Part shown: piece after piece, positions 1-64,000 of the stretch
Position numbering within the stretch: position 1 is the stretch's first letter
How the letters are laid out: every line of letters starts with the position of its first letter
Sequence record: PZ445523.1
Reading direction: 5' to 3' (one strand)
Length of the DNA: 64,000 nucleotides
From: a phage
Notes under the pieces: model-generated
Databases searched by the model: none
What the model was told of the DNA's origin: nothing
What the model saw: only the letters and a program-made list of their open reading frames with translations
Program-made: the position numbers and the translations under genes

Positions 1-373
1 TAATAATCAATACTTCGGTGGAATCTTCAACCAGTTTTGCCCATTTACCGTATCTTTTACCACGAGGAACTGCAGCCATTAGATAATTAAAATGAGCTTC
101 ATCACTTAATCCAGAACCGATTAAATTCATTGCATATACAGCTGGCATGCACTCTGGAAATTGTGATAATGCATTTTCAACCATGAATTTTGAATAATCT
201 TTTTGAGCAATTGAGCATTTAGTTTTATTATTAATAGCTCCAATTATTTCAAAAAATTCATTTTCAGCTTTTTCTTTAAAAGAATCAGCAGCAGATTGGA
301 CAGCTGTCCAATCTTTTGAATACCAAGCAACTTGATGCTCGTTTAATTGAATATCATCTTCAAATAAGCTCAT
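1..373 (-). CDS. 62: Clamp loader small subunit gp62, N-terminal part; C-terminus runs past the window edge
   Basis: Minus-strand ORF opening [22 protein letters not shown] at 373 and open to position 1; sits immediately downstream of gene 44 as in T4. Confidence 0.75.
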
Positions 374-374
374 A

Positions 375-1334
375 TCACTTCCACTGCATTTCGCATGCTA
401 ATTGAATGAAAAGATAAGCTAGATGCAATTCAGTATTAGCTGCAATTCCATGATACTGATTATTTTCGCCGACAATTTCGTACATACGAATAATACTTTG
501 TGGAGTTACACGTGAATAGATTTCTTCGGCAAGTTTACCAACGAACCATGAATAATCAGCTGCATATTTTGGTGCTAAAGCTCTGAGTTGTTTAACATCT
601 TTATTTTTGAGAGACTCAAGAACATCATCAATAGCACCACGATCGTTAGTAACCAGTGATAAAATACCAGCATCCAAAACACCTTTAGATGAATAACTAT
701 CGAGCTCGCCAATAGTTTTACGAAAATCAGGAAAATTCTTTTTAACCAAAGCTGCTACAACTTTCATATCAGCTATAGCAATTCCTTCATGCTTGCAGAT
801 TTCAGTCAATCGACGAATCATCTGCTTCATCATTTCAATTTTATCTTCATCAGTTGGTTGACCGAATGTAATAACTCGGCAGCGTGACTGAAGCGGTTTA
901 ATAATACCATCAATATTGTTAGCAGTAATAATAATACTACAGTTTGAACTATAAGCTTCCATAAAGGAACGAAGATGTCGCTGAGACTCTGCTAGCCCTG
1001 AACGGTCAAATTCATCAATAACGATTACTTTTTGACGACCATCAAATGAAGCTGCACTGGCAAAATTAGTCAAAGGACCACGAACGAAATCAATTTTACA
1101 GTCTGATCCATTCACAAACATCATATCAGCATTTACATCATGACACAATGCTTTTGCTACAGTTGTTTTACCTGTTCCTGGAGAAGGAGAATGAAGAATA
1201 ATATGTGGAATCTTACCTTTACTTGTAATAGATTTAAAGGTTTCTTTATCAAAGGCGGGAAGAATACATTCATCGATAGTAGATGGACGATATTTCTGTT
1301 CAAGAATGTGTTCTTTTTCATTTACGGTAATCAT
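375..1334 (-). CDS. 44: Clamp loader ATPase gp44
   Basis: Walker [11 protein letters not shown], Walker [12 protein letters not shown] motif; likely start MITVNEK (319 aa), the ORF-track start at 1349 is 5 codons upstream. Confidence 0.9.
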
Positions 1335-1367
1335 AATTTCCTCATTCAAGTTTTAGTGTAAATTATA

Positions 1368-1385
1368 AAGGGCCGAAGCCCTTTA
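1368..1385 (-). terminator. UUCG-tetraloop hairpin between genes 45 and 44
   Basis: Minus strand GGGC-UUCG-GCCC stem-loop followed by U-rich tract. Confidence 0.6.
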
Positions 1386-2072
1386 TTAAAAATCGTGGGT
1401 AGAATCAGCTTCAAGAGCTACTACATAATTCGCATGTTCACCTTCAAATTTAGCAGCGCCTTGTTTACCTTTTGCCCAGAGCAGAAGTTTATAATTTCCT
1501 GGTTGCATTTTCATATTTGCCATATTGATAATGAAATTAAATGTATTTTCACCATCATAATCACCAAGAGTCAAAGAATATTTAACACGGGTCAGAGCAG
1601 AATCTTCTACTTTATTAAAACCGTTAATTACGATTTTACCTTCTTTTACTGTGATAGCAATTGTATCAATCTGCAGACCACGAGATACACGCAACAGTTG
1701 TTGAAGGTCTTCAGCTTTAATTTCAGTAACAACAGATGCTACCGGGAATGGAATTGGTTTATTAGGAGCAACTACTGTACTCGGATCGGCTGCTGGCCAA
1801 AAAATTGTTGAGCGGGCATCAGCAATTTTAATATTTCCATCTTCTGACTGGGAAATTTCTGCATCATCATTAACTAGAGACAGAATACCGAGAAAACCGT
1901 TCAAATCGTAAATTGCTACATCAAAATCAATAACGTCAGAAATATTTGCTTCCGCATAAGTTGTGCCATTAACTGCGCGAGTCATAATAAATTGACCGGA
2001 TTTAAGCATAATACCGGAGTTAATAGTAGCGAAATTTTTAAGCAGAGCAGTAGTATCTTTAGACAGTTTCAT
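1386..2072 (-). CDS. 45: Sliding clamp gp45
   Basis: 228 aa, matches T4 gp45 length and sequence as I recall it; position between 44 and rpbA. Confidence 0.9.
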   Translation of the reverse strand: MKLSKDTTALLKNFATINSGIMLKSGQFIMTRAVNGTTYAEANISDVIDFDVAIYDLNGFLGILSLVNDDAEISQSEDGNIKIADARSTIFWPAADPSTVVAPNKPIPFPVASVVTEIKAEDLQQLLRVSRGLQIDTIAITVKEGKIVINGFNKVEDSALTRVKYSLTLGDYDGENTFNFIINMANMKMQPGNYKLLLWAKGKQGAAKFEGEHANYVVALEADSTHDF

Positions 2073-2127
2073 GTAATTTCCTTCAATTCAAATGAGATTT
2101 AATTTTATAACTAATTTAATAAAGCAA

Positions 2128-2517
2128 TTAACGATTAAAATCAGCCGCAATTGTTTCCGCAACAATTTGTGCAGCAACAATTAGACGTTCATCTGCATTG
2201 CCGCAATAATCATCTTCAAGGCGTTCACCACATGAAGTCATAATAAATTTAGCACCGGCGTTTAGGGATTCTGCAGTATGTTTGCGCATTAGTTCAATCC
2301 ATTTATTACTTACTTCACGATCGATAGCTTCATAATACGCATGACGAGCAGGTGCAGATTTAATTTTGTTCTGAATAACTTCCATTGCGTTATCAGAAAG
2401 AGACAAAACCCATGCTCGACGAATTTTATTTTGGTTTTGTGGATTTGATTCAGAACGCACGTGTTTTGGCTGAATATCTTTTACATCAACAGTATAATTC
2501 ACAGTAATTTTAGTCAT
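2128..2517 (-). CDS. rpbA: RNA polymerase binding protein RpbA
   Basis: 129 aa, conserved position between 45 and 46. Confidence 0.6.
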
Positions 2518-2526
2518 AATACACCT

Positions 2527-2715
2527 TTAGTCATAATAATCAGTAACAGTCCAAGCTTCATTTCTATTGGACATTATTTTTGTATATTCTGCTTTAAATG
2601 CATTCTTAAGCATAGATTCAGTAACTATATGCTCTTCATTGGAAAAATTATTTCTCAGAATATATCGTTTTATTTCAGGAATAGTTAATAGATGCTGTCC
2701 AGTTGAATATTCCAT
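2527..2715 (-). CDS. Hypothetical small protein (45.2-like position)
   Basis: 62-aa ORF in the 45-46 intergenic block. Confidence 0.4.
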   Translation of the reverse strand: MEYSTGQHLLTIPEIKRYILRNNFSNEEHIVTESMLKNAFKAEYTKIMSNRNEAWTVTDYYD

Positions 2716-2770
2716 GTTTTTCCTCCATAGAGATTATACTCTAATAAATTAAAGCATAATCTCTTATAAA

Positions 2771-4453
2771 TTAAACCATTACAGTAAATCGACCAACTTT
2801 CTTCATTTGAAGATGCTGACCGTATGCTTGCGGGTCATGGTCTCTATGCGAAATAACAAAAACATTAGTATTTTTTAAACTATCTAAAATAGTTGAAATA
2901 GCTTTTACACCTTCAACGTCGGTCGCTGAATCAAAAACTTCATCAAGAATTAGTGTGTTTATTTTAACACCTGAAACTTTTTCAGCAATATCACGCCAAG
3001 TAAATAAAAGAGCAATATCAATTCGTGCTTTTTCACCTTGACTGAATGAAGCATAACTAAAATCTTCGCGACCACGGGATTTAATTGTCTCATTAAATTC
3101 TTCATCTAATGTAAACACATAATCCGCTTCCATTATTTTAAGATAATGGTTAATCTGCTTATTAAATAATGGAATGTACTTTTTAATAATAGCACCTTTA
3201 ATACCAGAATCTTTGAGCATATCAGTCAAAATTCCTCGGTGGTATTTTTCCATTACTAAATTAGTTTTTGTCTTAACAATTTTATCAAGTTCTTCTTGAA
3301 GCAGTGCTATTTCATCAGCATGGTCAATAAACTCAGAAGATGCTTTTTCTATAGCCGCTTTAACTTTTTTAGCTTTATCTACCGTCGTGATTAGAGATTG
3401 CTTTTTATTGCGAATATCATTTGCCAACGACTGTTGGGTTTTAATATTATCTCGGTATTCATCAACAAGAACTTTTAAATTATCACGATGTGTTGAAAGC
3501 TGTTCAAACGAATGCGTACATTCAGAAACTTTATCTTTAATTTTAGAAACAACTTTATCACCGGAACTTAATTGTGACAAGCAGGTTGGACATAATCCAC
3601 CTTCGTGATACATATTAATGACTTTATTATACGAGTCAATTTTTGATTTAATTAAAACTGCTTCTTGACCGATTTTATTAAATGCATCAGTCGGGTCTTC
3701 ATCTAAAACAATATTAACTAATCTTTCGTTAGCTTCTTCTATTTCCGATTTTAGCGTTCTAGCTTCTTTTGCCAAATCATCATACATATTTTGCAGACGA
3801 GTAAGGTTGTCACCCGTTAATTTTTTCTGGCGTTCAACGTTATCATTATATATTTTAATTTGTTGGATAATACTATCTTTTTTAACATCAAGCACTTGGT
3901 TCTGCGAATTTAATTCACGTATTAGTGCTTTATTAAGCTTATCCATTTCAGCTAATGTTCCTACCTCAAGCAGGTCTTCCACAAGCTTTCTTCGCGCAGG
4001 GGTCGACAAACCCATGAAAGGGGTATACCCTGCTGTACCAAGGACAACAATCTGCTTGAAACTGGCATATGACATTCCGATAAGCTGTTCAAATTCTGCT
4101 TGGAAATCTTTACTGCTGGCAGATTCATTAAGACGTGTACCGTTAACGGTGATTTCGAAAACGTTTGGTTTTTGTCCTCTTTTGATATAGTACTTTTTCT
4201 CATCATATTCCATCCACAGTTCAACTAAAAGTTCTTTCTTATTTGTGCTGTTTATTAATTGGCCTTTCTTTACATCACGAAATGGCTTGCCAAAAAGCCC
4301 AAATGTGATGGCTTCCAACATAGTAGACTTACCACCGCCATTTCGTCCAGTAATAAGAGTTTTTTGAACCTTATCTAATTGAATGTCAATAGGATTTCCA
4401 CCTACTGACATTATATTTTGATACCTAACTCGGTTTAGTTTAAAATTCTTCAC
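2771..4453 (-). CDS. 46: Recombination endonuclease subunit gp46 (Rad50/SbcC-like)
   Basis: 560 aa; Walker A GRNGGGKST, long central coiled coil with CPTC zinc hook, D-loop LILDEVFD. Confidence 0.9.
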   Translation of the reverse strand: MKNFKLNRVRYQNIMSVGGNPIDIQLDKVQKTLITGRNGGGKSTMLEAITFGLFGKPFRDVKKGQLINSTNKKELLVELWMEYDEKKYYIKRGQKPNVFEITVNGTRLNESASSKDFQAEFEQLIGMSYASFKQIVVLGTAGYTPFMGLSTPARRKLVEDLLEVGTLAEMDKLNKALIRELNSQNQVLDVKKDSIIQQIKIYNDNVERQKKLTGDNLTRLQNMYDDLAKEARTLKSEIEEANERLVNIVLDEDPTDAFNKIGQEAVLIKSKIDSYNKVINMYHEGGLCPTCLSQLSSGDKVVSKIKDKVSECTHSFEQLSTHRDNLKVLVDEYRDNIKTQQSLANDIRNKKQSLITTVDKAKKVKAAIEKASSEFIDHADEIALLQEELDKIVKTKTNLVMEKYHRGILTDMLKDSGIKGAIIKKYIPLFNKQINHYLKIMEADYVFTLDEEFNETIKSRGREDFSYASFSQGEKARIDIALLFTWRDIAEKVSGVKINTLILDEVFDSATDVEGVKAISTILDSLKNTNVFVISHRDHDPQAYGQHLQMKKVGRFTVMV

Positions 4454-4665
4454 AAAAGATTCCTTTTAATGTATCTTTTAGACCATTCTATCATATCATC
4501 ATAATCTAAAAAGTATTCATCAAATTCAGCCATGCAAACAACACCTTGCGCTGTTTTTGATGTAATATAAATTATTCCAACATATCTAGAATCTTCTTCT
4601 GTATAATCAATATTTGCTATGAATTCATCATTAATGTCAAATGTCGAAAACTTCACAATACGCAT
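4450..4665 (-). CDS. Hypothetical protein (46.1-like position)
   Basis: Small ORF between 46 and 47; start uncertain. Confidence 0.35.
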   Translation of the reverse strand: MRIVKFSTFDINDEFIANIDYTEEDSRYVGIIYITSKTAQGVVCMAEFDEYFLDYDDMIEWSKRYIKRNLL

Positions 4666-4900
4666 CCTTAATACAAGATATAGCCATATCTCGCAATGAT
4701 TTAGGTGTGTCATTATCTAAAATGTTGAAGTTAAAAGATACAGCCCAGTCAGTGCAGACCGTAACCTTTTTAATACAATTATCTTCAACCTCTAGTGGTT
4801 CAAACCAGTATTCAATAATTTCTTTATGCCCAATATCATCTTTTACTTCGCATTCAAAATGCTGACTCATCATAACATTTTTAAATTCATCAAAAGTCAT
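4637..4900 (-). CDS. Hypothetical protein (46.2-like position)
   Basis: 87-aa ORF between 46 and 47. Confidence 0.4.
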   Translation of the reverse strand: MTFDEFKNVMMSQHFECEVKDDIGHKEIIEYWFEPLEVEDNCIKKVTVCTDWAVSFNFNILDNDTPKSLRDMAISCIKDAYCEVFDI

Positions 4901-5916
4901 TGTGTTGCCTCTACATATAGCTGATTTGCATATTGAATAAGTGCTTCACGGTCAGAATCAGTGATGTCTGGAATTGCATTAATATACTCTTCCATTAATG
5001 TCTGAAGCGATTGAACTTCAACTTCTTCACTGTCATCTGACTCGACAGAGTTATCAATCTTTGACACAACTCGTAATGAATGCACAACTTTTTCTAGTTC
5101 AGATTCGAACTTCGTTAGATTTTTGTCTACTTCAGCTACTATAACACGTACTGATAGATTTGTAAAATCTTTATAGTCAATTTTTCCTTTAAATGGATAA
5201 TGAATTCTACGGTGCCAGGTAGTATTGTTTGGAATAAATTCCATTCGTTCTGTTTCTGTATCAAACATCCAGAACCCACGAGGGTCATTCTCGTCACCTG
5301 CAGTTAGTGTCCATGGTGTCCCAATATATCTGACGTTAGCAGCCTCAGAGATAGTATGGAAGTGACCAGACCACACCTCTTTATAAGTCTTAAGGAAATC
5401 AGGTTCAAGACCGTGAGATTTCATTCCTTTATAAAAATAAAATCCATTCAGCTCCCAGTGACCAACACAAAAAGAAGCAGATGAAGTTTTGATGTGCTCA
5501 AGAATTTCACCAGTATTTTCTTCGCACATCCAAGGAATCAAATCAATCAAACATCCGTCAAAATCTACTGTAGTAGGCTTATCATATACTTTAACATTAG
5601 GATATTTAGCCAAAAGCTCAGTAGAAGCATTTGGAGTTAAAGTATTTTTAAAGTGCATATCATGGTTTCCTACAACAGTATGTAGGGTAATACCAGCATC
5701 ATCAAGCATTTGAACTATTTCACGAGCGAACTCCATAGTTTTATGCGTGATTGCTTTTCGCACATCAAAAATATCGCCGTATTGAATCCAGGTAGTAATT
5801 CCATTTTTCTTAGAATATTCTATCGCTTGCTTAATTCCATCCAACTGAATGGATTGAACCCACTCATCATCGGCTTTAACGCCTAAATGCCAATCACCTA
5901 AATTTAAAATTTTCAT
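4897..5916 (-). CDS. 47: Recombination nuclease subunit gp47 (Mre11/SbcD-like)
   Basis: 339 aa; phosphoesterase motifs LNLGDWHLG, GNHD, GHWE/GHFH. Confidence 0.9.
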   Translation of the reverse strand: MKILNLGDWHLGVKADDEWVQSIQLDGIKQAIEYSKKNGITTWIQYGDIFDVRKAITHKTMEFAREIVQMLDDAGITLHTVVGNHDMHFKNTLTPNASTELLAKYPNVKVYDKPTTVDFDGCLIDLIPWMCEENTGEILEHIKTSSASFCVGHWELNGFYFYKGMKSHGLEPDFLKTYKEVWSGHFHTISEAANVRYIGTPWTLTAGDENDPRGFWMFDTETERMEFIPNNTTWHRRIHYPFKGKIDYKDFTNLSVRVIVAEVDKNLTKFESELEKVVHSLRVVSKIDNSVESDDSEEVEVQSLQTLMEEYINAIPDITDSDREALIQYANQLYVEATQ

Positions 5917-6077
5917 ATATCAAGAACCGTCATTGAAATGCAAAATAAAATTATTGAAATAAATCCATCTGGAGTGCTAAAGAACCCAATCCAACATGCT
6001 CTAGTGAATAGATAAAATGCAAGAAAAAGTATCACATATCCAAGAAATATCATTATATCAAACTCCGTATAAAGCTA

Positions 6078-6094
6078 AAGGGCCGAAGCCCTTT
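6078..6094 (-). terminator. UUCG-tetraloop hairpin at the end of a-gt
   Basis: Identical AAAGGGC-UUCG-GCCCTTT element. Confidence 0.6.
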
Positions 6095-7295
6095 ATTTTG
6101 TAATAATGTCAAACTGTTCTTTAAAGCAGAAGCTTGAATCTTGATGCTGATACAAAAATTCATATGCTTTTTCACGTTCGCGGTCATAAAGAGCTCGGTC
6201 AGATGACAGTTCTTTAATACGTTCAAATGTTGATTCCATGTCATTTTCATCAAACCAAATGATACCGCTATCATGCGAGGTCAAAGGAGTATTATCAACA
6301 CGGAATTTTAAATTTTCGCCAGTAGATTTCCAAAATACCGGAATTGTTCCACATGCACCAAGCTCGAGATGAGTATATTCTAAAGAACGTTGTAGATATT
6401 TTTTGTCCAACTTACTCAACTGATAACCAAATCCGGATTTACTCATGCGTTCAAGCATTTCGCTATTTACATAACGGTCAAGAATTTGCGTTGGCAAATT
6501 AGGAGCAATTTTAATTTGGTCTACTTGATGAAGACGATAATACTCGTATGGAATTCCTTTTTCTTTAATAGGAATGAACGCTGGAGAACGTTCCAGACCT
6601 TCCATAATAGTACTTAGTCCTGCAGGTTTAAGATGTTTTTCATGAAAATCAAACATCTGATAAAAACCTTTCCATGTAGTCGTACGACCAATCCAACGGT
6701 TGATATTCATGTTAATTTCAGAAACATCTTTCCAGTATGTTGATCGAACCTTTGCAATATCCATCGGAGGCTGAAAGTTATATACGGTCGGTGCTTCTTC
6801 AATATCATCAAACAGAGAAACAGTTTCTGGATACCACTCTTTCATCAGAACTTTATTAAAATCACCATTATCAGAATGGCTAAAAATAATATCAGCTCGA
6901 CGAACAGTTTCTTCTAATCCCAAATTTCGACGCAAAGAAAGAGAAGAATGGTCATGCTGATAAACTACAACACGAACCGAAGGTTTAATGTTATCAATAA
7001 TTTTTTTATAGTTATTAATAGTGTCTTCTTCAACTGAAGTAGCAGGAACTGAATTGATAATTAGAATATCACAATCATTTACCAGCTTAAGTGTTTTATC
7101 GTATTCTTTTGCCAATAAAACCGGAATTGAAAATGATTTATAATCATGTGCACAGTTACGAGTAAATGATTTATCTTTAGCATAAACCAAAGTTACTTCA
7201 TGACCATTTTTAATAAACCAATCACGCTGCTCGAGTGAGAATTTTGTTACACCACAACCTTCAAGACCTCGAGCCATAAAAATACATACTTTCAT
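6093..7295 (-). CDS. agt: DNA alpha-glucosyltransferase
   Basis: 400 aa, same length and position (47 to 55 interval) as T4 a-gt. Confidence 0.75.
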   Translation of the reverse strand: MKVCIFMARGLEGCGVTKFSLEQRDWFIKNGHEVTLVYAKDKSFTRNCAHDYKSFSIPVLLAKEYDKTLKLVNDCDILIINSVPATSVEEDTINNYKKIIDNIKPSVRVVVYQHDHSSLSLRRNLGLEETVRRADIIFSHSDNGDFNKVLMKEWYPETVSLFDDIEEAPTVYNFQPPMDIAKVRSTYWKDVSEINMNINRWIGRTTTWKGFYQMFDFHEKHLKPAGLSTIMEGLERSPAFIPIKEKGIPYEYYRLHQVDQIKIAPNLPTQILDRYVNSEMLERMSKSGFGYQLSKLDKKYLQRSLEYTHLELGACGTIPVFWKSTGENLKFRVDNTPLTSHDSGIIWFDENDMESTFERIKELSSDRALYDREREKAYEFLYQHQDSSFCFKEQFDIITK

Positions 7296-7345
7296 TTAAT
7301 ATCCTCTTTGTTTTGGTTTATTTTACCAAAAATTTATAAAGCAAT

Positions 7346-7365
7346 ATAGGAGCCGAAGCTCCTAT
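7346..7365 (-). terminator. UUCG-tetraloop hairpin
   Basis: ATAGGAGC-UUCG-GCTCCTAT. Confidence 0.5.
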
Positions 7366-7538
7366 CCACATAATACGCCATACAGAGGCTCGTTAGAACT
7401 TTTAAATTTTATGCGCTTATATGTTATAGTTCCTTCTGCTTTAGCTTTATCATGAGACTCTTTAAAGCGTCTCATCATTTCCTCTTTAGAGGAACGAATT
7501 TTATTATAATCTATTTCAGAAGTCTGGGTGTTCATCTT

Positions 7539-7745
7539 TCACAGTTGCCACCATTTTTTAACTTGATAAGAATCAACCCACACTTTCATATTAGGGTCTG
7601 CTCTTACAATAGGAGGATTAACTTCTTTAATTGAACTATCATGGTATTCTTTTTCAGAAATTTTCACACAAAGATGACCATTCAAAGATTCAGTAAATCC
7701 TGCATTAATTTTAAGACGCTTGAATTTTACGTGTGTAAGCATCAA
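7539..7745 (-). CDS. Hypothetical protein
   Basis: 68-aa ORF. Confidence 0.3.
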   Translation of the reverse strand: MMLTHVKFKRLKINAGFTESLNGHLCVKISEKEYHDSSIKEVNPPIVRADPNMKVWVDSYQVKKWWQL

Positions 7746-8028
7746 TCATATCCTCAATTTGCGATCTAGTAGTCTTCCAAAGAATACTGATGAGTTCATC
7801 GTTATATGGCTGTTTTAGAATATCCCGACTTTTCTTGATAGCATATTCGTATTGAGCAAAATTATTATTTTCAGCTGCAATCTGAGCGTGCTTATAAAGA
7901 CGATTCAGTTCGCGTTTGTTTTTAGACAATAACTTATTTGCTTTTCTTTCTGCTTCAAGACGGTTCTTTTCTTCAATAGAAGAAATAAGCTTTTCCACTT
8001 CATCATTAATTTCGGGTTTATCAGTCAT
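7711..8028 (-). CDS. Hypothetical protein
   Basis: 105-aa ORF, helical and charged. Confidence 0.4.
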   Translation of the reverse strand: MTDKPEINDEVEKLISSIEEKNRLEAERKANKLLSKNKRELNRLYKHAQIAAENNNFAQYEYAIKKSRDILKQPYNDELISILWKTTRSQIEDMIDAYTRKIQAS

Positions 8029-8029
8029 A

Positions 8030-8248
8030 TTATTTCTCTAATATAAAATAAAAATCATCATCTGTTAAATGATACCGATAGTTTAATTCTACACCATTAG
8101 ATTTAAAAGCGGTATCATACGGATTTTCTGGATCAATATCAATGTCAAGAGCTAAAACTTCCCTGAGATACATTTTAAGTAAATAGGGAATAGCTTCAAC
8201 TTCAGGTATTTCTTCCAAGAATCCGGAGAGGTTAATCGTTAGCCTCAT
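8030..8248 (-). CDS. Hypothetical protein
   Basis: 72-aa ORF directly downstream of gene 55. Confidence 0.4.
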
Positions 8249-8789
8249 ATAAAAAATCCAAACTAGGAGAATCGTCTACAACACTTTTCTTTTCAGCCCC
8301 CGGTGTTCTATAGGTTGATTCTTCGTAATGCGTCATTTTATCGTAGATGTCTTGAATAAAAGTTTCATCTACTAACGCAACCATATCGTCGTCACGGCTG
8401 TCATAGACATTGTGAACGAAGTAACTATATTTCTTTGCAACTTCCTTACGTTCTTTTTTAATACGTTGGACGAATGCATTAAAACAAGCTTGAGTTATAT
8501 ACGCATGTGGGTTTTTATATTTCGTTTCATCAAAATTGTGAAGTCCCTTAATAGAAGCTTCTATACCATCTGCAATCATTTCTTGTTTCCAAGACTGGGT
8601 GTATCCTGAAAAGTTGAAACGTTTAGATAAGCCTTCTGCAATAAGCATAATGGCTAATCCGATAGTATCATTCTGACGAACTACTTTATTTGGGTCTTTA
8701 TTATTTGCTAATTCTGTTTTCCAATCAATAATAGCTTGTAAAAGCTCTTTATTGTTTACGTAATTATATTTAGGCTTAGTTTCTGACAT
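8232..8789 (-). CDS. 55: Late-transcription sigma factor gp55
   Basis: 185 aa from [18 protein letters not shown]; T4 gp55 length and N-terminus. Confidence 0.85.
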
Positions 8790-8867
8790 TTTCACCTCTT
8801 AGCTCAATTCATAGATCTATTATATCATAATATTTGAAGATCTATCTTAAAGCATAGAGGATATCAG

Positions 8868-9137
8868 TTATCTAAGTAAGCAGTATGCTTGGAACACTTT
8901 CTCCATCATCTTTTTAAATTCATGAATATCTATGTAATGATCATTAATATCAGCGCGATATAAAAAGTCTAAAAACTTTTTATGGGTATTAGAATATTTA
9001 CTTCCAGTTAATTCAGAAACATGGCTTTCCCAATATCCAACACCAGTTTTATTTGGGAAAAATGAAATTTTCATGTATTGGTCAACATAGAAAATACCAA
9101 AATTTTCAATAGCAATAGAAATATTAATTAATTTCAT
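8868..9137 (-). CDS. Hypothetical protein
   Basis: 89-aa ORF. Confidence 0.4.
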   Translation of the reverse strand: MKLINISIAIENFGIFYVDQYMKISFFPNKTGVGYWESHVSELTGSKYSNTHKKFLDFLYRADINDHYIDIHEFKKMMEKVFQAYCLLR

Positions 9138-9349
9138 ACATTCATCAACTTAGCCGCTTCAAGAGCTGCATCTAGTGAATCAAACTGGTCAACGTATTCA
9201 ATCAATTCGCCGTAATTGGCATATAACCACCATTGGCTAAATTCATACTCAAGGATGAATCCATTTCCTTCAATTTGAGTTAAACCAATGCCGTTTGTAT
9301 TTACTTCATATCCGGCAAGACGCAAATCGTTAATAAGAGCTTCGTTCAT
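9134..9349 (-). CDS. Hypothetical protein
   Basis: 71-aa ORF, stop/start overlap with neighbour. Confidence 0.4.
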   Translation of the reverse strand: MNEALINDLRLAGYEVNTNGIGLTQIEGNGFILEYEFSQWWLYANYGELIEYVDQFDSLDAALEAAKLMNV

Positions 9350-9358
9350 AATTATACC

Positions 9359-9679
9359 TTAGTAATTTTCAGGTCTGCAAATTTTTTTCTTGCGTTGATT
9401 TTTCATGCGACGAATAGTTTTATCGGAAATTTCATGCTTTTGATAAGCTTTAGATTCTACACCAAAAGCTTTAACATCAAATTCTGACAAGATATATTGA
9501 ACCAACAATTCACGGATAGTGTTGCGTCCAATCTTCTGATCATTCTGTTTCATCGTCTGATGAAGCTCTTTTTCCCATTTATCCAAAATTTGAGGAGTTA
9601 CAATATCGCCTTTTTCTAGTAAAGAAACTACTTTATCATATGCGTAAGAATTGATGGCGTTTTTAATTTGAATAGTCAT
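9359..9679 (-). CDS. Hypothetical protein
   Basis: 106-aa ORF. Confidence 0.4.
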   Translation of the reverse strand: MTIQIKNAINSYAYDKVVSLLEKGDIVTPQILDKWEKELHQTMKQNDQKIGRNTIRELLVQYILSEFDVKAFGVESKAYQKHEISDKTIRRMKNQRKKKICRPENY

Positions 9680-9717
9680 ACATTATCCTCAATTGCGTTA
9701 AAATTTTATTATCCAAA

Positions 9718-9733
9718 AAGGGCCGAAGCCCTT
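9718..9733 (-). terminator. UUCG-tetraloop hairpin
   Basis: AAGGGC-UUCG-GCCCTT followed by U-tract. Confidence 0.55.
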
Positions 9734-9932
9734 AGCTAAACTTTTTGGCACCCTTCCAGCCTTCGTACATCATTGCGGCTGATATTAATATTGCTCCTGA
9801 GCAACTTGAATATTTGTGATTCCAAAACCAGTTTAGAAAAACTTCGTCATCAATACCTTGGGCTATCATATTTTCAAAGAACTGACGACGAGCTTCGGCA
9901 ATTCGCTGCGATAATTTAGATTCAGGATTCAT
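9732..9932 (-). CDS. Hypothetical protein
   Basis: 66-aa ORF followed by a hairpin. Confidence 0.35.
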   Translation of the reverse strand: MNPESKLSQRIAEARRQFFENMIAQGIDDEVFLNWFWNHKYSSCSGAILISAAMMYEGWKGAKKFS

Positions 9933-10072
9933 TTAAATTTTCCAGTTACCGTTTTCATCAATAAATTCAATCCAGTCATTTACTGACCACTTAGTTGTAT
10001 CACCTTTTTGGAGTAACATTTAAAGTGTATAACCCCTGCTTAAAAAGCATTCGTTTGATATTCATATTTTCC

Positions 10073-10411
10073 TCAGCTGTAACGATAACACTCGTTTGAT
10101 TTACGTTTAGCAACTCGTTGAGATGTATTATAATCTAATTCATCGTCGATGTAAACATCTTTTTTCAACTTTCTCACTTCATTACGTAATTGACGATTTA
10201 ATTCATTCTTAACCTCTGAATCAACACCTCGCATACGTCGCCATTTATCTGAACGAAAAATGTTTTCAACCATATCTTTATGACTTACACCATCAGGAGC
10301 TTTACGCTTTCCGAAATAGTCATAATCACGTACTTTTAAATCTTTACGACGATACGTTTTACCCATGGAGTTTAATTTCCTTAGCAACTGAACTAAATAC
10401 AGCACGGTCAC
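10073..10411 (-). CDS. Hypothetical basic protein
   Basis: 112-aa ORF, K/R-rich; start uncertain. Confidence 0.35.
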   Translation of the reverse strand: MTVLYLVQLLRKLNSMGKTYRRKDLKVRDYDYFGKRKAPDGVSHKDMVENIFRSDKWRRMRGVDSEVKNELNRQLRNEVRKLKKDVYIDDELDYNTSQRVAKRKSNECYRYS

Positions 10412-10541
10412 AAATCATCTGTTTATGTAACTTAAGTATAAGATAATAAACTTCAAAACCGTTTACATAAGTAACACGAACAACATTACCATTAATAAAA
10501 TAATATTGTCCCCTTTTAATTTCTTTATCAACCACAACCAT
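10359..10541 (-). CDS. Hypothetical protein
   Basis: 60-aa ORF immediately downstream of an early promoter. Confidence 0.35.
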   Translation of the reverse strand: MVVVDKEIKRGQYYFINGNVVRVTYVNGFEVYYLILKLHKQMICDRAVFSSVAKEIKLHG

Positions 10542-10571
10542 ATCAAATCCTCAAAGGCAATTCATATGTCA

Positions 10572-10601
10572 ATAATACCACAGTTTGAACTTGTTGTAAA
10601 C
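10572..10601 (-). promoter_or_regulatory. Early promoter (T4 early consensus type)
   Basis: Minus strand reads GTTTAC, 18 nt ending TGG, then TATTAT. Confidence 0.6.
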
Positions 10602-10682
10602 AACTTTGTGAAAAATATTTTAGGGAATGACAAGAAGGGAACGATAGCTTAGAATGGTAATATACAGAATGCGAGAAAGAAA

Positions 10683-10695
10683 GGCCCAGAGGGCC
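10683..10695 (-). terminator. Short GC hairpin downstream of nrdH-like gene
   Basis: GGCCC-TCT-GGGCC. Confidence 0.4.
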
Positions 10696-10699
10696 CGTC

Positions 10700-11040
10700 T
10701 TAATCTTCTATGATATCTCTATCATATCCAAGTGAAATGAGAGTTTCTTTGAAGTGTTTAATGTTCTTTTGTCTAGAATCATTAATGAAAATGACTGGAT
10801 AACGAATGTTAAGAGATGTGAATCCAGCGCGTTTAGCAAGAGATACAATCAGTGGACGATCATACTCAATCTTACCGTTATTTGTAAGAACTTTATAGAA
10901 AGTAAAAGGAGCATTGAGCTCCTTTAGAAGTTTTGTAACTGATTGACATCCAGGACAACGACCTACTTCATCTGGAATTCCATAGACTTCAATCTTATTC
11001 TTTAAGTTCGAGTTTTGTTCCACGAGAAATAATTCCTTGG
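10700..11040 (-). CDS. nrdH: NrdH-like glutaredoxin
   Basis: KIEVYGIPDEVGRCPGCQSV redoxin motif with CxxC; true start is unclear (no in-frame ATG nearby, possibly GTG). Confidence 0.5.
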
Positions 11041-11306
11041 TAAGCCCAATAAGGAGGATTAACAGAATCATCACCAGAATTTTCTTCAGGGAAATAAACC
11101 TGGATAACGAAGCCGGATTCATCAAAGGTGAAATAAGTAGTAGGCAGTTCACCTAACAAATCGGCACGAGCGTTGATTTCTTCGAGGTCTTGTTCACGTC
11201 CAGCCCAGAAGCTTGGGTTCAGACTACATTCATAGAAATAATAGTCATTACCGAACATATCAAAACCATTCCAACTCTCTACTACATACCGCTCAAAACT
11301 AATCAT
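10995..11306 (-). CDS. Hypothetical protein
   Basis: 103-aa ORF. Confidence 0.4.
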   Translation of the reverse strand: MISFERYVVESWNGFDMFGNDYYFYECSLNPSFWAGREQDLEEINARADLLGELPTTYFTFDESGFVIQVYFPEENSGDDSVNPPYWAYQGIISRGTKLELKE

Positions 11307-11308
11307 AA

Positions 11309-11524
11309 TTAAGCCTTTTTATCAAGAACAGCATTCAGCTTGTTAGTAATTTTATCCAGACGCTCATTGAACTCACTAGAAGATAAGCCCTTTTCTGGAG
11401 AAATTAAACTAATAACGAAAAATACAACAATAAAAGGAATAAGAAAAATAGCTCCAACTGCCATAAACAGAAAGAATGTTACAGTTGTAAGAAAATCAGC
11501 TAAACCTTTACGAAATTTATACAT
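11309..11524 (-). CDS. Hypothetical small membrane protein
   Basis: 71 aa with one hydrophobic helix. Confidence 0.4.
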   Translation of the reverse strand: MYKFRKGLADFLTTVTFFLFMAVGAIFLIPFIVVFFVISLISPEKGLSSSEFNERLDKITNKLNAVLDKKA

Positions 11525-11639
11525 ATTTTACCCTTAATTGATTAACCAAGCATTAATAAGCACTAAACTATATTGCGAATAAAATTCTGGACCAAAATGA
11601 AAAATCATATCATTTATAGTATCCATAATGTAATTCAAT

Positions 11640-12110
11640 TTAATCATGTGTCCACCCCTCATCGGTATTTGACCAAAGTCGCTGATTATCTGATCCTCGC
11701 CACAGCTTTTTGGTAGGAAGATTTTTCTCATACTTCCCATCAATAATAACATCAACATATTTAAGCATTTCTAGTTGTTTAATATCTTCAAACTTATATC
11801 CTGTCCACAACCAAATGCTTTTATTGGGATAAAGATTTTTAATAGTTTGAACCACAGAGTGAATCACGTCTCTGTTATCAGGATAAAGAGGGTCTCCTCC
11901 AGTTATAGTTAATCCTTCTATATAATCATTATTCAAACATTCAATTAATTGCTCTAGTGTTTCACCAGTGAATGGAATGCCATTTCTAGCATTCCATGTT
12001 GATTTATTATAACACCCTTCACATTTATGCAAACAACCTGTAACGAAAAGAACGACCCTGCAACCAGGGCCATTCACAAAATCGCAAGGATAAAATCTAT
12101 CATAATTCAT
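11640..12110 (-). CDS. nrdG: Anaerobic ribonucleotide reductase activase (radical SAM)
   Basis: 156 aa; CDFVNGPGCR and CLHKCEGC cysteine motifs. Confidence 0.9.
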   Translation of the reverse strand: MNYDRFYPCDFVNGPGCRVVLFVTGCLHKCEGCYNKSTWNARNGIPFTGETLEQLIECLNNDYIEGLTITGGDPLYPDNRDVIHSVVQTIKNLYPNKSIWLWTGYKFEDIKQLEMLKYVDVIIDGKYEKNLPTKKLWRGSDNQRLWSNTDEGWTHD

Positions 12111-13924
12111 TGGTGTTTAACCCTATGCATGATTTCTTTATTTTTACCGAGATTAAATCCGCGTTCGTTCGGATTTCCCAAATAACCACATGTTCTTCTT
12201 ATTGTGTTCATCTTTTTAGGATCAGTTTCTCCACAAATAGAACAAACAAATCCGTTTTCAGTAGGAGTCATTTCATGGGTACTTCCGCATGTAAAACATT
12301 TATCTACCGGCATGTTAACACCAAAATAATCTAAATGTTGTGCAGCATAATCCCATACGGCCTCAAGACCTTTTAAGTTATTTTTCATATCAGGAAGTTC
12401 AACATAAGAAATGTGACCACCTGTCGCAATGAAATGATATGGTGCTTCGCGGGAAATCTTTTCAAACGGAGTAATATTTTCTTCTACTGAAACATGGAAA
12501 CTGTTAGTGTACCAGCCTTTATCGGTAACATCTTTTACGCTTCCATATTTTTCGGTATCGAGTTTACAGAAGCGATAACAAAGGTTTTCAGCAGGAGTCG
12601 AATATAAACTAAAAGCAAATCCGGTTCTTTCAGTCCACTGTTTAAGATGAGCATTCATTTTAGTTAAAATTTCTCGTCCAATATCACGACCGACAAGAAT
12701 ATTCAATTCGTGAATACCAATGTATCCTAAAGACACTGAACTTCTACCATTTTTAAATAACTCAATTATGTCGTCATCAGGTTTAAGACGAACCCCGAAT
12801 GCACCTTCTTGGTAAAGAATAGGAGCAACAGTTGCTTTAACTCCTTTTAAGGAACTAATTCTACACATCAAAGCTTCAAAACACAAATCCATTCGTTCAT
12901 TAAATAGCTCAACAAATTTCTGTTCATTGAACTGTGTTCCAATATAAGAATCTAACGCGATGCGAGGAAGATTCAGTGTTACAACACCAAGATTATTACG
13001 TCCATCAAGAATTTCATTGCCAGTCGAATCTTTCCATACGCTCAAGAAACTACGGCAACCCATTGGAGAAACAGGAACAGATGAACCAGTGATAGCTTTA
13101 TTGTTCTTAGCTGAAATAATATCAGGATACATCCTTTTGCTTGCACACTCTAGAGCAAGCTGTTTAATATCATAGTTCGGATCGTCTTTATAAAGATTAA
13201 CACCTTCTTCAACAAACATAACAAGCTTAGGGAAAATAGGAGTTATCCCATCACGACCAAGACCTTTAATACGATTTTTCAGAATTGCTTTCTGAATCAT
13301 TCGTTCAGTCCAGTCAGTTCCCGTACCAAATGTAATTGTTACAAAAGGCGTTTGTCCGTTTGAACTAAAGAGAGTATTTACTTCATATTCATAAGCTTGG
13401 AATGCATCGTATACGTCTTTTTCTGTTTTAGATTGAGCATAATTCAACGCATCGGCGATTTGCCATTTTTCTGCATCCTCAATGTGTTTTGCATAGGTGC
13501 GTTTAACATAAGGAGAAAGTACTTTATCTACATTCGCAAAAGTCGTTCCGCCGTATTGGTGAGAAGCAACCTGCGCAGTAATTTGTGCCATAATCGCAGT
13601 AGCAACGCCAATTGATTTAGGGGTTTCAATCTGCGCATTACCTAGCTTAAATCCGTTCTCAAGCATTCCTTTTAAATCTACTAAACAGCAATTAGTAAAT
13701 GGAAGAGCAGGGGAATAATCAATATCGTGGAAATGGATAATTCCGCTTTCATGTGCTTTCATAATAAAAGACGGGACCATATTTTTGGCAATGTGTTTAG
13801 ACACAATACCAGCCATAAGGTCCCGTTGAGTTGGAAAAACACGAGAATCTTTATTAGCATTCTCGTTTAAAAGGTCTTTATTAGTTTTATGAATCAATCC
13901 TTCAATTTCTTTTTCAATTGTCAT
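12107..13924 (-). CDS. nrdD: Anaerobic ribonucleoside-triphosphate reductase, uninterrupted
   Basis: 605 aa; C-terminal glycyl radical motif RRTCGYLG and CxxC zinc site; continuous ORF with no intron. Confidence 0.9.
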   Translation of the reverse strand: MTIEKEIEGLIHKTNKDLLNENANKDSRVFPTQRDLMAGIVSKHIAKNMVPSFIMKAHESGIIHFHDIDYSPALPFTNCCLVDLKGMLENGFKLGNAQIETPKSIGVATAIMAQITAQVASHQYGGTTFANVDKVLSPYVKRTYAKHIEDAEKWQIADALNYAQSKTEKDVYDAFQAYEYEVNTLFSSNGQTPFVTITFGTGTDWTERMIQKAILKNRIKGLGRDGITPIFPKLVMFVEEGVNLYKDDPNYDIKQLALECASKRMYPDIISAKNNKAITGSSVPVSPMGCRSFLSVWKDSTGNEILDGRNNLGVVTLNLPRIALDSYIGTQFNEQKFVELFNERMDLCFEALMCRISSLKGVKATVAPILYQEGAFGVRLKPDDDIIELFKNGRSSVSLGYIGIHELNILVGRDIGREILTKMNAHLKQWTERTGFAFSLYSTPAENLCYRFCKLDTEKYGSVKDVTDKGWYTNSFHVSVEENITPFEKISREAPYHFIATGGHISYVELPDMKNNLKGLEAVWDYAAQHLDYFGVNMPVDKCFTCGSTHEMTPTENGFVCSICGETDPKKMNTIRRTCGYLGNPNERGFNLGKNKEIMHRVKHQ

Positions 13925-14394
13925 TTTAAACTCTTTCTAAGCTGCTTCTTAAATGAAGCTATTAACTGTGTTTTGGTGTCAGATTCATTATATTCAAATC
14001 CTCTTTGAAGCATCTCGGCCATCATTTCCTCTTTTCCTAAACGAGAAAATTCCTTTGATTTATCTCCAACAAAGTTAGGGTGAATATTATTTTGGGTGTA
14101 ATCGGATTTTAAGTAAGTAAGTAAATTTTCTAACCATTCAAGATAATCAACACCTTGTCCCTTTAAGCCAGAACGATTAAATTTGTGCTTCATTTGACCT
14201 TCTGCAGCATTGCAAAGATTACAAAGCAATCCACGTACCTTTCCTGCTTTTGGTCCATTTAATTCATGGTCATGATCAAGATGATTAGCTTGAACATCAG
14301 GATTTAGTTCTCGTTGGCAAATTAAGCATTTACCGTTTTGTGCATCATAAAATTTCTGTTTTTCTTCTTTATATAATTTGCCAGTCAATAACAT
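13921..14394 (-). CDS. 49: Endonuclease VII (Holliday junction resolvase)
   Basis: 157 aa; CLIC...HLDHDHELNG...C zinc and catalytic motifs. Confidence 0.9.
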   Translation of the reverse strand: MLLTGKLYKEEKQKFYDAQNGKCLICQRELNPDVQANHLDHDHELNGPKAGKVRGLLCNLCNAAEGQMKHKFNRSGLKGQGVDYLEWLENLLTYLKSDYTQNNIHPNFVGDKSKEFSRLGKEEMMAEMLQRGFEYNESDTKTQLIASFKKQLRKSLK

Positions 14395-14435
14395 AATAAA
14401 CCCTTACCTTAAATAGATAAGGGTATTTATTATTT

Positions 14436-14918
14436 TCAAGTATTGTAAAACATTTGATGCAATCGCTTATATTGCCGAATCTTTTGGTCAGAAAAAGAAA
14501 TTTGAGTTTCAAGCCATTCAATGTACTCTGCGGCAGCTTGCATTAAATTTCCTTCATAACCATCGTTATTTTCTTGTGCAGCTAATTTAGCTAATGCGTA
14601 TGAAATACGTTCACCTTGAAAAGCGGATTCAGGCTTCTGAACATCTTGACTAGTTCGCTCTACGACTTCTTCAATTTCGCCATTTTCTACTGATTCAGTA
14701 TTCCATAAGCACCAATACGCAGTTGGCTTATCGTAGATGTTAATAATCTTTCCGTCGGAAAGTTCAATTTCAATAATTCCAGTATCAGGTTCTATATCAT
14801 CTTCACATTCTTTTGCAAGTTCACGAACTTTAAAGACAGTACCTGCACTAAGTTCCGGCCAGTAATTACATAGCTCTTTATCAGCACGATTAATTCTAAA
14901 CCACTTATCTACTGTAAT
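14436..14918 (-). CDS. Hypothetical protein (pin-like position)
   Basis: ORF between 49 and nrdC where T4 has pin; identity not verifiable from sequence alone. Confidence 0.4.
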   Translation of the reverse strand: MTVDKWFRINRADKELCNYWPELSAGTVFKVRELAKECEDDIEPDTGIIEIELSDGKIINIYDKPTAYWCLWNTESVENGEIEEVVERTSQDVQKPESAFQGERISYALAKLAAQENNDGYEGNLMQAAAEYIEWLETQISFSDQKIRQYKRLHQMFYNT

Positions 14919-15044
14919 CATGTCCCATCTCCATATCAATTAAGTCATTTATCGTTGGTTCATTATATACTGTTTCTTCATCAGTGTAAACCGGTTCTTC
15001 CGGCTCTGGCTCTACAGTTTCCCATCTAGCCGCCCACCAAGGTT

Positions 15045-15365
15045 TTATAGCGTAATCCATTCTCGTACTGTCTGAATTACTACACGTTCTCGAAGCTCAA
15101 CCAGTTCAACGGTAGGAACTGCATAATACCAGTCAGAATGGTAAGAACCTGAGCGAGATTCATTTACAGAAACATATACGTGGTGTTTTGGGCTAAAGTA
15201 AATTACTCGACGATATTGGCATTTGCCTTGTTGAGTCCATTCTTCGGATTCAATCTGAATAAGATAGTCGGAAAAATCGAAATCATAGTTTTCCGAAAAT
15301 GCATCATGGTCTTCGATGATTTCACTCAGAACTGCATCAACATCTAATTTATTTTCAATAGTCAT
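15045..15365 (-). CDS. Hypothetical protein
   Basis: 106-aa ORF. Confidence 0.4.
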   Translation of the reverse strand: MTIENKLDVDAVLSEIIEDHDAFSENYDFDFSDYLIQIESEEWTQQGKCQYRRVIYFSPKHHVYVSVNESRSGSYHSDWYYAVPTVELVELRERVVIQTVREWITL

Positions 15366-15376
15366 TTTTTCACCAA

Positions 15377-15586
15377 TTAATTTCGCAATTTATTAAGTTC
15401 TTCATAATCAATCCAGGATTCTAATCCTGATGGCAAATCAGATTCAATTTCCCAAAGAAGCTCTTCAATTTTCTGAAGACGATCTAGTTCTTCAGCTGGA
15501 ATAGTAACCATTGATGGAGTTCTTGATACACTAATATCGTAAATCATATTTACCCCAGTTTGACCATACAATCGCCGTATTTCCAC
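15377..15586 (-). CDS. Hypothetical protein
   Basis: 69-aa ORF. Confidence 0.35.
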   Translation of the reverse strand: MEIRRLYGQTGVNMIYDISVSRTPSMVTIPAEELDRLQKIEELLWEIESDLPSGLESWIDYEELNKLRN

Positions 15587-15765
15587 TTAGAAATAGACTT
15601 TTCACCATTAGAATAATAAACTTCGAGTTTAGCACGATTATTTTTAATTTGAATAACCTTGGCTGTCATCAAAGTTCCATACCCATAGTAAACTGCAACT
15701 TCATCACCTACATATACCGCGCTTCCGCGGTAATCATGGATATAATCAGTTCCTTCGAGAATCAT
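15550..15765 (-). CDS. Hypothetical protein
   Basis: 71-aa ORF. Confidence 0.35.
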   Translation of the reverse strand: MILEGTDYIHDYRGSAVYVGDEVAVYYGYGTLMTAKVIQIKNNRAKLEVYYSNGEKSISKWKYGDCMVKLG

Positions 15766-16025
15766 TTAAAGTATTCCCGCAATTGGTCAAATCCACCAAT
15801 ATGACTTCCATCAGGAGCAAATACCTGAGGCATTGTCAAGCCGATTTGAGTATCACGACCTAGTTTCGTTAGAAGCTCAGCAATTTTCTCATCATCAAAA
15901 ACACCTTTTTCCGGCATAATGTTGATAAATTCAAACGGCTGTTTCTTCACGGTCAAAAGACGTTTTGCATTATCGCAATACACGCATTTGTGGATGTTGC
16001 TATCATAACCATATACTTTAAACAT
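15762..16025 (-). CDS. nrdC: Phage glutaredoxin (thioredoxin)
   Basis: 87 aa with VYCDNAK active site; matches T4 NrdC as I recall it. Confidence 0.9.
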   Translation of the reverse strand: MFKVYGYDSNIHKCVYCDNAKRLLTVKKQPFEFINIMPEKGVFDDEKIAELLTKLGRDTQIGLTMPQVFAPDGSHIGGFDQLREYFK

Positions 16026-16026
16026 A

Positions 16027-16272
16027 TTATTCCTTAATTCCTAGTACTTGTTTGAAGGTCTCAGTATAATCGGAGTATTGACCGGTTTGTTCTTTATATT
16101 TGTTCATAATATCATAAACTTCTAAACGCATATTATTATACGAACGGGTTAAAGCGGATTTCAATACTGAATAACTATCCGGAAATTTACCATGTTCTTT
16201 ATAATAGGCCAGAGTTAATTCACGGACCGCTTTATCAGCAGTCTCAAGATATTCTTTACGCTTTGCCATTTT
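16027..16272 (-). CDS. Hypothetical protein
   Basis: Likely start [15 protein letters not shown]; the upstream part of the ORF-track frame is probably not coding. Confidence 0.4.
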
Positions 16273-16570
16273 CTTCTCGCTCAAATCGGTGTTTACAATG
16301 GCGACATTTATAACGAAGATTATTAGTCTGCCAATGGACCAATTGCACCTGTTCAGTTCCACATTCAGGGCAATTAGGAACGTTTTTAGAAGCCCTTTCG
16401 CGACGTTCAATCATGACCATTACAGAATCCCAATTAACAGGAGGGCTATAATCATCACAACCATGAATCTTTCCACGCATTTCCAGATCGTCTTCTTCAC
16501 CAGCCATAATAATTTTAATTAAACTGGAATTACTTGAAGCTGCAATGTCTTCTAATAGACGCTTTTTCAT
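16256..16570 (-). CDS. Small zinc-ribbon protein
   Basis: 104 aa with CPECG...CRHCKH four-cysteine motif. Confidence 0.5.
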
Positions 16571-17493
16571 TTCAATACCTCAATAGCATTACGTAAACCA
16601 TTTGCTTTGGCGGTTAAAGCCTTAAGAACTTTAGTATGCTCTTCAATTTGTTTTTCAACTTCAATCAAACGAGCATTGAGATATTCGCGTTCTTCTTTCA
16701 TAGTATCATTTCCATGATTGGATTTTGGTGTAGGTTTAAATTCACTAGGGTCCTTTAATTTAATAACAAATTTAGTTTCAAACAGTGAAAGACCATAATT
16801 CGTATTATCATCAAAGGATTTGACTACATCCATATCAGATAATAACACGCGCAAATTATAAGCCAAAGAACTAATAGTTTCATTGTGTTTATTAGCTTCG
16901 CGTGGTTTCATATACGGAAGATTTTTATATATCTCATGCGGAGCGCAAACGATAATTGACAATTCAAATTGTCCATTCTGGGACGATGGAGTGAATTTAG
17001 CCGTAACCCAGTCTTTTACATTCACATTAATAGTACGGTTATCACCATGACAAAACAGTCTACGAGAATGCTTAAAAAGCATATTCACGTTATTATTGAA
17101 TTCGTGTGAAAATTCACTAGCAAATTTTTCTTTACTATCTTTAGAAAACCATTCTTCTAAATAAGTTCTTTTCACGTCGTTAATAATATTAAATGTAACA
17201 ACATTAGCATTTGATACATTAGTCTCAATGTAGCTTGGATACATAAATTTTTTAACATTATTAACAGCTATCACAGAAGATAGTAATCGGGAACGTTTGA
17301 ACCACTCGAGCAAAGAACCAAGAGAATGTGAATACGCATTTTGTGTATCTTTACAAATATGGTTTTCCCATCCAATATAGTCTAAAAAATCACGAAGAAT
17401 ATTATTGATTACTGCTCTGTGTCCGATCTGATAATTACGGTGTTTAGTAATAAGACTGTCAAAATAATCAATATAATGTTTACGAGTTTTCAT
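16567..17493 (-). CDS. Paralog-family protein A with C-terminal coiled coil
   Basis: 308 aa; central MDVV motif shared with the ORF at 18605; C-terminal heptad-rich tail. Confidence 0.6.
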   Translation of the reverse strand: MKTRKHYIDYFDSLITKHRNYQIGHRAVINNILRDFLDYIGWENHICKDTQNAYSHSLGSLLEWFKRSRLLSSVIAVNNVKKFMYPSYIETNVSNANVVTFNIINDVKRTYLEEWFSKDSKEKFASEFSHEFNNNVNMLFKHSRRLFCHGDNRTINVNVKDWVTAKFTPSSQNGQFELSIIVCAPHEIYKNLPYMKPREANKHNETISSLAYNLRVLLSDMDVVKSFDDNTNYGLSLFETKFVIKLKDPSEFKPTPKSNHGNDTMKEEREYLNARLIEVEKQIEEHTKVLKALTAKANGLRNAIEVLK

Positions 17494-17545
17494 GTTCTTC
17501 TCACTTGGTTAATGGTTTATACTCCGAGCCATCCTTGGCTTTAAA

Positions 17546-18547
17546 TTACTTAATTAACTGTAAAGCTTGTTCAAGACGATCCAGGCGATTAACAGATTCT
17601 TCCCAAATCCTTTTAGCCTGCTCATATTCTTTCTGTGCTTTATTAGAAATTTCTAGAACTTCTTTATAAGCTTTTTCTAGTGCAATAACTTCTGGACGAA
17701 TTTCTATCGGTTCAGGTGAATCGTCAAGACATTCCATTAGTTCCTCAAGGGTAGTTTCTTCTTTAGGAGTATTCACAATTTCATCACATTTTTGCTGGTA
17801 AATTTCTTTATCAGTCGGTGAGTACGCACACTTTACTTCACGAAGACTAACTACAATTTTATATCCTTCCCAACCGCATATATTCTTAAAAGGATAAGTA
17901 TGAATATTTTCTACTGTTTCCATACAAAGTAATGCAGTCTCTAACTGACGAGTTATATCACTAGCAATTGAGAAAAATTTATTAATGTTCTTTTGATTAG
18001 CTTCTGGTGTAAAAAATTCATAATTCACAAAAATAGCTGCTTTATTTTTATCAAGTTCATATTCTTTTATGATAATCATATCAGAAGCCAAAGGATGAAT
18101 TTGACGATAATCGCCATAACATAATTTAGAAGCTGATTTTAGAATTTGCTTCTTGAAAAGTCTAAAATTACTAACCCAACGACGAGTAAAAATATTCTCA
18201 GGGTCTTCTTTATTATTAAGATGATAAGAATTAACATCACCGAACCAGCTGTATCCTACTACATTTTTAGTTCGTTTAATTTCTTTCCCAAATTTACTAA
18301 GAATATCTTGATTAACTAAATATGAAAGAAGACGAGACTCTTTAAAGGTTTTCTTGATATTATCTTTATCTACACGGCTAGAAATTTTACGAATTTCATG
18401 AATAAATTTAGCAGAAGAAACAATACCTGCATCAACACTATTGAGCCATTGATTGATAATAGAAAGAACGCTATTTTGGCCAAACATCGGTATAGCTTTA
18501 CCATCAATAACGCTATTGAATGATTTGATATATTCGTTACGAGTCAT
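17546..18547 (-). CDS. Paralog-family protein B with C-terminal coiled coil
   Basis: Likely start MTRNEYIKSF; the first 17 ORF-track codons translate the promoter; C-terminal coiled coil. Confidence 0.55.
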   Translation of the reverse strand: MTRNEYIKSFNSVIDGKAIPMFGQNSVLSIINQWLNSVDAGIVSSAKFIHEIRKISSRVDKDNIKKTFKESRLLSYLVNQDILSKFGKEIKRTKNVVGYSWFGDVNSYHLNNKEDPENIFTRRWVSNFRLFKKQILKSASKLCYGDYRQIHPLASDMIIIKEYELDKNKAAIFVNYEFFTPEANQKNINKFFSIASDITRQLETALLCMETVENIHTYPFKNICGWEGYKIVVSLREVKCAYSPTDKEIYQQKCDEIVNTPKEETTLEELMECLDDSPEPIEIRPEVIALEKAYKEVLEISNKAQKEYEQAKRIWEESVNRLDRLEQALQLIK

Positions 18548-18575
18548 AATAATCTCCTCAGTAGAAAGTAAGAAC

Positions 18576-18605
18576 ATTATACCACATCCTTGTGGCAAAG
18601 TAAAC
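18576..18605 (-). promoter_or_regulatory. Early promoter
   Basis: GTTTAC, 18 nt, TATAAT; upstream of paralog B. Confidence 0.65.
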
Positions 18606-19627
18606 TAGTTCAGTGCATTTAGTGCATTGTTCAGTTTAGAACGTTGCTTTGCCAGATTTTGAACCCTTGACTGCGCTTGTTCTAACACCTTTTCAGCTTC
18701 TAGCACTTCATTGGTCGCTTTAACGAGTTCATCATCTACTGCCTTAAGAGACTTCTCAATCGCATCAGCGTGCCATTTTTCTACAGGTTTAAAATTTGAA
18801 TTTTCAGTAGGAAGAAAATTCACTTTATTAAGTTTACATGCATCTATATTGCTTGAGCTATACATCCAAAATTTAGGATCGTTTGAGGAGTAATTAGATG
18901 AATTTAAGGTATCTTGCACTTCCTGCTTTTTCTCTTGAACAACTTCGTCCTTTCTCAAAAATTCATATTTAAATGAAACGACCATATCAAGTTCATATGT
19001 TGTTGTGTCTAATTTAAATCGTTCGAAATGCCGCGAAATCCTAGACTGAACACCAGCAACAACATCCATATACTTAAATGCTTCTGTCAACTGTGATTTA
19101 AGGCATTCACAAATTGAAAGAGAATTTTTTGTATTAGGTTTAAAGCTAATTCGTGCAGTTCTATTATTTTCTTTTAACGGTCTTACTTCCATCTGAAGAG
19201 TATAACCATCAAATTTAAGATTCTTTAAGTTAATATCAGAACCTTTTAATCGACTAGCAGTAGACAAAATTTGCTTTAATTGTTTACGGAATAAAGCAAT
19301 AAATCTCCATTCAAGACGATAATGATTTGGATTAAAAAATCCAGTTGATAGATCGGTCTTACTTTGACCAACGCCTCGAACAAATAGAGGATTTTTATAA
19401 TCAATAGTTTTACAGAAATCAACGAGCTGCTCGCGAGCAGTCATTTGTGTAATATACCCTGATTCATTAAAATTACGCACCCATTCACTGCTGTTCAGAT
19501 GTTTAAAGGCGTGAATGGAACAATTAACTTTATTAAGGTCTAAATTATTTTCACACAAAAATGTCATAACATCACGATTATAGCTGGCATTACGAACCAT
19601 ATCTTCAATTTGAGAACGAGTTTTCAT
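18605..19627 (-). CDS. Paralog-family protein C with C-terminal coiled coil
   Basis: 340 aa; starts MKTR like protein A; KYMDVVAGV central motif. Confidence 0.6.
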   Translation of the reverse strand: MKTRSQIEDMVRNASYNRDVMTFLCENNLDLNKVNCSIHAFKHLNSSEWVRNFNESGYITQMTAREQLVDFCKTIDYKNPLFVRGVGQSKTDLSTGFFNPNHYRLEWRFIALFRKQLKQILSTASRLKGSDINLKNLKFDGYTLQMEVRPLKENNRTARISFKPNTKNSLSICECLKSQLTEAFKYMDVVAGVQSRISRHFERFKLDTTTYELDMVVSFKYEFLRKDEVVQEKKQEVQDTLNSSNYSSNDPKFWMYSSSNIDACKLNKVNFLPTENSNFKPVEKWHADAIEKSLKAVDDELVKATNEVLEAEKVLEQAQSRVQNLAKQRSKLNNALNALN

Positions 19628-19635
19628 GGTGTTCC

Positions 19636-20550
19636 TTAAGATTTAAGTAAATCAACAATTTTAATTAACTTTTCACGCTCAGATTTAGCTTTACTACTCA
19701 GTCCAGATAGTCTGAAAATTTCATCGTCATATTGTTGAATAGAAATATTCAGCTCTTCAATTTGCTTATTAAAATAATCAATTTGCTCAGAATGTTTTTC
19801 GTTACTACGAACTGGTGCAGGTTTTGTAGGCAATTTAGTTGAACTGGATTCATCCGGGCGATAAATTAAAATACAATTTGAACCAATCGGGCATTTAGCA
19901 CCAGACACATATTCTAATGTTCCAGCTTCTTTTAAAACTTCAAAAGCTAAACAGAGATGATGCCCCATATTAACATAATCTGTAGAGCGAGCTCTGATGT
20001 AATAATCATCTCCACGAGTACTAAATTTAAAGCATTTAAGGTCTTCTGTATTATTAGTTTTAAAAATCATTTGTTTATCTAGACCTTTAGCTAATCGAGC
20101 GCCTAATGCTAATAATCGTCGTTGATTTTCCCACAAATCCGCAATCATTTGGTCGAATGATAATTTCGGCATTAGTCGGCCATAAAGGTCATATCCTTTA
20201 TTATAATTACGAAGGATTTCACTCGCGTTAATACGAGACAATGCTCCAATTTTATTAAGGGCTTTCATAATGCGATTAGATAAACTCATTCCAGACCCAT
20301 TTGTTCGCTGTAAATGTTTTTCTAATCCAAATCCAATATCAACTTTAAATTTATCTAAAATTTCAGCATGAACATCTCTGTCAATAACATTCAAATCCAA
20401 AGTTGGGTTAAATCTATGAAAAAATTTATCTGGCTCTCCACGACGAAATACAGTCCATTCATTCATCATTTTTTTATTAACTAAGGATTTAATTACTGCA
20501 TTGACATTATTAATTACTACTGACATATTTTCCTCACTCAATTTTACCAA
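19636..20550 (-). CDS. Paralog-family protein D with C-terminal coiled coil
   Basis: 304 aa; same size class and C-terminal coiled coil. Confidence 0.55.
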   Translation of the reverse strand: MVKLSEENMSVVINNVNAVIKSLVNKKMMNEWTVFRRGEPDKFFHRFNPTLDLNVIDRDVHAEILDKFKVDIGFGLEKHLQRTNGSGMSLSNRIMKALNKIGALSRINASEILRNYNKGYDLYGRLMPKLSFDQMIADLWENQRRLLALGARLAKGLDKQMIFKTNNTEDLKCFKFSTRGDDYYIRARSTDYVNMGHHLCLAFEVLKEAGTLEYVSGAKCPIGSNCILIYRPDESSSTKLPTKPAPVRSNEKHSEQIDYFNKQIEELNISIQQYDDEIFRLSGLSSKAKSEREKLIKIVDLLKS

Positions 20551-20935
20551 TTACGCGGAATAAGATTGAACAGACTATATAAGTACCACATATAGATTGA
20601 ACTAATGCCATTCCAAAGAACCAAACAATATTATCAAACCATGTCTGTTTTACGTCGAAAGGACGTAAACTTACAGTAATATTATCACCTTTTTCTATTG
20701 ATGAATACATCTCTGGGGAAATATATTCACTAAATCTATAACCGTCTTTGAGTTCATATACGGCAATAAACGATAAACTAGACCCCTTTCCTTGAGTTCC
20801 TGTAAGGGTATTAACTACAGGAACATCATAATCTTTATAATGCATATAATCATTAATTGCGTAATAACCATATGCAATTACTATACATAAACAACATATC
20901 AATAAATTCAATCTTTTAATTATCAACTGTTTCAT
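20534..20935 (-). CDS. Small membrane protein
   Basis: 133 aa with N- and C-terminal hydrophobic helices; overlaps the start of protein D. Confidence 0.5.
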   Translation of the reverse strand: MKQLIIKRLNLLICCLCIVIAYGYYAINDYMHYKDYDVPVVNTLTGTQGKGSSLSFIAVYELKDGYRFSEYISPEMYSSIEKGDNITVSLRPFDVKQTWFDNIVWFFGMALVQSICGTYIVCSILFRVIGKIE

Positions 20936-20990
20936 AATAATCTCAATTAAAAGGGCTTAGAACCATTATACCATCCTTGGTATAAAGCGG

Positions 20991-21518
20991 TTATGCGAGT
21001 ACCGTCTTTAACCGTTCTTCAAACTTCCGAAGAGTATTCTGGCGTTCAGCTCTTTGCTTTTTGTAAGTTTCAATACGCTCTGAAATGAGAGTGTATCGTT
21101 CATTTACTGATTCTTTCATAAAATCAGGAATTTCACGAGAAGCTTTAATCTCGTCAAATTTATCAATAACAGCTTGCTCTTCAGCAATTAAGTTATCATA
21201 CATCAAAATATCTTTCTTGATGAACTCAATATCTTCTTGAGTTACACGAGATAACTTAGATGCTTTATCCTTTTTGTACTGTTCGTTAGTATCACGAGAC
21301 CAGTGTAATGTACGATTTTTATTCGTATTCTTGTAAATTTCTACAATACCAATCTCATCAATAATAACGATCCAATTCCAACGGGATTTGTAAATTTGTC
21401 CTCCATCAACAGTGATTTCACCTCCGATTGAGATGTCATTAAAGAACTTGCTTTGTGCTTCAGATTTAAATTTACCATCGTTGTAATTTACCAGGTTGAA
21501 AATATCTTTAGCGTTCAT
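20991..21518 (-). CDS. Hypothetical protein with C-terminal coiled coil
   Basis: Likely start MNAKDIF; upstream ORF-track extension is the translated promoter. Confidence 0.5.
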   Translation of the reverse strand: MNAKDIFNLVNYNDGKFKSEAQSKFFNDISIGGEITVDGGQIYKSRWNWIVIIDEIGIVEIYKNTNKNRTLHWSRDTNEQYKKDKASKLSRVTQEDIEFIKKDILMYDNLIAEEQAVIDKFDEIKASREIPDFMKESVNERYTLISERIETYKKQRAERQNTLRKFEERLKTVLA

Positions 21519-21546
21519 TTTGTGTTCCTCCGTAGTTGATAGTTGT

Positions 21547-21576
21547 ATAGTACCACAGAGGAACGGTCTTGTAAAC
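21547..21576 (-). promoter_or_regulatory. Early promoter
   Basis: GTTTAC, 18 nt, TACTAT. Confidence 0.6.
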
Positions 21577-21578
21577 AA

Positions 21579-21893
21579 CTAAAAGAAACTTCTTTCACAA
21601 TTTTTTCCACTGAACCACGCGCTCACTGCTTTCTTAGTCTCAGGAGCAGTATTATCCATAAACCATTCAAAGGCAGCCTTTTTATGATTCTGGAGGGCTT
21701 CTCGGGCTTTAATCTGCTCACGGTCTATTAACACTAACATATGAGCCTTTCTTGTCACCATGGGCTTCTTATGATTTTTTGAATACTCCCAATCATTTGT
21801 CCATCGCATCGTTGTTGCGAACTGGAATACAGCTTCTTTAATTTTAGTTTCGTAAATTTCACGAGCCTTTGAGTATAACATCACTACCTCCAT
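21579..21893 (-). CDS. Hypothetical protein
   Basis: 104-aa ORF. Confidence 0.4.
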   Translation of the reverse strand: MEVVMLYSKAREIYETKIKEAVFQFATTMRWTNDWEYSKNHKKPMVTRKAHMLVLIDREQIKAREALQNHKKAAFEWFMDNTAPETKKAVSAWFSGKNCERSFF

Positions 21894-21963
21894 TTACCAG
21901 TTTAATTCTAGTCATCTTTTTGATGGCAGTCCATATAATCTATTTCTGAACTGCCTTTTTGTC

Positions 21964-22683
21964 TTATGATTCTTCTAAATGTCTTTTCTGAAAAGTTGAT
22001 ACCATACTACGATAAGGTTCATTTGGATACCCGTGTTTTATAGCTTCCTTTGTAAATTTTCTCCATCCGTATTTAGTTTCTTTCCAAAGCTCGAATAATT
22101 CATCTTCATACTGCCATATAGTTAAATGAGAACGCTTTGCAGCTTTAATTCCATTAATGTGCTTTTCTTTTACTGTAGGATTGCTTAGTGTCTTTTTAAT
22201 AATATTACTAACTTTTCTAACAAAAGCTGGGTCCTTATATCGTTGTGAAGTTTTTATTGAAGTGTTTAATTTAGCTTCCGGCGTGGATGTGACCTCTTTC
22301 ATCTTTTTCTTCATATGCTCTATATGATTAGGATTTTTCCATAAATTTATAGAATGCTTTTTACATTTTATCCTAGTTTCATCTGCAACCTTTCCTCCTT
22401 CACCCCCATATGACAGGTTAACGCAGTTTTTTCCATATTTCAATTTACCTGCCATGATATATAATATTTCGGCTTGTACCATTTTATCATAATTATCAAA
22501 AACTTCTAAAACCGTTTTTGATAATATATGGTCATTTGACACTTTTACACGTTCTATATAATTTCCACTACCAACATACGAATCATTGATGTTATTAGTT
22601 ATATGTCGACCATAATAGTATTTCTTAATACCTGTCTTTAAATTTAATATTTCAGTTTTATAGATAGTAAAATATTTTTTCAT
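21964..22683 (-). CDS. Seg-like GIY-YIG homing endonuclease
   Basis: N-terminus YYYGRHITNNINDSYVGSGNY and later NLSYGGEGG align with the SegB ORF in this window (KIYIGVHSTENLDDGYMGSG, NLKLGGEGG). Confidence 0.6.
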   Translation of the reverse strand: MKKYFTIYKTEILNLKTGIKKYYYGRHITNNINDSYVGSGNYIERVKVSNDHILSKTVLEVFDNYDKMVQAEILYIMAGKLKYGKNCVNLSYGGEGGKVADETRIKCKKHSINLWKNPNHIEHMKKKMKEVTSTPEAKLNTSIKTSQRYKDPAFVRKVSNIIKKTLSNPTVKEKHINGIKAAKRSHLTIWQYEDELFELWKETKYGWRKFTKEAIKHGYPNEPYRSMVSTFQKRHLEES

Positions 22684-23648
22684 TTTAATAATACCGTTTC
22701 AGCAATTTCTTCCCAATGGTTTTTGTCGGTCATAATAAAGTCAGCAAGATAAAGTGCAGTACGCAGTGAAACATTGCGTAAACGATTAACATTGACTTTC
22801 ATCCATGATAATGCTTTATAAGTTTCTTCATCAGAAAGACCGCGCTTTTGCATCATGTCAGTTGAAAGAATAACATCTTCAACCCTGACCATAATTTCTT
22901 CATTAGTGTGAACACCCAAATCTAAATAAACTGAGCGGGACACTAATGCTTGTAAATGTGGAGCAAGTTTAGTACCACGGTCTAATTCGCGGTCAATATC
23001 AACGTTTGTGATAAAAACAATCGTTCCTTTAAATTCAAACTCACGCTCAATGCCTTTTTCTTCTAAGTAAGAAGATGCAGTGCTCCAGCAGACTTTACGG
23101 GTCTCTCCAGTGTCCAGAGCAGCTTTCAGAAGATTAAGAATGTCCATATCAGAGAAAACATCCACATCATCAATCAAAAGGACAGAATTCTCTTCACGAT
23201 TATTCCAAAGCTGTTCATAAAGACCGATACCAGAGATTTTACCATTAATGCTTTTATACTCAATGTATCCAATATCATTTGCTTTATTCAAAGCTTTATC
23301 TAAAGAATACGTTTTACCAATACCTGCCGCACCAGAGATAATTAATGAACGAATGTTTCCGTTAATAATACCATTCGTCATCATTCCCATAACATTAAAT
23401 CTTTTATTAATGCGGGTTTTCATATCTTCATATGATTCTTTAACTTCTTCAACTTTTACACCATCATATGAAATGTCTGATTTGTAAACCCAAACACCGC
23501 GACGTTTACCATCAATTTCAACAAAAACTTTACCGTCTCCTTGTGCATCTACCGGAGCATTATCTGGGAACCATTCGCCTAAGAGCTCAAAAGTTCCAGA
23601 AATTTCTTTACCGAAGTAGATACCCTTATTGATAGTTACAGTTTTCAT
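22680..23648 (-). CDS. AAA+ ATPase
   Basis: Likely start MKTVTINKG; Walker A ISGAAGIGKTYS, Walker B VLLIDDVD, sensor-like TNV. Confidence 0.7.
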   Translation of the reverse strand: MKTVTINKGIYFGKEISGTFELLGEWFPDNAPVDAQGDGKVFVEIDGKRRGVWVYKSDISYDGVKVEEVKESYEDMKTRINKRFNVMGMMTNGIINGNIRSLIISGAAGIGKTYSLDKALNKANDIGYIEYKSINGKISGIGLYEQLWNNREENSVLLIDDVDVFSDMDILNLLKAALDTGETRKVCWSTASSYLEEKGIEREFEFKGTIVFITNVDIDRELDRGTKLAPHLQALVSRSVYLDLGVHTNEEIMVRVEDVILSTDMMQKRGLSDEETYKALSWMKVNVNRLRNVSLRTALYLADFIMTDKNHWEEIAETVLLK

Positions 23649-23682
23649 TTTATTCTCCAAATCCGTATCAGTTGATAGTTGT

Positions 23683-23712
23683 ATAGTACCATAAAGCTTT
23701 ATGCTTGTAAAC
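23683..23712 (-). promoter_or_regulatory. Early promoter
   Basis: GTTTAC, 18 nt, TACTAT; upstream of the AAA+ ATPase gene. Confidence 0.6.
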
Positions 23713-23742
23713 AACTTTGTGAAAAATTTTTGAAATAAAAAA

Positions 23743-23762
23743 GGGGAGCCCGAAGGCTCCCC
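23743..23762 (-). terminator. Intrinsic terminator after the nucleotidyltransferase gene
   Basis: GGGGAGCC-UUCG-GGCTCCCC followed by a T-run on the minus strand. Confidence 0.7.
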
Positions 23763-23763
23763 A

Positions 23764-24777
23764 TCATTTATAATAACTTCGGTGGTTTTCAAGATAGACC
23801 TTCTCAAGGAAGTCATCCCAGAAACTCATGTCTACTTTTTGCTGCATACCGTTCTTAGAAGCTTCAGTAGATGCTGCTTCTACTTGATCGACCACATCTT
23901 CCAAAAACTCTTGAACCGTTTTAAATGGATGTTTACCCAACTTCACGTCGAGAATAAATGGAGCATCTTGGAGTGGATAAATCAAGTCGCCAGTTTTGTA
24001 AATTTCCAATAGTTGAAGTCCACCACGACAAGCATGGCTCAGAGCTTTCCAGTCAATACCTTCATTGGCTTCAGCCTTACGAGCACGTTCACCGTATTCA
24101 GCATCTAATTTGTTCAGTGACTGCTTAAGCTCAATAAGAGAAAGCGTTGTCTGATATTTACGACCCAACACAGTGTAGAACGTTTGTGGGCCTGTTTTCT
24201 CATGATTATGGAACACCCATTCACAGAATTCGTTTTCTGGAAGACGATGCTTAATATCTTCAACTTTAGTGCGACGCTGCTTAATAGAACCATCTTCTTG
24301 GTAATCAACCCATTGCTCAGGGATTTGATTAACTACTTTCAATACATCACGTAATGCAGCCAAACGAGAACCCTTGACACCGTATTTAGAAGCTTGCTTG
24401 CGGACATATCCTAAATATGATTTCATGTTAGTCGTATAAAAACGAGAACGGTTGTCTTGAATAAACTTCCACACATCAGGCAAATCAGATTTAACCACTA
24501 GTTCAGGTGGAGTGTGAAGCATATCTAATGCTACAGTTTCACCATCTGCTGCTAATTTAAAGAAATATTTAAGACTGTATAGTTCATGGTCAATATCATC
24601 TTTAGTGTTTTTAGATGATGTGTTGTTAGTGTTTTTACTCATATGCTCTTTAACATTTCCGATAAGAATATCGCGAGCAGGAGGAACAAAGATTTCTTTA
24701 AAATCTACATCAGATTCTGGGGTAGAAGTTCCATAAAGATGACTACCAAAATAGCTTTTCATTACTGTTTTCATCAT
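23764..24777 (-). CDS. Nucleotidyltransferase (Pol-beta / minimal NTase fold)
   Basis: N-terminal FGSHLYGTSTPESDVDF matches the GS-x(9-13)-DxD nucleotidyltransferase signature; 337 aa. Confidence 0.6.
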   Translation of the reverse strand: MMKTVMKSYFGSHLYGTSTPESDVDFKEIFVPPARDILIGNVKEHMSKNTNNTSSKNTKDDIDHELYSLKYFFKLAADGETVALDMLHTPPELVVKSDLPDVWKFIQDNRSRFYTTNMKSYLGYVRKQASKYGVKGSRLAALRDVLKVVNQIPEQWVDYQEDGSIKQRRTKVEDIKHRLPENEFCEWVFHNHEKTGPQTFYTVLGRKYQTTLSLIELKQSLNKLDAEYGERARKAEANEGIDWKALSHACRGGLQLLEIYKTGDLIYPLQDAPFILDVKLGKHPFKTVQEFLEDVVDQVEAASTEASKNGMQQKVDMSFWDDFLEKVYLENHRSYYK

Positions 24778-25235
24778 TCAGCCTTATATTCAATAACAGG
24801 ACATACTTTAGCTTTACGAGCTTTTAAAAATTCAACGATAATCGATTTCTTGGGTTGAATAGGAGGTAAACCTTTATACGCCCTATCAATATTTTCTATG
24901 TGTAAAGCATAATCCTTTTTCCATTTATAATCTTTATATTTTTCACGCAAATGTGCAGGAATAACAAATGAACCGATAATAAGTAAAACAACCAAAAGCG
25001 CAAGTATAAATGCTGATGGAAGCAAAGTCCATAAACTACCAAAAATAAGCCAACGTTGTAGGCTTTCTGCACAAATAATTGTTAGCCCTACGAGTATAGC
25101 ACACCCAAAAATAGAAACGAAAAATGTAGGAATAGCAATAGACCAAAAATATGCGCATAGTGTCTTAGGTCGTTGCCATTCATCGTTAAACAATTTGAAT
25201 AATTTATAGTGCCAAGAGTTTTCATTAATAATCAT
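24774..25235 (-). CDS. Integral membrane protein
   Basis: 153 aa with about three predicted transmembrane helices. Confidence 0.5.
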   Translation of the reverse strand: MIINENSWHYKLFKLFNDEWQRPKTLCAYFWSIAIPTFFVSIFGCAILVGLTIICAESLQRWLIFGSLWTLLPSAFILALLVVLLIIGSFVIPAHLREKYKDYKWKKDYALHIENIDRAYKGLPPIQPKKSIIVEFLKARKAKVCPVIEYKAE

Positions 25236-25237
25236 AA

Positions 25238-25759
25238 TTATCCTTTCATTGAAGGCGTAACGGTTGTTAAATACTTAATCATAGCTTCAGCTTCTGATTT
25301 TGATAATGAAATTTCTCCATTGTTTTGACGAATAGAAATAAAATCCGGATGACGGTCACCACCAGCTTTTAAAACACACATATAAGTATCAACTTCGCCT
25401 TCAATATTTGAAATGATTGAAGCAGTTCCACATGAATGTGGTTTTTGATAAATCAATACAGCTTTTCTTCCGCCATTTGACTGTTCATATGCTTTTAACA
25501 CATCAAGCAAATCAGTTCTTTTATCAATAGCTAAAATGTTATTTTCATCTTCAATGTTAAATCCTTCGGATACTTCATAAAGCGTTACCCATAAATCACC
25601 AATGTCAATAACAGCATTTACGTTTCCACGGCTTTCAAGAGCATGACAAATTTTCTTGATTTCGTCATAACTCATTTTAATAATATCATCTCCTTGAATA
25701 AGAAAGATGTCATTTTTAAATTCAACACGAATTAAACCACTTCCACTTGAAATAAACAT
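25238..25759 (-). CDS. Tandem-paralog protein 1
   Basis: 173 aa; C-terminus SKSEAEAMIKYLTTVTPSM resembles the neighbour. Confidence 0.5.
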   Translation of the reverse strand: MFISSGSGLIRVEFKNDIFLIQGDDIIKMSYDEIKKICHALESRGNVNAVIDIGDLWVTLYEVSEGFNIEDENNILAIDKRTDLLDVLKAYEQSNGGRKAVLIYQKPHSCGTASIISNIEGEVDTYMCVLKAGGDRHPDFISIRQNNGEISLSKSEAEAMIKYLTTVTPSMKG

Positions 25760-25765
25760 ATTTCC

Positions 25766-26320
25766 TCACTTTGAAATCATAGTTGGAATGACAGAATCAA
25801 GATAAGTCTTTAGCGCAATAGCTTCGTCTTTGGTAAATGTGACAATATGTGCTCGAGAATCATCAATTTGGCGAACAAGTACGACATCGCCATCTTCATA
25901 AGAAGTCTTGACATCCAAAGTCGTAGTATAATTTGCAGCTACTGGATTAATAATGCTAGCACCGCGATCTTTAGCCCATTGAAGTTTAGACTTTTCGGGT
26001 GTTTCGACTGTTTCAGATTCCAAGAATTCTTTCACCTTGGCAACGAATGTTGCCCAATTGTTGATAGAAAGACACGCAAGTTCAGTTTCAATATTACCAC
26101 CGTGAGTGCCACGATAAAAACGAACTTGGAGGTCGTCTGTAATATTAGTTACACAGGTAACTCCTGAGGGAGCATAAGATAAAATCGCAGGCAATTCCAT
26201 AGGAAGAATAGTAATACTATCGTCTTCCTGCGTCAGAACGTATATATTACCACGTTTTTCGATAACCAGGTCACCGAACAAATCAGTTGTTTCAATTACA
26301 GCTTTCATATTATTTACCAA
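25766..26320 (-). CDS. Tandem-paralog protein 2
   Basis: 184 aa; C-terminus TKDEAIALKTYLDSVIPTM. Confidence 0.5.
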   Translation of the reverse strand: MVNNMKAVIETTDLFGDLVIEKRGNIYVLTQEDDSITILPMELPAILSYAPSGVTCVTNITDDLQVRFYRGTHGGNIETELACLSINNWATFVAKVKEFLESETVETPEKSKLQWAKDRGASIINPVAANYTTTLDVKTSYEDGDVVLVRQIDDSRAHIVTFTKDEAIALKTYLDSVIPTMISK

Positions 26321-26495
26321 TTAAAGTTTCAATATAAGAATCAAGATTTACTTTAGCTTCTTCCATAAGAGTTTTGTATTTAATCTTGTTGGCATGTCCG
26401 GAGAAAGCTGATTCATCAATAATTGTTGATGTATGAACAGCTTTACTATACGTCTCAATTAATTCTCTTAATTTAAAAGCCTGCTCACTTGTCAT
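26310..26495 (-). CDS. Small helical protein, family member
   Basis: 61 aa; MTSEQAFKLRELI...LDSYIETLIGK. Confidence 0.45.
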   Translation of the reverse strand: MTSEQAFKLRELIETYSKAVHTSTIIDESAFSGHANKIKYKTLMEEAKVNLDSYIETLIGK

Positions 26496-26627
26496 TACAT
26501 ACTCCTCTGAATCATATCAATAATGTTGTTCACCAGATTATAAGTAAACATTGGGTAATTATATTGAATCATCACATACACAACAAACAAAACTTTCATT
26601 CTCTTCTCCTTGGCAGTTGACAAGATT

Positions 26628-26657
26628 ACTATACCATAACCTTGCCAACTTGTAAAC
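26628..26657 (-). promoter_or_regulatory. Early promoter
   Basis: GTTTAC, 18 nt, TATAGT. Confidence 0.5.
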
Positions 26658-26823
26658 CATTAAATGACGTTTTCGATAAAATTCTGAAGCTTTGTATGAG
26701 CATCAACCATGATTTTCATTTCTTCTTTGGCGAAAGCTATACCTCTTTCACGAGAAGAATATTCATAGTCAGAAACTGCATTAGCATATTCTTCAATTAG
26801 CTTTCATTAAAAACATCTGCTTT

Positions 26824-27018
26824 TCAGTTTTCATTATTCCACCTAATCATTTCAAGATATTGAACTAACTTAGCTTTGGATTTATCCAAATCCTTTTTAG
26901 CTGCTTCTATACCGTCGTATGAATATCCTTCACAATGCTCAACTGCTAATTGATATGAATCTATTTCAATATCATGCGCTAATTTAATGATTTTTTCAAA
27001 CTGTTCGTGTGTTAGCAT
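26824..27018 (-). CDS. Small helical protein, family member
   Basis: 64 aa; MLTHEQFEKIIKL...LVQYLEMI. Confidence 0.45.
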   Translation of the reverse strand: MLTHEQFEKIIKLAHDIEIDSYQLAVEHCEGYSYDGIEAAKKDLDKSKAKLVQYLEMIRWNNEN

Positions 27019-27020
27019 AC

Positions 27021-27239
27021 TTACACTCTCGTATTATGATCGATAATTTCATCAAGAAACATATCTAACGCTTCTAAAGCATTATCAACTTTAGCTTCAA
27101 ATTCTTCAATACCTGATAAGGCAAAGTTAACGCGTTCCTCATCTGCTTTACGAATTAAAGCTACCAATTCCTTAATTTTATCCGCTTGTTCAATACTAAT
27201 CATTATTCCACCACATATGAAAGAGAGAATATTGCACAC
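27021..27239 (-). CDS. Small helical protein, family member
   Basis: [13 protein letters not shown]...LDMFLDEII. Confidence 0.4.
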
Positions 27240-27391
27240 GCCATGTGAGTTGCAGCTTCATCACACATATTATAACGTTTCTTAAGAAGTTCTACAAGTT
27301 CTTCACTAGTGACTTCATCCATGTCGACGAAAAAATCACCATTAATGATGACGTAGATATTTCCTTCTTGATTGAGTGCTTCAATTTTCAT
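27203..27391 (-). CDS. Hypothetical small protein
   Basis: Likely start MKIEALNQ just downstream of an early promoter. Confidence 0.4.
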
Positions 27392-27419
27392 GATGTTCTC
27401 CTCTTTATCCGATGGTTGT

Positions 27420-27449
27420 ATAGTACCACAGCTCAAACGGAAAGTAAAC
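27420..27449 (-). promoter_or_regulatory. Early promoter
   Basis: GTTTAC, 18 nt, TACTAT. Confidence 0.6.
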
Positions 27450-27464
27450 CGGTAAAATGAAAAA

Positions 27465-27482
27465 AGTCTCCCGAAGGAGACT
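27465..27482 (-). terminator. Intrinsic terminator
   Basis: AGTCTCC-UUCG-GGAGACT followed by TTTTTT. Confidence 0.65.
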
Positions 27483-27486
27483 AATG

Positions 27487-27873
27487 TTATTCGAGGGAAA
27501 GAAGATACTTACTCTGGTAAAACATTCCAGTAATATCATCTATCGTGCTTTGGATGGCTGGAGGCATTTCTTTATAAATGCTGTTAGATTGGTCTAGTAT
27601 GCGATCAATCATTTTAATTGTGTCGGTAGGAAGTTTACTGGCATCTGGAATTGAAGGTGTGTATTTTCGACCAGAATACCCCAAATATTGCTCACCAAAT
27701 TTATCAATCAAATCTGGCAACTCGGAGAAAATAAAATCGTATGCTTTGTGTCTAGCATAACTTTTAGTTTCAAAATGTGCAGAATGAAAATAAGCTTGTG
27801 CAGCCATTAATAAACCTAAGTATTCATCTGCCTTTGAAGGTTTTCCACTTTGTGAAAAGTCGCTGAATTTCAT
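27487..27873 (-). CDS. Hypothetical protein (rI.-1-like position)
   Basis: 128-aa ORF immediately upstream of rI on the minus strand. Confidence 0.45.
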
Positions 27874-28163
27874 TCAGTCTCCAATTTAATGTTCATAATT
27901 CTAGCGTATGATTGTGCCATCTCCGCGCCTCGTTCTATACATTCAAAATCAGAAGAGCACGGGTCATTTTTATAGGTCGTTCTCATAAAACTATAGAATT
28001 GTTCAGACGATTCTACGCTTTTATTTTCAAAAAGCATATAAACGTGCCTAATACCAGATTCCATAAATTTATCAAAATGAGGATCGGCATTCGCTTCAAT
28101 CGATGGAGATAAAACAAATGACAATCCTAGCATGGCAAATAGTGCCGTTGCTTTTAAGGCCAT
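27870..28163 (-). CDS. rI: Lysis inhibition regulator rI
   Basis: 97 aa; N-terminal signal/anchor MALKATALFAMLGLSFVLSPSIEA; matches T4 rI as I recall it. Confidence 0.85.
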   Translation of the reverse strand: MALKATALFAMLGLSFVLSPSIEANADPHFDKFMESGIRHVYMLFENKSVESSEQFYSFMRTTYKNDPCSSDFECIERGAEMAQSYARIMNIKLETE

Positions 28164-28175
28164 AAAGGCCTCCTA

Positions 28176-28388
28176 TCATTTTTGTCCTGTATTTACTTTA
28201 TGCCGATGCACGGCCTTAACTTTATCAAGGTATTTTTCAAAATTTCGCAATCTAGTATAGTCTGCCGGAGATTGGTTGAGTGATACTTCTCGACGCAAAG
28301 CTGAAATGATATTTCCAACTTCCCTACGAATTTCATCTAATTGAAGCACAGTAAGATTGCGAAGTTGCTTTTCAGTTAATTGTAGCAT
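28176..28388 (-). CDS. Hypothetical small protein
   Basis: 70-aa ORF between rI and tk. Confidence 0.4.
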
Positions 28389-28430
28389 ATATACCCCTTT
28401 AGTTAGATAAACCTATTTATAACTTTTGCA

Positions 28431-29012
28431 CTAACCGAGCTTTTTAGTTAATTCATTCCAATGTTTTCTACACAAAGAAACATAAATTTCATCACCAATA
28501 CAGATTTGATTACCTTCTTTAACTGATGTTCCATCTTCCATTAATCGAGCTGTCATAATCGCTTTTTTACCACAATGACAAACTGCCTTTAGTTCAATAA
28601 GTTTATCTGCAATCGCTAAAAGTTCTTTAGAACCTTCAAACAATTTTCCAGCGAAATCAGTCCTTAATCCATAAGCCATAACAGGAACATTATATGTATC
28701 AACAATTCGGCTCAATTGATGCACCTGTTCAGTTTTTAAAAATTGGGCTTCATCTACAAATATGCAATGAATATCTTTTTGTGCTTCAGCCCATTTATAG
28801 AACTCGAAAATATCCATATCATCCGTAATAATATTCGCTTCCTGCTTAATTCCAATGCGAGAAACGACTTCACAGACAGAATCGCGAGTATCAATAGCAG
28901 GCTTAAGAACTAATACGCCCATTCCGCGTTCTTTATAATTGTGTGCAGCAGTCAAAAGAGAAGCAGATTTTCCAGCATTCATTGCTGCATAAGTAAAAAT
29001 TAAACTCGCCAT
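28431..29012 (-). CDS. tk: Thymidine kinase
   Basis: 193 aa; P-loop NAGKSASL, zinc cysteines CHCGKKA. Confidence 0.9.
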   Translation of the reverse strand: MASLIFTYAAMNAGKSASLLTAAHNYKERGMGVLVLKPAIDTRDSVCEVVSRIGIKQEANIITDDMDIFEFYKWAEAQKDIHCIFVDEAQFLKTEQVHQLSRIVDTYNVPVMAYGLRTDFAGKLFEGSKELLAIADKLIELKAVCHCGKKAIMTARLMEDGTSVKEGNQICIGDEIYVSLCRKHWNELTKKLG

Positions 29013-29013
29013 T

Positions 29014-29202
29014 TTAGTCCTTAGTTAAATTTTCTAAATATGTTTCTAAATCATTTTCAGCTTTATCGATAGATTTTACTAATTCGTAATATGTTTCGGC
29101 ATCTCCATATTCAGAAGATATTTCAAAAGACAAATCCTTTTCTAAACTAATAATTTCACCAACTAAAAATAATATTTCGTTCTTTTGTTCGCGAGTAATC
29201 AT
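29014..29202 (-). CDS. Small helical protein, family member
   Basis: 62 aa; MITREQKNEILFLV...LETYLENL. Confidence 0.45.
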   Translation of the reverse strand: MITREQKNEILFLVGEIISLEKDLSFEISSEYGDAETYYELVKSIDKAENDLETYLENLTKD

Positions 29203-29384
29203 AAAGAATTTATATAATCAATGAGTTCTTGCTCTTTATCGTCGAAATCTTTACACAGTTCTTCGTATTCGTCAGTATTAAAAGGACCGCATTCATTACA
29301 AACTTTTTCCAATTCACTATTTTTATCCATAACTTCGTGGATAAGAGAAAAGAGTTTGTCTTTTTGTTCTTTGCTTAGGCTCAT
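29199..29384 (-). CDS. Small helical protein, family member
   Basis: 61 aa; MSLSKEQKDKLFSLI...LIDYINSL. Confidence 0.45.
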   Translation of the reverse strand: MSLSKEQKDKLFSLIHEVMDKNSELEKVCNECGPFNTDEYEELCKDFDDKEQELIDYINSL

Positions 29385-29550
29385 ATATTAATTTCCAGAA
29401 GTTTTAAAATAATTCGCTTTTGCTTAAATATTTCCACAGTTAAATGATCAGTATCTTTTTGACCAATTCCAATGGCAAAACCTTTATTAACAGCGAGTTC
29501 AATTAAATTATCAAGTTCACGTAACACTTCGTATTGTAACTCAGAACTAT

Positions 29551-29763
29551 TCATTTTGGTTTACCTTCTTTAACGAAATCAGGATAAGGATAAAATCCTG
29601 AATAAAATCCTTCACCTTTATGATTGATGCATCCTTTATTAGAACAATAGCACCAATAATCGAAATCACAAGCCATTTCATCATTGCATAAAGCAAAAAC
29701 AACCGGCCACTTACACTTTTCACAGTGGGCATTTTTAAGAATACTAGTTTGGCTCATAACCAT
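29551..29763 (-). CDS. Small cysteine-rich protein
   Basis: 70 aa; HCEKCKW...C...C.C..GC, possible zinc-binding. Confidence 0.35.
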   Translation of the reverse strand: MVMSQTSILKNAHCEKCKWPVVFALCNDEMACDFDYWCYCSNKGCINHKGEGFYSGFYPYPDFVKEGKPK

Positions 29764-29981
29764 GTCACCTTTAAGCAGTATTCTTCTACATGTTGTTTAC
29801 GACCTTTCTTATCAATAAAGGTATATTCAACGAATGTTCCAATGTAGTCTTTATCTACATCATGTGGACTATTAATTGGACATTTAGTACGGCAAATGCG
29901 TTCCCATTGACGAATAATTACTGCCTTATTCTTTGGGTCATACGGATGTGGATAATGTATATTCATAATAACGGTTCCCAA
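29754..29981 (-). CDS. Hypothetical small protein
   Basis: 75-aa ORF. Confidence 0.35.
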   Translation of the reverse strand: MGTVIMNIHYPHPYDPKNKAVIIRQWERICRTKCPINSPHDVDKDYIGTFVEYTFIDKKGRKQHVEEYCLKVTWL

Positions 29982-30430
29982 TCAACAATCACAATTTCTA
30001 ATTTAGAGGAATATGTATCTAAAATCCCCTCAATAATATCCCAGTTCCCTTTACCTATGCCTGCACCAATCCTAGGCATATAGATTGTAGGTTTAATCAG
30101 TTTATTTTCACCAAACTCATTTAATTCTAACATACAATTCATTAAAGCGGAATACTCAAAATTTGGCCCTGGTTGAAATTGAGTATAAAGATTGAAGCAG
30201 TAAGCTTTATGAGTCCTAAAGTATTTTTCATAGACTGAGTAAGAACCGAGTTTAGTTACATCGCCCCATTCTGTCTGTAATTTATCAGCTTCCAAAATTT
30301 TAGGGAAAGCTTTGGTTAATTGACCCGCTACGCCTGAACCCATAGTATGAAAACAATTGCATCCATGCGCAATATTTTTACCTTCAGCGAAAAGGGCGAC
30401 AATATCGCCCTTGATATATTTTACAATCAT
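29963..30430 (-). CDS. Macro-domain protein (ADP-ribose binding or hydrolase fold)
   Basis: 155 aa; GDIVALF...AHGCNCFHTMGSGVAGQL...PRIGAGIGKG resembles macro-domain glycine-rich loops. Confidence 0.55.
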   Translation of the reverse strand: MIVKYIKGDIVALFAEGKNIAHGCNCFHTMGSGVAGQLTKAFPKILEADKLQTEWGDVTKLGSYSVYEKYFRTHKAYCFNLYTQFQPGPNFEYSALMNCMLELNEFGENKLIKPTIYMPRIGAGIGKGNWDIIEGILDTYSSKLEIVIVDWEPLL

Positions 30431-30774
30431 CTAGTACTCAATCCTCGATTATAAGAATCTACCAAACGGTCAACCATTGAATGACAAGCGGCTTTATCTT
30501 TCTCCTCCGCAACTGAGCATTCTAAGGTATTCCACTTTTTAGCATATCGTTTTAATAATGTATCGTTTTTGTATCTGCTTGATTTATCTCTTTCTCCGTC
30601 TTTATATGCATATATTAATTTCTGTGCAAATTCAGCTTGGCATGCTTTATTTTTCCCACAATAATCTGCCGCAGTGCGGTTTACATATTCTCTAATTTCA
30701 GTATATGATGTATCTGCTGACGCAGAAGCAGAAAATGAAATTAATCCTATACATAAAACCAAAATTTTAGTCAT
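30427..30774 (-). CDS. Secreted cysteine-containing protein
   Basis: 115 aa; signal peptide MTKILVLCIGLISFSASASA; four cysteines. Confidence 0.5.
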   Translation of the reverse strand: MTKILVLCIGLISFSASASADTSYTEIREYVNRTAADYCGKNKACQAEFAQKLIYAYKDGERDKSSRYKNDTLLKRYAKKWNTLECSVAEEKDKAACHSMVDRLVDSYNRGLSTR

Positions 30775-31312
30775 TTACTATTTCCAAAAGTTTATTATTT
30801 TTAAGGTAATTAGCCTTTTCTAGGACTTCAGAAGCATATTTAGAACCAGCTTTAACATTCCATCCCGAATTATAAGAGGATATTGCTTTTCTTATATCGC
30901 CCTTATGTATATTTAACCAATAAGAAAGTTCAATGTACGCCCAGGAAGCTGAATTGGATCGTTTATTCAACATTCTTTTTATTTCAGCATCGGTCATATT
31001 ATAACCAAGTTCCTTAACTCTTGCTCGCATAGTAGGCAAATAATTTTGGAACATTCCATAGGCGTGATGCTTTGGTTTAGATTTTAAATTAACTCCGCCA
31101 GAGCTTTCTTGCCATAAAATAGCAGCCATTATATGACCTAATCCGCTCTTGTGGATATTTTTGTGTGTTTTATATTTTCCATCCTTAGAAAATTGTTCCC
31201 CGAATTGATACGCGTAACGCATGTTATCGAGTTGGACATTACTGAAAGTATGCTCGGAGCTATGTGCCATCATTGAAATGGCCAATAGACCAGCGAGTAG
31301 TGCTTTTCTCAT
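30767..31312 (-). CDS. Secreted lytic transglycosylase (SLT family 1-like)
   Basis: 181 aa; signal peptide; motifs WQESSGG, YGMFQ, SYNSG in catalytic-domain order. Confidence 0.6.
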   Translation of the reverse strand: MRKALLAGLLAISMMAHSSEHTFSNVQLDNMRYAYQFGEQFSKDGKYKTHKNIHKSGLGHIMAAILWQESSGGVNLKSKPKHHAYGMFQNYLPTMRARVKELGYNMTDAEIKRMLNKRSNSASWAYIELSYWLNIHKGDIRKAISSYNSGWNVKAGSKYASEVLEKANYLKNNKLLEIVND

Positions 31313-31319
31313 GCTTACC

Positions 31320-31781
31320 TCATTGAGTTTTAATTACTGCTTTAGAAGCCTTTCCTGGTAAACGACGACTGTTGATAATTGCCATCCTACATTGAAGTGA
31401 CGGGTCTTTGAACTTCTCGTTAGGTTTACAAACTGTAAATCCAAGCCAAAGATTTCCATCTGTGATTTCTAAACGTCCAGGACGATATTCAACCCCATCA
31501 ATAAAATCCTCATCAATGTCAGGACGCGGAGGCATACTCAGGAATTCATTAACTTCTAAAACATGGTCTTTTATTTTATGGAATAATTCAAAAACGTATG
31601 TCTCATCAATCTCCCGTTGAATTGCACGATCAAGAAGATGCTGAGAATATTTTAGATGAAACGATGAGACCCCTGCTGCTTTTGATGCCTCACGAATCTC
31701 ATTGTTAATTTGACGAAACTCCGACTCAAAGTGACGACGAAGCTTATTTCGACGGATAAAAACTTCAGTGTTGATAGTCAT
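31320..31781 (-). CDS. regB: Sequence-specific endoribonuclease RegB
   Basis: 153 aa, own early promoter, conserved position relative to tk/denV/e; assignment by length and synteny. Confidence 0.55.
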   Translation of the reverse strand: MTINTEVFIRRNKLRRHFESEFRQINNEIREASKAAGVSSFHLKYSQHLLDRAIQREIDETYVFELFHKIKDHVLEVNEFLSMPPRPDIDEDFIDGVEYRPGRLEITDGNLWLGFTVCKPNEKFKDPSLQCRMAIINSRRLPGKASKAVIKTQ

Positions 31782-31808
31782 GTTATTCTCCTCTTAACTG
31801 ATAGGAAA

Positions 31809-31838
31809 ATTATACCACAGCCAAGAGGAAAAGTAAAC
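31809..31838 (-). promoter_or_regulatory. Early promoter upstream of regB
   Basis: GTTTAC, 18 nt, TATAAT. Confidence 0.65.
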
Positions 31839-31840
31839 AG

Positions 31841-32161
31841 TTATTCTTTAAATCTAATCAATTTATTCATAGACTTTGAAACTTCTGCACGAACCTCATG
31901 TAAGTTTTTGAGCTGTTCAAGACGCTGCTCATAGTAAGCAATTTCATCTTCTTCGAGACAGTCCTGTGAATCTTCTTTAAGATAACGTGCATAGTCCTGG
32001 AAAGCTTTACGAACTACTTCCTGGAAGTCATCAAGACTTTGAATTTTCTTAGGAGCAACAGATACACGACGAGGGGCAGTATAATACTCATAACCAAACC
32101 CTGCGCTTAATTGAGCCATTAGTATTTTTCCTCGGGTTGGAAAATGGAACGACACGCCCAC
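31841..32161 (-). CDS. Hypothetical protein
   Basis: 106-aa ORF. Confidence 0.4.
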
Positions 32162-32433
32162 ATGCTTGCTTCTTTCAGACGGTCAATCGCGTTACGAATC
32201 TGGGTGATGCGTTCATGAGCCTGGTCCAGTTCTTGTTCAGAAACTTCTTTGGTATCCAAGTTCATATAATAGGTAACATGTTCATCTTCCAGAGCTTTAA
32301 ACATTAACCCAAGACGAACTTCAGCATCTTTAATAGCATTCACTTTACCAATTTTGTCATCGGTATGCGGTTTATAACCTTTAATATCTTCAATCATATT
32401 TGACTTCCTCGCCAGTACCCAAATCATATTCAA
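32119..32433 (-). CDS. Hypothetical protein
   Basis: 104-aa ORF. Confidence 0.4.
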
Positions 32434-32611
32434 CTAAACGAATAGGTTCATGAATGCCATATCCTTGAACAGAAATTTCTGTCGTAGGATAAATTCCATC
32501 AATATCCCCCATATTCCATGCTTCATTAAATTGTTGCTCACCTGAATTACTAAACCATTCAGCGAAAGCATTTAGTACATCTTCAGAACCTTCAATAATT
32601 ATCTTTGCCAT
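32390..32611 (-). CDS. Hypothetical protein
   Basis: 73-aa ORF. Confidence 0.35.
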   Translation of the reverse strand: MAKIIIEGSEDVLNAFAEWFSNSGEQQFNEAWNMGDIDGIYPTTEISVQGYGIHEPIRLVEYDLGTGEEVKYD

Positions 32612-32973
32612 TATAAGCTCTCGGTAAAGGTACGAGCGATAACGTCGCGCTGCTGTTCCGGAGTCAGAGAGTTAAAGCGAACTGCATAACCGGATACACG
32701 GATGGTCAGCTGCGGATATTTTTCCGGATGCTTAACTGCATCTTCCAGGGTTTCACGACGCAGAACGTTAACGTTCAGGTGTTGACCACCTTCAATTTTA
32801 ACTGTAGACTGTGGCTCAATTTCAATTTCACGGGCATGTAAACCGTAGAAAATTTCTGGGTCTACAAAAGAGTCCTCTTTAAAGGTTTTAGAGACAATAA
32901 TTCGCGCTTGAATACCATCTTCAAAATAAATAGTACCTTTATGCGTGCCTTCAAGAATTTGATATGCTTTCAT
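32611..32973 (-). CDS. GrcA/YfiD-like autonomous glycyl radical cofactor
   Basis: C-terminal ~60 aa [56 protein letters not shown] carries the RVSGY glycyl-radical motif and matches E. coli GrcA as I recall it; locally GC-richer DNA. Confidence 0.8.
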
Positions 32974-32979
32974 ATAACC

Positions 32980-33312
32980 TCAATTAGAAAATAAATTTAT
33001 CCAAGATTGTTCTTTAATTAAAAATGGCTCAGAATCATATGCCATTAAACTTTGCGTAATTAATCCTTTAAAAGGTCCATCAATAAATTCCATGGTAAAA
33101 TATGGAATTTTATTCATTAGCTGCGCGTTAGGAGCAGTGCACAAAACTCTGCATCCTTTGAATACACCCTTTTGTAATTTGTATTGCTTGGGATAAAATT
33201 CGCTCAAAATGTTGTTATTTGCCAAAATTTCAAAATGATTCACCAATTTATTTTTAATAGTTTTTGGTGAAAAATAAAGATATTCGAAAAGTTGCGCATC
33301 TGTCATCATTGC
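32980..33312 (-). CDS. Hypothetical protein
   Basis: Likely start MMTDAQLFEY. Confidence 0.4.
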   Translation of the reverse strand, partial: AMMTDAQLFEYLYFSPKTIKNKLVNHFEILANNNILSEFYPKQYKLQKGVFKGCRVLCTAPNAQLMNKIPYFTMEFIDGPFKGLITQSLMAYDSEPFLIKEQSWINLFSN

Positions 33313-33845
33313 ATTCCGATTACGAAAAACTGTGGACGAGTAATACCACCAATACAACATTTACTATTGCAACAGTACTGTACAGTGTCAATATGAGCAT
33401 CATAAATCTTATCCATATCAGGAGATTTGACAGGCTCATCAATTATATATAAAATTCGCGAAAGCGATAAACCTCTGAACTTGCTTCCTTTATTACCAAT
33501 AAAACTGCGCACAGAATCAGTAAATAAACGAAAACGTATATCATTATTAGAATAACGCGAAAATTCCTTTTTGATGTTATTTGCAGAAATTTTAGCGTAA
33601 GCTGAAGTATTAGAAAGAACAATAACTGTTCCGCCATCATACAGCCAATTAGCAGCAAAGTTAGTCACAGCAATTGATTTACCGGATTGACGTCCACCAT
33701 CTATACGAAGTGTGCAGTACTGTTTAAGTAATTCTTCAAATGGCGGGATATATTCGTTTTTACAAATTTCTTCTACTCTAGCATCAGAATGGTGTGTAAA
33801 AGCATTCATCAGGGATAGATAAGGACCAGTTAAAAATGTTCTCAT
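33306..33845 (-). CDS. Small P-loop NTPase
   Basis: Likely start MRTFLTGPY; Walker A GGRQSGKS, Walker B-like ILYIIDE. Confidence 0.5.
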   Translation of the reverse strand: MRTFLTGPYLSLMNAFTHHSDARVEEICKNEYIPPFEELLKQYCTLRIDGGRQSGKSIAVTNFAANWLYDGGTVIVLSNTSAYAKISANNIKKEFSRYSNNDIRFRLFTDSVRSFIGNKGSKFRGLSLSRILYIIDEPVKSPDMDKIYDAHIDTVQYCCNSKCCIGGITRPQFFVIGMQ

Positions 33846-33998
33846 TTTATTCTCTCTAAATTTGGGCCATTCCATGGCGCATGAATTGTCCATTTCTGTA
33901 TTTACCCATTACCGCACTCAGGCTCGACCTTATTACAGGTTGGCGGGAATCCCTCATAGAATCATGAGGTCCAGGTTGTTCCCATATTTCTTATTTGC

Positions 33999-34472
33999 TT
34001 ATTTGAATGATTTAACGTACTGAATAGAACCTTTACTATTCACAAAGGCAATTTTACCATTTTTGTTATACATGGTAGCAGTACGCTGATAGCCATAAGT
34101 TTGTTTACCAGATTGATAACCAACTAATGCAAAATTATCTTCGCCCATTTTATTCTGCTTAGCGCGGATACGTTCATGACCGTGCGCCATAAGAACCTTA
34201 GCGTCGCCAGTTGCAATGGATCTACGAGTTTTTTCATCTTCAACTGTATTAACAAAGTCGTCAAATGAATCAAATTTAGCATGAGATTTATTATACAGTT
34301 TTCCATCTACTGCATAATTATATCCCTGTACATCCATCTCAACTTCTGTACCATCATCCAATACAGCAGTGATTTTTTGACCTTTTTTAAATTTCAAAAG
34401 ATCAGTAAAAGATTCAGCAATAATTTGAGAATTAATAGCTGCTTCAGTAATAAATTCTTGATATGTTTTCAT
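33999..34472 (-). CDS. Internal-protein-like head protein with capsid targeting sequence
   Basis: N-terminus MKTYQEFITEAA matches the T4 internal-protein capsid targeting sequence consensus; lysine-rich. Confidence 0.65.
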   Translation of the reverse strand: MKTYQEFITEAAINSQIIAESFTDLLKFKKGQKITAVLDDGTEVEMDVQGYNYAVDGKLYNKSHAKFDSFDDFVNTVEDEKTRRSIATGDAKVLMAHGHERIRAKQNKMGEDNFALVGYQSGKQTYGYQRTATMYNKNGKIAFVNSKGSIQYVKSFK

Positions 34473-34481
34473 ATGTTTCCT

Positions 34482-34898
34482 TTAAATGTAAATATTTTTA
34501 CCGTAATACTTGTACCAATGTGGTTTCATTAAAATTTTTTCATCAAGTCGTTGTTGACTCAATTTAATAGCTGATTTGCATGGATTATAATCATTTTTCC
34601 ATTCTACTGGAATATCGCTGATGTCAGGAACTTCAGTATCTTTTATACTGAACCCGCGTTTTAAGCATTCCGTTATAATGTCTGATTGACGCTTTCGCAA
34701 AAATTCTAACTTATCGTAAAAGAAAGTAACATGACCAGAACCTAAAATAAACTCGGAAGATATTTTAAAATCTTTAACCCGCTTACCATTTGCCACATGT
34801 TTACGAACTATACCAAAAACACGCGGCAATTCACGGTATTCTGCGATTAAATGTTGATCAGCAAGTTCAGATACTAAAGTCAAATTAATACGAGTCAT
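34482..34898 (-). CDS. denV: Endonuclease V (pyrimidine dimer DNA glycosylase)
   Basis: 138 aa; [17 protein letters not shown]...WYKYYGK, near-identical to T4 endo V as I recall it. Confidence 0.9.
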
Positions 34899-34923
34899 TT
34901 TATCCCTCCAAGTAACTGTGAAT

Positions 34924-34953
34924 ATACTATCACAATTCTAGGAGAAAGTAAAC
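34924..34953 (-). promoter_or_regulatory. Early promoter upstream of denV
   Basis: GTTTAC, 18 nt, TAGTAT. Confidence 0.6.
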
Positions 34954-34957
34954 AACT

Positions 34958-35488
<531 letters not shown>

Positions 35489-35944
35489 TTAAAAGAGGTT
35501 GTTCATTATTCGGTAAAGCGAAGGACCCATCACATATTGCCACTGAGTACGAGGAATAAGAGCAAAAGCGTCCATCTCTGGAATCATAACGCCATCTTTA
35601 TTTTCAAAATAAGACTCGCAGCGGCAATTTCTAAACATCTCATGCTCTACTGGAATCATATAATAAAATAACTGTAGGTCTTTATTACTAGAATATTTAA
35701 ATACACCTAGGTCTTCTAGAAGGTCTGGATTATAATTGCTAAAACCGGTCTCTTCTAAGCATTCTCTTTTTGCAGCTTCCAGTGCATTCAAATCAGAACT
35801 TTCTACACGCCCCTTTGGAATATCCCAGCGATGTGCCATCATTCCAGGCTTACGAGAACCAGTAACCCGACCCATAAATAAATCTTTATCTTCTGTCATA
35901 AAGATAATACCAGCTGATAATGTTTTCATTTTAATTTCCTGCAT
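35489..35944 (-). CDS. nudE: Nudix hydrolase
   Basis: 151 aa; Nudix box GRVESSDLNALEAAKRECLEETGF. Confidence 0.8.
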   Translation of the reverse strand: MQEIKMKTLSAGIIFMTEDKDLFMGRVTGSRKPGMMAHRWDIPKGRVESSDLNALEAAKRECLEETGFSNYNPDLLEDLGVFKYSSNKDLQLFYYMIPVEHEMFRNCRCESYFENKDGVMIPEMDAFALIPRTQWQYVMGPSLYRIMNNLF

Positions 35945-36414
35945 TCAGCGATAAAGCTATTTAAATTTTGGGTATATTTCTTTTCATCAAAAATCTTTTG
36001 TTGTCTGCGTAAACGCCATGGCATTTCAATGAACACGCACCATATTCCAGATAATATTGCTGCTGTCAAAATATTAACAAGCATAATTAAAAGAATCCAA
36101 TCTCCTGTTCTGCCTATTGGACTTTCTCCAAAGAAGCAAAATACGAATGATGACACAGGAAGACTAATGATATACCACAGAATCATAATCTTATTTGTAA
36201 ACCAATCAGCATTTGTTAACTTAGCGCGACCGTTTTGAATACATACGAACTTATCATCTGTTATAGTAGATGGCTTAGCTGCTTGATATCCCATTCTAAA
36301 CTCCCTAATCAACAAATTTTTCATATCTTCGGAACAACCATTCCAGTCAACTCTATCAACTGAAATGCCATCATCCCCATCATCTAAATCATACCAGCGA
36401 GTTTTTAAAATCAT
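35926..36414 (-). CDS. Membrane protein
   Basis: 162 aa with two or three hydrophobic helices. Confidence 0.45.
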   Translation of the reverse strand: MILKTRWYDLDDGDDGISVDRVDWNGCSEDMKNLLIREFRMGYQAAKPSTITDDKFVCIQNGRAKLTNADWFTNKIMILWYIISLPVSSFVFCFFGESPIGRTGDWILLIMLVNILTAAILSGIWCVFIEMPWRLRRQQKIFDEKKYTQNLNSFIAECRKLK

Positions 36415-36773
36415 TTAATTTTCCTACAATCACTCACAAACTCTTCCATTGATTCTTTTTCAATATAAGACATGTAGCTATTATATTCCTTTAATTGTAT
36501 TTTGTAATCCTTTTTTCTTTGCCAATTTATTTTAAAATTATCATAATGAAAATATAACATGGTACCAAAGAATGAAAATAATGAAATAATTTTAGTATAG
36601 CGAAGTTCACTCCAAAATTCTATTATATTTACTGTGCCGTCAATGTTTAAAATAAGACAGTCAATTAACAATCCAAAAAGACTACCCGCAAGAGCTGCAA
36701 ATGCTGATACGGCAAGAATTAATAGTGCCTCTGGAAACGAATATTTAACTTTATTTAGTTTTGGCTTTTGCAT
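36411..36773 (-). CDS. Membrane protein
   Basis: 120 aa, hydrophobic. Confidence 0.45.
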   Translation of the reverse strand: MQKPKLNKVKYSFPEALLILAVSAFAALAGSLFGLLIDCLILNIDGTVNIIEFWSELRYTKIISLFSFFGTMLYFHYDNFKINWQRKKDYKIQLKEYNSYMSYIEKESMEEFVSDCRKIK

Positions 36774-37135
36774 CGTGATTCCTTAACAAATTTCATAATT
36801 TCATCAAATTCATACGCAGCAAGTTTAAGCTGATGTTCCTTTTTAATCTTTTTACACTGAGCTTTCCATTCGCGTACGCGTTTACGATAATGTCTTCCTT
36901 GATACCAGTATCCTACCCAATTTACAGGTACTAATAAAAATGGAACTATCATTGGAAGAAATAGTGTTGACACAAATATTACACCAAATTTATTGGCAGT
37001 CATAACGTCTATAACCATTCCAACTACAAATGATACAACTACCACAGGACCCATTAATACATCAGTAGAAATTATCTGACGCTTTAATTCATACTTCAAC
37101 GGTTTACTTGGAAGGTATAGTGATGGTTTTGACAT
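36755..37135 (-). CDS. Membrane protein
   Basis: Likely start MSKPSLYL; hydrophobic helices. Confidence 0.45.
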   Translation of the reverse strand: MSKPSLYLPSKPLKYELKRQIISTDVLMGPVVVVSFVVGMVIDVMTANKFGVIFVSTLFLPMIVPFLLVPVNWVGYWYQGRHYRKRVREWKAQCKKIKKEHQLKLAAYEFDEIMKFVKESRCKSQN

Positions 37136-37712
37136 ATTCTCTACATTCCTTAACAAATTTTTCTAGTAATAAATCGCTTTCAAAATTGGGATTTTCTACG
37201 AATTTATCAAAAAGATCATCAACAATAGTTAAGATATTCTTTTTACTAAGAATACGTTTATTTTCATGCTTCGTTTCAGAATCAACTATAAGAGTAAAGA
37301 AATATTTCTTTCCCTGAAATTTTACAGTAGTATCAATATAGAATAAATTTGACTTTTGTAAATTACGTTTAAACCATGCATCACTTAAACTATAAACGCC
37401 AAGATAATCATAATCGTCGTTTAAATAACAGACCGTCCATTCAGGAGAAACAAAATCAGTAAATTCAACGTCAAAATCGCATGTTAATAAATGAATTGAT
37501 TCAATACTGTTAATAAGTATTCCAGGACGTATTAAAGACTTTTTACCTCTAGAAAATCTTCCAGAAAGACTTTCATCAGTTTCATATGAAGAACCCCAAT
37601 AATAATTACGTCCTTCTGCCATACGTTTAAGAGCATTTAATAATTGGTCTGGAACATCAACCTGTCTTTGAAACTCTTCAAACATTGAATTGAAATCACT
37701 TTGCATTTTCAT
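37104..37712 (-). CDS. Hypothetical protein
   Basis: 202-aa ORF. Confidence 0.45.
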   Translation of the reverse strand: MKMQSDFNSMFEEFQRQVDVPDQLLNALKRMAEGRNYYWGSSYETDESLSGRFSRGKKSLIRPGILINSIESIHLLTCDFDVEFTDFVSPEWTVCYLNDDYDYLGVYSLSDAWFKRNLQKSNLFYIDTTVKFQGKKYFFTLIVDSETKHENKRILSKKNILTIVDDLFDKFVENPNFESDLLLEKFVKECREYVKTITIPSK

Positions 37713-37730
37713 TCCTATTTACTCCAAGTA

Positions 37731-37751
37731 ATAGGGGCCGAAGCCCCTTAT
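37731..37751 (-). terminator. UUCG-tetraloop hairpin
   Basis: AAGGGGC-UUCG-GCCCCTAT. Confidence 0.55.
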
Positions 37752-37753
37752 CA

Positions 37754-38347
37754 TTATTTCAGAGAATTAATGTATTCCTGAACATCGGCAGAGGTAGTTT
37801 CAACCCCAGAAATATTACCGTTAAAGGTTTCAACTCGAGCAAGAGTATCTTCAATATCAACCTTAGTCAGTGCTGCAATTTCAACTACATCATCAGCAGT
37901 ACTAATTCCAAGGGCATTCGCGGCGCGAGTTTCACGGATATATTCCAATTTAATTGCAAGTTCTTGGCGAGCATCATCTAGCTCAACTACTTTCTTGGCG
38001 ATTTCAATTCGCATTTCAGCATAACCATCAGCTTTAGTAGTCAACTGCTCAGCTGTTCGACGATATAGTAAACCGAGTTTAGCATGCATTGTTACATCTT
38101 GACCTTCGGAAAGAAGCTTGCGAATTTCACGCTCTTTTGATTCGGCCTGCTTATTCTTTTCGACAATAAGTTCACGAATACGCTTTTCTTCATTAATAGA
38201 TTTAACGGAAGCAGTTTTTAGATCTTTAATCTTATCAAGTAGTTTTGCTGCTGCAGCAGTATACTGTTCTTCAACAGATAGATTTTTAGCCATAGCAGAA
38301 CCAAGTTTAGTGCGAATAAACTCAACAATTTTCTTCAGTGTGTTCAT
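37754..38347 (-). CDS. Long coiled-coil protein, tentatively PspA/IM30-like
   Basis: 197 aa, almost entirely helical and charged with an N-terminal amphipathic segment; family assignment is tentative. Confidence 0.4.
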
Positions 38348-38403
38348 AGTATTTCCTTAGGTTGGTATAATTAGATAATATCACGTTTTAATAGATTGTA
38401 AAC

Positions 38404-38739
38404 TTATTCTTCGTCTAGCTCATCGATAAAGACGTCGATGGCCTCGATAACGGCATCATTGATAGCCAATAAAGTAAAATCATCGTCAGTGCCTTTAGAA
38501 GATTCTAAAGCATTGATATATGCTTGGTTAGCAAGTTCCCAAGCCTTTTTAAAATAAGGAGCTTCATCATCAGGACAAATATCCCGCACGCCTTCAAAGA
38601 TACGTTTGGCATAATCTAACACCCATTGTACAGGCATGTTTTGAGAACGTTCGTTAAACTCTTTAAATTCCTTAGATTCAAAAAGCTCTTCAGGATAATA
38701 ATTTCGATTACAAAAAGCTTTACTAAAGTTACGTTTCAT
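38404..38739 (-). CDS. Hypothetical protein
   Basis: 111-aa ORF. Confidence 0.4.
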   Translation of the reverse strand: MKRNFSKAFCNRNYYPEELFESKEFKEFNERSQNMPVQWVLDYAKRIFEGVRDICPDDEAPYFKKAWELANQAYINALESSKGTDDDFTLLAINDAVIEAIDVFIDELDEE

Positions 38740-38794
38740 AATGTTCTCCTCAAATTATGGGCTCATAATATCTCAATCATGAGCCTATGTAAAC

Positions 38795-39058
38795 TTATTT
38801 CATATTATTGAAATATTCTTCTGCGATTTCGTCGTTATCATGGTAAACTTTAGAAGACAGTTTAACATAACCTTCTGCCGTGAACATGTTAATCACAACC
38901 TTTACAGTATACCACTGACCATCTTCATTACCCATTACTGCGTAAGTTTCAAACATCGGATGATCAGGACCGATAACTTTAATATCATTCACTGTACGAC
39001 CGAAATCTTCTGAAACACATTTCATAAAGAAGTTGAACAGTTCGCCGTAATTATCCAT
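38795..39058 (-). CDS. Hypothetical protein
   Basis: Likely start MDNYGELF; upstream ORF-track extension is the translated promoter. Confidence 0.45.
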   Translation of the reverse strand: MDNYGELFNFFMKCVSEDFGRTVNDIKVIGPDHPMFETYAVMGNEDGQWYTVKVVINMFTAEGYVKLSSKVYHDNDEIAEEYFNNMK

Positions 39059-39101
39059 TTCATTCTCCAAGTTGTTTTCTGTATCAGTAGTTGATAGTTG
39101 T

Positions 39102-39131
39102 ATAGTACCATGGAAGGACAAGGATGTAAAC
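39102..39131 (-). promoter_or_regulatory. Early promoter
   Basis: GTTTAC, 18 nt, TACTAT. Confidence 0.6.
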
Positions 39132-39265
39132 AGTTTTGTGAAAAAATTTTTAAAAAGTTTTAGGGAATTCTAGGGTCAGGAGGGGCAATTAAAAGGTAGG
39201 ATAATATATTATAAAGGGTATAAACTAAATGATGCCTAGAGAGGCCCGGAAAGGCCTAGATACCA

Positions 39266-39292
39266 AAAAGCCCCAACCTTTCGGTCGGGGCT
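39266..39292 (-). terminator. Intrinsic terminator, copy 1 of a duplicated element
   Basis: 10-bp stem AGCCCCGACC / GGTTGGGGCT with GAAA loop and U-tract; identical to 39801-39827. Confidence 0.7.
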
Positions 39293-39299
39293 AAGAATG

Positions 39300-39761
39300 T
39301 TATTTGATTTGTTTAGCAGACCAAATGCGGTCTTTAATAATTTTTTGGATGTCTTCAACATACTCTAGGTCATGAGCATGTGGATTATCTTTGAAACTAT
39401 GAGCTCGCGCAAGTTTCTGGCCTTCGGTCTTAATTATCAAAAGTTCTTTAAGAATTGCTTCATATCTAGAGATAATTCCTTTAGCAATATTTTTTTCTTG
39501 TGCTGCTTTAGGGTCAGCCTTAGGAGCAGGTTTACCAGAAGGTTTTTCGAAAGCCGCACCAGTAGCAACCAGGCTTTTCCAGGCGGTGGTAACATAGTTA
39601 CCCACAAAGCCTTCAGCTCTCATATCGTCATAGAACTTGTACCGAGATTCGTCAGAAGCATCTTTATAAGAATATTTACCAGCTTTAATAGCAGCAGTTG
39701 CTACAGCGCGAACATCTGAAGCGGATGCTTCGGTCATTAAAAATTGAGCATAAGTTTTCAT
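39300..39761 (-). CDS. Internal-protein-like head protein with capsid targeting sequence
   Basis: N-terminus MKTYAQFLMTEA; late promoter TATAAATA 25 nt upstream; flanked by identical terminator hairpins. Confidence 0.6.
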   Translation of the reverse strand: MKTYAQFLMTEASASDVRAVATAAIKAGKYSYKDASDESRYKFYDDMRAEGFVGNYVTTAWKSLVATGAAFEKPSGKPAPKADPKAAQEKNIAKGIISRYEAILKELLIIKTEGQKLARAHSFKDNPHAHDLEYVEDIQKIIKDRIWSAKQIK

Positions 39762-39789
39762 TGTTATTTCCTGTGTTAATTAACTCATC

Positions 39790-39797
39790 TATTTATA
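39790..39797 (-). promoter_or_regulatory. Late promoter upstream of ip-like gene
   Basis: Minus-strand TATAAATA about 25 nt upstream of the start at 39761. Confidence 0.55.
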
Positions 39798-39800
39798 TCA

Positions 39801-39827
39801 AAAAGCCCCAACCTTTCGGTCGGGGCT
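39801..39827 (-). terminator. Intrinsic terminator, copy 2 of a duplicated element
   Basis: Same 27-nt hairpin as 39266-39292. Confidence 0.7.
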
Positions 39828-39831
39828 AAGC

Positions 39832-40141
39832 CTTGCGGCAACCTTGTCGGGGTTCCACCTGCTAAGGCAAGTGTTTGTACGAAACGCCGGGATTCGAACC
39901 CGGTTATTAAGCAGTTGACGCTACTCAATATTTTTAAAAGGCCATATCTCGACCATATCCGAACGTTCCGTCAAAAACGCTACTCGACTTACGGCAAAGA
40001 TATTTCCTCGAATCGATAATTCGGTGCGCCGTTTCTGCTGTGATGTAAGAGGGCATCAATAAACGCAAAGATTATTAACGCAATTCCTTACTCAGGGAAC
40101 ATCAGTCCGACGACTTACCGGTAGCGACCCGGCTTCTTGTC
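39832..40141 (-). ncRNA. Small stable RNA region (T4 species 1/2, rnaC/rnaD-like) with tRNA-like element
   Basis: No ORF; perfect T-arm-like CCGGGTTCGAATCCCGG on the minus strand (plus 39887-39905); lies between tRNA-Arg and a strong terminator. Confidence 0.45.
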
Positions 40142-40218
40142 TGGTCGAGGCAGAAGGATTCTAACCTTCAACCAACGGATTAGAAATCCGTTGCTCTATA
40201 CAATTGAGCTATGCCCCG
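40142..40218 (-). tRNA. tRNA-Arg, anticodon UCU
   Basis: Hand-folded cloverleaf: acceptor CGGGGCA/TGCCTCG, anticodon loop TTTCTAA, T-loop TTAGAAT, encoded CCA. Confidence 0.7.
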
Positions 40219-40221
40219 TAA

Positions 40222-40887
40222 TTAAAATTTCATTTTTCGACCTTTAAACCATCCTTCTGGAATTGGGTCAGTTTTCTTAATACGTTTAGAAACTTTTTCA
40301 TCTAATGAATGAATCCACATCATACCAAATTGGGAATTCTTTTCACCTTTCTGGTGATTATTTTTAGCGTGAATTTCTTTCATTTTATTAATAGTTTCAA
40401 GAGTATGATGCTTATTTAAAAATCTGCTATTATTTAAAAATTTTTCTTTGTATTCAGGAGTTGACCATAAACGTTTAAATACATTTGAACCATTTTTACG
40501 ATATTTTTCTTGAAGTAAAATATCATTTTCAAAACGTGACTTAAACGATTTAGCTCCTTTTAAGCTAGCATCTTTCTTCTGGTTTAGCATTCCAGGAATA
40601 TTTACATGATCCCATCCGCCTTCACCGCCAAGTTTTAAATTATACACATCTGGTCTATTTAAAAACTCTTCTGTGACAATATTTTTCTCGGCTTCAAGCA
40701 TAGATTCTTTATCATCAAAATACTCTAATATTTCTTTAGAAAAATTTTCTATACCATATTTATCTTGGGCTCTTTTTAATAATTTACCAGAACCCATATA
40801 TCCATCATCTAAATTTTCGGTAGAATGCACACCAATATAAATTTTATTATTAATTTTATTTGTTATTTTATAAGTGTAATAGAACAT
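40222..40887 (-). CDS. segB: GIY-YIG homing endonuclease SegB
   Basis: 221 aa; YKITNKINNKIYIGVHS...GSG GIY-YIG module; sits inside the tRNA cluster as in T4. Confidence 0.8.
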   Translation of the reverse strand: MFYYTYKITNKINNKIYIGVHSTENLDDGYMGSGKLLKRAQDKYGIENFSKEILEYFDDKESMLEAEKNIVTEEFLNRPDVYNLKLGGEGGWDHVNIPGMLNQKKDASLKGAKSFKSRFENDILLQEKYRKNGSNVFKRLWSTPEYKEKFLNNSRFLNKHHTLETINKMKEIHAKNNHQKGEKNSQFGMMWIHSLDEKVSKRIKKTDPIPEGWFKGRKMKF

Positions 40888-40928
40888 AAATATCTCCTAT
40901 TTCTAAGAGTATTTATGTTCTCAAAATA

Positions 40929-41002
40929 TGACCCAGACCAGATTTGAACTGGTAACCTTTCCCTTATGAGGGGACTGCTGCTAACCATTGAGCTACAGGG
41001 CC
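40929..41002 (-). tRNA. tRNA-Ile, anticodon CAU
   Basis: Anticodon loop CTCATAA, T-loop TTCAAAT; D-stem and one acceptor pair imperfect by eye; no encoded CCA. Confidence 0.55.
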
Positions 41003-41003
41003 T

Positions 41004-41079
41004 TGGTGCTGATTGACGGAATCGAACCGCCGACCTTCTCATTACAAGTGAGTTGCTCTACCTACTGAGCTAAATCAGC
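41004..41079 (-). tRNA. tRNA-Thr, anticodon UGU
   Basis: Acceptor GCTGATT/AATCAGC, D-arm GCTCAGTAGGTAGAGC, anticodon loop CTTGTAA, T-loop TTCGATT, encoded CCA. Confidence 0.75.
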
Positions 41080-41081
41080 AA

Positions 41082-41168
41082 CGGAGGCGATAGGATTTGA
41101 ACCTATGAGTCGCCGGAGCGACTGCCGGTTTTCAAGACCGGTGCATTAAACCACTCTGCCACGCCTCC
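41082..41168 (-). tRNA. tRNA-Ser, anticodon UGA
   Basis: Acceptor GGAGGCG/CGCCTCC, anticodon loop CTTGAAA, long variable arm, T-loop TTCAAAT. Confidence 0.75.
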
Positions 41169-41170
41169 AG

Positions 41171-41244
41171 TCTCCGTGGCAGGATTTGAACCTACGACAT
41201 TCTGCTCCCAAAGCAGACGCTCTACCAAACTGAGCTACACGGAG
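41171..41244 (-). tRNA. tRNA-Pro, anticodon UGG
   Basis: Acceptor CTCCGTG/CACGGAG, D-arm GCTCAGTTTGGTAGAGC, anticodon loop TTTGGGA. Confidence 0.75.
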
Positions 41245-41254
41245 TAAATTAAAT

Positions 41255-41328
<74 letters not shown>

Positions 41329-41333
41329 AAATT

Positions 41334-41420
41334 TGGTACGAGAAGTGGGACTCGAACCCACAAGGAAATCATTCCGCAGCATTTTAAGTGCTGTGCCTTT
41401 ACCAATTTGGCCATTCTCGC
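41334..41420 (-). tRNA. tRNA-Leu, anticodon UAA
   Basis: Acceptor GCGAGAA/TTCTCGT, anticodon loop CTTAAAA, long variable arm, encoded CCA. Confidence 0.75.
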
Positions 41421-41421
41421 G

Positions 41422-41494
41422 CTGGGAATAAAGGACTCGAACCTTTGCATCTAGCAGTCAAAGTGCTATGCCTTACCAACTTGGCTAATTCCCA
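41422..41494 (-). tRNA. tRNA-Gln, anticodon UUG
   Basis: Acceptor TGGGAAT/ATTCCCA, anticodon stem TAGCA/TGCTA with loop CTTTGAC, T-loop TTCGAGT. Confidence 0.75.
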
Positions 41495-41591
41495 ATTATT
41501 AACAAAGGCTCTCAAACAAGAACCCTTGATGATAGAGGGTATTAATCAGTGCGGTATGAGTTAATAATAACAAATAATTCTTAAAGCATAT

Positions 41592-41879
41592 TTACCATTT
41601 ATGATAATACGTATTTACGATACATTCAAGACCCAAAGGATTCTTGAAAATATCATATTCAAGAGGACCTTTTTCTGTTTCAATAAAGAAATCAAAATTT
41701 ACTGTATTAAATTTACGGTCTTCCTTCACTAATTTAACTTGAGAAGATGAACGGTCAATGTAAACCTTTTCAACTTCAAAACATGTTAAAATTCCATAAT
41801 CATCAATCAAGGCTTTAGCAGCGTCTTGATCATATTTATATCCATTTTCAATGGACGATACTTTCGCATAAAGAATCAT
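41592..41879 (-). CDS. Hypothetical protein
   Basis: 95-aa ORF. Confidence 0.4.
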   Translation of the reverse strand: MILYAKVSSIENGYKYDQDAAKALIDDYGILTCFEVEKVYIDRSSSQVKLVKEDRKFNTVNFDFFIETEKGPLEYDIFKNPLGLECIVNTYYHKW

Positions 41880-41881
41880 TA

Positions 41882-42292
41882 TCAGCCTCTATCAACGATA
41901 GTATGAGTATGGGCATTTACGATTTGCCACCAGTCGAAACGATTGGAACCATAATCTGGTTTATTTTCATTTTCTTTAATGATATCACGCAGTTTATCTT
42001 CTGTTTCAGCATACGCAATTAAATCATCATATCCACCACAAGGATAATAATTATCACCTGCGAATAAAAGAAAATTTACCTTAGATGGATTTACGTAATA
42101 ATGGTCTTTAGGATATTTAGTTCCTCTCCAATCAGTTACTTCAACATAACGATAAGAAAATCCATTTTTACTTTCAATCCAACTCCACGCTTCAAAAGGA
42201 GTATTAAAAACTTTATCAGGTATTAAATTACCTTCAAAATGAGAAGGATTTGCATAATCCCCGGCATAAACATAATATTCGTTAATACTCAT
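41882..42292 (-). CDS. Hypothetical protein
   Basis: 136-aa ORF, aromatic-rich. Confidence 0.45.
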   Translation of the reverse strand: MSINEYYVYAGDYANPSHFEGNLIPDKVFNTPFEAWSWIESKNGFSYRYVEVTDWRGTKYPKDHYYVNPSKVNFLLFAGDNYYPCGGYDDLIAYAETEDKLRDIIKENENKPDYGSNRFDWWQIVNAHTHTIVDRG

Positions 42293-42478
42293 TTATTCAC
42301 CTTTAGAAATTTTATCCATAACGATAGCGATTAAACCAATTAAAAATGCTACTACAAGTGAAAACACATTTTCTGCTGTAGTCAGTAATCCGCATATAAA
42401 TCCAACAAACATTGAAAAACTAAAAGCGGAAGCAGAAATTGCAATAGCAACATTTCGAATTAATTCACAGCGTTTCAT
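42293..42478 (-). CDS. Small membrane protein
   Basis: 61 aa, two hydrophobic helices; own early promoter. Confidence 0.4.
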   Translation of the reverse strand: MKRCELIRNVAIAISASAFSFSMFVGFICGLLTTAENVFSLVVAFLIGLIAIVMDKISKGE

Positions 42479-42506
42479 TTTATTCTCCTCAGTAGTTGAT
42501 AGGGTA

Positions 42507-42536
42507 ATAATATCACCACCCTATCTAAAAGTAAAC
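42507..42536 (-). promoter_or_regulatory. Early promoter
   Basis: GTTTAC, 18 nt, TATTAT; spacer is palindromic. Confidence 0.6.
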
Positions 42537-42546
42537 GGTTTATAAA

Positions 42547-42855
42547 CTATTTTATTCCGCGTGATGCAATTGTGTTCTGTCGTTTAACGCCAGTTTGTTT
42601 AAAGTCATGATTGTCGATTTGATCGGTACGAGCAACTCCGAATGATGATTTGATCTTAGCTTTAGATCCTTTAGTTATAGAAATAAACATCTCGGAAGCC
42701 CCTTTCTTAAAGTCCGAGGCGATTACTTCAACGCCGTTCTTAGCAAGTGACTTCAGAATTGCCTCCGCATACTCATCGTCAAGACTCGCCTGAGTATTAA
42801 TAACGAATGTCTTTGGTGCAGCAGCTTCATTGATAAATTCTTTAAATGTTTTCAT
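42547..42855 (-). CDS. Internal-protein-like protein with capsid targeting sequence (ipI-like position)
   Basis: N-terminus MKTFKEFINEAAA; adjacent to 57B as ipI is in T4. Confidence 0.6.
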   Translation of the reverse strand: MKTFKEFINEAAAPKTFVINTQASLDDEYAEAILKSLAKNGVEVIASDFKKGASEMFISITKGSKAKIKSSFGVARTDQIDNHDFKQTGVKRQNTIASRGIK

Positions 42856-42885
42856 TTTATTTTCCTAATTAATTTTGATAGGGTA

Positions 42886-42915
42886 ATAGTATCACTACTA
42901 AAACCCTGTGTAAAC
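42886..42915 (-). promoter_or_regulatory. Early promoter of ipI-like gene
   Basis: GTTTAC, 18 nt, TACTAT. Confidence 0.6.
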
Positions 42916-42927
42916 AACTTTGTGAAA

Positions 42928-43185
42928 TTATTTTAAATCTTCTAATCGTTTCTTCATCTTAGAACCGTTCTTAGCGATTTCGCCTGCATCAGAGCATAAT
43001 GCTAAAAGCGCTTTAACTTTAGTTTGGTCTCCTTTAAAAGATGAAGGATCAACAGCAGCAGCAAGTTCTTTAATACGAGAGAAAAGACGCTCAGCTTCAG
43101 CTAAAGCCATTCCAAGCTTTACTTCCATACCATGAGAAGATTCAGTAATAGTAGTTTTTGTAGCAAACTCTTTGAAAGTTTTCAT
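42928..43185 (-). CDS. Internal-protein-like protein with capsid targeting sequence
   Basis: N-terminus MKTFKEFATKT; promoter and leader are near-duplicates of those of the neighbour. Confidence 0.55.
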   Translation of the reverse strand: MKTFKEFATKTTITESSHGMEVKLGMALAEAERLFSRIKELAAAVDPSSFKGDQTKVKALLALCSDAGEIAKNGSKMKKRLEDLK

Positions 43186-43215
43186 TTTATTTTCCTAATT
43201 AATTTTGATGAGGTA

Positions 43216-43245
43216 ATAGTATCACTACCTCATCAGTATGTAAAC
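43216..43245 (-). promoter_or_regulatory. Early promoter of second ip-like gene
   Basis: GTTTAC, 18 nt, TACTAT; near-duplicate of the promoter at 42886-42915. Confidence 0.6.
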
Positions 43246-43257
43246 AACTTTGTGAAA

Positions 43258-43942
<685 letters not shown>

Positions 43943-43943
<1 letters not shown>

Positions 43944-44668
43944 TATAGTACCTTTAGTGTATTTTTAATTTTAGAAAAAAGTTCTTCAAGAGAACCATCG
44001 TTTGTAATTACTAAATCGCCATCACGAATTGGCAATCCAGCTTCTGTAATATGTGTATCATTGGATTTTTGACCAGGACGAACTACATGAATTACTGTAG
44101 CACCCATCGCCCTAGCCGCATCCATTTCATGATCTTGACGAGTATCAGGAACGATATAATAATCATAACCTGTGTTAAATTTATCAAGATAATCTAAAGC
44201 AAATAATTTTACCCAGTACATGCGGTCGAAGTTATTAACAATCAAATCCGTACCTAGGGCTTGCATCAGACGACGGACTGACCATTGATCTTCAATATTA
44301 TTTATAACGTCAATAATCTTGTTAAATGCTACGGAATTAACTGATTCTTGTCCTTCGTCATCAAAAACAAACACACCTTTAATTGGGCTTTTACCATTAA
44401 GATAGCAAAATGCTTGTTCCATAATCGTGATTACTTCTAATTTAGTCAGATTTAAATTAGTCTCACGATCATAGTCAATTCCTTCAAACTCTTTACGAGT
44501 TAAGCAAGGATAGTCGGTATTTGCTGCAAATACCCCCCATGCATAAACCAATGCATCCTTAATAGGACCAGCAAGTTGGTATTTAACTGCAGAATAATTG
44601 CTCATGATAAAATCAGCAGTAGTATCTTTTCCACTACGCTTTACACCGCTTAAAAAGATTAGTTTCAT
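43943..44668 (-). CDS. 1: Deoxynucleoside monophosphate kinase gp1
   Basis: 241 aa from MKLIFLSGVKRSGKDTT (P-loop). Confidence 0.85.
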
Positions 44669-44717
44669 GTGTTTCTCCTCAAATTTAATTAAGATTATAA
44701 CACACAAAACTGAAGCA

Positions 44718-45248
44718 TTAAACTTCTGCTATAATTTTACCATCTTTTTCTACTTGAAAATAGGTGTAAGGAATTGTTGCAGTACATACTAAAGCCGGGT
44801 CTGAATCTTCCGTGTAGCTAAATTCTACTTCAGATAGGTCAGAAACCCAAGGCTTATAAAAATTTATTGACATCACGATTTCAGTTTTGCTATTATCTAA
44901 GATGTAAAGCGTAATGTACTCAGGACCTGTTTTTTGGGCAGTATTTTCACCTGTAAGATAGTTGCTAGTTCCTAGCATCCATTCATACATTCCTATCCAT
45001 GACTTAAGTTCTTCATCAACTATAAATCTCACAATGAGTGGATCATACTCGAATGTAACACCTGGACGTTGTGCTCGGCCCAGTCCAAACGGCCCAGTCA
45101 CGGTATCAGTAACAGGTATTCTAATTCCTGGAATAGGAACTGACTGAGCATTTAAAGTAAAAGCAGATGTAGTATTACTATGTGGTATTGATACTACAAA
45201 GTTAGTTGTATTTGCTTGGTTAAAAATTTGTTGCAGAGCTTGCGACAT
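44718..45248 (-). CDS. 3: Tail sheath stabiliser / tail completion protein gp3
   Basis: About 176 aa from an internal Met; synteny 1-3-2-4. Confidence 0.7.
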   Translation of the reverse strand: MSQALQQIFNQANTTNFVVSIPHSNTTSAFTLNAQSVPIPGIRIPVTDTVTGPFGLGRAQRPGVTFEYDPLIVRFIVDEELKSWIGMYEWMLGTSNYLTGENTAQKTGPEYITLYILDNSKTEIVMSINFYKPWVSDLSEVEFSYTEDSDPALVCTATIPYTYFQVEKDGKIIAEV

Positions 45249-45354
45249 ATATTCCTCATAATGCTTTATAACTGTTGGTGGTATAATGGGTCTAAGTCCC
45301 TTCCATTCAATTCCATTTAGAACAAACAACAGAAAAGAATGGAAGATAATAGAA

Positions 45355-46179
45355 TTAGATATTTGACCAGACTTTGTTTGCAGAGAAACGTTTTCCTTTT
45401 GAAACGAACTGCTGAAGTGGCATTAACACAACGTTCGCCCAGTCTTTCGGGGCGATTTCAACAAGGCTACCCATAATATTACCAGGTATATATGCCTTAA
45501 TCATTTGGTCTGCACCCCTAAATCCTTTCACTTGACTCCAATCAATTTTTAATTTCGTTTTATTAGTAATAGTAGGTGTATTTGCATATTGCTTTAAAAG
45601 CTCTTCTAGGAATTGCTGACGAGCTTTAGGTGGAATATAGTGCAAGTTTAATCCGTACATTAAATTATGCTTACCTAAACCAAGGTAAATTATCAAAGGA
45701 AATTTATCCCAGTAAGGAAGAGTTTCCTTGTGTTTAGCATCATAAGCAAAAGCATATATTCGTCCCGGCTGCGGGCGAACAACTTTATGTCCTTTTACTT
45801 GCTTAATAGTTTCAGCAAACCACTTTCTGGTTTTATTATTAATTGCTGCACCTTCATTACGAATTTTATCGCGCAATGTTTGTCTGAATGAATTTATCAT
45901 AAGCAGTTGTCTTTCTTGCTTATTGAGTTTATTCATTGGTTTTGATTCAAGCTTTTGAATCTTTTCAGCCGTTTTAATTCCTGAAGCATATTTTGACATT
46001 GCCGAAGTAAACGTAGAGTATTTGATTCCTCTTTCTTCAGCAAATTGCTTTCCTGTCATTCCTTTTGCTTTGGCCTTTTTATATTCAAGACCTATCTGAA
46101 TCCATTTCTTTTCATTTAATGATTGCTTAACCTTTGGAACTTGGGGAGTGCTTTCATTAATTATTTGAAAAATAGCCAT
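45355..46179 (-). CDS. 2: DNA end protector protein gp2
   Basis: 274 aa; synteny. Confidence 0.75.
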
Positions 46180-46631
46180 TATGCCCCCTTAAAGCCAAGA
46201 GCTCGTAATCCATCTTCTGTTAGAATTCTAAATTTTATTCCACGCTTTTCAGCTAAAGATTGTGCTGCTTTCCATTTGTCAGTGTTCACAGACCAGGTAT
46301 AAATTTCATTCATAAATCTTTTCTTCGCTGCTGTTGTTAGATGCGCCGGTTTAACTGGTGGTTGTGTTTCTTTTTTAGGTTTTATTTCAATAAAAAATTC
46401 TTGCCCAGAAGAATCTTTCATCCAAATATCCATGAAGTATCTACGTTTTTTCCCTTCTGCATTACAAAAATAAGGAATTACTGCTGTTTCACTACCCCAT
46501 GCAATAATTTCTGGATTTTTATCTAACCATTCAAAAAAGAATTTTTCCCAATTTGATCTATACGTAATTTTTTTAGGGTCACCTCTATACTTTGATATAT
46601 TTTTAGGAACCCATTTTCCAGAATATGCCAT
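46179..46631 (-). CDS. 4: Head completion protein gp4
   Basis: 150 aa; synteny; minus-strand late promoter upstream. Confidence 0.75.
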
Positions 46632-46642
46632 TGGATTCTCCT

Positions 46643-46650
46643 TATAAATA
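46643..46650 (+). promoter_or_regulatory. Late promoter for gene 53
   Basis: Plus-strand TATAAATA 28 nt upstream of the gene 53 start. Confidence 0.65.
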
Positions 46651-46657
46651 GATAATA

Positions 46658-46665
46658 TATTTATA
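46658..46665 (-). promoter_or_regulatory. Late promoter for gene 4
   Basis: Minus-strand TATAAATA in the 47-bp intergenic region; divergent from the gene 53 promoter. Confidence 0.55.
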
Positions 46666-46678
46666 AACAGGAGGGCCC

Positions 46679-47269
46679 ATGCTCTTTACATTTTTTGATC
46701 CGATTGAATATGCGGCCAAAACGGTGAATAAAAACGCGCCGACTATTCCTATGACAGATATTTTTAGAAACTATAAAGACTATTTTAAACGTGCTCTTGC
46801 GGGATACCGCTTACGTACTTATTATATTAAAGGTTCACCACGCCCGGAAGAATTAGCAAATACTATATATGGAAATCCACAGTTGTATTGGGTTTTATTG
46901 ATGTGTAATGATAATTATGATCCATATTATGGATGGATTACTTCGCAAGAAGCTGCTTATCAAGCATCTATACAAAAATACAAAAATGTAGGTGGAGACC
47001 AAATAGTATATCACGTGAATGAGAATGGTGAAAAATTTTATAATTTAGTATCATACGATGATAATCCATATGTTTGGTATGACAAAGGTGATAAAGCTAG
47101 AAAATATCCTCAATATGAAGGAGCGCTTGCTGCGGTCGATACGTATGAAGCGGCTGTTCTTGAAAATGAAAAACTTCGTCAAATAAAAATAATAGCAAAA
47201 TCAGACATCAATTCATTTATGAACGACCTTATACGTATAATGGAGAAATCTTATGGAAATGATAAGTAA
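46679..47269 (+). CDS. 53: Baseplate wedge protein gp53
   Basis: 196 aa; late promoter TATAAATA at 46643-46650. Confidence 0.85.
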   Translation: MLFTFFDPIEYAAKTVNKNAPTIPMTDIFRNYKDYFKRALAGYRLRTYYIKGSPRPEELANTIYGNPQLYWVLLMCNDNYDPYYGWITSQEAAYQASIQKYKNVGGDQIVYHVNENGEKFYNLVSYDDNPYVWYDKGDKARKYPQYEGALAAVDTYEAAVLENEKLRQIKIIAKSDINSFMNDLIRIMEKSYGNDK

Positions 47270-48980
47270 TAACCTTAATTGGTTTGTTGGTGTTGTTGAA
47301 GATAGAATGGACCCATTAAAATTAGGTCGTGTTCGTGTTCGTGTGGTTGGTCTGCATCCACCTCAAAGAGCACAAGGTGATGTAATGGGTATTCCAACTG
47401 AAAAATTACCATGGATGTCAGTTATTCAACCTATAACTTCTGCAGCAATGTCAGGAATTGGAGGTTCTGTTACAGGACCAGTAGAAGGAACTAGAGTTTA
47501 TGGTCATTTTTTAGACAAATGGAAAACTAACGGAATTGTCCTTGGCACGTATGGTGGAATAGTTCGCGAAAAACCGAATAGACTTGAAGGATTTTCTGAC
47601 CCAACTGGGCAATATCCTAGACGTTTAGGAAATGATACTAATGTATTAAACCAAGGCGGAGAAGTAGGATATGATTCGTCTTCTAATATTATTCAAGATA
47701 GTAATCTAGACACCGCAATAAATCCCGATGATAGACCGCTATCAGAGATTCCAACCGATGATAATCCAAATATGTCAATGGCTGACATGCTTCGCCGTGA
47801 TGAAGGATTAAGACTAAAAGTTTATTGGGATACTGAAGGATATCCGACAATTGGTATTGGTCATCTTATCATGAAGCAGCCAGTTCGTGATATGGCTCAA
47901 ATTAATAAAGTTTTATCAAAACAAGTTGGTCGTGAAATTACTGGAAACCCAGGTTCTATTACGATGGAAGAGGCGACGACTTTATTTGAACGTGATTTGG
48001 CTGATATGCAACGGGACATTAAATCACATTCTAAAGTAGGACCAGTCTGGCAAGCTGTCAACCGTTCTCGTCAAATGGCGTTAGAAAATATGGCATTTCA
48101 AATGGGTGTTGGCGGTGTAGCTAAATTTAACACAATGTTAACTGCTATGTTAGCCGGAGATTGGGAAAAAGCATATAAAGCTGGTCGTGATTCATTGTGG
48201 TATCAACAAACAAAAGGCCGTGCATCCCGTGTTACCATGATTATTCTTACGGGGAATTTGGAATCATATGGTGTTGAAGTGAAAACCCCAGCTAGGTCTC
48301 TATCAGCAATGGCTGCTACTGTAGCTAAATCTTCTGACCCGGCTGACCCTCCTATTCCAAATGACTCGAGAATTTTATTCAAAGAACCAGTTTCTTCATA
48401 TAAAGGCGAATATCCTTATGTGCATACAATGGAAACTGAAAGCGGACATATCCAAGAATTTGATGATACCCCTGGGCAAGAACGATACAGATTAGTTCAT
48501 CCGACTGGAACTTATGAAGAAGTATCACCGTCAGGAAGAAGAACAAGAAAAACTGTCGATAATTTGTATGATATAACCAACGCTGATGGTAATTTTTTGG
48601 TAGCCGGTGATAAAAAGACTAACGTCGGTGGATCAGAAATTTATTACAACATGGATAATCGTCTTCACCAAATAGATGGAAGCAATACAATATTTGTACG
48701 TGGCGATGAAACTAAGACGGTTGAAGGTAATGGAACTATCCTAGTTAAAGGTAATGTTACTATTGTAGTTGAAGGTAATGCTGACATCACAGTTAAAGGA
48801 GATGCTACCACTTTAGTTGAAGGTAATCAAACTAATACAGTAAATGGAAATCTTTCTTGGAAAGTTGCTGGGACAGTTGATTGGGACGTTGGTGGTGATT
48901 GGACAGAAAAAATGGCATCTATGAGTTCTATTTCATCTGGTCAATACACAATTGATGGATCGAGGATTGACATTGGCTAA
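47253..48980 (+). CDS. 5: Baseplate hub and cell-puncturing protein gp5 with lysozyme domain
   Basis: 575 aa; internal domain MADMLRRDEGLRLKVYWDTEGYPTIGIGHL is paralogous to lysozyme e; C-terminal VEGN-type beta-helix repeats. Confidence 0.9.
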   Translation: MEMISNNLNWFVGVVEDRMDPLKLGRVRVRVVGLHPPQRAQGDVMGIPTEKLPWMSVIQPITSAAMSGIGGSVTGPVEGTRVYGHFLDKWKTNGIVLGTYGGIVREKPNRLEGFSDPTGQYPRRLGNDTNVLNQGGEVGYDSSSNIIQDSNLDTAINPDDRPLSEIPTDDNPNMSMADMLRRDEGLRLKVYWDTEGYPTIGIGHLIMKQPVRDMAQINKVLSKQVGREITGNPGSITMEEATTLFERDLADMQRDIKSHSKVGPVWQAVNRSRQMALENMAFQMGVGGVAKFNTMLTAMLAGDWEKAYKAGRDSLWYQQTKGRASRVTMIILTGNLESYGVEVKTPARSLSAMAATVAKSSDPADPPIPNDSRILFKEPVSSYKGEYPYVHTMETESGHIQEFDDTPGQERYRLVHPTGTYEEVSPSGRRTRKTVDNLYDITNADGNFLVAGDKKTNVGGSEIYYNMDNRLHQIDGSNTIFVRGDETKTVEGNGTILVKGNVTIVVEGNADITVKGDATTLVEGNQTNTVNGNLSWKVAGTVDWDVGGDWTEKMASMSSISSGQYTIDGSRIDIG

Positions 48981-49509
48981 TATACTTCCAATGAGCGCTG
49001 ATTTAGGAGAATCCATGGAAGGTTCTTCTATCGACGTCACCTTTACCGCTCAATTAGAAACAGGTGAAACGTTAGTATCTATAAATATAACTAGTTACGA
49101 AGAAACTCCTGGGGTTTTAGTAGAAGAAAATCGCTTATACGGAACATATGAATCTGTGTTTGGATTTGGAAATGACGCGTTGAAATATCGACTAGGCGAT
49201 GAATTTAGAACTGCTGCTTCATGGGAAGAACTTCCTATTGATTCTGATACTCAGTTGTATTTGTGGAAAGCTCCTCAAAATCTCCAGAAGACATTCACTT
49301 ACGAAGTAACATTAATATATGACTACCAAGAACAAAGCGAATCTGGAGGTTCTGGCAGTAATTCTAGGTCATCTTCTGATACTACTGAACCGACAGATCC
49401 TCCTGCTCCAGTAAGAAAAACTCTAGTTAAAAATTACACAAAAACTATAGTTGGAAATTGGAGTCGTTGGGCTAATAAATTAAGAAGCTATGTATATGAG
49501 AGGTCATAA
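48952..49509 (+). CDS. 5.1: gp5.1-like baseplate-associated protein
   Basis: ORF between 5 and 5.4; start could be 48952 or the internal Met near 48991. Confidence 0.55.
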   Translation: MMDRGLTLANILPMSADLGESMEGSSIDVTFTAQLETGETLVSINITSYEETPGVLVEENRLYGTYESVFGFGNDALKYRLGDEFRTAASWEELPIDSDTQLYLWKAPQNLQKTFTYEVTLIYDYQEQSESGGSGSNSRSSSDTTEPTDPPAPVRKTLVKNYTKTIVGNWSRWANKLRSYVYERS

Positions 49510-49803
49510 ATGTCAGGATTGAGTTATGATAAGTGTGTTACTGCTGGCCATGAAGCGTGGCCTCCAACAGTTGTGAATGCTACGCAAAGTAAAGTATTCA
49601 CTGGAGGAATTGCTGTTCTAGTAGAAGGCGATCCAATTACAGAACATACAGAAATTAAAAAACCATATGAAACACATGGCGGAGTGACACAACCCAGAAC
49701 TTCTAAGGTATATGTCACTGGAAAGAAAGCTGTTCAAATGGCTGATCCAATATCATGTGGTGATACTGTGGCTCAGGCATCATCTAAAGTATTCATTAAA
49801 TAG
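49510..49803 (+). CDS. 5.4: PAAR-repeat spike tip protein gp5.4
   Basis: 97 aa, the size of T4 gp5.4; position after gene 5. Confidence 0.75.
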
Positions 49804-49811
49804 GATTTAAA

Positions 49812-51794
49812 ATGGCAAATACCCCTGTAAATTATCAATTAACAAGAACAGCAAATGCTATTCCCGAGATATTCGTCGGGGGTACGTTTGCTGAAATAAA
49901 ACAAAACCTCATTGAATGGCTTAATGGCCAAAATGAATTTTTGGATTATGATTTTGAAGGCTCAAGATTAAACGTTCTGTGTGACCTTTTGGCTTATAAT
50001 ACGCTGTACATTCAGCAGTTTGGTAATGCTGCTGTATATGAAAGCTTTATGCGTACTGCTAACTTACGAAGCTCAGTTGTTCAAGCTGCACAAGATAACG
50101 GATATTTACCTACTTCAAAATCCGCTGCGCAAACCGAAATTATGTTAACATGCACCGACGCATTGAATAGGAATTACATTACAATTCCTCGCGGAACTCG
50201 CTTTTTAGCATATGCAAAAGATACTTCTGTTAATCCATATAACTTCGTTTCTACCGAAGACGTTATTGCTATTCGTGATAAAAATAACCAATATTTTCCA
50301 CGTTTAAAATTGGCCCAGGGACGTATAGTAAGAACTGAAATCATTTATGATAAATTAACACCTATTATCATTTATGATAAAAATATTGATAGAAACCAGG
50401 TTAAATTATATGTTGATGGAGCGGAATGGATTAACTGGACGAGAAAGTCAATGGTTCATGCTGGTTCAACATCAACGATTTACTATATGCGTGAAACTAT
50501 TGATGGAAACACTGAATTCTATTTTGGTGAAGGTGAAATTTCTGTTAATGCTTCTGAAGGAGCTTTGACTGCTAATTATATTGGAGGTCTTAAACCTACT
50601 CAGAACTCTACGATTGTTATTGAGTACATCAGTACTAATGGTGCTGACGCGAACGGAGCAGTCGGATTTTCATACGCAGACACATTAACAAATATAACTG
50701 TCATCAATATTAATGAAAATCCAAACGGTGACCCAGATTTTGTTGGGGCAGATGGAGGCGGTGATCCAGAAGATATTGAGCGTATTCGCGAATTGGGTAC
50801 TATTAAACGCGAAACCCAGCAACGATGCGTAACTGCGACTGACTATGATACATTCGTTTCAGAGAGATTTGGTTCTATTATTCAAGCTGTTCAAACTTTC
50901 ACTGATTCTACTAAACCCGGGTATGCATTTATTGCTGCTAAACCTAAATCAGGACTGTATTTAACTACTGTACAGCGTGAAGATATTAAAAATTATCTCA
51001 AAGACTATAATTTAGCTCCTATTACGCCATCAATTATTTCTCCTAATTATCTTTTTATTAAGACTAATTTAAAAGTCACATATGCTTTAAATAAACTGCA
51101 AGAATCCGAACAGTGGCTTGAAGGTCAAATAATTGATAAAATTGATCGCTATTATACCGAAGATGTAGAAATTTTTAACTCATCTTTCGCTAAATCTAAG
51201 ATGTTAACTTATGTAGATGATGCAGATCATTCTGTCATCGGTTCATCAGCGACTATTCAAATGGTTCGTGAAGTACAAAACTTCTATAAAACACCTGAAG
51301 CAGGTATTAAATACAATAATCAAATAAAAGATCGTTCTATGGAATCTAATACGTTTTCATTTAATTCTGGACGAAAGGTTGTAAATCCTGATACTGGTTT
51401 AGAAGAAGATGTATTATATGACGTTCGTATAGTATCAACAGACCGAGATTCTAAAGGAATTGGTAAAGTTATTATTGGTCCATTTGCTTCTGGCGATGTT
51501 ACAGAAAATGAAAACATTCAGCCGTATACAGGCAACGATTTTAACAAATTAGCAAATTCTGATGGACGCGACAAATACTATGTTATCGGTGAAATAAATT
51601 ATCCGGCTGACATGATTTATTGGAATATCGCTAAAATTAATTTAACATCTGAAAAATTTGAGGTTCAGACTATTGAATTATATTCTGACCCAACCGATGA
51701 TGTTATCTTTACCCGTGATGGTTCACTGATTGTATTTGAAAATGATTTACGTCCACAATACTTAACTATCGATTTGGAGCCTATATCACAATGA
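49812..51794 (+). CDS. 6: Baseplate wedge protein gp6
   Basis: 660 aa; synteny. Confidence 0.9.
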   Translation: MANTPVNYQLTRTANAIPEIFVGGTFAEIKQNLIEWLNGQNEFLDYDFEGSRLNVLCDLLAYNTLYIQQFGNAAVYESFMRTANLRSSVVQAAQDNGYLPTSKSAAQTEIMLTCTDALNRNYITIPRGTRFLAYAKDTSVNPYNFVSTEDVIAIRDKNNQYFPRLKLAQGRIVRTEIIYDKLTPIIIYDKNIDRNQVKLYVDGAEWINWTRKSMVHAGSTSTIYYMRETIDGNTEFYFGEGEISVNASEGALTANYIGGLKPTQNSTIVIEYISTNGADANGAVGFSYADTLTNITVININENPNGDPDFVGADGGGDPEDIERIRELGTIKRETQQRCVTATDYDTFVSERFGSIIQAVQTFTDSTKPGYAFIAAKPKSGLYLTTVQREDIKNYLKDYNLAPITPSIISPNYLFIKTNLKVTYALNKLQESEQWLEGQIIDKIDRYYTEDVEIFNSSFAKSKMLTYVDDADHSVIGSSATIQMVREVQNFYKTPEAGIKYNNQIKDRSMESNTFSFNSGRKVVNPDTGLEEDVLYDVRIVSTDRDSKGIGKVIIGPFASGDVTENENIQPYTGNDFNKLANSDGRDKYYVIGEINYPADMIYWNIAKINLTSEKFEVQTIELYSDPTDDVIFTRDGSLIVFENDLRPQYLTIDLEPISQ

Positions 51795-54700
51795 CAGTAA
51801 AAGCACCTTCAGTCACTAGTCTCAGAATTTCCAAGTTATCCGCAAATCAGGTGCAAGTACGCTGGGATGACGTTGGTGCTAATTTCTACTATTTTGTAGA
51901 AATCGCTGAGACAAAAACGGACTCGGGGGAAAATCTCCCGAGCGATCAATATCGTTGGATTAATTTAGGATATACTGCAAATAACAGCTTCTTTTTTGAT
52001 GATGCTGATCCATTAACAACATACATTATTAGAGTAGCCACAGCTGCGCAAGATTTTGAGCAGTCTGATTGGATTTATACCGAAGAGTTTGAAACTTTTG
52101 CTACGAATGCTTACACATTTCAAAACATGATTGAAATGCAATTAGCCAATAAATTCATTCAGGAAAAATTTACTCTTAACAATTCTAATTATGTCAATTT
52201 TAATAATGACACTATAATGGCTGCATTGATGAATGAATCGTTTCAATTCAGCCCATCATATGCTGATGTCTCATCAATCAGTAATTTTATTATTGGTGAA
52301 AATGAATATCATGAAATACAGGGTTCTATTCAACAAGTATGTAAGGATATTAATCGAGTTTATTTGATGGAATCAGAAGGGATTCTGTATCTTTTTGAGC
52401 GCTATCAACCCGTAGTTAAAGTATCTAATGATAAAGGACAAACCTGGAAAGCTGTAAAGCTCTTCAATGACCGTGTAGGATATCCTTTATCTAAGACAGT
52501 ATATTACCAATCTGCAAACACAACATACGTTCTAGGATACGACAAGATTTTCTACGGCCGTAAATCTACTGATGTTAGATGGTCAGCTGATGATGTCAGA
52601 TTTAGTTCGCAGGATATAACATTCGCTAAACTTGTCGACCAATTACATCTAGGATTTGATGTAGAAATTTTTGCCACTTACGCGACTTTACCAGCGAATG
52701 TATACCGCATTGCAGAAGCTATTACTTGCACCGATGATTACATTTACGTTGTCGCCAGAGACAAAGTTAGATACATAAAAACGAGTAATGCACCTATAGA
52801 TTCTGATCCATTATCTCCGACATATTCAGAAAGACTTTTTGAACCTGATACAATGACTATAACTGGAAATCCTAAAGCAGTATGCTATAAAATGGATTCT
52901 ATCGGTGATAAAGTTTTTGCTCTTATTATTGGCGAAGTTGAAACATTAAATGCCAATCCAAGAACATCAAAAATAATTGATTCTGTTGATAAAGGAATAT
53001 ATGTTTTAAATCATGACGAAAAAACATGGAAAAGAGTTTTCGGTAATACCGAAGAAGAAAGAAGACGTATTCAACCCGGATATGCGAATATGTCAACTGA
53101 CGGTAAATTAGTTTCTCTATCTTCGAGTAATTTTAAATTTTTAAGTGATAACATTGTTAATGACCCTGAAACTGTGGTGAAATATCAGTTAATCGGTGCT
53201 GTTAAATATGAATTTCCCCGTGAATGGTTAGCTGATAAGCATTATCATATGATGGCATTTATAGCGGATGAAAAATCTGATTGGGAGACTTTTACTCCTC
53301 AACCAATGAAATACTACGCAGAACCGTTTTTTAACTGGTCTAAAAAATCTAACACACGCTGTTGGATAAACAACTCTAATAGAGCTGTAGTAGTTTATGC
53401 TGATTTAAAATACACTAAAGTTATAGAAAATATTCCGGAAACATCACCAGATAGATTAGTTCATGAATACTGGGATGATGGTGATTGCACTATAGTAATG
53501 CCAAATGTTAAATTCACCGGATTTAAAAAATATGCATCTGGGATGCTTTTCTATAAAGCCTCCGGTGAAATAATTTCTTACTATGATTTTAACTATCGTG
53601 TGAGAGATACAGTAGAAATTATTTGGAAGCCGACTGGAGTATTTTTAAAAGCATTTTTACAAAACCAAGAGCATGAGACTCCTTGGTCACCAGAAGAAGA
53701 GCATGGATTAGCTGATCCTGATTTAAGACCATTAATTGGCACAATGATGCCTGATTCTTATTTGTTACAGGATTCGAATTTTGAGGCATTTTGCGAAGCA
53801 TATATTCAGTATCTTTCTGATGGATATGGAACTCAGTATAACAATTTACGAAATTTAATTCGTAATCAGTATCCACGAGAAGAGCATGCATGGGAATATT
53901 TGTGGTCAGAGATATATAAAAGAAACATTTATTTGAACGCGGATAAGCGAGATGCTGTAGCAAGATTTTTTGAATCACGTAGTTATGATTTTTATTCTAC
54001 TAAAGGAATTGAAGCATCATACAAATTTCTTTTTAAAGTTCTTTATAATGAAGAAGTTGAAATTGAAATTGAATCTGGAGCTGGTACTGAATATGATATA
54101 ATTGTTCAATCTGATTCTTTGACTGAAGATTTAGTAGGACAAACGATTTATACTGCAACAGGAAGATGTAATGTTACTTATATAGAAAGAAGCTATTCTA
54201 ATGGTAAATTGCAATGGACCGTAACTATTCATAATCTTTTGGGACGATTAATTGCTGGTCAAGAAGTTAAAGCAGAAAGACTCCCTAGTTTTGAAGGCGA
54301 AATTATTCGTGGAGTTAAAGGAAAGGATTTGCTTCAAAACAATATAGACTATATTAATAGAAGTAGATCATACTATGTAATGAAAATTAAATCCAATTTA
54401 CCTTCTTCCCGCTGGAAATCTGACGTTATTCGTTTTGTTCATCCAGTAGGATTTGGATTTATAGCAATTACTCTTTTAACGATGTTTATTAATGTCGGTT
54501 TAACTCTTAAACACACAGAGACTATAATTAATAAATACAAAAACTATAAATGGGATTCTGGATTGCCTACTGAATATGCTGATAGAGTAGCTAAATTGAC
54601 TCCAACTGGTGAAATTGAGCATGATTCATTAACAGGCGAAGCAATTTATGAGCCTGGCCCAATGGCTGGTGTAGAATATCCTCTTCCTGATGACTATAAT

Positions 54701-54889
54701 GCTGAAAATAATAATTCAATATTTCAAGGTCAATTGCCGTCTGAACGACGTAAATTAATGAGTCCTTTATTTGATGCATCTGGAACAACATTTGCGCAAT
54801 TTAGAGATTTAGTTAATAAACGTCTAAAAGACAATATAGGAAATCCAAGAGACCCTGAAAATCCAACACAGGTTAAAATAGATGAATGA
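51791..54889 (+). CDS. 7: Baseplate wedge protein gp7
   Basis: 1032 aa; synteny. Confidence 0.9.
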   Translation: MTVKAPSVTSLRISKLSANQVQVRWDDVGANFYYFVEIAETKTDSGENLPSDQYRWINLGYTANNSFFFDDADPLTTYIIRVATAAQDFEQSDWIYTEEFETFATNAYTFQNMIEMQLANKFIQEKFTLNNSNYVNFNNDTIMAALMNESFQFSPSYADVSSISNFIIGENEYHEIQGSIQQVCKDINRVYLMESEGILYLFERYQPVVKVSNDKGQTWKAVKLFNDRVGYPLSKTVYYQSANTTYVLGYDKIFYGRKSTDVRWSADDVRFSSQDITFAKLVDQLHLGFDVEIFATYATLPANVYRIAEAITCTDDYIYVVARDKVRYIKTSNAPIDSDPLSPTYSERLFEPDTMTITGNPKAVCYKMDSIGDKVFALIIGEVETLNANPRTSKIIDSVDKGIYVLNHDEKTWKRVFGNTEEERRRIQPGYANMSTDGKLVSLSSSNFKFLSDNIVNDPETVVKYQLIGAVKYEFPREWLADKHYHMMAFIADEKSDWETFTPQPMKYYAEPFFNWSKKSNTRCWINNSNRAVVVYADLKYTKVIENIPETSPDRLVHEYWDDGDCTIVMPNVKFTGFKKYASGMLFYKASGEIISYYDFNYRVRDTVEIIWKPTGVFLKAFLQNQEHETPWSPEEEHGLADPDLRPLIGTMMPDSYLLQDSNFEAFCEAYIQYLSDGYGTQYNNLRNLIRNQYPREEHAWEYLWSEIYKRNIYLNADKRDAVARFFESRSYDFYSTKGIEASYKFLFKVLYNEEVEIEIESGAGTEYDIIVQSDSLTEDLVGQTIYTATGRCNVTYIERSYSNGKLQWTVTIHNLLGRLIAGQEVKAERLPSFEGEIIRGVKGKDLLQNNIDYINRSRSYYVMKIKSNLPSSRWKSDVIRFVHPVGFGFIAITLLTMFINVGLTLKHTETIINKYKNYKWDSGLPTEYADRVAKLTPTGEIEHDSLTGEAIYEPGPMAGVEYPLPDDYNAENNNSIFQGQLPSERRKLMSPLFDASGTTFAQFRDLVNKRLKDNIGNPRDPENPTQVKIDE

Positions 54890-55886
54890 TTCAAGTGTTA
54901 TCTATCGTGCGATAGTTACTTCAAAATTTAGAACAGAAAAAATGTTGAATTTTTATAATTCAATTGGAAGTGGTCCGGATAAAAACACTATCTTTATCAC
55001 ATTTGGAAGATCAGAACCGTGGTCATCAAATGAAAATGAGGTGGGCTTTGCCCCACCTTATCCAACCGATTCTGTATTAGGAGTAACTGACATGTGGACG
55101 CATATGATGGGAACAGTAAAAGTTCTTCCATCAATGCTTGATGCAGTTATTCCTCGTCGAGATTGGGGAGATACTAGATATCCGGATCCGTATACATTTA
55201 GAATTAACGATATTGTAGTGTGTAACTCAGCTCCTTACAACGCTACTGAATCAGGCGCAGGCTGGTTAGTATATCGTTGTTTAGATGTTCCTGATACCGG
55301 AATGTGTTCAATCGCATCTTTAACTGATAAGGATGAATGCCTTAAATTAGGCGGAAAATGGACACCTTCTGTTAGGTCAATGACTCCTCCTGAAGGTCGA
55401 GGAGATGCTGAAGGAACAATTGAACCTGGGGACGGGTATGTATGGGAATATCTATTTGAGATTCCACCCGATGTATCTATAAATAGATGCACGAATGAAT
55501 ATATCGTGGTTCCTTGGCCTGAGGAATTAAAAGAAGACCCGACTAGATGGGGATATGAAGATAATCTCACTTGGCAGCAAGATGATTTTGGATTAATTTA
55601 CCGGGTTAAGGCAAATACTATCCGTTTTAAAGCATATTTAGATTCAGTTTACTTTCCTGATGCTGCATTGCCAGGAAATAAAGGATTTAGACAAATATCA
55701 ATAATCACGAATCCTCTTGAAGCTAAAGCTCATCCAAATGACCCAAACGTTAAAGCTGAAAAGGATTATTATGATCCAGAAGATTTAATGAGGCATTCGG
55801 GCGAAATGATTTATATGGAAAATAGGCCACCTATTATCATGGCAATGGATCAAACAGAAGAAATCAATATTCTGTTTACATTTTAA
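54882..55886 (+). CDS. 8: Baseplate wedge protein gp8
   Basis: 334 aa; synteny; terminator hairpin downstream. Confidence 0.9.
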   Translation: MNDSSVIYRAIVTSKFRTEKMLNFYNSIGSGPDKNTIFITFGRSEPWSSNENEVGFAPPYPTDSVLGVTDMWTHMMGTVKVLPSMLDAVIPRRDWGDTRYPDPYTFRINDIVVCNSAPYNATESGAGWLVYRCLDVPDTGMCSIASLTDKDECLKLGGKWTPSVRSMTPPEGRGDAEGTIEPGDGYVWEYLFEIPPDVSINRCTNEYIVVPWPEELKEDPTRWGYEDNLTWQQDDFGLIYRVKANTIRFKAYLDSVYFPDAALPGNKGFRQISIITNPLEAKAHPNDPNVKAEKDYYDPEDLMRHSGEMIYMENRPPIIMAMDQTEEINILFTF

Positions 55887-55890
55887 ATTA

Positions 55891-55914
55891 AGGGAGCCCA
55901 TGGGCTCCCTTTTT
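55891..55914 (+). terminator. Intrinsic terminator after gene 8
   Basis: AGGGAGCCC-ATG-GGCTCCCT followed by TTTT. Confidence 0.7.
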
Positions 55915-55917
55915 CTT

Positions 55918-55925
55918 TATAAATA
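55918..55925 (+). promoter_or_regulatory. Late promoter for gene 9
   Basis: Plus-strand TATAAATA 25 nt upstream of the gene 9 start. Confidence 0.65.
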
Positions 55926-55949
55926 CTATAAACTCATAAGGAAACCGCT

Positions 55950-56816
55950 ATGTTCATTCAAGAACCAAAGAAATTGATTGATACCGGCGAAATTGGTAAC
56001 GCTTCTACTGGTGATATCTTATTCGACGGTGGTAATAAAATTAATAGTGATTTTAACGCAATTTATAATGCGTTTGGCGATCAGCGTAAAATGGCAGTAG
56101 CAAATGGCACTGGAGCAGATGGTCAAATTATCCATGCTACTGGGTATTATCAAAAACACTCTATTACAGAGTACGCAACTCCAGTGAAAGTTGGCACTAG
56201 ACATGATATTGATACCTCTACTGTAGGTGTTAAAGTTATTATTGAAAGAGGCGAACTCGGCGATTGTGTTGAATTCATTAACTCTAATGGATCAATATCA
56301 GTTACTAATCCTTTAACAATTCAAGCTATTGATTCAATTAAAGGTGTTTCAGGTAATTTAGTAGTAACTAGCCCATATAGTAAAGTAACTTTACGCTGTA
56401 TTTCATCTGATAATTCTACATCGGTTTGGAATTATTCTATTGAAAGTATGTTTGGACAAAAGGAATCACCAGCTGAAGGTACATGGAATATTTCTACATC
56501 CGGATCAGTTGATATTCCACTATTTCATCGCACTGAATACAATATGGCTAAATTGTTAGTTACGTGCCAATCGGTAGATGGAAGAAAAATTAAAACGGCA
56601 GAAATAAATATTCTTGTGGATATTGTTAATTCAGAGGTCATTTCTTCTGAATATGCTGTCATGCGAGTTGGGAATGAAACCGAAGAAGACGAAATCGCTA
56701 ATATTGCATTTAGTATTAAAGAAAATTATGTAACGGCGACTATAAGTTCTTCAACTGTCGGTATGAGAGCAGCAGTTAAAGTTATCGCTACGCAGAAAAT
56801 CGGGGTGGCTCAATAA
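55950..56816 (+). CDS. 9: Baseplate long-tail-fibre socket protein gp9
   Basis: 288 aa; late promoter TATAAATA at 55918-55925. Confidence 0.9.
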   Translation: MFIQEPKKLIDTGEIGNASTGDILFDGGNKINSDFNAIYNAFGDQRKMAVANGTGADGQIIHATGYYQKHSITEYATPVKVGTRHDIDTSTVGVKVIIERGELGDCVEFINSNGSISVTNPLTIQAIDSIKGVSGNLVVTSPYSKVTLRCISSDNSTSVWNYSIESMFGQKESPAEGTWNISTSGSVDIPLFHRTEYNMAKLLVTCQSVDGRKIKTAEINILVDIVNSEVISSEYAVMRVGNETEEDEIANIAFSIKENYVTATISSSTVGMRAAVKVIATQKIGVAQ

Positions 56817-58621
56817 TGAAACAAAATATTAATATCGGTAATGTTGTAGATGATGGTACCGGTGACTACCTGCGTAAAGGTGGTATAAAAATAAATGAAA
56901 ACTTTGATGAGCTTTATTACGAGCTTGGTGACGGTGATGTTCCATATTCAGCTGGTGCCTGGAAAACTTATAATGCTTCATCAGGACAAACACTAACAGC
57001 AGAATGGGGAAAATCATATGCCATTAACACTTCATCTGGAAGAGTAACTCTACAACTTCCTAAAGGAACCGTTAATGATTATAATAAAGTAATTAAAGCT
57101 AGGGATGTATTTGCAACATGGAATGTTAATCCAGTTACTCTAGTAGCCGCTTCTGGTGATACTATTAAAGGATCATCGTCATCAGTTGAAATTAATGTTC
57201 AATTTAGCGATTTAGAATTAGTTTATTGTGCTCCAGGACGTTGGGAATATGTCAAAAACAAACAAATTGACAAAATTATTAGTTCAGATATTAGTAATGT
57301 AGCACGTAAAGAATTTTTAGTTGAAGTTCAAGGACAAACAGACTTTTTAGATATTTTCCGTGGAACTAGCTATAATGTTAATAACATCCGAGTAAAACAC
57401 CGCGGTAATGAATTATATTACGGCGATGTATTTAGTGAAAACAGTGACTTTGGCTCTCCTGGGGAAAATGAAGGAGAATTGATTCCTCTTGATGGATTTA
57501 ATATTAGGTTAAGACAGCCTTGTAATATTGGTGACACTGTTCAAATTGAAACATTTATGGATGGTATATCACAATGGAGAAGTTCATATACAAGACGCCA
57601 AATAAAAGTATTAGATTCAAAATTAACGTCAAAAACTTCTTTAGAAGGAAGTATTTACGTTACTGATTTATCAACAATGAAATCAATTCCATTCTCTGCA
57701 TTTGGATTAATTCCCGGAGAACCTATTAATCCTAATTCTCTTGAAGTTCGTTTTAATGGAATTTTACAACAACAAGCTGGAACAGCTGGATATCCTCTGT
57801 TTTTGTGTGAAGGTGCTAATTCAGATACGCAAGCAGGATGTATATCTCTTGGTGGTGAATGGAAAGAATCGAACACAGATTATTCTATAGAATATGAAGA
57901 TGGAAAACCTGTCAGTCTTTTATTTGATAGAAAATTTGAATCAGGAGATATAATCGTTATAACATGGTTCAATAATGATTTAGGAACTCTTTTAGAAAAA
58001 GATGACATTATTGAATTAACTGATGACCGTTATGTTAGTAAAGGATCATCTACTGAAGTTACTGGTGATGTAGCCTTAACAGATTTTGATAAAATCGGTT
58101 GGCCAAATGTTGAAAAAGTTGATTCTTATACTAGAACGTATAATTCAATATCATCTATTTTCGACAGCATTTATCCTGTTGGTTCAATTTATGAAAATGC
58201 TATAAACCCAAATAATCCGGTGACTTATATGGGATTTGGTTCATGGAAATTATTTGGTAAAGGACAAGTTTTAGTAGGATGGAATGATGATGTTACGGAT
58301 CCAAACTTTGCTTTAAACAATAATGATTTAGATTCTAGCGGAAATCCTTCACATACTGCCGGTGGAACAGTTGGTACAACATCAGTAACGCTTGAAAACG
58401 CAAATCTTCCTGCGACTAAAACTGATGAAAGAGTTTTAATTGAAGACGAAAATGGATCAGTTATTATTGGAGGTTGCCAATATGACCCAGACGAAACTGG
58501 TCCTATATATACAAAATATCGTGAAGACTACGCAACAACAAACTCTTCACATACTCCTCCTGCTAATATTAGTAATATTCAACCGTCTATTACTGTATAC
58601 CGTTGGATAAGGATTGCATAA
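56816..58621 (+). CDS. 10: Baseplate wedge / short tail fibre attachment protein gp10
   Basis: 601 aa; synteny. Confidence 0.9.
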
Positions 58622-59280
58622 TGAGTTTACTTAATAATAAAGCGGGAGTTATTTCCCGCTTAGCAGATTTTCTTGGTTTTAGAACTAAGAAAAATGATAT
58701 TTCGGTTATGAATAATCAACCGGTAGGCGCTGTAACAATTTCACAAATAGCAAAAGGTTTTTATGACTCAAATGTAGAATCTGCTATCAATGATGTTAGA
58801 AATATGGCAGAGCAACAGGTTGGAGCTGTATTAATTAATATAAGCGGCGTATCTCCTACTGGCGTGCAACAAACCGACTATTGGTCATTTGAAGGAACTG
58901 TTACTGATACTTCAGCCAAACCAGGTGACCCAGTTATTGTTAACATGTTTGGTATTCCAGTTAAAGCTACTAATGGAATGACTTCAATTGAATTTACTAG
59001 TGCTGTTAGAACAGCTCTACAGGAAATGGTTGTAAAATTTATTGCAATTGATTCATTTGAAGACCATCCTACTATAGGGAATAAAATACAAGTTAAGTAT
59101 TTAGATAACCAAGAACATATCTTAGAGCAATACTCTGATAAAGGAATTACTTTCAAACAAGAAATAATTTCTCCTTCTAAACCCGGGTATGGAACTTGGC
59201 AATTATTAGGTGCGCAAACTGTTACGCTAGATAGTCACACACAACCTACAGTATTTTATTATTTTGAGAGAATAGCATGA
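58621..59280 (+). CDS. 11: Baseplate wedge protein gp11
   Basis: 219 aa from [10 protein letters not shown]. Confidence 0.85.
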
Positions 59281-60827
59281 GTAACAATACATATCAGCAC
59301 GTATCAAATGAATCAAAATATGTTAAATTCGATCCTACTGGATCGAATTTTCCTGGCACTGTTACGACAGTACAGTCTGCATTATCAAAAATAAGTAATA
59401 TCGGCGTAAATGGTATTCCTGATGCAACTATGGAAGTTAAAGGAATAGCAATGATTGCATCAGAGCAAGAGGTTTTAGATGGAACAAATAATTCTAAAAT
59501 CGTTACACCAGCTACATTAGCAACAAGATTATTGTATCCAAACGCTACTGAAACTAAATATGGTTTAACGCGCTATTCAACAAATGAAGAAACATTAGAA
59601 GGCTCAGATAATAATTCATCAATAACGCCGCAAAAACTGAAATACCATACTGATGATGTGTTCCGAAATAGATATTCATCTGAGTCATCAAACGGGGTTA
59701 TTAAAATATCATCTACGCCTGCAGCTTTGGCTGGTGTCGATGATACTACGGCGATGACTCCGTTGAAAACCCAAAAACTTGCAATAAAATTAATTTCACA
59801 AATAGCTCCTTCAGAAGACACTGCAACAGAATCTGTGAGAGGAGTAGTTCAATTATCTACTGTTGCACAAACTCGTCAAGGAACTCTCCGTGAAGGATAT
59901 GCAATTTCCCCGTATACCTTTATGAATTCTGTTGCAACACAAGAATATAAGGGTGTTATACGTCTAGGAACACAATCAGAAATTAATAATAATTTGGGGG
60001 ATGTTGCAGTAACAGGTGAAACACTAAATGGTCGAGGAGCTACTGGTTCTATGCGTGGAGTAGTAAAATTAACGACGCAGGCCGGTATTGCTCCTGAAGG
60101 CGATAGCTCTGGGGCATTAGCCTGGAACGCAGACGTAATTAATACTCGTGGTGGACAAACTATTAATGGTTCTTTAAATTTAGATCATCTCACAGCAAAT
60201 GGAATTTGGTCGCGCGGCGGAATGTGGAAAAATGGCGATCAACCTGTTGCCACTGAAAGATACGCGTCCGAAAGAGTTCCAGTTGGAACTATTATGATGT
60301 TTGCGGGTGATTCAGCACCTCCAGGTTGGATTATGTGTCATGGTGGAACCGTGTCAGGTAACCAATTTCCTGATTATAGAAACGTAGTTGGAACAAGATT
60401 TGGTGGCGATTGGAATAATCCTGGCATTCCTGATATGCGAGGTCTTTTCGTCAGAGGCGCGGGCACAGGCGGTCATATTTTAAATCAACGAGGACAAGAT
60501 GGTTATGGGAAGGATAGACTTGGTGTAGGATGTGATGGAATGCATGTTGGCGGTGTTCAAGCACAACAAATGTCATACCATAAACACGCTGGTGGTTGGG
60601 GGGAATATAACAGAAGTGAAGGTCCATTTGGCGCGTCTGTTTATCAAGGATATCTTGGAACTAGAAAATATTCCGACTGGGATAATGCTTCATACTTCAC
60701 CAATGATGGATTTGAATTAGGTGGACCGAGAGATGCCCTTGGTACACTTAATCGCGAAGGATTAATTGGTTATGAAACTAGACCATGGAATATATCATTA
60801 AACTATATTATTAAAATTCATTACTAA
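59277..60827 (+). CDS. 12: Short tail fibre gp12
   Basis: 516 aa (T4 is 527 as I recall); synteny. Confidence 0.85.
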
Positions 60828-62294
<1,467 letters not shown>

Positions 62295-62297
62295 CAT

Positions 62298-62313
62298 GGG
62301 GCCGCAAGGCCCC
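62298..62313 (+). terminator. GCAA-tetraloop hairpin after wac
   Basis: GGGGCC-GCAA-GGCCCC; weak U-tract, so possibly a stability element rather than a terminator. Confidence 0.45.
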
Positions 62314-62325
62314 AAAGGATTTTAA

Positions 62326-64000
<1,675 letters not shown>

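What the first reader, a model, noticed from the sequence alone, without database searches (positions are those of the whole stretch)
26310..29384. Dispersed family of ~60-aa helical proteins around rI and tk
At least five small ORFs (26310-26495, 26824-27018, 27021-27239, 29014-29202, 29199-29384) share an N-terminal pattern M-x-(S/T)-x-E-Q-x-x-K-(I/L) and a C-terminal (D/E)-L-(E/D)-x-Y-(L/I)-E-x-L. Recurrence of one small fold in five early genes suggests a diversified binder family, for example inhibitors of different host targets.
Basis: seen in the sequence. Interest (0 to 1): 0.45.

Follow-up and report, generated by a model that had tools for sequence, protein, structure and literature searches.

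The report
Small helical-hairpin gene family in T4-like phage
Five small early genes near rI and tk in this T4-like phage really are one family of ~60-residue two-helix hairpin proteins, but Pfam already lists it as DUF7438 (T4 genes mobD.3, mobD.4, tk.1, tk.2) and nobody knows what it does.

Summary
All five ORFs match Pfam PF24219 (DUF7438) over its full length, at 50-69 bits against a cut-off of 25. Each is recovered by a profile built from the other four. AlphaFold2 predicts an antiparallel two-helix hairpin for the two members modelled (pLDDT 88-90).

The window is a Tequatrovirus. The ORFs are orthologues of T4 mobD.3, mobD.4, tk.1 and tk.2, plus a fifth type that T4 lacks. A sixth copy, mobD.2a (26660-26834), is broken here by one extra A and is intact in the closest relatives.

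The family sits in two tight tandem clusters, so it is not truly dispersed. Copy number was 3 to 6 in the T4-like genomes examined, and a Kagunavirus siphophage has one copy.

The shared motif is structural: a helix N-cap (S/T-x-E-Q) and heptad hydrophobic residues at the open end of the hairpin. Surfaces and hairpin tips differ between paralogues.

In T4 the four proteins are made early or mid infection, and each gene is individually non-essential. tk.4, close upstream, is the anti-DarTG2 factor AdfM. No solved structure, named family or paper gives a function.

The reading "diversified small binders of host targets" fits the data and is untested. The family and genes are already known. Interest is low to moderate.

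The parts
26310..26495 (-). DUF7438 paralogue 'A' (61 aa). It has no counterpart in T4, is present in 193 phage records, and RefSeq/PHROG label it 'helicase loader', which is unsupported.
   Evidence: - ORF listed.
- PF24219 hit at 57.8 bits; phrog_4859.
- AF2 hairpin, helices 3-28 and 34-59, pLDDT 87.6.
- tblastn finds it in 193 records.
- No similarity to T4 gp59.
26660..26834 (-). mobD.2a, a sixth DUF7438 copy. It is disrupted here by a +1 frameshift, an extra A in the AAA run at 26802-26804. Its ATG at 26834 overlaps the end of mobD.3 by 11 nt.
   Evidence: - Profile hit to the 47-aa C-terminal frame, E 0.02 rising to 1e-13 with the larger profile.
- Alignment with e11/2 and T4 shows the single-base insertion.
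- The intact 57-aa form is present in e11/2, RB10, T6, JK23 and RB18.
- The frame-corrected protein scores 56.2 bits against PF24219.
26824..27018 (-). mobD.3 orthologue (64 aa), a DUF7438 member.
   Evidence: - PF24219 hit at 64.4 bits; phrog_653.
- 97% identical to T4 MobD.3.
27021..27203 (-). mobD.4 orthologue (60 aa from the ATG at 27203; the short-loop allele, as in T4), a DUF7438 member.
   Evidence: - PF24219 hit at 49.6 bits.
- 95% identical to T4 MobD.4.
- Orthologues differ by loop indels of 0 to 7 aa, while the helices are almost invariant.
29014..29202 (-). tk.1 orthologue (62 aa), a DUF7438 member. It overlaps tk.2 by 4 nt.
   Evidence: - PF24219 hit at 55.6 bits.
- 100% identical to T4 Tk.1.
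- Absent from RB10.
29199..29384 (-). tk.2 orthologue (61 aa), a DUF7438 member.
   Evidence: - PF24219 hit at 69.4 bits.
- AF2 hairpin, helices 5-30 and 37-60, pLDDT 89.7.
- Two allele classes among 740 phage records.
26628..26656 (-). Sigma-70-type early-promoter-like site (TTTACA-17-TATAGT with an extended -10 TG). It lies just downstream of mobD.2a and upstream of mobD.2 and paralogue A.
   Evidence: - Best promoter match in the region, 10 of 12 positions.
- It lies at the equivalent position to T4 early promoter Pe57954, between mobD.2a and mobD.2 (PMC6024815; T4 coordinates). The correspondence is inferred.
27465..27482 (-). Terminator-like hairpin between rI.-1 and mobD.5, that is, upstream of the mobD.5-mobD.4-mobD.3 block.
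   Evidence: - Terminator scan.
- A terminator is annotated at the same position in phage e11/2.

Best explanation
**What it is (shown).** The five ORFs, plus a frameshifted sixth, are paralogues of one old phage-specific family, Pfam DUF7438. They arose by tandem duplication and lie in two clusters flanking the rI-tk block of a Tequatrovirus. Each encodes a standalone protein of about 60 residues, usually acidic. AlphaFold2 predicts an antiparallel two-helix coiled-coil hairpin.

**What the shared motif is (partly shown, partly inferred).** The conserved N-terminal S/T-x-E-Q reads as a helix N-capping box. The other shared residues are heptad a/d hydrophobics, with an extra hydrophobic cluster where the two termini meet at the open end of the hairpin.

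**What varies (shown).** Exposed helix faces and the hairpin tip differ between paralogues. The tip is conserved within the mobD.3 and tk.1 orthologue groups and hypervariable in mobD.4, tk.2 and A.

**Expression and need (shown for T4 orthologues).** The genes are expressed from early transcripts and made as proteins. Each is individually dispensable in the laboratory, and copies are gained, lost and recombined between related phages.

**Mechanism (inferred, not shown).** These are accessory modulators with no catalytic site. They act by stoichiometric protein-protein binding. Either the paralogue-specific surface and tip contact different partners, or the hydrophobic open end packs against a partner helix or a second copy to form a four-helix bundle. 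The partners are most likely host proteins involved in takeover or defence.
For: **Family membership**
- Pfam hits at 50-69 bits; PHROG hits.
- Leave-one-out profiles recover each member.
- Only these six loci in the window match a 70-sequence profile.

**Fold and composition**
- AF2 hairpins with pLDDT 89.7 and 87.6.
- Column analysis: T/S4, E6, Q7, L11, L14, I15, L54, Y/F57, I/L58 and L/I61 are conserved; the rest run at about 3 bits of entropy.
- Window copies have pI 4.2-6.1. The family median pI is 4.5, and 60 of 70 members are below 5.5.

**Coding status**
- Pooled pN/pS is 0.17-0.44 for four of the five genes, on small counts (tk.1 showed one synonymous change and none non-synonymous), so they are coding and under purifying selection. 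This is looser than the neighbours tk, vs and rI.-1, at 0-0.1.

**Tip behaviour and turnover**
- Tips are conserved or hypervariable depending on the orthologue group.
- The 9-kb tk-mobD region holds 6 copies in T6, 5 in RB10 and 3 in a Mosigvirus; a whole-genome scan of T4 finds 4 plus a remnant.
- tk.2 has two allele classes.
- In-frame tk.2/tk.1 hybrids and a mobD.3/nrdC.11 deletion fusion exist.

**Expression and dispensability in T4**
- Protein-level expression (PMC9697503 supplement).
- Non-essential by transposon sequencing (bioRxiv 10.1101/2025.11.20.689424 supplement).
- A viable nrdC.11-mobD.3 deletion (PMC9825161).

**Context**
- tk.4, close upstream of tk.2 on the same strand, is the anti-DarTG2 factor AdfM.
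- Neighbours are not conserved across T4-like phages, a Kagunavirus and metagenomic contigs. This suggests an autonomous protein.
Against: - No binding partner, oligomeric state or phenotype is known for any member.
- There is no evidence of positive selection at whole-gene level.
- Part of the tk.2 and tk.4 divergence in RB10 looks like mosaic replacement of a block, not an arms race.
- The main text of the T4 transposon screen names none of these genes, and they were not significant (adjusted p = 1.0) in the one comparison table I read (condition not identified). Redundancy among paralogues could hide an effect.
- Divergent surfaces on a conserved core are also what neutral drift of old paralogues would give.
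- Proximity to adfM is only guilt by association.
Confidence: 0.55

Rival explanations
1. The hairpins act on the phage's own machinery, not on host targets. They could be adaptors or regulators of phage complexes encoded nearby, such as nucleotide-precursor enzymes (tk, nrd) or the lysis-inhibition proteins rI and rI.1, or more generally assembly or chaperone-like helpers.
For: - The genes sit among tk, nrdC.x and rI.
- Tk.1 and Tk.2 protein accumulates with tk in the 'middle protein' class.
- In the Kagunavirus St162 the single copy follows the primase/helicase gene.
- mobD.3 and tk.1 are as conserved within Tequatrovirus as their housekeeping neighbours, at 97-100%.
Against: - No conserved neighbour is shared across lineages.
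- Copy number varies from 3 to 6, and whole copies are missing from otherwise near-identical phages.
- All copies are individually non-essential. This pattern is more typical of accessory, host-directed genes.
Confidence: 0.2
2. Rop-like nucleic-acid binders: the hairpins dimerise into four-helix bundles that bind structured RNA or DNA and tune early gene expression.
For: - Length and hairpin topology are similar.
- A few family members are basic, for example St162 gp14 at pI 9.2.
Against: - No sequence relationship to Rop or to any solved structure.
- The match is no better than to hundreds of unrelated hairpins.
- The window copies carry net charge -1 to -10, and no conserved basic residues exist in the family profile.
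Confidence: 0.05
3. Largely functionless, decaying leftovers of old duplications that persist in a hyperplastic region of the genome.
For: - mobD.2a is frameshifted in the window and in the T4 reference sequence.
- Deletions and fusions are tolerated.
- All copies are non-essential.
- Constraint is relaxed relative to the neighbours.
Against: - pN/pS is well below 1.
- Reading frames are intact and starts translationally coupled in hundreds of phages.
- The proteins are detected in T4 infection.
- The family is kept across Tequatrovirus, Mosigvirus and even a siphophage genus.
- Loop motifs such as CEGYSY are conserved at about 50% overall identity.
Confidence: 0.05
4. Chance resemblance between unrelated short helical ORFs of similar composition.
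For: Pairwise BLAST between paralogues is not significant.
Against: - An independent curated Pfam model hits all five, at E down to 3e-19.
- Leave-one-out profiles recover each member.
- An exhaustive search finds only about 50 cluster representatives in 1.84 billion, nearly all 57-65 aa.
Confidence: 0.01

Closest known systems
Pfam PF24219 / DUF7438 (T4 MobD.3 P39238, MobD.4 P39237, Tk.1 P13306, Tk.2 P13307); PHROG 653 and 4859
   Same: - The window ORFs are members, with full-length hits above threshold.
- They are 89-100% identical to the T4 proteins.
- Positions and gene order match.
   Different: - The window carries a fifth type that T4 lacks, at 26310-26495.
- It has a private frameshift in mobD.2a.
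- The family has no assigned function, so membership explains nothing about mechanism.
Rop/Rom of ColE1 plasmids (63-aa helical hairpin that dimerises to a four-helix bundle and binds RNA kissing complexes)
   Different: - No sequence homology.
- The phage proteins are mostly strongly acidic, with no conserved basic face.
- Dimerisation is not shown.
Small T4 early modulators that work by stoichiometric binding (for example AsiA on sigma-70, Dmd on RnlA, Arn on McrBC). The comparison rests on my own knowledge of these proteins.
   Same: Small, early, non-enzymatic, dispensable in laboratory hosts, and encoded in the same kind of early accessory gene blocks.
   Different: - No homology or specific fold similarity was found.
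- No partner is known for any DUF7438 protein.
- Those proteins are single-copy, whereas this is a multi-copy paralogous family.
T4 PseT.1 (75 aa, outside this window)
   Same: The N-terminal MIS-x-x-Q...L-K-x-LI and C-terminal L-x-D-Y-I-Q-S-L motifs align end to end with the family profile (hmmsearch E 3e-5; hhalign probability 68%, E 5e-5).
   Different: - Longer arms.
- No hit to the Pfam model.
- Membership is not established.

Membership tests
Pfam DUF7438 (PF24219) | Whole-protein score at or above the curated gathering score (25 bits) | tested here: met
   57.8, 64.4, 49.6, 55.6 and 69.4 bits for the five ORFs. 56.2 bits for the frame-corrected mobD.2a.
Pfam DUF7438 (PF24219) | Match covers essentially the whole 57-position model in a standalone protein of about 60 aa | tested here: met
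   Profile positions 1-57 are matched in every case, and the proteins are 60-64 aa.
Pfam DUF7438 (PF24219) | Common fold (two-helix hairpin) across divergent members | tested here: met
   AF2 predictions only: tk.2 helices 5-30 and 37-60, pLDDT 89.7; A helices 3-28 and 34-59, pLDDT 87.6. No experimental structure exists.
Rop/Rom (PF01815) | Sequence-profile match to the Rop family | tested here: not met
   No Rop hit at E<=1 in Pfam. No Rop chain in the PDB profile search at E<=10.
Rop/Rom (PF01815) | Homodimeric four-helix bundle with an RNA-binding face | not testable with these tools
   Only single-chain prediction is available. The acidic composition argues against an RNA-binding face. Fold similarity is generic.
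T4 gp59-type helicase loader (the label carried by phrog_4859 and RefSeq for ORF 26310-26495) | Sequence similarity to gp59 or its Pfam domains | tested here: not met
   BLASTP against T4 gp59 gives best E 0.9 over 8 residues. No gp59 domain in Pfam at E<=1. The protein is 61 aa, against 217 aa for gp59.
MobD molybdopterin-guanine dinucleotide biosynthesis protein (the RefSeq label on mobD.4) | Match to any molybdenum-cofactor biosynthesis family | tested here: not met
   No such hit in Pfam or NCBIfam. The label is a name collision with the T4 gene symbol mobD, a mobile endonuclease.
Known anti-phage defence proteins (PADLOC-DB) | Profile match to a defence-system component | tested here: not met
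   No hit below E 0.01; there is one weak chance-level hit to a methyltransferase model. PADLOC holds defence proteins, not anti-defence proteins, so this does not test the counter-defence idea.
rI.1 family (PF26904), considered as a possible seventh member inside the finding's range | Profile-profile similarity to DUF7438 | tested here: not met
   hhalign probability 4.7% over 16 columns. rI.1 homologues carry their own Pfam family.

The most novel reading that the evidence does not exclude
DUF7438 is a modular 'hairpin scaffold' toolkit. The capped, hydrophobic open end is a constant module. The hairpin tip and exposed faces are specificity modules, so each paralogue (and each allele of mobD.4 and tk.2) neutralises a different host defence or host factor. 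Copy-number changes, loop indels and in-frame hybrids between copies would then be the traces of an arms race. This would make the rI-tk flanks, together with adfM (tk.4), a counter-defence island in T-even phages.
Probability: 0.2. Interest if true: 0.65.

Novelty: already known. Interest (0 to 1): 0.28.

Why it matters
About 130 of T4's roughly 300 genes remain uncharacterised (bioRxiv 10.1101/2025.11.20.689424). A multi-copy family of tiny early proteins, expressed and kept across T-even phages, is a reasonable place to look for new host-takeover or counter-defence factors.

This analysis adds practical points for anyone who tests that idea.

- The family has six loci here, one of them broken, so single-gene knockouts may be masked by redundancy.
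- The shared motif is structural, so mutational tests of specificity should aim at the tip and the exposed faces.
- The RefSeq/PHROG labels checked here ('helicase loader' and 'molybdopterin-guanine dinucleotide biosynthesis protein MobD') are unsupported, and the T6 'kilA' label looks equally arbitrary; none should be propagated.

As a discovery it is ordinary. The family is already in Pfam, and the genes have long been annotated in T4.

Tried and rejected
**Candidate extra members**
- rI.1 (28176-28388) has a superficially similar T-E-K-Q start and F-E-K-Y-L end. It is rejected: hhalign probability 4.7%, and it has its own family, PF26904.
- T4 PseT.1 is suggestive only: E 3e-5 and hhalign 68%, but no Pfam hit. 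It also lies outside the window.

**Annotation label**
- The 'helicase loader' label for ORF A is rejected.

**Structure and family searches**
- PDB sequence-profile search: nothing below E 0.17.
- Foldseek against PDB: no hit at E<=1e-3.
- BFVD: only uncharacterised small proteins, the best-scoring ones from enterobacterial phages.
- PADLOC and NCBIfam: nothing.

**Sequence-level checks**
- DNA-level repeats between copies: none, so no recent duplication or gene conversion.
- Whole-gene pN/pS gave no sign of positive selection.

**Literature**
- Searches on DUF7438, mobD.3, mobD.4, tk.1 and tk.2 found no functional study in the held library.
- The 2003 T4 genome review is not held.

**Technical losses**
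- One structure job was lost and rerun.
- The afdb50 library was unavailable.


Full report
**What the window is**

The 3.8-kb region around the finding is 96-98% identical to many Tequatrovirus genomes, including Shigella phage JK23, Escherichia phage e11/2 and RB18. Gene order matches T4 nrdC.11 ... mobD.1-5, rI.-1, rI, rI.1, tk, tk.1-4, vs, regB. All genes here lie on the minus strand.

The five ORFs of the finding correspond to:
- 26310-26495: a gene with no T4 counterpart, called 'A' here
- 26824-27018: mobD.3
- 27021-27203: mobD.4
- 29014-29202: tk.1
- 29199-29384: tk.2

**Checking the observation**

The ORFs exist as described. The third most likely starts at the ATG at 27203 (60 aa, as in T4), not the upstream GTG.

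A MAFFT alignment keeps E, Q, L12 and L51 invariant among the five, at 17-21% identity to the first sequence.

Independent evidence that they are homologous is strong:
- Every one matches Pfam PF24219 (DUF7438) over the whole 57-position model, at 49.6-69.4 bits against a gathering score of 25.
- Four fall in phrog_653. The fifth falls in phrog_4859, with weaker hits to 653.
- A profile built from any four ranks the fifth immediately after the training sequences among all 923 stop-to-stop ORFs of the window, E 1e-6 to 0.1.
- A relaxed two-part regex finds exactly these five among 224 M-start ORFs of 45-90 aa, and none in 50 shuffles. The regex was fitted after the fact, so it is only illustrative.

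Pairwise BLAST is not significant and no DNA repeats link the copies. The duplications are therefore old.

**A sixth copy**

The profile also hit a 47-codon frame at 26663-26803. Read with one frame change, the stretch 26834-26660 encodes MKTEKQMFLMK...NFIENVI. This is gene mobD.2a, whose ATG overlaps the end of mobD.3.
- Phage e11/2 has it intact at 57 aa. So do RB10, T6, JK23 and RB18.
- The window has one extra A in the run at 26802-26804.
- The T4 reference has a different 1-nt deletion. The T4 stock used for transposon sequencing carries a 174-nt gene.
- The frame-corrected window protein scores 56.2 bits against PF24219.

This is either a private pseudogene or a homopolymer sequencing error.

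A 70-sequence profile finds nothing else in the window. In the complete T4 genome it finds only the four known genes, the split mobD.2a and, weakly, PseT.1.

rI.1 looks superficially similar but is not related.

The layout is two tandem clusters 1.8 kb apart: A, then mobD.2a/mobD.3/mobD.4 on the far side of mobD.2, and separately tk.1/tk.2. It is not truly dispersed.

**Size and spread of the family**

- A word-indexed search of 5.8 billion proteins found 111 clusters. All are assignable to the six orthologue groups and come from T4-like contigs.
- An exhaustive HMMER scan of 1.84 billion cluster representatives found only 50 hits at E<=1e-3, nearly all 57-65 aa.
- By tblastn, A is present in 193 phage records and tk.2 in 740.
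- tk.2 occurs in two allele classes: >=80% identity in 169 records and <60% in 571.
- The 9-kb tk-mobD region holds 6 copies in T6, 5 in RB10 (no tk.1) and 3 in the Mosigvirus AV116; a whole-genome scan of T4 finds 4 plus the remnant.
- A clear member (46 bits) follows the primase/helicase gene of the Kagunavirus siphophage St162. The family is therefore not confined to T4-like phages.
- In-frame tk.2/tk.1 hybrids exist. So does a mobD.3/nrdC.11 fusion, which matches a viable nrdC.11-mobD.3 deletion in a T4 genome-reduction study (PMC9825161).

**Structure**

AlphaFold2 with family alignments predicts a helix-loop-helix hairpin for two members:
- tk.2: helices 5-30 and 37-60, pLDDT 89.7
- A, the most divergent member: helices 3-28 and 34-59, pLDDT 87.6

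No relative has a solved structure. Fold searches give no functional lead:
- Foldseek against PDB gives nothing at E<=1e-3.
- In BFVD the best matches are uncharacterised ~60-aa proteins of other enterobacterial phages, many with T4-like names.

**What the shared motif means**

Weighted column statistics on 70 diverse members show two kinds of conserved position.
- T/S4, E6 and Q7 sit at the start of helix 1. The spacing is that of an N-cap box. This is an inference from established helix-capping rules.
- The hydrophobic positions 3, 11, 14, 15, 18, 25 in helix 1 and 43, 47, 54, 57, 58, 61 in helix 2 follow a 3-4 heptad spacing, with conserved Ala near the middle of each helix.

Conservation is strongest where the two termini meet, at the open end of the hairpin. 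Exposed positions run at about 3 bits of entropy. The motif is therefore the scaffold.

Within orthologue groups the hairpin tip behaves in two ways:
- It is strongly conserved in mobD.3 (AVEHCEGYSY) and tk.1 (SEYGDAETYY).
- It is hypervariable, with 0-7-aa indels, in mobD.4, and variable in tk.2 and A.

The proteins are mostly acidic. Window copies have pI 4.2-6.1 and net charge -1 to -10. The family median pI is 4.5.

**Selection and expression**

- Against T4, T6, RB10 and e11/2, pooled pN/pS is 0.17-0.44 for four of the five genes (tk.1 had one synonymous and no non-synonymous change), and 0-0.1 for tk, vs, tk.4 and rI.-1. Counts are small. The pattern indicates purifying selection that is relaxed relative to the neighbours, with no whole-gene sign of positive selection.
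- In T4, MobD.3 and MobD.4 are classed early RNA and early protein. Tk.1 and Tk.2 are early RNA and middle protein. MobD.2a has no protein class assigned (PMC9697503 supplement).
- A promoter-like site (TTTACA-17-TATAGT with TG) lies at 26656-26628. It is at the position of T4 early promoter Pe57954, upstream of mobD.2 and A.
- A terminator-like hairpin lies at 27482-27465.
- Transposon sequencing of T4 classes mobD.2a, mobD.3, mobD.4, tk.1 and tk.2 as non-essential on E. coli K-12 (bioRxiv 10.1101/2025.11.20.689424 supplement).
- The same study shows that tk.4, close upstream of tk.2 on the same strand, is the anti-DarTG2 macrodomain AdfM, and that vs matters in minimal medium. Its main text names none of the DUF7438 genes.

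**Most likely mechanism**

Shown:
- This is a small, old, phage-specific family of expressed, dispensable early proteins.
- AF2 predicts hairpin structures for them.
- The scaffold is conserved, while surfaces and tips are specific to each paralogue.
- Copies turn over between close relatives.

Inferred:
- With about 60 residues and no conserved polar cluster beyond the helix cap, a catalytic role is implausible. They most likely act by binding other proteins.
- Different paralogues probably recognise different partners.
- The extra hydrophobic cluster at the open end suggests packing against a second copy or a partner helix.
- Whether the partners are host proteins (takeover, defence) or phage proteins is open. 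I put about 0.55 on the overall picture with host-directed binding, about 0.2 on a phage-internal role, and small weights on RNA binding, decay or chance.

**Comparison with known families, and novelty**

The ORFs are members of DUF7438, and all membership criteria I could test are met.

They resemble Rop only in generic fold. They are not related to gp59, despite the 'helicase loader' label. They are not related to molybdenum-cofactor proteins, despite the 'MobD' label.

The family, its T4 members and their paralogy (one Pfam and one PHROG entry) are already on record. Only the function is missing. I found no paper in the held library that studies any member.

**Verdict**

This is a correct observation of a known family of unknown function. 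Interest is low to moderate.

Noticed in passing
window 26660-26834 (-), extra A in the run at 26802-26804: mobD.2a, a sixth DUF7438 gene, is frameshifted here. It is intact in the closest relatives (JK23, RB18, e11/2, RB10, T6). The T4 reference NC_000866 carries a different 1-nt deletion, while another T4 stock has the intact 174-nt gene. This is either recurrent pseudogenisation or homopolymer sequencing errors.
   Followed up: yes
window 26310-26495 and 27021-27203; loci L001, L002, L012: RefSeq/PHROG names on these small proteins are unsupported. 'Helicase loader' (phrog_4859) has no similarity to gp59. 'Molybdopterin-guanine dinucleotide biosynthesis protein MobD' is a collision with the T4 gene symbol mobD. 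T6 also carries 'kilA', 'rI antiholin' and 'tail assembly protein' on neighbouring small ORFs.
   Followed up: yes
window 29963-30430 (-), tk.4: This 155-aa macrodomain gene is the orthologue of T4 tk.4 (100% identical). A 2025 preprint names it adfM, an anti-DarTG2 counter-defence factor. It lies close upstream of tk.2 on the same strand. The RB10 allele is only 58% identical.
   Followed up: partly
window 25238-25759 (-) and 25766-26308 (-): The 173-aa ORF and the neighbouring mobD.1-like ORF are paralogues of each other (28% identity over 173 aa, E 5e-8). This is a second tandem duplication beside the hairpin family. In this phage the two ORFs 24774-25235 and 25238-25759 lie where T4 has the mobD homing endonuclease gene.
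   Followed up: partly
window 29381-29554 (-) and 29551-29763 (-): Two small ORFs (57 and 70 aa) lie between tk.2 and tk.3. They are absent from T4 and present in T6, RB10 and e11/2. The 70-aa one is Cys-rich (C-x2-C ... C-x-C ... C-x4-C) and may bind metal. Neither belongs to DUF7438.
   Followed up: no
T4 genome 134908-135135 (locus L005 23909-24136), outside the window: T4 PseT.1 (75 aa) aligns end to end with the DUF7438 profile (hmmsearch E 3e-5; hhalign probability 68%). It does not hit the Pfam model. It may be a remote, longer-armed member next to the spanin genes.
   Followed up: partly
proteins P0039, P0064, P0060, P0079: There are natural or laboratory in-frame hybrids. One type joins the tk.2 N-terminal half to the tk.1 C-terminal half, for example in phage UFV-AREG1. 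The other joins the mobD.3 N-terminal half to the C-terminal end of nrdC.11, which matches the viable nrdC.11-mobD.3 deletion reported for genome-reduced T4.
   Followed up: partly
window 26495-26599 (-), mobD.2: A 34-aa hydrophobic peptide gene (MKVLFVVYVMIQYNYPMF...) sits between paralogue A and the mobD.2a remnant, directly behind the early-promoter-like site. One metagenomic protein (P0041) is a read-through fusion of mobD.2a and mobD.2.
   Followed up: no
locus L013 (Salmonella phage St162, Kagunavirus) 4001-4186: A basic (pI 9.2) DUF7438 member lies directly downstream of the primase/helicase gene of a 42-kb siphophage. The annotated start is probably 24 codons too far upstream. This shows the family outside Straboviridae.
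   Followed up: partly

What the first reader, a model, noticed from the sequence alone, without database searches (positions are those of the whole stretch)
29963..30430. Early-region macro-domain protein
The 155-aa ORF carries macro-domain-like glycine-rich loops (NIAHGCNCFHTMGSGVAGQL and MPRIGAGIGKG). Macro domains bind or hydrolyse ADP-ribose adducts. A phage copy could reverse ADP-ribosylation by host systems such as DarT-type DNA ADP-ribosylation, degrade ADP-ribose-derived signals, or regulate the phage's own ADP-ribosyltransferases.
Basis: partly seen in the sequence, partly recalled or inferred. Interest (0 to 1): 0.6.

Follow-up and report, generated by a model that had tools for sequence, protein, structure and literature searches.

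The report
T4 Tk.4 (AdfM) anti-DarT2 macrodomain
This gene encodes the already known T4 protein Tk.4 (AdfM), a small macrodomain enzyme that a 2025 preprint showed protects the phage from the bacterial DarTG2 defence, most likely by removing ADP-ribose from phage DNA.

Summary

A 2025 preprint (HIDEN-SEQ) found tk.4 to be the only T4 gene required on a DarTG2-expressing host. It confirmed this with a clean knockout and renamed the gene adfM.

What I add is that Tk.4 is not a DarG-type macrodomain.
- The catalytic lysine of DarG and TARG1 is replaced by a glutamine, Q84, invariant in 107 of 107 homologues. SCO6735 has a glutamine at the same position; it hydrolyses thymidine-linked ADP-ribose on DNA, and its Q85A mutant is inactive.
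- Tk.4 lacks DarG's DarT-binding C-terminal domain.
- It is only distantly related to PhiKZ gp104, the other phage protein named 'AdfM', which is DarG-like.

Hydrolysis by Tk.4 itself has not been shown.

The parts
29963..30430 (-). tk.4 / adfM coding sequence: a 155-aa stand-alone macrodomain protein, 100% identical to T4 Tk.4 (ORF 60.5)
30317..30376 (-). Residues 19-38, NIAHGCNCFHTMGSGVAGQL: the first glycine-rich loop. It contains the macrodomain Asn (N25, codon 30356-30358) and G31/G33.
   Evidence: N25 is kept in 106/107 homologues and G33 in 107/107. N25 aligns with SCO6735 Asn27 and the DarG Asn. SCO6735 N27S almost abolishes activity (PMC9411070), and PhiKZ AdfM N23A reduces activity (PMC13309987).
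30179..30181 (-). Codon for Gln84 in the invariant motif N-L-Y-T-Q. It occupies the position of the catalytic Lys of DarG (K80) and TARG1 (K84) and of Gln85 in SCO6735.
   Evidence: Three independent alignments agree: hhalign vs DarG, hmmsearch vs BT1257 and TARG1, and MAFFT. Q84 is kept in 107/107 homologues. SCO6735 Q85A is inactive (PMC9411070). The codon was read directly from the sequence.
30047..30079 (-). Residues 118-128, MPRIGAGIGKG: the second glycine-rich (diphosphate-binding) loop
   Evidence: P119, I121, G122 and G124 are invariant in 107 homologues. G122 and G124 align with SCO6735 G126 and G128. SCO6735 G128E is reported to reduce activity (PMC9411070).
30427..30430 (-). ATGA overlap between the vs stop codon and the tk.4 start codon (likely translational coupling)
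   Evidence: Sequence and ORF coordinates
29963..29966 (-). ATGA overlap between the tk.4 stop codon and the tk.3 ATG start (70-aa DUF7202 protein)
   Evidence: Sequence and ORF coordinates; the 70-aa reading matches PF23832 end to end and T4 ORF 60.1

Best explanation
The ORF is the T4-type tk.4 gene, recently renamed adfM (anti-DarT factor, macrodomain). It encodes a stand-alone 155-aa macrodomain of the ALC1-like class, expressed from the early/middle - strand block regB-vs.1-vs-tk.4-tk.3. When the phage infects a cell carrying the DarTG2 toxin-antitoxin defence, the freed DarT2 toxin ADP-ribosylates thymidines in single-stranded DNA and blocks replication. Tk.4 most likely binds the ADP-ribose and hydrolyses the thymine-ribose bond, restoring replicable DNA. 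The likely chemistry is lysine-independent, as in SCO6735: Gln84, held by Asn25, positions the distal ribose, the two glycine-rich loops hold the diphosphate, and a water does the chemistry. What is shown: macro fold, identity to T4 Tk.4, conservation of the SCO6735-type residues, and (published, for the identical protein) the genetic requirement on DarTG2 hosts. What is inferred: hydrolysis of dT-ADPr by Tk.4 itself, and the role of Gln84.
For: The protein is 100% identical to T4 Tk.4, and the gene order matches T4/RB18.

Published genetics: tk.4 was the single HIDEN-SEQ hit on a DarTG2 host, and a clean knockout sensitised T4.

Profile comparisons: hhalign to SCO6735+BT1257 gives prob 99.1%, E 7e-19, 31% identity. 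To the DarG set it gives prob 98.9%, E 3e-17, 19% identity.

Active site: N25, Q84, G122 and G124 align with SCO6735 N27, Q85, G126 and G128 and are kept in 106-107 of 107 homologues.

Precedent: SCO6735 cleaves dT-ADPr on DNA faster than DarG or TARG1, does not cleave dG-ADPr, rescues E. coli from DarT, and loses activity with Q85A or N27S (PMC9411070). Another phage macrodomain, PhiKZ gp104, removes DarT2-made ADP-ribose from DNA in vitro (PMC13309987).
Against: No biochemical assay of Tk.4 was found in the searchable literature; the preprint itself says only that hydrolysis 'seems likely'. The genetic evidence is a preprint and uses one DarTG2 system expressed from a plasmid. Tk.4 lacks the catalytic Lys of DarG and TARG1. 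It also lacks the longer, lysine-bearing 'mobile loop' that the SCO6735 authors link to DNA binding, so neither established mechanism transfers completely. No model coordinates were available to check pocket geometry.
Confidence: 0.8

Rival explanations
1. Small-molecule ADP-ribose metabolism. Tk.4 would be an ADP-ribose-1''-phosphate phosphatase (Poa1p-like) or an O-acetyl-ADP-ribose deacetylase, as the database labels 'phosphatase' and 'O-acetyl-ADP-ribose deacetylase' say.
Against: These labels come from domain homology (smart A1pp; PMC1524935), not from assays. The Tk.4 position equivalent to the catalytic site reads Q, whereas Poa1p appears to have S there (reading of the alignment). The only phenotype known for the gene is sensitivity to DarTG2, a DNA-modifying system. 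As far as I know, the T4 RNA-repair pathway (Pnkp/Rnl1) does not generate Appr-1''-p.
Confidence: 0.05
2. Protein or RNA de-ADP-ribosylation is the main job. Tk.4 would reverse modifications made by T4's own Alt/ModA/ModB or by host ADP-ribosyltransferases such as the mRNA-targeting CmdT.
For: TARG1 and SCO6735 also remove Glu/Asp-linked ADP-ribose from proteins (PMC9411070), so a second substrate is plausible. T4 encodes three ADP-ribosyltransferases (PMC8120803).
Against: Alt, ModA and ModB modify arginine (Arg84 of MazF, Arg265 of RNAP alpha), a linkage that macrodomains are not known to cleave (established knowledge). According to the HIDEN-SEQ preprint, tk.4 is dispensable without DarTG2. 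CmdTAC gives robust defence against T-even phages even though they carry tk.4 (abstract of PMC11618068). No protein or RNA data exist for Tk.4.
Confidence: 0.08
3. Non-enzymatic antitoxin mimic. Tk.4 would neutralise DarT2 by binding it, as ICP1 AdfB and the C-terminal domain of DarG do, with the macro pocket being irrelevant.
For: ICP1 AdfB counteracts DarT by direct binding (PMC11481870). Tk.4 hydrolysis has never been measured.
Against: Tk.4 covers only positions 2-145 of the 329-338-position DarG models and lacks the DarT-binding C-terminal half. The residues kept invariant across 107 homologues are those of the ADP-ribose pocket (N25, Q84, G33, G122, G124), which is what selection for catalysis predicts.
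Confidence: 0.04
4. Degradation or sequestration of ADP-ribose-derived immune signals, for example Thoeris gcADPR.
Against: There is no genetic or biochemical evidence. The closest relatives are all hydrolases of macromolecular ADPr or of Appr-1''-p. As far as I know, the known anti-Thoeris proteins are unrelated sponges.
Confidence: 0.02

Closest known systems
T4 Tk.4 = AdfM (bioRxiv 10.1101/2025.11.20.689424, HIDEN-SEQ)
   Same: The protein sequence is identical over 155/155 residues. It has the same position between vs and tk.3 and the same macro fold.
   Different: There is no difference in the protein. The surrounding phage is a mosaic relative of T4: it has two extra small ORFs between tk.2 and tk.3 and is at most about 95.5% identical to any deposited genome over 24 kb.
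SCO6735 (Streptomyces coelicolor) and BT1257 (Bacteroides thetaiotaomicron): the Gln-type subclass of ALC1-like macrodomains
   Different: In most members, including this one, the Tk.4 family lacks the roughly 5-6-residue longer 'mobile loop' with its lysines. It has its own invariant motif, HGCNC...NLYTQ. Every contig I checked, and all the organism names sources give that I could place, are phage-borne rather than chromosomal.
DarG macrodomain (antitoxin of DarTG2; T. aquaticus, M. tuberculosis)
   Different: The catalytic Lys80 is replaced by Gln. There is no C-terminal DarT-binding domain and no adjacent darT. The NCBIfam DarG equivalog scores 30 bits against a cut-off of 250, and the PADLOC DarG model scores only 36 bits.
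PhiKZ gp104 'AdfM' (chimallivirus; PMC13309987)
   Same: A phage-encoded stand-alone macrodomain that counters DarTG2. It was given the same name independently.
   Different: PhiKZ gp104 is a true DarG-type protein: it has the FPTK lysine motif, E 9e-25 to Mtb DarG, and scores 133 bits on the PADLOC DarG model. Its only BLASTP similarity to Tk.4 is a 23-residue stretch, E 0.005. It is imported into the phage nucleus, which T4 does not have. Its DNA de-ADP-ribosylation has been shown in vitro; that of Tk.4 has not.
Human TARG1 (OARD1) and yeast Poa1p
   Different: The TARG1 catalytic dyad K84/D125 corresponds to Q84/G126 in Tk.4. Poa1p acts on a small molecule.
T4 AdfN (gene 30.3, NADAR) and AdfA (61.2)
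   Same: Anti-DarT factors of the same phage group. AdfN is likewise an 'orphan antitoxin-like' hydrolase (PMC11825919).
   Different: AdfN has a different fold (NADAR) and a different substrate (guanine-linked ADPr made by DarT1). It does not protect against DarTG2.

Membership tests
Macro domain superfamily (Pfam PF01661) | Sequence match above the curated threshold | tested here: met
   27.7 bits against a gathering score of 22, E 2.9e-6, covering profile positions 2-113 of 118
Macro domain superfamily (Pfam PF01661) | Three-layer alpha/beta/alpha macro fold | tested here: met
Macro domain superfamily (Pfam PF01661) | ADP-ribose binding | not testable with these tools
   Only inferred, from conservation of the two Gly-rich loops and Asn25
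ALC1-like class (TARG1 / DarG / SCO6735 / Poa1p) | Closest relatives by sequence and structure fall in this class rather than in the MacroD, PARG or viral nsp3 classes | tested here: met
SCO6735/BT1257 (Gln-type) subclass | Gln in place of the catalytic Lys, supported by the conserved Asn | tested here: met
   Q84 aligns with SCO6735 Q85 and with BT1257's Gln; N25 aligns with N27. Q84 is kept in 107/107 and N25 in 106/107 homologues.
SCO6735/BT1257 (Gln-type) subclass | 'Mobile loop' about five residues longer than in DarG/TARG1, said to be characteristic of the subclass (PMC9411070) | tested here: not met
   BT1257 and SCO6735 carry a 5-6-residue insertion relative to Tk.4 after the Gln. 74 of 107 family members have the short loop and 27 have one three residues longer.
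SCO6735/BT1257 (Gln-type) subclass | Hydrolysis of thymidine-linked ADP-ribose on ssDNA | not testable with these tools
   Supported only indirectly, by the T4 delta-tk.4 phenotype on DarTG2 hosts
DarG antitoxin (type II TA, DarTG2) | Catalytic lysine (K80 in T. aquaticus DarG) in the F-P-T-K motif | tested here: not met
   Tk.4 has N-L-Y-T-Q; the Gln aligns with the Lys in three alignments
DarG antitoxin (type II TA, DarTG2) | C-terminal DarT-binding domain (full length about 330-340 aa) | tested here: not met
   Tk.4 is 155 aa and matches only positions 2-145/146 of the 329- and 338-position DarG models
DarG antitoxin (type II TA, DarTG2) | Encoded next to its darT toxin gene | tested here: not met
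   The neighbours are vs and tk.3 (DUF7202), with no ART gene in the block
DarG antitoxin (type II TA, DarTG2) | NCBIfam equivalog score cut-off | tested here: not met
   NF048014 scores 30.3 bits against a cut-off of 250
Phage anti-DarT2 factor 'AdfM' as defined for T4 (functional class) | Sequence identity to the protein whose deletion sensitises T4 to DarTG2 | tested here: met
   100% over 155 aa to T4 ORF 60.5 / Tk.4; phenotype from the literature
Poa1p-type ADP-ribose-1''-phosphate phosphatase | Phosphatase activity on Appr-1''-p | not testable with these tools
   Only fold and sequence resemblance. The 'phosphatase' labels derive from the A1pp domain name.

The most novel reading that the evidence does not exclude
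T4-type AdfM (Tk.4) is not a captured DarG antitoxin. It is a separate branch of ALC1-like macrodomains, so far seen only on phage contigs, that reverses DarT2 DNA ADP-ribosylation by a lysine-independent, glutamine-assisted mechanism (invariant HGCNC...NLYTQ signature, short loop). Phages would then have recruited at least two different macrodomain lineages, Tk.4-type and PhiKZ/DarG-type, for the same counter-defence. A lysine-free site might also give a different substrate range, for example protein Glu/Asp-ADPr as with SCO6735.
Probability: 0.55. Interest if true: 0.3.

Novelty: already known. Interest (0 to 1): 0.15.

Why it matters
As a discovery it matters little. The gene has been annotated as a macro/A1pp protein since at least 2006, and its anti-DarTG2 role was reported in 2025. 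It remains a useful worked example: a sequence-only reader picked out the right domain and the right defence system. The residual value lies in mechanism and naming. The T4 protein lacks the catalytic lysine on which the DarG comparison rests and instead resembles the glutamine-type enzyme SCO6735. Two distantly related phage macrodomains now share the name AdfM. This gives clear point mutants to test (N25A, Q84A, G124E). It also suggests that about 5% of sequenced phages (2751 of 50,697 records with a match at E<=1e-5) carry a homologue that could reverse thymidine ADP-ribosylation.

Tried and rejected
- **DarG orthologue ('orphan antitoxin').** Rejected. There is no catalytic Lys and no C-terminal domain, and the score is far below the NCBIfam equivalog cut-off.
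- **Orthologue of PhiKZ AdfM.** Rejected. Only a 23-residue BLASTP match, E 0.005.
- **A dedicated promoter for tk.4.** The sigma-70 scan found no more sites than shuffled sequence (31 against 36.6 +/- 6.2). The TTGACC/TATAAT pair just upstream, marked as 'potential' in the 1986-era T4 record, has a spacer I count by eye at about 14 nt. I draw no conclusion from it.
- **Bacterial homologues next to darT.** The one 'Bacilli MAG' homologue I looked up sits on a T4-like phage contig. No bacterial chromosomal context was found, but only one contig was examined.
- **Direct biochemical data on Tk.4.** Searches for 'tk.4' with macrodomain, ADP-ribos or AdfM returned none.

Full report
**Observation.** The window carries an ATG-to-TGA ORF of 155 codons at 29963..30430 on the - strand. 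The start codon overlaps the stop of the upstream gene as ATGA. The stop codon overlaps the ATG of the downstream gene in the same way. The ORF is therefore embedded in a tightly packed - strand gene block.

**It is a macrodomain.**
- Pfam Macro (PF01661) matches at E 2.9e-6, 27.7 bits against a gathering score of 22, over almost the whole model.
- PHROG 335 matches at E 1.3e-65.
- An AlphaFold2 model built on 107 homologues has mean pLDDT 96.0 and pTM 0.91.

**Identity of the gene.** The region is from a T4-like phage (Tequatrovirus). Window 29000-31500 is 98.5% identical to phage TadeuszReichstein and 98.4% to RB18. In RB18 the gene order on this strand is regB, vs.1, vs, tk.4, tk.3, two small ORFs, tk.2, tk.1, tk, and the ORF corresponds to 'Tk.4; contains A1pp phosphatase motif'. 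The protein is 100% identical to T4 ORF 60.5, which is Tk.4, in the record 'T4 DNA for 58.3 to 65.5 kb early region'. The phage itself is a mosaic. No deposited genome covers more than 93% of window 20000-44000, and the best match is about 95.5% identical. It also has two small ORFs between tk.2 and tk.3 that T4 proper lacks. The A1pp/macro assignment for tk.4 orthologues was already published in 2006 (PMC1524935).

**What is already known about function.** The HIDEN-SEQ preprint (bioRxiv 10.1101/2025.11.20.689424) infected a DarTG2-expressing E. coli with a saturated T4 transposon library. [quoted passage not shown] A clean tk.4 knockout sensitised T4 to DarTG2. The authors renamed the gene adfM (anti-DarT factor Macrodomain). 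On the basis of structural similarity to M. tuberculosis DarG, they wrote that it 'seems likely' that it removes ADP-ribose from DNA. I found no biochemical assay of Tk.4. The finding is correct but not new.

**What I can add: the type of active site.** By sequence, Tk.4 is only weakly similar to DarG.
- phmmer to DarG gives E 5e-4 to 6e-3, compared with 1.3e-9 for BT1257.
- The NCBIfam DarG equivalog scores 30 bits against a cut-off of 250.
- The PADLOC DarG model scores 36 bits, over the macro half only.

Three independent alignments place Tk.4 Gln84 at the position of the catalytic lysine of DarG (K80, motif FPTK) and TARG1 (K84). These are hhalign of the family against a DarG set, hmmsearch of the family profile against the PDB, and MAFFT of representatives. 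The same position is Gln in BT1257 and in SCO6735 (Q85). TARG1's second catalytic residue, D125, corresponds to Gly in Tk.4.

In 107 homologues down to about 33% identity, Q84 is invariant (107/107). The same holds for Y82, G33, A35, P119, I121, G122 and G124, and N25 is kept in 106/107. Profile-profile comparison puts the family slightly closer to SCO6735+BT1257 (prob 99.1%, E 7e-19, 31% identity) than to DarG (prob 98.9%, E 3e-17, 19% identity).

**Why that matters for mechanism.** SCO6735 is a biochemically characterised member of the ALC1-like class (PMC9411070).
- It lacks the Lys and Asp of TARG1 and DarG.
- It hydrolyses thymidine-linked ADP-ribose on DNA faster than DarG or TARG1, and it does not touch guanine-linked ADP-ribose.
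- It rescues E. coli from DarT.
- Q85A inactivates it, N27S nearly does, and G128E was reported to reduce its activity.
- The authors propose that Gln85, locked by Asn27, positions the distal ribose while a backbone-held water initiates cleavage.

Tk.4 has the equivalents N25, Q84, G122 and G124. The most likely mechanism is therefore a lysine-independent, SCO6735-like hydrolysis of dT-ADPr. This step is inferred, not shown. One difference remains. Tk.4 and most of its family lack the 5-6-residue longer, lysine-bearing 'mobile loop' that the SCO6735 authors regard as characteristic of that subclass and link to DNA binding. I therefore file Tk.4 as working like SCO6735, but as its own branch of the class rather than a member of that subclass.

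**Relation to the other 'AdfM'.** A 2026 Cell Reports paper (PMC13309987) independently named PhiKZ gp104 AdfM and showed in vitro that it removes DarT2-made ADP-ribose from DNA. I translated the construct sequence given in that paper. It is a true DarG-type macrodomain: it has the FPTK motif, E 9e-25 to Mtb DarG, and 133 bits on the PADLOC DarG model. Its only BLASTP similarity to Tk.4 is a 23-residue stretch at E 0.005. Two distantly related macrodomain lineages therefore carry the same name and apparently the same role.

**Distribution.** tblastn finds a match at E<=1e-5 in 2751 of 50,697 phage records. These cover T4-like, rV5-like and Felix-O1-like phages and phages of Pseudomonas, Vibrio, Acinetobacter and even Bacillus. 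A homologue labelled as coming from a 'Bacilli MAG' lies on a T4-like phage contig between RNA-ligase-like and Dda-like genes. I found no bacterial chromosomal or darT-linked context, but I examined only one such contig.

**Rivals.**
- *Small-molecule roles* (Appr-1''-p phosphatase, O-acetyl-ADPr deacetylase). These rest on domain-name labels only.
- *Protein or RNA de-ADP-ribosylation.* This is possible as a side activity, because SCO6735 and TARG1 do it. But T4's own transferases modify arginine, which macrodomains are not known to reverse, and tk.4 is dispensable without DarTG2.
- *A non-enzymatic DarT binder like ICP1 AdfB*. This is unlikely, because the invariant residues are those of the ADP-ribose pocket and the DarT-binding domain of DarG is absent.
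- *Degradation of Thoeris-type signals.* This has no support.

**Verdict.** The feature is already known: it is T4 Tk.4/AdfM. The modest new point is that it is a glutamine-type rather than a DarG-type macrodomain, which suggests specific mutants and a likely independent recruitment of two macrodomain lineages by phages. Interest is low.

Noticed in passing
window 29381..29554 (-) and 29551..29763 (-): Two small ORFs (57 aa and 70 aa) lie between tk.2 and tk.3. T4 proper lacks them, but RB18 and RB32 have them. The 70-aa one is a Cys-rich 'Phage zinc binding domain' protein (PF23895, E 2.6e-29).
   Followed up: partly
window 29014..29202 (-) and 29199..29384 (-): tk.1 and tk.2 are paralogues of one family of unknown function (DUF7438, E 7e-15 and 3e-19). 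Other small ORFs nearby (26824..27018, 27021..27239) look similar at the N-terminus by eye.
   Followed up: partly
window 30427..30774 (-) vs; 30767..31312 (-) vs.1: Both proteins begin with signal-peptide-like hydrophobic N-termini (MTKILVLCIGLISFSASASA; MRKALLAGLLAISMMAHS). That fits vs.1 (SLT transglycosylase domain) but is odd for Vs, the 'valyl-tRNA synthetase modifier'. The HIDEN-SEQ preprint reports that vs is needed specifically in minimal medium.
   Followed up: no
window 30392..30412: A perfect 8-bp G+C-rich hairpin (AAGGGCGA-caata-TCGCCCTT) followed by a T-rich run on the + strand. It lies inside the 5' end of the tk.4 coding sequence (codons 7-13) and is probably chance.
   Followed up: no
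window 20000..44000: The phage is a mosaic. No deposited genome covers more than 93% of this stretch, and the best match is about 95.5% identical, although Tk.4 is 100% identical to the T4 protein.
   Followed up: partly
L003 1927..2397: A Tk.4 homologue (38% identity) labelled as a 'Bacilli bacterium' MAG protein sits on a T4-like phage contig next to RNA ligase 1-like, Dda-like helicase, Pnkp and dCMP deaminase genes. The neighbourhood differs from T4's, and the taxonomic label is probably wrong.
   Followed up: partly
window 31809..31837 (-): A promoter-like site (TTTACT, 17 nt, TATAAT, with an extended -10 TG) lies just upstream of regB. A terminator-like hairpin on the - strand at 27465..27482 follows rI.-1. 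Together they could bound the transcription unit that contains tk.4. These are consensus matches only.
   Followed up: no

Follow-up and report, generated by a model that had tools for sequence, protein, structure and literature searches.

The window, a 64,000-nt stretch of phage DNA (sequence record PZ445523.1), carries two overlapping ORFs on the minus strand, and the ORF list places both at the coordinates named in the initial annotation, which gave no strand. The larger ORF (30767..31312, minus strand; 181 aa) is T4 gene vs.1, its product being 100% identical to the T4 protein, a predicted exported lytic transglycosylase of the SLT/GH23 type. The smaller ORF (30427..30774, minus strand; 115 aa) is T4 gene vs, with a product 100% identical to that of T4 ORF 60.9/vs. 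This protein is annotated as a "valyl-tRNA synthetase modifier" and is predicted to be an exported four-helix protein with four conserved cysteines. At the DNA level, identity to T4 was 99% across 2 kb. The two genes are T4 early genes that were catalogued long ago and are not new, and the initial annotation left both ORFs unrecognized as vs.1 and vs. A similarity of vs.1 to SLT has been published before and is already recorded in the annotation of GenBank OL964735; in the 1986 GenBank record, tk was the sole named gene.

The end of vs.1 and the start of vs share 8 nt (30767..30774, minus strand; ATGACTAA), in a translational-coupling arrangement. The overlap described earlier was therefore found, but the smaller ORF had been called the upstream one; because vs lies on the minus strand and overlaps the end of vs.1, it is downstream in the direction of transcription. 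A promoter-like site (TTTACT-17-TATAAT with TG; 31809..31837, minus strand) was identified upstream of regB by consensus scan only, and a regB-vs.1-vs-tk.4 transcript may be driven from there. This assignment is tentative, since the number of such sites in the region does not exceed that in shuffled sequences. The scan of the region detected no terminator-like site on the minus strand between the promoter-like site and tk.4. The early control proposed for the transglycosylase is supported in that vs.1 is expressed from the prereplicative region. In published omics data both genes are classed as having early RNA and middle protein, and both products were seen by mass spectrometry (PMC9697503). 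Endolysin e (34958..35452, minus strand) and gp5 (47253..48980, plus strand) are separate genes within the same 64 kb, and the 181-aa ORF is, as had been claimed, distinct from both the endolysin and the gp5 tail lysozyme.

The ordered motifs originally reported for the 181-aa ORF (WQESSGG, YGMFQ and SYNSG) are present letter for letter in Vs.1, within the segments ILWQESSGG, HAYGMFQNY and SSYNSGW. Pfam SLT (PF01464) matched residues 61–154 (30851..31132, minus strand, by the Pfam alignment; motifs WQESS, GMFQN and SYNSG) with a score of 25.1 bits against a gathering score of 21.3 (E 1.4e-5), and the same family was matched at E ≤ 0.01 by 18/18 diverse Vs.1 relatives (best E 1.3e-7). Columns E69, G86, Q89, N90, Y147, N148 and G150 were invariant among relatives down to 30% identity; of the downstream motifs, G86, F88, Q89 and N90 as well as Y147, N148 and G150 were invariant or almost so. 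A conserved N-terminal segment (F23, Q27, N30, A34, Y35, G38) was also found. The predicted catalytic residue, E69 (codon 31106..31108, minus strand GAA, read as TTC on the plus strand), was invariant in 32/32 and in 18/18 aligned relatives. In the structural model it is placed at the end of helix 59–70, within W-Q-E69-S-S. A catalytic glutamate out of register with the SLT active site had been named as grounds for refutation; the profile alignment placed E69 over the ES-motif glutamate (RES/NES) of g-type lysozymes and EtgA, which we take to be the catalytic residue in those enzymes, at weak E-values of 0.035–0.12.

The Vs.1 model has a lysozyme-like alpha-helical fold with a strong fold match to solved structures, and its structural neighbours include the PliG-g-lysozyme and Tse3-Tsi3 complexes. 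A single-sequence search of PDB sequences with Vs.1 returned chance matches only. The mature protein would be basic, of ∼18.8 kDa, and devoid of cysteines. Between E69 and G86 a second conserved acidic residue is absent, which is the sole, indirect hint of non-hydrolytic cleavage. The family occurs in over 2,000 sequenced phage genomes and is labelled "unknown function" in PHROGs; no NCBIfam family was found for either Vs.1 or Vs, and our literature search found no experimental study of the Vs.1 family or its function.

Signal peptides were called with a simple rule of our own (n-, h- and c-regions plus the residues at −3/−1), which is a heuristic and not a trained predictor. By this rule both proteins carry tripartite signal peptides with small residues at −3/−1 and without a twin-arginine motif. 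For Vs.1, the predicted Sec signal peptide comprises residues 1–18 (31259..31312, minus strand; pLDDT 53–55), with cleavage after MRKALLAGLLAISMMAHS and before SEHTF, so that the expected mature N-terminal peptide is SEHTFSNVQLDNMR. For Vs it comprises residues 1–18 or 1–20 (30715..30774, minus strand; pLDDT ∼50); cleavage is predicted after MTKILVLCIGLISFSASA, which ends in SFSASA, or two residues (SA) further on, before D, and the expected mature N-terminus is SADTSYTEIR or DTSYTEIR, respectively. The rule was passed by 11 of the 168 ORFs of ≥60 aa in the 64-kb stretch, rI among them. Of the Vs.1 relatives 74/77 retain the signal peptide, as do 64/70 of the Vs relatives, and because of this conservation the two calls are not attributable to chance. 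Most failures came from truncated gene calls or fragments, with a further two full-length sequences missing the rule's criteria. Two distant Vs relatives have lipobox-like signal peptides and look like lipoproteins. Signal peptide prediction, proposed as a check, thus gave a positive rule-based call that is conserved in both families. With Pfam, the motifs and the fold in agreement, computation supports the 181-aa ORF as a signal-peptide-bearing SLT/GH23 lytic transglycosylase candidate.

In the Vs.1 signal peptide, the uncharged hydrophobic core spans only ∼13 residues (ALLAGLLAISMMA), after which comes an AHS|S cleavage motif. A SAR endolysin, which needs a transmembrane segment of ∼18–22 residues, was rejected as a candidate on these grounds. 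The h-region of Vs (∼12 residues) is likewise too short for a membrane anchor. Papers on the export of Vs were not found in the literature; the SignalP table of Nolan 2006 is confined to novel ORFs.

Of the five cysteines in Vs, one belongs to the signal peptide and the other four to the mature part; the four cysteines noted earlier in the 115-aa ORF correspond to the latter, which are conserved. C39, C45, C86 and C97 make up four of just seven invariant columns among 50 Vs relatives, down to 22% identity. The pattern C-x(4-6)-C...C-x(7-12)-C was observed in 83 of 88 Vs-family proteins, both cysteines being kept despite a 2-residue indel between the third and the fourth. PHROG 1256 matched Vs with an E-value of 1.7e-39. 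In the protein database's precomputed assignments PF26829 is carried by all database Vs relatives; our local Pfam copy gave no report of it. In the AF2 model (pLDDT 86.9) the mature part is a confident four-helix bundle (helices 22–39, 43–65, 70–86 and 91–112), residues 1–20 are unpacked, and all four cysteines are placed at one end of the bundle. A search of PDB sequences with the Vs profile gave nothing meaningful, and a single-sequence search gave chance matches only. Foldseek comparison of the model with the PDB reached a best E-value of 2.3 and probabilities of ≤0.21, with no inhibitor among the 50 listed matches. A resemblance of Vs to any solved protein, including any known lysozyme inhibitors (Ivy, PliC/MliC, PliG, Spackle) in the PDB library searched, was therefore rejected on the basis of the profile and model searches. 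In a motif scan of 185,579 bacterial and archaeal genomes, Vs was not found.

A Vs-family ORF directly follows vs.1 in 47/47 IMG/VR loci (Vs.1 identity 43–100%), with a gap or overlap of −8 to +4 nt in every case, and about half of these loci have an added third ORF with a signal peptide. The vs.1-vs order is also present in Acinetobacter and Klebsiella phages. However, the gene order of the whole region is conserved, and since regB adjoins vs.1 nearly as often (45/47 loci), the juxtaposition of vs.1 and vs alone is weak evidence. Conserved adjacency was for this reason dropped as specific proof of a Vs/Vs.1 partnership. No Vs-SLT fusion was detected among 1.84 billion representative proteins (Rosetta-stone test). 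The Vs profile matched just 25 proteins of this set, all of 77–134 aa and without an extra domain. Vs.1 is found without Vs in Ackermannviridae, Felixounavirus, Aeromonas phage 31 and Helicobacter chromosomes; the bacterial relatives, mostly from Helicobacter, have no Vs neighbour and their context is uninformative. In two phages (L021 and L039) a damaged vs lies beside an intact vs.1, which speaks against a role of Vs as an obligatory antidote. Vs (pI 8.9) is basic, as is Vs.1 (pI 9.7), so charge complementarity between them is not obvious.

From the shared export signals and the conserved juxtaposition we infer a possible partnership between the two proteins. We propose that Vs.1 is a periplasmic lytic transglycosylase and Vs its co-exported, disulfide-bonded partner, a reading to which we give an even chance. 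Among the observations in its favour are the fitness costs of insertions in both genes in public transposon data: in the HIDEN-SEQ screen in M9 glucose, vs was the most depleted gene (log2FC −2.19) and vs.1 fell as well (10.1101/2025.11.20.689424). In this scheme vs.1 and vs would form a prereplicative two-gene module whose products are both exported via Sec. Once cleaved by signal peptidase, Vs.1 would be soluble in the periplasm and would act there as a family-1 (GH23/SLT) lytic transglycosylase. Using E69 as its only acid/base, it would cleave the host sacculus at the MurNAc-GlcNAc bond and leave 1,6-anhydroMurNAc ends. Vs would be translated from the overlapping start codon and exported alongside Vs.1. 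It would be a small four-helix bundle in which the two conserved cysteine pairs, flanking the helix 1–2 and helix 3–4 loops, most likely form disulfides. The most likely role of Vs would be to regulate Vs.1 stoichiometrically or to target it, by acting on it or together with it in the periplasm; the wall of the infected cell would in this way be remodelled without premature lysis.

Among known enzymes, Vs.1 resembles EtgA of the EPEC type III system, which likewise has ∼150–200 aa, a Sec signal peptide, a single SLT/GH23 domain and an E-S motif. IpgF, IagB, VirB1 and P19 belong to the same class of small secreted lytic transglycosylases as EtgA. In contrast to this class, Vs.1 comes from the early region of a strictly lytic phage, which has no envelope-spanning machine to install. 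EtgA is controlled via a small binding partner, EscI (PMC10880428), an arrangement of the kind proposed here for Vs, although Vs is unrelated to EscI. Slt70, MltC, MltE, MltF and MltD are large multidomain proteins or lipoproteins, whereas Vs.1 is a bare catalytic domain with 13–19% identity to them. T7 gp16, phiKZ gp144 and phi6 P5 are virion-borne or late lysis enzymes, while Vs.1 has early RNA and an export signal of its own. The concept of pairing a lysozyme-fold enzyme with a small exported protein is shared with T4 Spackle (against gp5), PliG/Ivy/MliC and T6SS immunity proteins such as Tsi3; unlike these periplasmic inhibitors, the Vs model is without detectable similarity to solved proteins. 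The T4 "valyl-tRNA synthetase modifier" of PHROG 1256 and PF26829 is, at 100% identity, Vs itself.

The Vs family looks exported, yet its name implies a cytoplasmic target, and this conflict is the interesting part of the locus. [quoted passage not shown] Temperature-sensitive ValRS is rescued in vivo by T4 infection, and valS(ts) hosts served for the selection of vs mutants. The assignment of Vs as a factor binding host valyl-tRNA ligase is of long standing, both biochemical and genetic, as cited in later work, and Vs goes by this name and function in GenBank, in PHROG 1256 and in the primary papers cited. The region-wide synteny, by which the vs/vs.1 adjacency is not specific, and the several phage groups with Vs.1 but without Vs also favour this view. 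Since the four cysteines share one end of the modelled bundle, a Zn(Cys)4 site in cytoplasmic Vs is geometrically possible. A clean vs knockout had a plaque defect in minimal medium that its authors read via ValRS (10.1101/2025.11.20.689424).

Several observations stand against a cytoplasmic role. The n-h-c signal peptide of Vs, with its AXA site, persists in relatives of as little as 22% identity, although the sequence of the signal peptide varies freely; its h-region is too short to serve as an anchor, and a lipoprotein is predicted for two relatives. The evolution of Vs is faster than that of Vs.1, RegB and Tk.4, and Vs alternates between two discrete types in phages of closely related enterobacteria, in which ValRS is nearly identical. 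The purified tau was of ∼10 kDa, which fits cleaved Vs (11.0–11.2 kDa) better than the precursor (13.1 kDa). Moreover, N-terminally His-tagged full-length Vs is insoluble in the E. coli cytoplasm, where it forms inclusion bodies (PMC8076793). On balance we regard the classical view as rather unlikely. A tentative reading, itself well short of even, is that Vs is a periplasmic disulfide-bonded protein whose real job is in the envelope with Vs.1. The ValRS activity would then reflect an association formed after cell breakage, moonlighting by a minor unexported fraction, or a mis-assignment of the vs locus to this ORF, and the minimal-medium defect of the vs knockout would be an envelope and not a translation phenotype.

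An auxiliary role in lysis appears unlikely. Here Vs.1 would build up in the periplasm and speed or secure lysis when the holin fires, with Vs keeping it quiet, as might be supposed by analogy with kayvirus Tgl and SAR endolysins. Kayvirus Tgl is, like Vs.1, phage-encoded and Sec-secreted, with lytic transglycosylase motifs and early-like transcription from an early-type promoter, and it is not the main endolysin but works with it (PMC7150955). It differs from Vs.1 in its Gram-positive host, its IsaA/SceD-like sequence family and the lack of a described cysteine-rich partner. Genomic context also points towards lysis in places: a Felixounavirus Vs.1 homologue annotated "putative lysin" lies 1.2 kb from the spanins, and the vs.1-vs cluster of Acinetobacter phage Mokit runs into the antiholin gene rI. 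In M9 glucose, insertions were less harmful in vs.1 (log2FC −0.87, p 0.0055, adjusted p 0.155) than in vs, which fits Vs restraining Vs.1 only if vs.1 insertions are polar (10.1101/2025.11.20.689424). However, in the same screen endolysin e and holin t were almost free of insertions while vs.1 was classed as non-essential. A SAR anchor would need a longer h-region, and the natural vs lesions beside intact vs.1 also speak against this role.

By analogy, the exported pair might instead alter the infected cell's wall against incoming phages or host envelope-linked defences, which we consider very improbable. T4 exports Spackle and Imm for exclusion, and the neighbouring genes encode counter-defence factors, tk.4 the anti-DarTG2 factor AdfM and vs.4 what we take to be the Acb2 sponge. 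T4 sp is listed as "spackle periplasmic protein" in the transposon study. In the sheets of that study taken as the independent-library comparison and RexAB, neither vs nor vs.1 was a conditional hit (10.1101/2025.11.20.689424). A fitness effect was seen on the plain K-12 host, in M9 and in liquid LB, where insertion reads in vs and vs.1 were each ∼10-fold below those of their neighbours (10.1101/2025.11.20.689424), and a glycan-cutting enzyme would be expected to aid penetration, not to block it. That Vs.1 is a non-catalytic peptidoglycan-binding pseudo-enzyme is just as improbable: searches by sequence alone match it weakly to solved lytic transglycosylases (best E 0.035) and its Pfam score is just 4 bits over the threshold, yet all catalytic-motif residues are invariant down to 30% identity and the fold match is strong.

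Vs has been named a tRNA-synthetase modifier for 50 years, and the annotation has spread to hundreds of genomes. A genome-wide screen in 2025 explained a nutrient-dependent phenotype by it (10.1101/2025.11.20.689424). An answer would lead either to correction of a 50-year-old assignment or to the route by which a protein with a signal peptide gains access to a cytoplasmic enzyme. Should Vs.1 prove to be an active early periplasmic transglycosylase, large virulent phages would routinely rework the host wall well ahead of lysis.

The window comes from a Tequatrovirus, and the 2 kb around vs.1 and vs are 99% identical to phage T4 and many relatives. Both genes lie on the minus strand. vs.1 (30767-31312) encodes a 181-aa protein and vs (30427-30774) a 115-aa protein, each 100% identical to its T4 counterpart, and the gene order (regB - vs.1 - vs - tk.4 - tk.3 ... 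tk) is that of T4. The two reading frames share 8 nt at the vs.1 stop and the vs start (ATGACTAA), and vs is therefore the downstream gene in the direction of transcription, not the upstream one, as the initial annotation had placed it. Immediately downstream of vs lies the macro-domain gene tk.4 (29963-30430, minus strand; Pfam Macro), named AdfM, an anti-DarTG2 counter-defence factor, in the 2025 HIDEN-SEQ preprint, a transposon-insertion screen of T4 (10.1101/2025.11.20.689424). A terminator-like hairpin inside the tk.4 5' end (30392-30412, plus strand; 8 pairs, 5 GC, T-rich tail) is on the strand opposite to all genes of the region and is probably a chance match.

Judged from its sequence, Vs.1 is a credible exported lytic transglycosylase, both export and catalysis being predicted. 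The three motifs reported in it (WQESSGG, YGMFQ and SYNSG) are all present. Pfam SLT aligns to residues 61-154 with 25.1 bits (gathering score 21.3) and matched 18/18 diverse relatives tested (best E 1.3e-7). Residues invariant in 32 relatives of at least 40% identity and in 18 of at least 30% include E69, G86, Q89, N90, Y147, N148 and G150. Sequence-only comparison with solved structures gave weak alignments (best E 0.035), in which the predicted catalytic glutamate, E69, falls on the ES-motif Glu of goose-type lysozymes and of the type III secretion enzyme EtgA; the active-site match on which the initial annotation had staked its enzyme call was thus found, at these weak E-values. The ES-motif Glu is the catalytic residue of both goose-type lysozymes and EtgA. 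The N-terminus (MRKALLAGLLAISMMAHS followed by SEHTF) conforms to a simple n/h/c-region and -3/-1 rule for signal peptides, as had been claimed; only 11 of the 168 window ORFs do so, while the signal peptide is kept by the same rule in 74/77 Vs.1 relatives. Every computable membership test placed Vs.1 among the SLT/GH23 family-1 lytic transglycosylases, and its gene is indeed distinct from those of endolysin e (34958-35452) and gp5 (47253-48980). The enzyme call is sound and the observation correct. However, the two genes and the SLT prediction were already known, which makes the finding ordinary as a discovery: Nolan et al. (2006), citing an earlier PSI-BLAST, recorded the SLT match in six T4-like genomes (PMC1524935), and some GenBank records annotate vs.1 as 'transglycosylase SLT domain-containing protein'. 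PHROGs labels the family 'unknown function', and no experimental work on it was found in the literature.

The putative 'cysteine-rich partner', a member of the 'Vs' family by identity, is annotated everywhere as a valyl-tRNA synthetase modifier, and published papers describe Vs as a binder of the host valyl-tRNA ligase. Nevertheless, the family looks exported. Iterated searches yielded 70 database clusters of relatives, and of 1.84 billion representatives searched exhaustively with HMMER only 25 matched; all relatives found are single-domain proteins of 77-134 aa. The signal peptide proposed for Vs was recovered by the rule in 64/70 relatives, the misses being mostly truncated gene calls, and two distant members have lipobox-like signal peptides. 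The four cysteines counted earlier are those of the mature part; a fifth lies inside the signal peptide. Only seven columns are invariant among 50 aligned members, down to 22% identity (C39, C45, C86, C97, Y108, G111 and L112), and the pattern C-x(4-6)-C ... C-x(7-12)-C occurs in 83 of 88. The AF2 model (pLDDT 86.9) is a four-helix bundle (helices 22-39, 43-65, 70-86 and 91-112) whose helix 1-2 and helix 3-4 loops are each bracketed by a Cys pair, with residues 1-20 unpacked and of low confidence; no meaningful structural relative of the bundle was found in the PDB. Since all four cysteines of the model lie at the same end of the helices, Zn(Cys)4 coordination would be a geometric alternative. 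The computed mass is 13.1 kDa for the precursor and 11.0-11.2 kDa for the cleaved form. The purified ValRS-modifying factor is said to be ~10 kDa. When produced in the E. coli cytoplasm, N-terminally His-tagged full-length Vs formed inclusion bodies (PMC8076793).

The most likely reading, to which we give about an even chance, is a periplasmic two-protein module, in which Vs.1 would cut glycan strands through E69 and Vs, co-exported and disulfide-bonded, would regulate or target it. For the two proteins we computed identity, motifs, fold and how well export signals, cysteines and gene order are conserved; from these we infer export and cleavage, disulfide formation, catalysis, a physical interaction and the purpose. 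That Vs is in reality an envelope protein working with Vs.1 is possible but doubtful. The main rival, the classical view that Vs is cytoplasmic, works on ValRS and merely adjoins vs.1, seems rather unlikely.

A Vs-family ORF directly follows vs.1 on the same strand, with a gap of -8 to +4 nt, in all 47 IMG/VR loci encoding a Vs.1 relative (43-100% identity), and likewise in Acinetobacter phage Mokit and Klebsiella phage Roth66. Plain tblastn detected Vs.1 in 2,046 phage records and Vs in 796, the latter an underestimate because Vs diverges fast: where Vs.1 identity is 61-73%, that of Vs is only 28-53%. Vs falls into two discrete length types. Several observations weaken the inference from linkage. 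regB adjoins vs.1 in 45/47 loci, so that synteny extends over the entire region. Aeromonas phage 31, Ackermannviridae, Felixounavirus and Helicobacter chromosomes carry Vs.1 but no Vs, and two phages have a damaged vs beside an intact vs.1, with an internal deletion leaving an 85-aa Vs with only two Cys (L021, 3541-3798) or a reading frame split in two (L039, 3549-3876). No fused Vs-SLT protein was present among the Vs-profile matches in the 1.84 billion representatives.

Outside T4-like phages, Vs.1-family genes without Vs are found in Salmonella phage Det7 (Ackermannviridae; L004, 1953-2570) and Escherichia phage finno (Felixounavirus; L005, 2001-2549). The Felixounavirus gene, annotated 'putative lysin', follows closely on rIIA/rIIB, precedes polynucleotide kinase and is 1.2 kb away from the spanin genes. 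Many enterohepatic Helicobacter species and a Flagellimonas have chromosomal relatives of Vs.1 (L056-L067, e.g. L060 3878-4510) that share 28-32% identity and are ~210 aa long with a hydrophobic N-terminus. The H. trogontum gene is flanked by what appear to be glyS and a P-type ATPase gene (neighbours judged by eye), and no Vs-like gene adjoins it.

In about half of the related loci, the T4 group not among them, Vs is followed directly by a third ORF with a signal peptide (L002 2856-3296, L003 2824-3249, L006 2863-3255; also in L016-L020, L033-L034, L036-L040, L042 and L049-L054). Its product is 130-148 aa long, with two cysteines in the mature protein and no match in Pfam. The ORF was found in 255 phage records, 0 of them Escherichia or Tequatrovirus, and always accompanies the short Vs type (99-111 aa). 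The hosts are Klebsiella, Salmonella, Citrobacter, Enterobacter, Proteus, Erwinia and Acinetobacter. Aeromonas phage 31, which lacks Vs, appears to keep this ORF (by position, size and signal peptide only). In Mokit (L003 1980-3847), vs.1, vs, the third ORF and a 99-aa signal-peptide ORF run gaplessly into 'antiholin rI', which makes five predicted periplasmic proteins in a row.

The proposed early control agrees with published data at the RNA level: both genes are classed as early-RNA/middle-protein, and mass spectrometry detected the two proteins at increasing intensity (PMC9697503 supplement). By consensus scan only, regB is preceded by a promoter-like site, and the minus strand has no terminator-like site from there to tk.4. 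In the HIDEN-SEQ screen (10.1101/2025.11.20.689424), both genes were called non-essential, yet vs was the most depleted gene in M9 glucose versus LB (mean 26.6 to 5.0, log2FC -2.19), and a clean vs knockout had a plaque defect on M9; vs.1 fell too, from 22.6 to 11.9 (log2FC -0.87, p 0.0055, adjusted p 0.155). Insertion reads in both genes were roughly 10-fold below those of the neighbours in the liquid LB control (vs.3 652, tk.4 290, regB 179). The values in an earlier sheet, which presumably represents the solid-medium reference library, are 103 for vs, 76 for vs.1 and 634 for vs.3. From this presumed library to liquid LB, reads per site thus fell from ~103 to 27 (vs) and from ~76 to 23 (vs.1) with neighbours unchanged (Extended Data Table 6), which indicates that disruption of either gene costs fitness even in rich medium, a cost left undiscussed by the preprint. 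The insertion data are compatible with a shared pathway and equally with polar effects of vs.1 insertions on vs.

The closest counterparts of Vs.1 in size and architecture are the 'specialised' transglycosylases, small secreted enzymes that include EtgA; EtgA is itself under the control of EscI, a small partner protein (PMC10880428). In contrast to these enzymes, Vs.1 is encoded by an early gene of a lytic phage, without a machine to insert. The one test of Vs for likeness to known lysozyme inhibitors was negative. By analogy with the secreted Tgl of kayviruses (PMC7150955), Vs.1 could instead be an auxiliary lysis enzyme kept in check until lysis, which we consider improbable. A role of Vs.1 in superinfection, which had been suggested, or in defence is very improbable, and so is a pseudo-enzyme.

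With a vs phenotype now in print, the point that merits follow-up is a clash that has so far gone unaddressed: the Vs family bears the hallmarks of exported proteins, yet its functional name is a cytoplasmic one.

What the first reader, a model, noticed from the sequence alone, without database searches (positions are those of the whole stretch)
35926..38347. Three small membrane proteins followed by a long coiled-coil, possibly PspA/IM30-like, protein
Three consecutive overlapping ORFs encode hydrophobic proteins (35926-36414, 36411-36773, 36755-37135). Upstream, the 197-aa ORF at 37754-38347 is almost wholly helical with an N-terminal amphipathic segment, loosely resembling membrane-stress PspA/ESCRT-III-like proteins. 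Together they could form a membrane-remodelling or envelope-stress module. The PspA assignment is a weak impression only.
Basis: inference. Interest (0 to 1): 0.4.

Follow-up and report, generated by a model that had tools for sequence, protein, structure and literature searches.

The report
Phage T4-type PspA-like protein e.6
The window comes from a T4-like phage. Its 197-aa gene e.6, so far annotated only as a hypothetical protein, is a divergent relative of the bacterial membrane-repair protein PspA/Vipp1 (ESCRT-III superfamily). The three small genes downstream (e.2, e.3, e.4) are the already known predicted inner-membrane proteins, and their functional link to e.6 is suggested but not shown.

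Summary
The window is a Tequatrovirus (T4-like) genome segment, and all the ORFs sit at the stated coordinates on the minus strand. They are T4 genes e.2, e.3, e.4 and e.6.

**Membrane ORFs.** e.2 and e.4 each have two clear transmembrane segments. e.3 has one clear and one weaker segment. All three end in a basic cytoplasmic tail.

**e.6.** The "weak impression" of PspA holds up:
- AlphaFold2 gives helix 2-22 plus a confident 25-80/86-145 hairpin. These are the boundaries of PspA/Vipp1 alpha0 and the alpha1-alpha2/3 hairpin.
- The ten best Foldseek PDB hits are all Vipp1.
- A 42-sequence family profile hits Vipp1 chains at E about 1e-4, collinear from residue 1.
- Two Ackermannviridae family members pass Pfam's PspA_IM30 threshold.
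- The window protein itself does not hit that Pfam model. The last ~50 residues are family-specific.

**Module claim.** This is only partly supported. Membrane proteins are enriched downstream of e.6 homologues, but e.6 has its own promoter-like site and also occurs without membrane-protein neighbours. Reference T4 carries a frameshifted e.2.

**Status.** T4 knock-downs of e.2-e.8 show no laboratory phenotype, and the papers searched did not describe e.6 as PspA-like. This is a new member of a known kind, of moderate interest.

The parts
37754..38347 (-). e.6, 197 aa: divergent phage member of the PspA/IM30(Vipp1)/ESCRT-III superfamily
   Evidence: ORF. It is 196/197 identical to T4 e.6 and matches phrog_1203. 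AF2 model has pLDDT 78. Foldseek top 10 are all Vipp1. The family profile hits Vipp1 at E = 8.5e-5. Relatives pass PF04012.
38282..38344 (-). e.6 residues 2-22: cationic amphipathic N-terminal helix (alpha0-like, putative membrane anchor)
   Evidence: Helix 2-22 in the AF2 model, at low pLDDT of about 50. Hydrophobic moment is 0.45. It aligns with Vipp1 residues 1-22 in the profile hit.
37913..38275 (-). e.6 residues 25-145: long two-helix hairpin (alpha1 / alpha2-3-like), turn at 81-85
   Evidence: AF2 helices 25-80 and 86-145, with pLDDT 86-96 over most of the length. The PspA/Vipp1 hairpin spans aa 24-142 (PMC8281802).
37757..37912 (-). e.6 residues 146-197: family-specific conserved C-terminal region (short helices 166-174 and 186-196). 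It is not matched by PF04012 positions 144-220.
   Evidence: Conserved residues G147, E156, L160, T174-F175, Y192 and L196 in A1. AF2 confidence is low. The Pfam match in relatives ends at profile position 143.
38375..38402 (-). Promoter-like site (TTTACA-16-TATTAT with TG) just upstream of e.6. Similar sites precede e.7 and e.8.
   Evidence: Consensus scan; sequence read. Function is not shown.
37733..37748 (-). GGGGC-UUCG-GCCCC stem-loop between the e.6 stop codon and the e.5 start codon
   Evidence: Sequence. RNA fold gives -15.1 kcal/mol, z = -2.0. There is no T-run on the coding strand, so it is not a canonical intrinsic terminator.
37104..37712 (-). e.5, 202 aa soluble protein of unknown fold. 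Its end overlaps the e.4 start codon.
   Evidence: ORF; phrog_2607; relatives carry a precomputed PF26876 hit. The AF2 model has pLDDT of only 58 and was not interpreted.
36755..37135 (-). e.4, 126 aa: two-transmembrane hairpin (26-44, 51-69) with a +9 basic C-terminal tail
   Evidence: phrog_2604.
36411..36773 (-). e.3, 120 aa: one clear transmembrane segment (19-37), a weaker second hydrophobic segment (62-76), and a basic N-terminus and C-tail
   Evidence: phrog_2330.
35926..36414 (-). e.2, 162 aa: 75-aa soluble N-terminal domain, two-transmembrane hairpin (76-94, 106-124), and a +5 basic C-tail. It is intact here but frameshifted in reference T4.
   Evidence: phrog_2203 'membrane protein'.
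35489..35944 (-). nudE (Nudix hydrolase), overlapping the end of e.2. It is the last gene of the overlapping e.5-e.4-e.3-e.2-nudE run.
   Evidence: PF00293 at E = 4.6e-13; annotation of RB18 and T4.

Best explanation
**Shown.**
- The 197-aa ORF is T4 gene e.6.
- Its family occurs in more than 1,100 phage records of Straboviridae and Ackermannviridae.
- The family is a remote homologue of PspA/IM30(Vipp1), that is, of the ESCRT-III superfamily.
- The protein has a cationic amphipathic N-terminal helix (residues 2-22) and a long alpha1/alpha2-3 hairpin (25-145), with the same boundaries as PspA/Vipp1.
- A phage-specific, conserved tail of about 50 residues follows, in place of a recognisable alpha4/alpha5.
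- e.2, e.3 and e.4 are small hairpin inner-membrane proteins. By the positive-inside rule, both ends and the basic C-terminal tails face the cytoplasm.
- They are encoded in an overlapping run, e.5-e.4-e.3-e.2-nudE.

**Inferred.**
- e.6 is made from its own early-type promoter.
- Like PspA/Vipp1, it binds the cytoplasmic face of the inner membrane through helix alpha0 and polymerises through its hairpin.
- This would seal or stabilise the membrane and hold the proton-motive force while the phage stresses it. Sources of stress include the injection puncture, the load of phage membrane proteins and holin, and host abortive-infection effectors that depolarise the membrane.
- It would be an accessory function, dispensable in standard laboratory hosts.

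**Weakest step.** The neighbouring membrane proteins may act as clients or anchors for e.6.
For: **Identity.** The segment is about 96% identical to RB18 and similar to more than 500 Tequatrovirus records. e.6 is 196/197 identical to T4 e.6.

**Fold.**
- AF2 gives H2-22, H25-80 and H86-145, with pLDDT about 90 in the hairpin.
- PMC8281802 defines alpha0 as aa 1-22 and the hairpin as aa 24-142.
- In the Foldseek PDB search, ranks 1-10 are all Vipp1 (best E = 6.7e-4), followed by archaeal CdvB2.
- In BFVD, after ranks 1-6 (apparent e.6 relatives, mostly unnamed phage proteins of about 200 aa), the first named outside hits are a Snf7-family protein and a PspA/IM30 family protein of Acinetobacter phage ME3.

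**Sequence.**
- The A2 profile against PDB sequences hits Vipp1 chains in eight of the nine best places, at E = 8.5e-5 to 1.9e-3. The alignments run 1-146 against 1-147.
- The same profile scores 28.1 bits on Vipp1(1-147). Shuffled sequences give -2.7 +/- 2.2 (maximum 11.1) and the reversed sequence gives -0.1.
- Five of 42 family members hit PF04012. P0062 scores 39.0 bits and P0061 35.1 bits, both above the gathering score of 33.9.
- The e.6 profile found P0061 at E = 2.4e-21 and P0062 at E = 4.0e-20, over their full length.
- P0062 aligns to the window protein at BLASTP E = 1e-13 with one gap.
- hhalign against E. coli PspA puts residues 1-59 in register (P = 1.5e-4).

**Amphipathic alpha0.** Hydrophobic moment 0.45.

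**Expression signals.**

**Membrane topology.**

**Neighbourhood.** Transmembrane proteins make up 12/30 of the four genes downstream of e.6 homologues. Elsewhere they are 6/97 in the same loci and 9/88 in the window. This includes the unrelated Ackermannviridae context.

**Selection and dispensability.** e.6 is far better conserved between the window and T4 than e.3 and e.4. Knock-downs show no phenotype in the laboratory.
Against: - The window protein itself gives no PF04012 hit at E <= 0.1 and no NCBIfam hit.
- The family profile scores only 4.3 bits on E. coli PspA.
- hhalign probability against E. coli PspA is only 51% and covers 59 residues.
- Long helical hairpins and coiled-coil composition inflate such matches.
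- The C-terminal third has no counterpart of alpha4/alpha5, which mediate polymerisation in the known family.
- No experiment shows membrane binding, polymerisation or any phenotype. CRISPRi-ART scored e.2-e.8 'Not Fit', meaning no fitness effect.
- e.6 homologues lie between nrdD and nrdG with no membrane-protein neighbours in Tulanevirus and Pseudotevenvirus.
- The enrichment counts are not phylogenetically independent.
Confidence: 0.6

Rival explanations
1. e.6 is a PspA mimic that acts on regulation rather than on the membrane. It would use its hairpin to bind host PspF, or PspB/PspC, and so block or trigger the host Psp response during infection.
For: The homologous part is exactly alpha0 plus the hairpin. 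From general knowledge of the E. coli Psp system, this is the part of PspA that contacts PspF. The polymerisation helices alpha4/alpha5 are not recognisable. The protein appears to be expressed early.
Against: The family resembles Vipp1 more than enterobacterial PspA (28.1 against 4.3 bits). It is conserved in phages of Aeromonas, Proteus, Klebsiella and Serratia. Nothing tested here bears on PspF binding.
Confidence: 0.15
2. e.6 is only a generic coiled-coil protein, for example a structural, scaffolding or 'host specificity' protein. On this reading its similarity to Vipp1/PspA comes from helical-hairpin geometry and composition, and it has no membrane role.
Against: PF04012 beats the next Pfam family by about seven orders of magnitude in P0062. 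The alignments to Vipp1 are end-to-end and in register from residue 1. Shuffled and reversed controls score about 28 to 31 bits lower. The promoter-like site just upstream matches the sigma-70 type, which from general T4 knowledge is used for early and not late structural genes. The functional labels appear without stated evidence in the records.
Confidence: 0.1
3. e.6, e.5 and the hairpin membrane proteins e.4, e.3 and e.2 form one functional unit. In this unit e.6 would be recruited by the basic cytoplasmic tails of the membrane proteins. The unit would be a phage-built, Psp-like system for superinfection exclusion, counter-defence or lysis timing.
For: Transmembrane proteins are enriched downstream of e.6 homologues in two different genomic contexts. 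e.5, e.4, e.3 and e.2 share a C-terminal F-[VI]-x-x-C-R-K-type tail and overlapping reading frames. All predicted tails face the cytoplasm, where e.6 would be.
Against: e.6 has its own promoter-like site and is separated from e.5 by a stem-loop. Homologues of e.2-e.5 are not detectable outside close relatives. e.6 occurs without any membrane-protein neighbour in the nrdD-nrdG context. Reference T4 has a frameshifted e.2. The shared tail coincides with the ribosome-binding site of the next gene, so it may reflect that constraint. There are no PspB/PspC hits.
Confidence: 0.15

Closest known systems
PspA / IM30 (Vipp1) family, Pfam PF04012, bacterial branch of the ESCRT-III superfamily
   Same: N-terminal amphipathic helix (2-22) and alpha1/alpha2-3 hairpin (25-145), at the same positions as alpha0 (1-22) and the hairpin (24-142). 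The length, about 200 aa, is similar. Profile and Foldseek best hits are Vipp1. Two family members pass the Pfam threshold.
   Different: The window protein is too diverged to hit PF04012 directly. The last ~50 residues form a conserved, phage-specific region with no recognisable alpha4/alpha5. The gene is phage-encoded, appears to be early expressed, and has no PspF/PspB/PspC partners nearby. It lies closer to Vipp1 than to the host's own PspA.
Eukaryotic/archaeal ESCRT-III (Snf7/CHMP, CdvB)
   Different: No sequence-level match to Snf7 family models. No Vps4-type ATPase is expected in the host (general knowledge). The similarity scores are weaker than for Vipp1.
Phage proteins already labelled PspA/IM30
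   Same: The Ackermannviridae relatives P0061 and P0062 carry precomputed PF04012 hits. Acinetobacter phage vB_AbaM_ME3 has a protein named 'PspA/IM30 family protein', which is a Foldseek hit of e.6. Phage-borne members of this family therefore already exist in databases.
   Different: T4 e.6 and its roughly 1,100 Straboviridae homologues are annotated as hypothetical or mislabelled 'host specificity protein'. The papers searched reported no function for any phage member.
PspB / PspC, the small membrane partners of PspA in E. coli
   Same: Small inner-membrane proteins encoded next to a PspA-like gene (one search shows the pspABC order in E. coli).
   Different: e.2-e.4 give no Pfam or NCBIfam match to PspB/PspC. 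They are two-transmembrane hairpins, whereas PspB/PspC are single-span proteins (general knowledge). A soluble 202-aa gene separates them from e.6.

Membership tests
PspA/IM30 (PF04012) | Sequence match to the family model above its curated threshold | tested here: inconclusive
   The window protein has no PF04012 hit at E <= 0.1. Homologues P0062 (39.0 bits) and P0061 (35.1 bits) exceed the gathering score of 33.9, over profile positions 2-143. They are linked to e.6 at E about 1e-20 by profile and at 1e-13 by BLASTP for P0062. Membership therefore rests on transitive homology.
PspA/IM30 / ESCRT-III superfamily | Hairpin formed by helix alpha1 and the joined helices alpha2/alpha3 (aa 24-142 in PspA/Vipp1), the hallmark of the superfamily (PMC8281802) | tested here: met
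   AF2 helices 25-80 and 86-145 with pLDDT 86-96. Foldseek top 10 are all Vipp1. The profile alignment to Vipp1 is collinear, 1-146 against 1-147. This is a prediction, not an experimental structure.
PspA/IM30 | N-terminal amphipathic helix alpha0 (aa 1-22) that binds membrane | tested here: met
   Predicted helix 2-22 (low pLDDT). Hydrophobic moment is 0.45, against 0.42 for E. coli PspA alpha0. By direct reading of residues 2-19 it carries four K/R and one acidic residue. It aligns to Vipp1 alpha0. Membrane binding itself was not tested.
PspA/IM30 / ESCRT-III superfamily | [quoted passage not shown] | tested here: inconclusive
   Residues 146-197 have only short predicted helices (166-174, 186-196) at low confidence. 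They are not covered by the PF04012 match or the Vipp1 alignment. The region is nevertheless strongly conserved within the family. Whether helix 186-196 plays the alpha5 role is unknown.
PspA/IM30 / ESCRT-III superfamily | Self-assembly into rings, rods or filaments that remodel or seal membranes | not testable with these tools
   This needs purified protein, electron microscopy and liposome assays.
E. coli-type Psp system | PspA working with PspB/PspC membrane partners and the regulator PspF | tested here: not met
   e.2, e.3, e.4 and e.5 have no Pfam or NCBIfam hits to PspB, PspC or PspF. Their architecture differs from the pspABC genes seen.
BAR-domain proteins | Three-helix bundle, dimeric and banana-shaped, that binds membranes | tested here: inconclusive

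The most novel reading that the evidence does not exclude
T4-like and ViI-like phages carry their own ESCRT-III/PspA-type membrane-repair protein. It would be made early and would keep the infected cell's inner membrane energised against damage. That damage would include host abortive-infection effectors that kill by depolarising the membrane, and e.6 may act together with the adjacent hairpin membrane proteins. This would be a counter-defence by membrane repair, a strategy the papers searched here did not describe for phages.
Probability: 0.15. Interest if true: 0.75.

Novelty: new member of a known kind. Interest (0 to 1): 0.45.

Why it matters
T4 is the reference lytic phage, yet e.6 is still listed as a hypothetical protein. 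It is nearly invariant across Tequatroviruses and present in more than 1,100 phage records.

Recognising it as a PspA/Vipp1-type protein gives a concrete, testable hypothesis for an uncharacterised, widely conserved early gene: that the phage brings its own copy of the host's membrane-stress effector.

Possible connections, all from general knowledge, are:
- how T4 restores membrane potential after DNA injection;
- how T4 sustains long lysis inhibition;
- how T4 resists membrane-targeting host defences.

It would also add a compact, 197-residue, naturally diverged member to the ESCRT-III superfamily for structural comparison.

The value is limited for three reasons. Phage PspA/IM30 annotations already exist. 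Knock-down shows no laboratory phenotype. The link to the three membrane proteins is unproven.

Tried and rejected
**Searches that gave nothing direct.**
1. Pfam, NCBIfam and PDB sequence searches with the single e.6 protein found nothing significant. Only the diverse family profile and individual distant members made the link.
2. The exhaustive profile search of 1.84 billion representatives returned only 45 clusters. The full-length ones are about 195-209 aa and the rest are shorter fragments. No bona fide bacterial PspA was pulled in at E <= 0.001.
3. hhalign against a PspA alignment was limited. The only PspA sequences I could collect were 86-100% identical enterobacterial ones, which gave 51% probability over 59 residues.

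**Structure-based attempts.**
5. AlphaFold2 of e.5 with a shallow alignment gave pLDDT 58. I did not run a fold search on it or interpret it.
6. The afdb50 library was not available.

**Neighbourhood and paralogy.**
With a single protein it gave one locus, so a wider neighbourhood survey in IMG/VR was not possible.
8. Homology of e.2/e.3/e.4 to each other is not established. Pairwise BLASTP gives only a weak match between the e.2 and e.3 tails (E = 0.013 in a four-sequence database). The shared C-terminal motif coincides with the ribosome-binding site of the next gene.
9. Similarity among the genes immediately downstream of e.6 in different phages is too weak to call, at mostly under 10 bits.

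**Literature.**

**Labels.**
11. The labels 'host specificity protein' and 'tail completion protein' in some records are rejected as unsupported.
Full report
**What the region is.** The window is a T4-like (Tequatrovirus) genome.
- The segment 35400-38800 is about 96% identical to phage RB18 and similar to more than 500 phage records.
- All genes here are on the minus strand.
- By comparison with RB18 and T4, the order of transcription is e.8, e.7, e.6 (37754-38347), e.5 (37104-37712), e.4 (36755-37135), e.3 (36411-36773), e.2 (35926-36414), nudE, e (lysozyme), denV.

**Check of the observation.**
- The coordinates are exact.
- With 19-residue Kyte-Doolittle windows, e.2 has transmembrane segments at 76-94 and 106-124, and e.4 at 26-44 and 51-69.
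- e.3 has one clear segment at 19-37 and a weaker one at 62-76.
- Charge distribution places the N-termini and the strongly basic C-terminal tails (+5, +2 and +9) in the cytoplasm, giving an N-in/C-in hairpin.
- Only 9 of 88 other minus-strand ORFs in the window reach the same hydrophobicity threshold. Three in a row is not a chance run.
- This part was already known. The NCBI-derived annotation column of the CRISPRi-ART T4 gene table calls e.2-e.4 'predicted membrane protein' (PMC11879866 supplement).

**e.6 at the level of structure.**
- Forty-four close homologues were found, down to 47% identity among the full-length ones. I aligned 28 sequences (alignment A1).
- AlphaFold2 gave a model with mean pLDDT 78. 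It has helix 2-22, helix 25-80, a turn, helix 86-145 (pLDDT about 86-96 in the hairpin), and then short helices 166-174 and 186-196 at low confidence.
- In PspA and Vipp1, helix alpha0 is residues 1-22 and the alpha1/alpha2-3 hairpin is residues 24-142. The hairpin is the hallmark of the Vipp1/PspA/ESCRT-III superfamily (PMC8281802). The boundaries coincide.
- Foldseek against the PDB returned Vipp1 chains at ranks 1-10 (best E = 6.7e-4), followed by archaeal CdvB2.
- Against viral models (BFVD), ranks 1-6 are apparent e.6 relatives, mostly unnamed phage proteins of about 200 aa. The first named outside hits are a Snf7-family protein and a 'PspA/IM30 family protein' of Acinetobacter phage ME3.

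**e.6 at the level of sequence.**
- The single protein hits nothing in Pfam, NCBIfam or PDB sequences.
- An exhaustive profile search found only 45 representative clusters. The full-length ones are about 195-209 aa.
- I built a 42-sequence alignment that reaches 18% identity to e.6 (A2).
- Its profile hits Vipp1 chains in eight of the nine best places in the PDB sequence set, at E = 8.5e-5 to 1.9e-3. The alignments run from residue 1 to about 146 in both partners.
- As a composition control, the same profile scores 28.1 bits on Vipp1(1-147). A thousand shuffles give -2.7 +/- 2.2 (maximum 11.1), and the reversed sequence gives -0.1. E. coli PspA scores only 4.3 bits.
- Scanning each family member against Pfam, five of 42 hit PF04012 (PspA_IM30).
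- P0062 (39.0 bits, E = 8.9e-10) and P0061 (35.1 bits) exceed the gathering score of 33.9 over profile positions 2-143. The next family is about seven orders of magnitude worse.
- These two proteins come from Ackermannviridae-type phages.
- P0062 aligns to the window protein over 194 residues with a single gap (BLASTP E = 1e-13). P0061 and P0062 share the family's non-coiled-coil C-terminal motifs.
- hhalign against a shallow E. coli PspA alignment aligned residues 1-59 in register (P = 1.5e-4, probability 51%).
- Together these results make e.6 a remote but genuine relative of PspA/IM30, closer to Vipp1 than to the host's PspA.
- The last ~50 residues contain several of the family's most conserved positions: G147, E156, L160, T174-F175, Y192 and L196. 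They have no counterpart in the Pfam model or the Vipp1 alignment.

**Signals and conservation.**
- Just upstream of e.6 there is a TTTACA-16-TATTAT site with a TG extension (38402-38375). Similar sites precede e.7 and e.8. They resemble T4 early promoters (general knowledge), but function is not shown.
- Between e.6 and e.5 lies a GGGGC-UUCG-GCCCC stem-loop with no T-run on the coding strand.
- e.5, e.4, e.3, e.2 and nudE overlap one another, which suggests coupled translation.
- Against reference T4, e.6 is 196/197 identical. The other values are 191/202 for e.5, 103/126 for e.4 and 100/120 for e.3.
- T4's e.2 is cut short by frameshifts after its first transmembrane segment.
- In the CRISPRi-ART screen, all of T4 e.2-e.8 scored 'Not Fit', meaning no fitness effect of knock-down.

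**Is it one module?** e.6 homologues occur in 1,107 phage records and in at least three genomic contexts.
- *Tevenvirinae genera and a Proteus Bragavirus.* e.6 sits after the tRNA region. It is followed by a soluble protein of 160-234 aa and then one to three small membrane proteins.
- *Ackermannviridae-type contigs.* e.6 lies between the uvsX/41 region and the ligase region. It is flanked by small or N-terminally anchored membrane proteins.
- *Tulanevirus and Pseudotevenvirus.* e.6 lies between nrdD and nrdG with no membrane-protein neighbours.

Transmembrane proteins make up 12/30 of the four genes downstream of e.6 homologues, against 6/97 elsewhere in those loci. These counts are not phylogenetically independent. 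Homologues of e.2-e.5 are not detectable outside close relatives. e.2-e.4 have no similarity to PspB/PspC. The C-terminal motif shared by e.2-e.5 (F-[VI]-x-x-C-R-K) coincides with the ribosome-binding site of the next, overlapping gene. The module idea remains a hypothesis with modest support.

**Most likely mechanism.** By homology, e.6 should bind the cytoplasmic face of the inner membrane through its cationic amphipathic helix. It should self-associate through the hairpin and so stabilise or reseal a stressed membrane and preserve the proton-motive force during infection. This step is inferred, not shown.

The divergent tail may replace alpha4/alpha5 in polymerisation, or may bind a partner.

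The rivals are:
- a regulatory mimic acting on host PspF or PspBC;
- a generic coiled-coil with no membrane role;
- a true e.6/e.5/e.4/e.3/e.2 unit.

**Novelty.**
- Phage proteins labelled PspA/IM30 already exist in databases.
- T4 e.6 and its Straboviridae homologues are annotated as hypothetical, or mislabelled 'host specificity protein'.
- None of the papers searched describes them as PspA-like or gives a function.
- I rate it a new member of a known kind, with moderate interest.

Noticed in passing
window 39260-39295 and 39795-39830: A near-identical 36-nt direct repeat (35/36) contains a terminator-like hairpin, AGCCCCGACCGAAAGGTTGGGGCT, followed by a T-run. The two copies bracket the 153-aa ORF 39300-39761 (an RB32ORF132c-like gene). 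That ORF is absent from T4, where e.8 is followed by rnaC. It looks like a cassette inserted between repeated stem-loops, as described for promoter/stem-loop shuffling in T4-like phages (PMC4122927, title and abstract only).
   Followed up: partly
window 36778-36793 and 37145-37160: An exact 16-nt direct repeat, ATTCCTTAACAAATTT, lies at the e.4/e.3 and e.5/e.4 junctions. On the coding strand it reads AAATTTGTTAAGGAAT, which encodes the K-F-V-K-E tail and carries the ribosome-binding site of the next overlapping gene. e.2, e.3, e.4 and e.5 all end in a similar F-[VI]-x-x-C-R-K-type tail. This may reflect duplication or the ribosome-binding-site constraint.
   Followed up: partly
window 35926-36414 compared with L014 (T4 NC_000866 67491-67960): Reference T4 e.2 is only 102 aa. 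It is cut off after the first transmembrane segment. The rest of the protein is still readable in the other two frames between e.2 and nudE. The laboratory T4 copy is therefore a frameshifted remnant, while the window's e.2 (162 aa) is intact.
   Followed up: yes
window 37754-38347 and public phage records: Many phage records label e.6 homologues 'host specificity protein' (RAST-type annotation), and one labels it 'tail completion protein'. Nothing found here supports either label. They look like propagated mis-annotations.
   Followed up: partly
window 38765-38793 and 39102-39130 (minus strand): e.7 and e.8 each have their own TTTACA-17-TATTAT/TACTAT promoter-like site, like e.6. The three small genes upstream of e.5 may therefore each be separate early transcription units.
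   Followed up: no
window 40222-40887 and about 40900-42000: A GIY-YIG homing-endonuclease gene (segB-like, 221 aa) lies next to the phage tRNA cluster. A 2026 paper (PMC13096335, abstract only) reports that SegB promotes segmental amplification of anti-defence loci in T6. I did not check whether the e.x genes fall in such amplified segments.
   Followed up: no
L013 6661-8293 (Ackermannviridae-type contig): The three genes after the PspA_IM30-positive e.6 homologue encode proteins of 197, 139 and 156 aa. Two of them have an N-terminal transmembrane anchor. They appear to share a domain (FW..F....FPKV-type motif), which suggests a small paralogous family next to e.6 in that lineage too.
   Followed up: no
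window 37104-37712: Relatives of e.5 carry a precomputed hit to Pfam PF26876. That family is not in the local Pfam copy, which gave no hit, so the family name and description could not be read.
   Followed up: no
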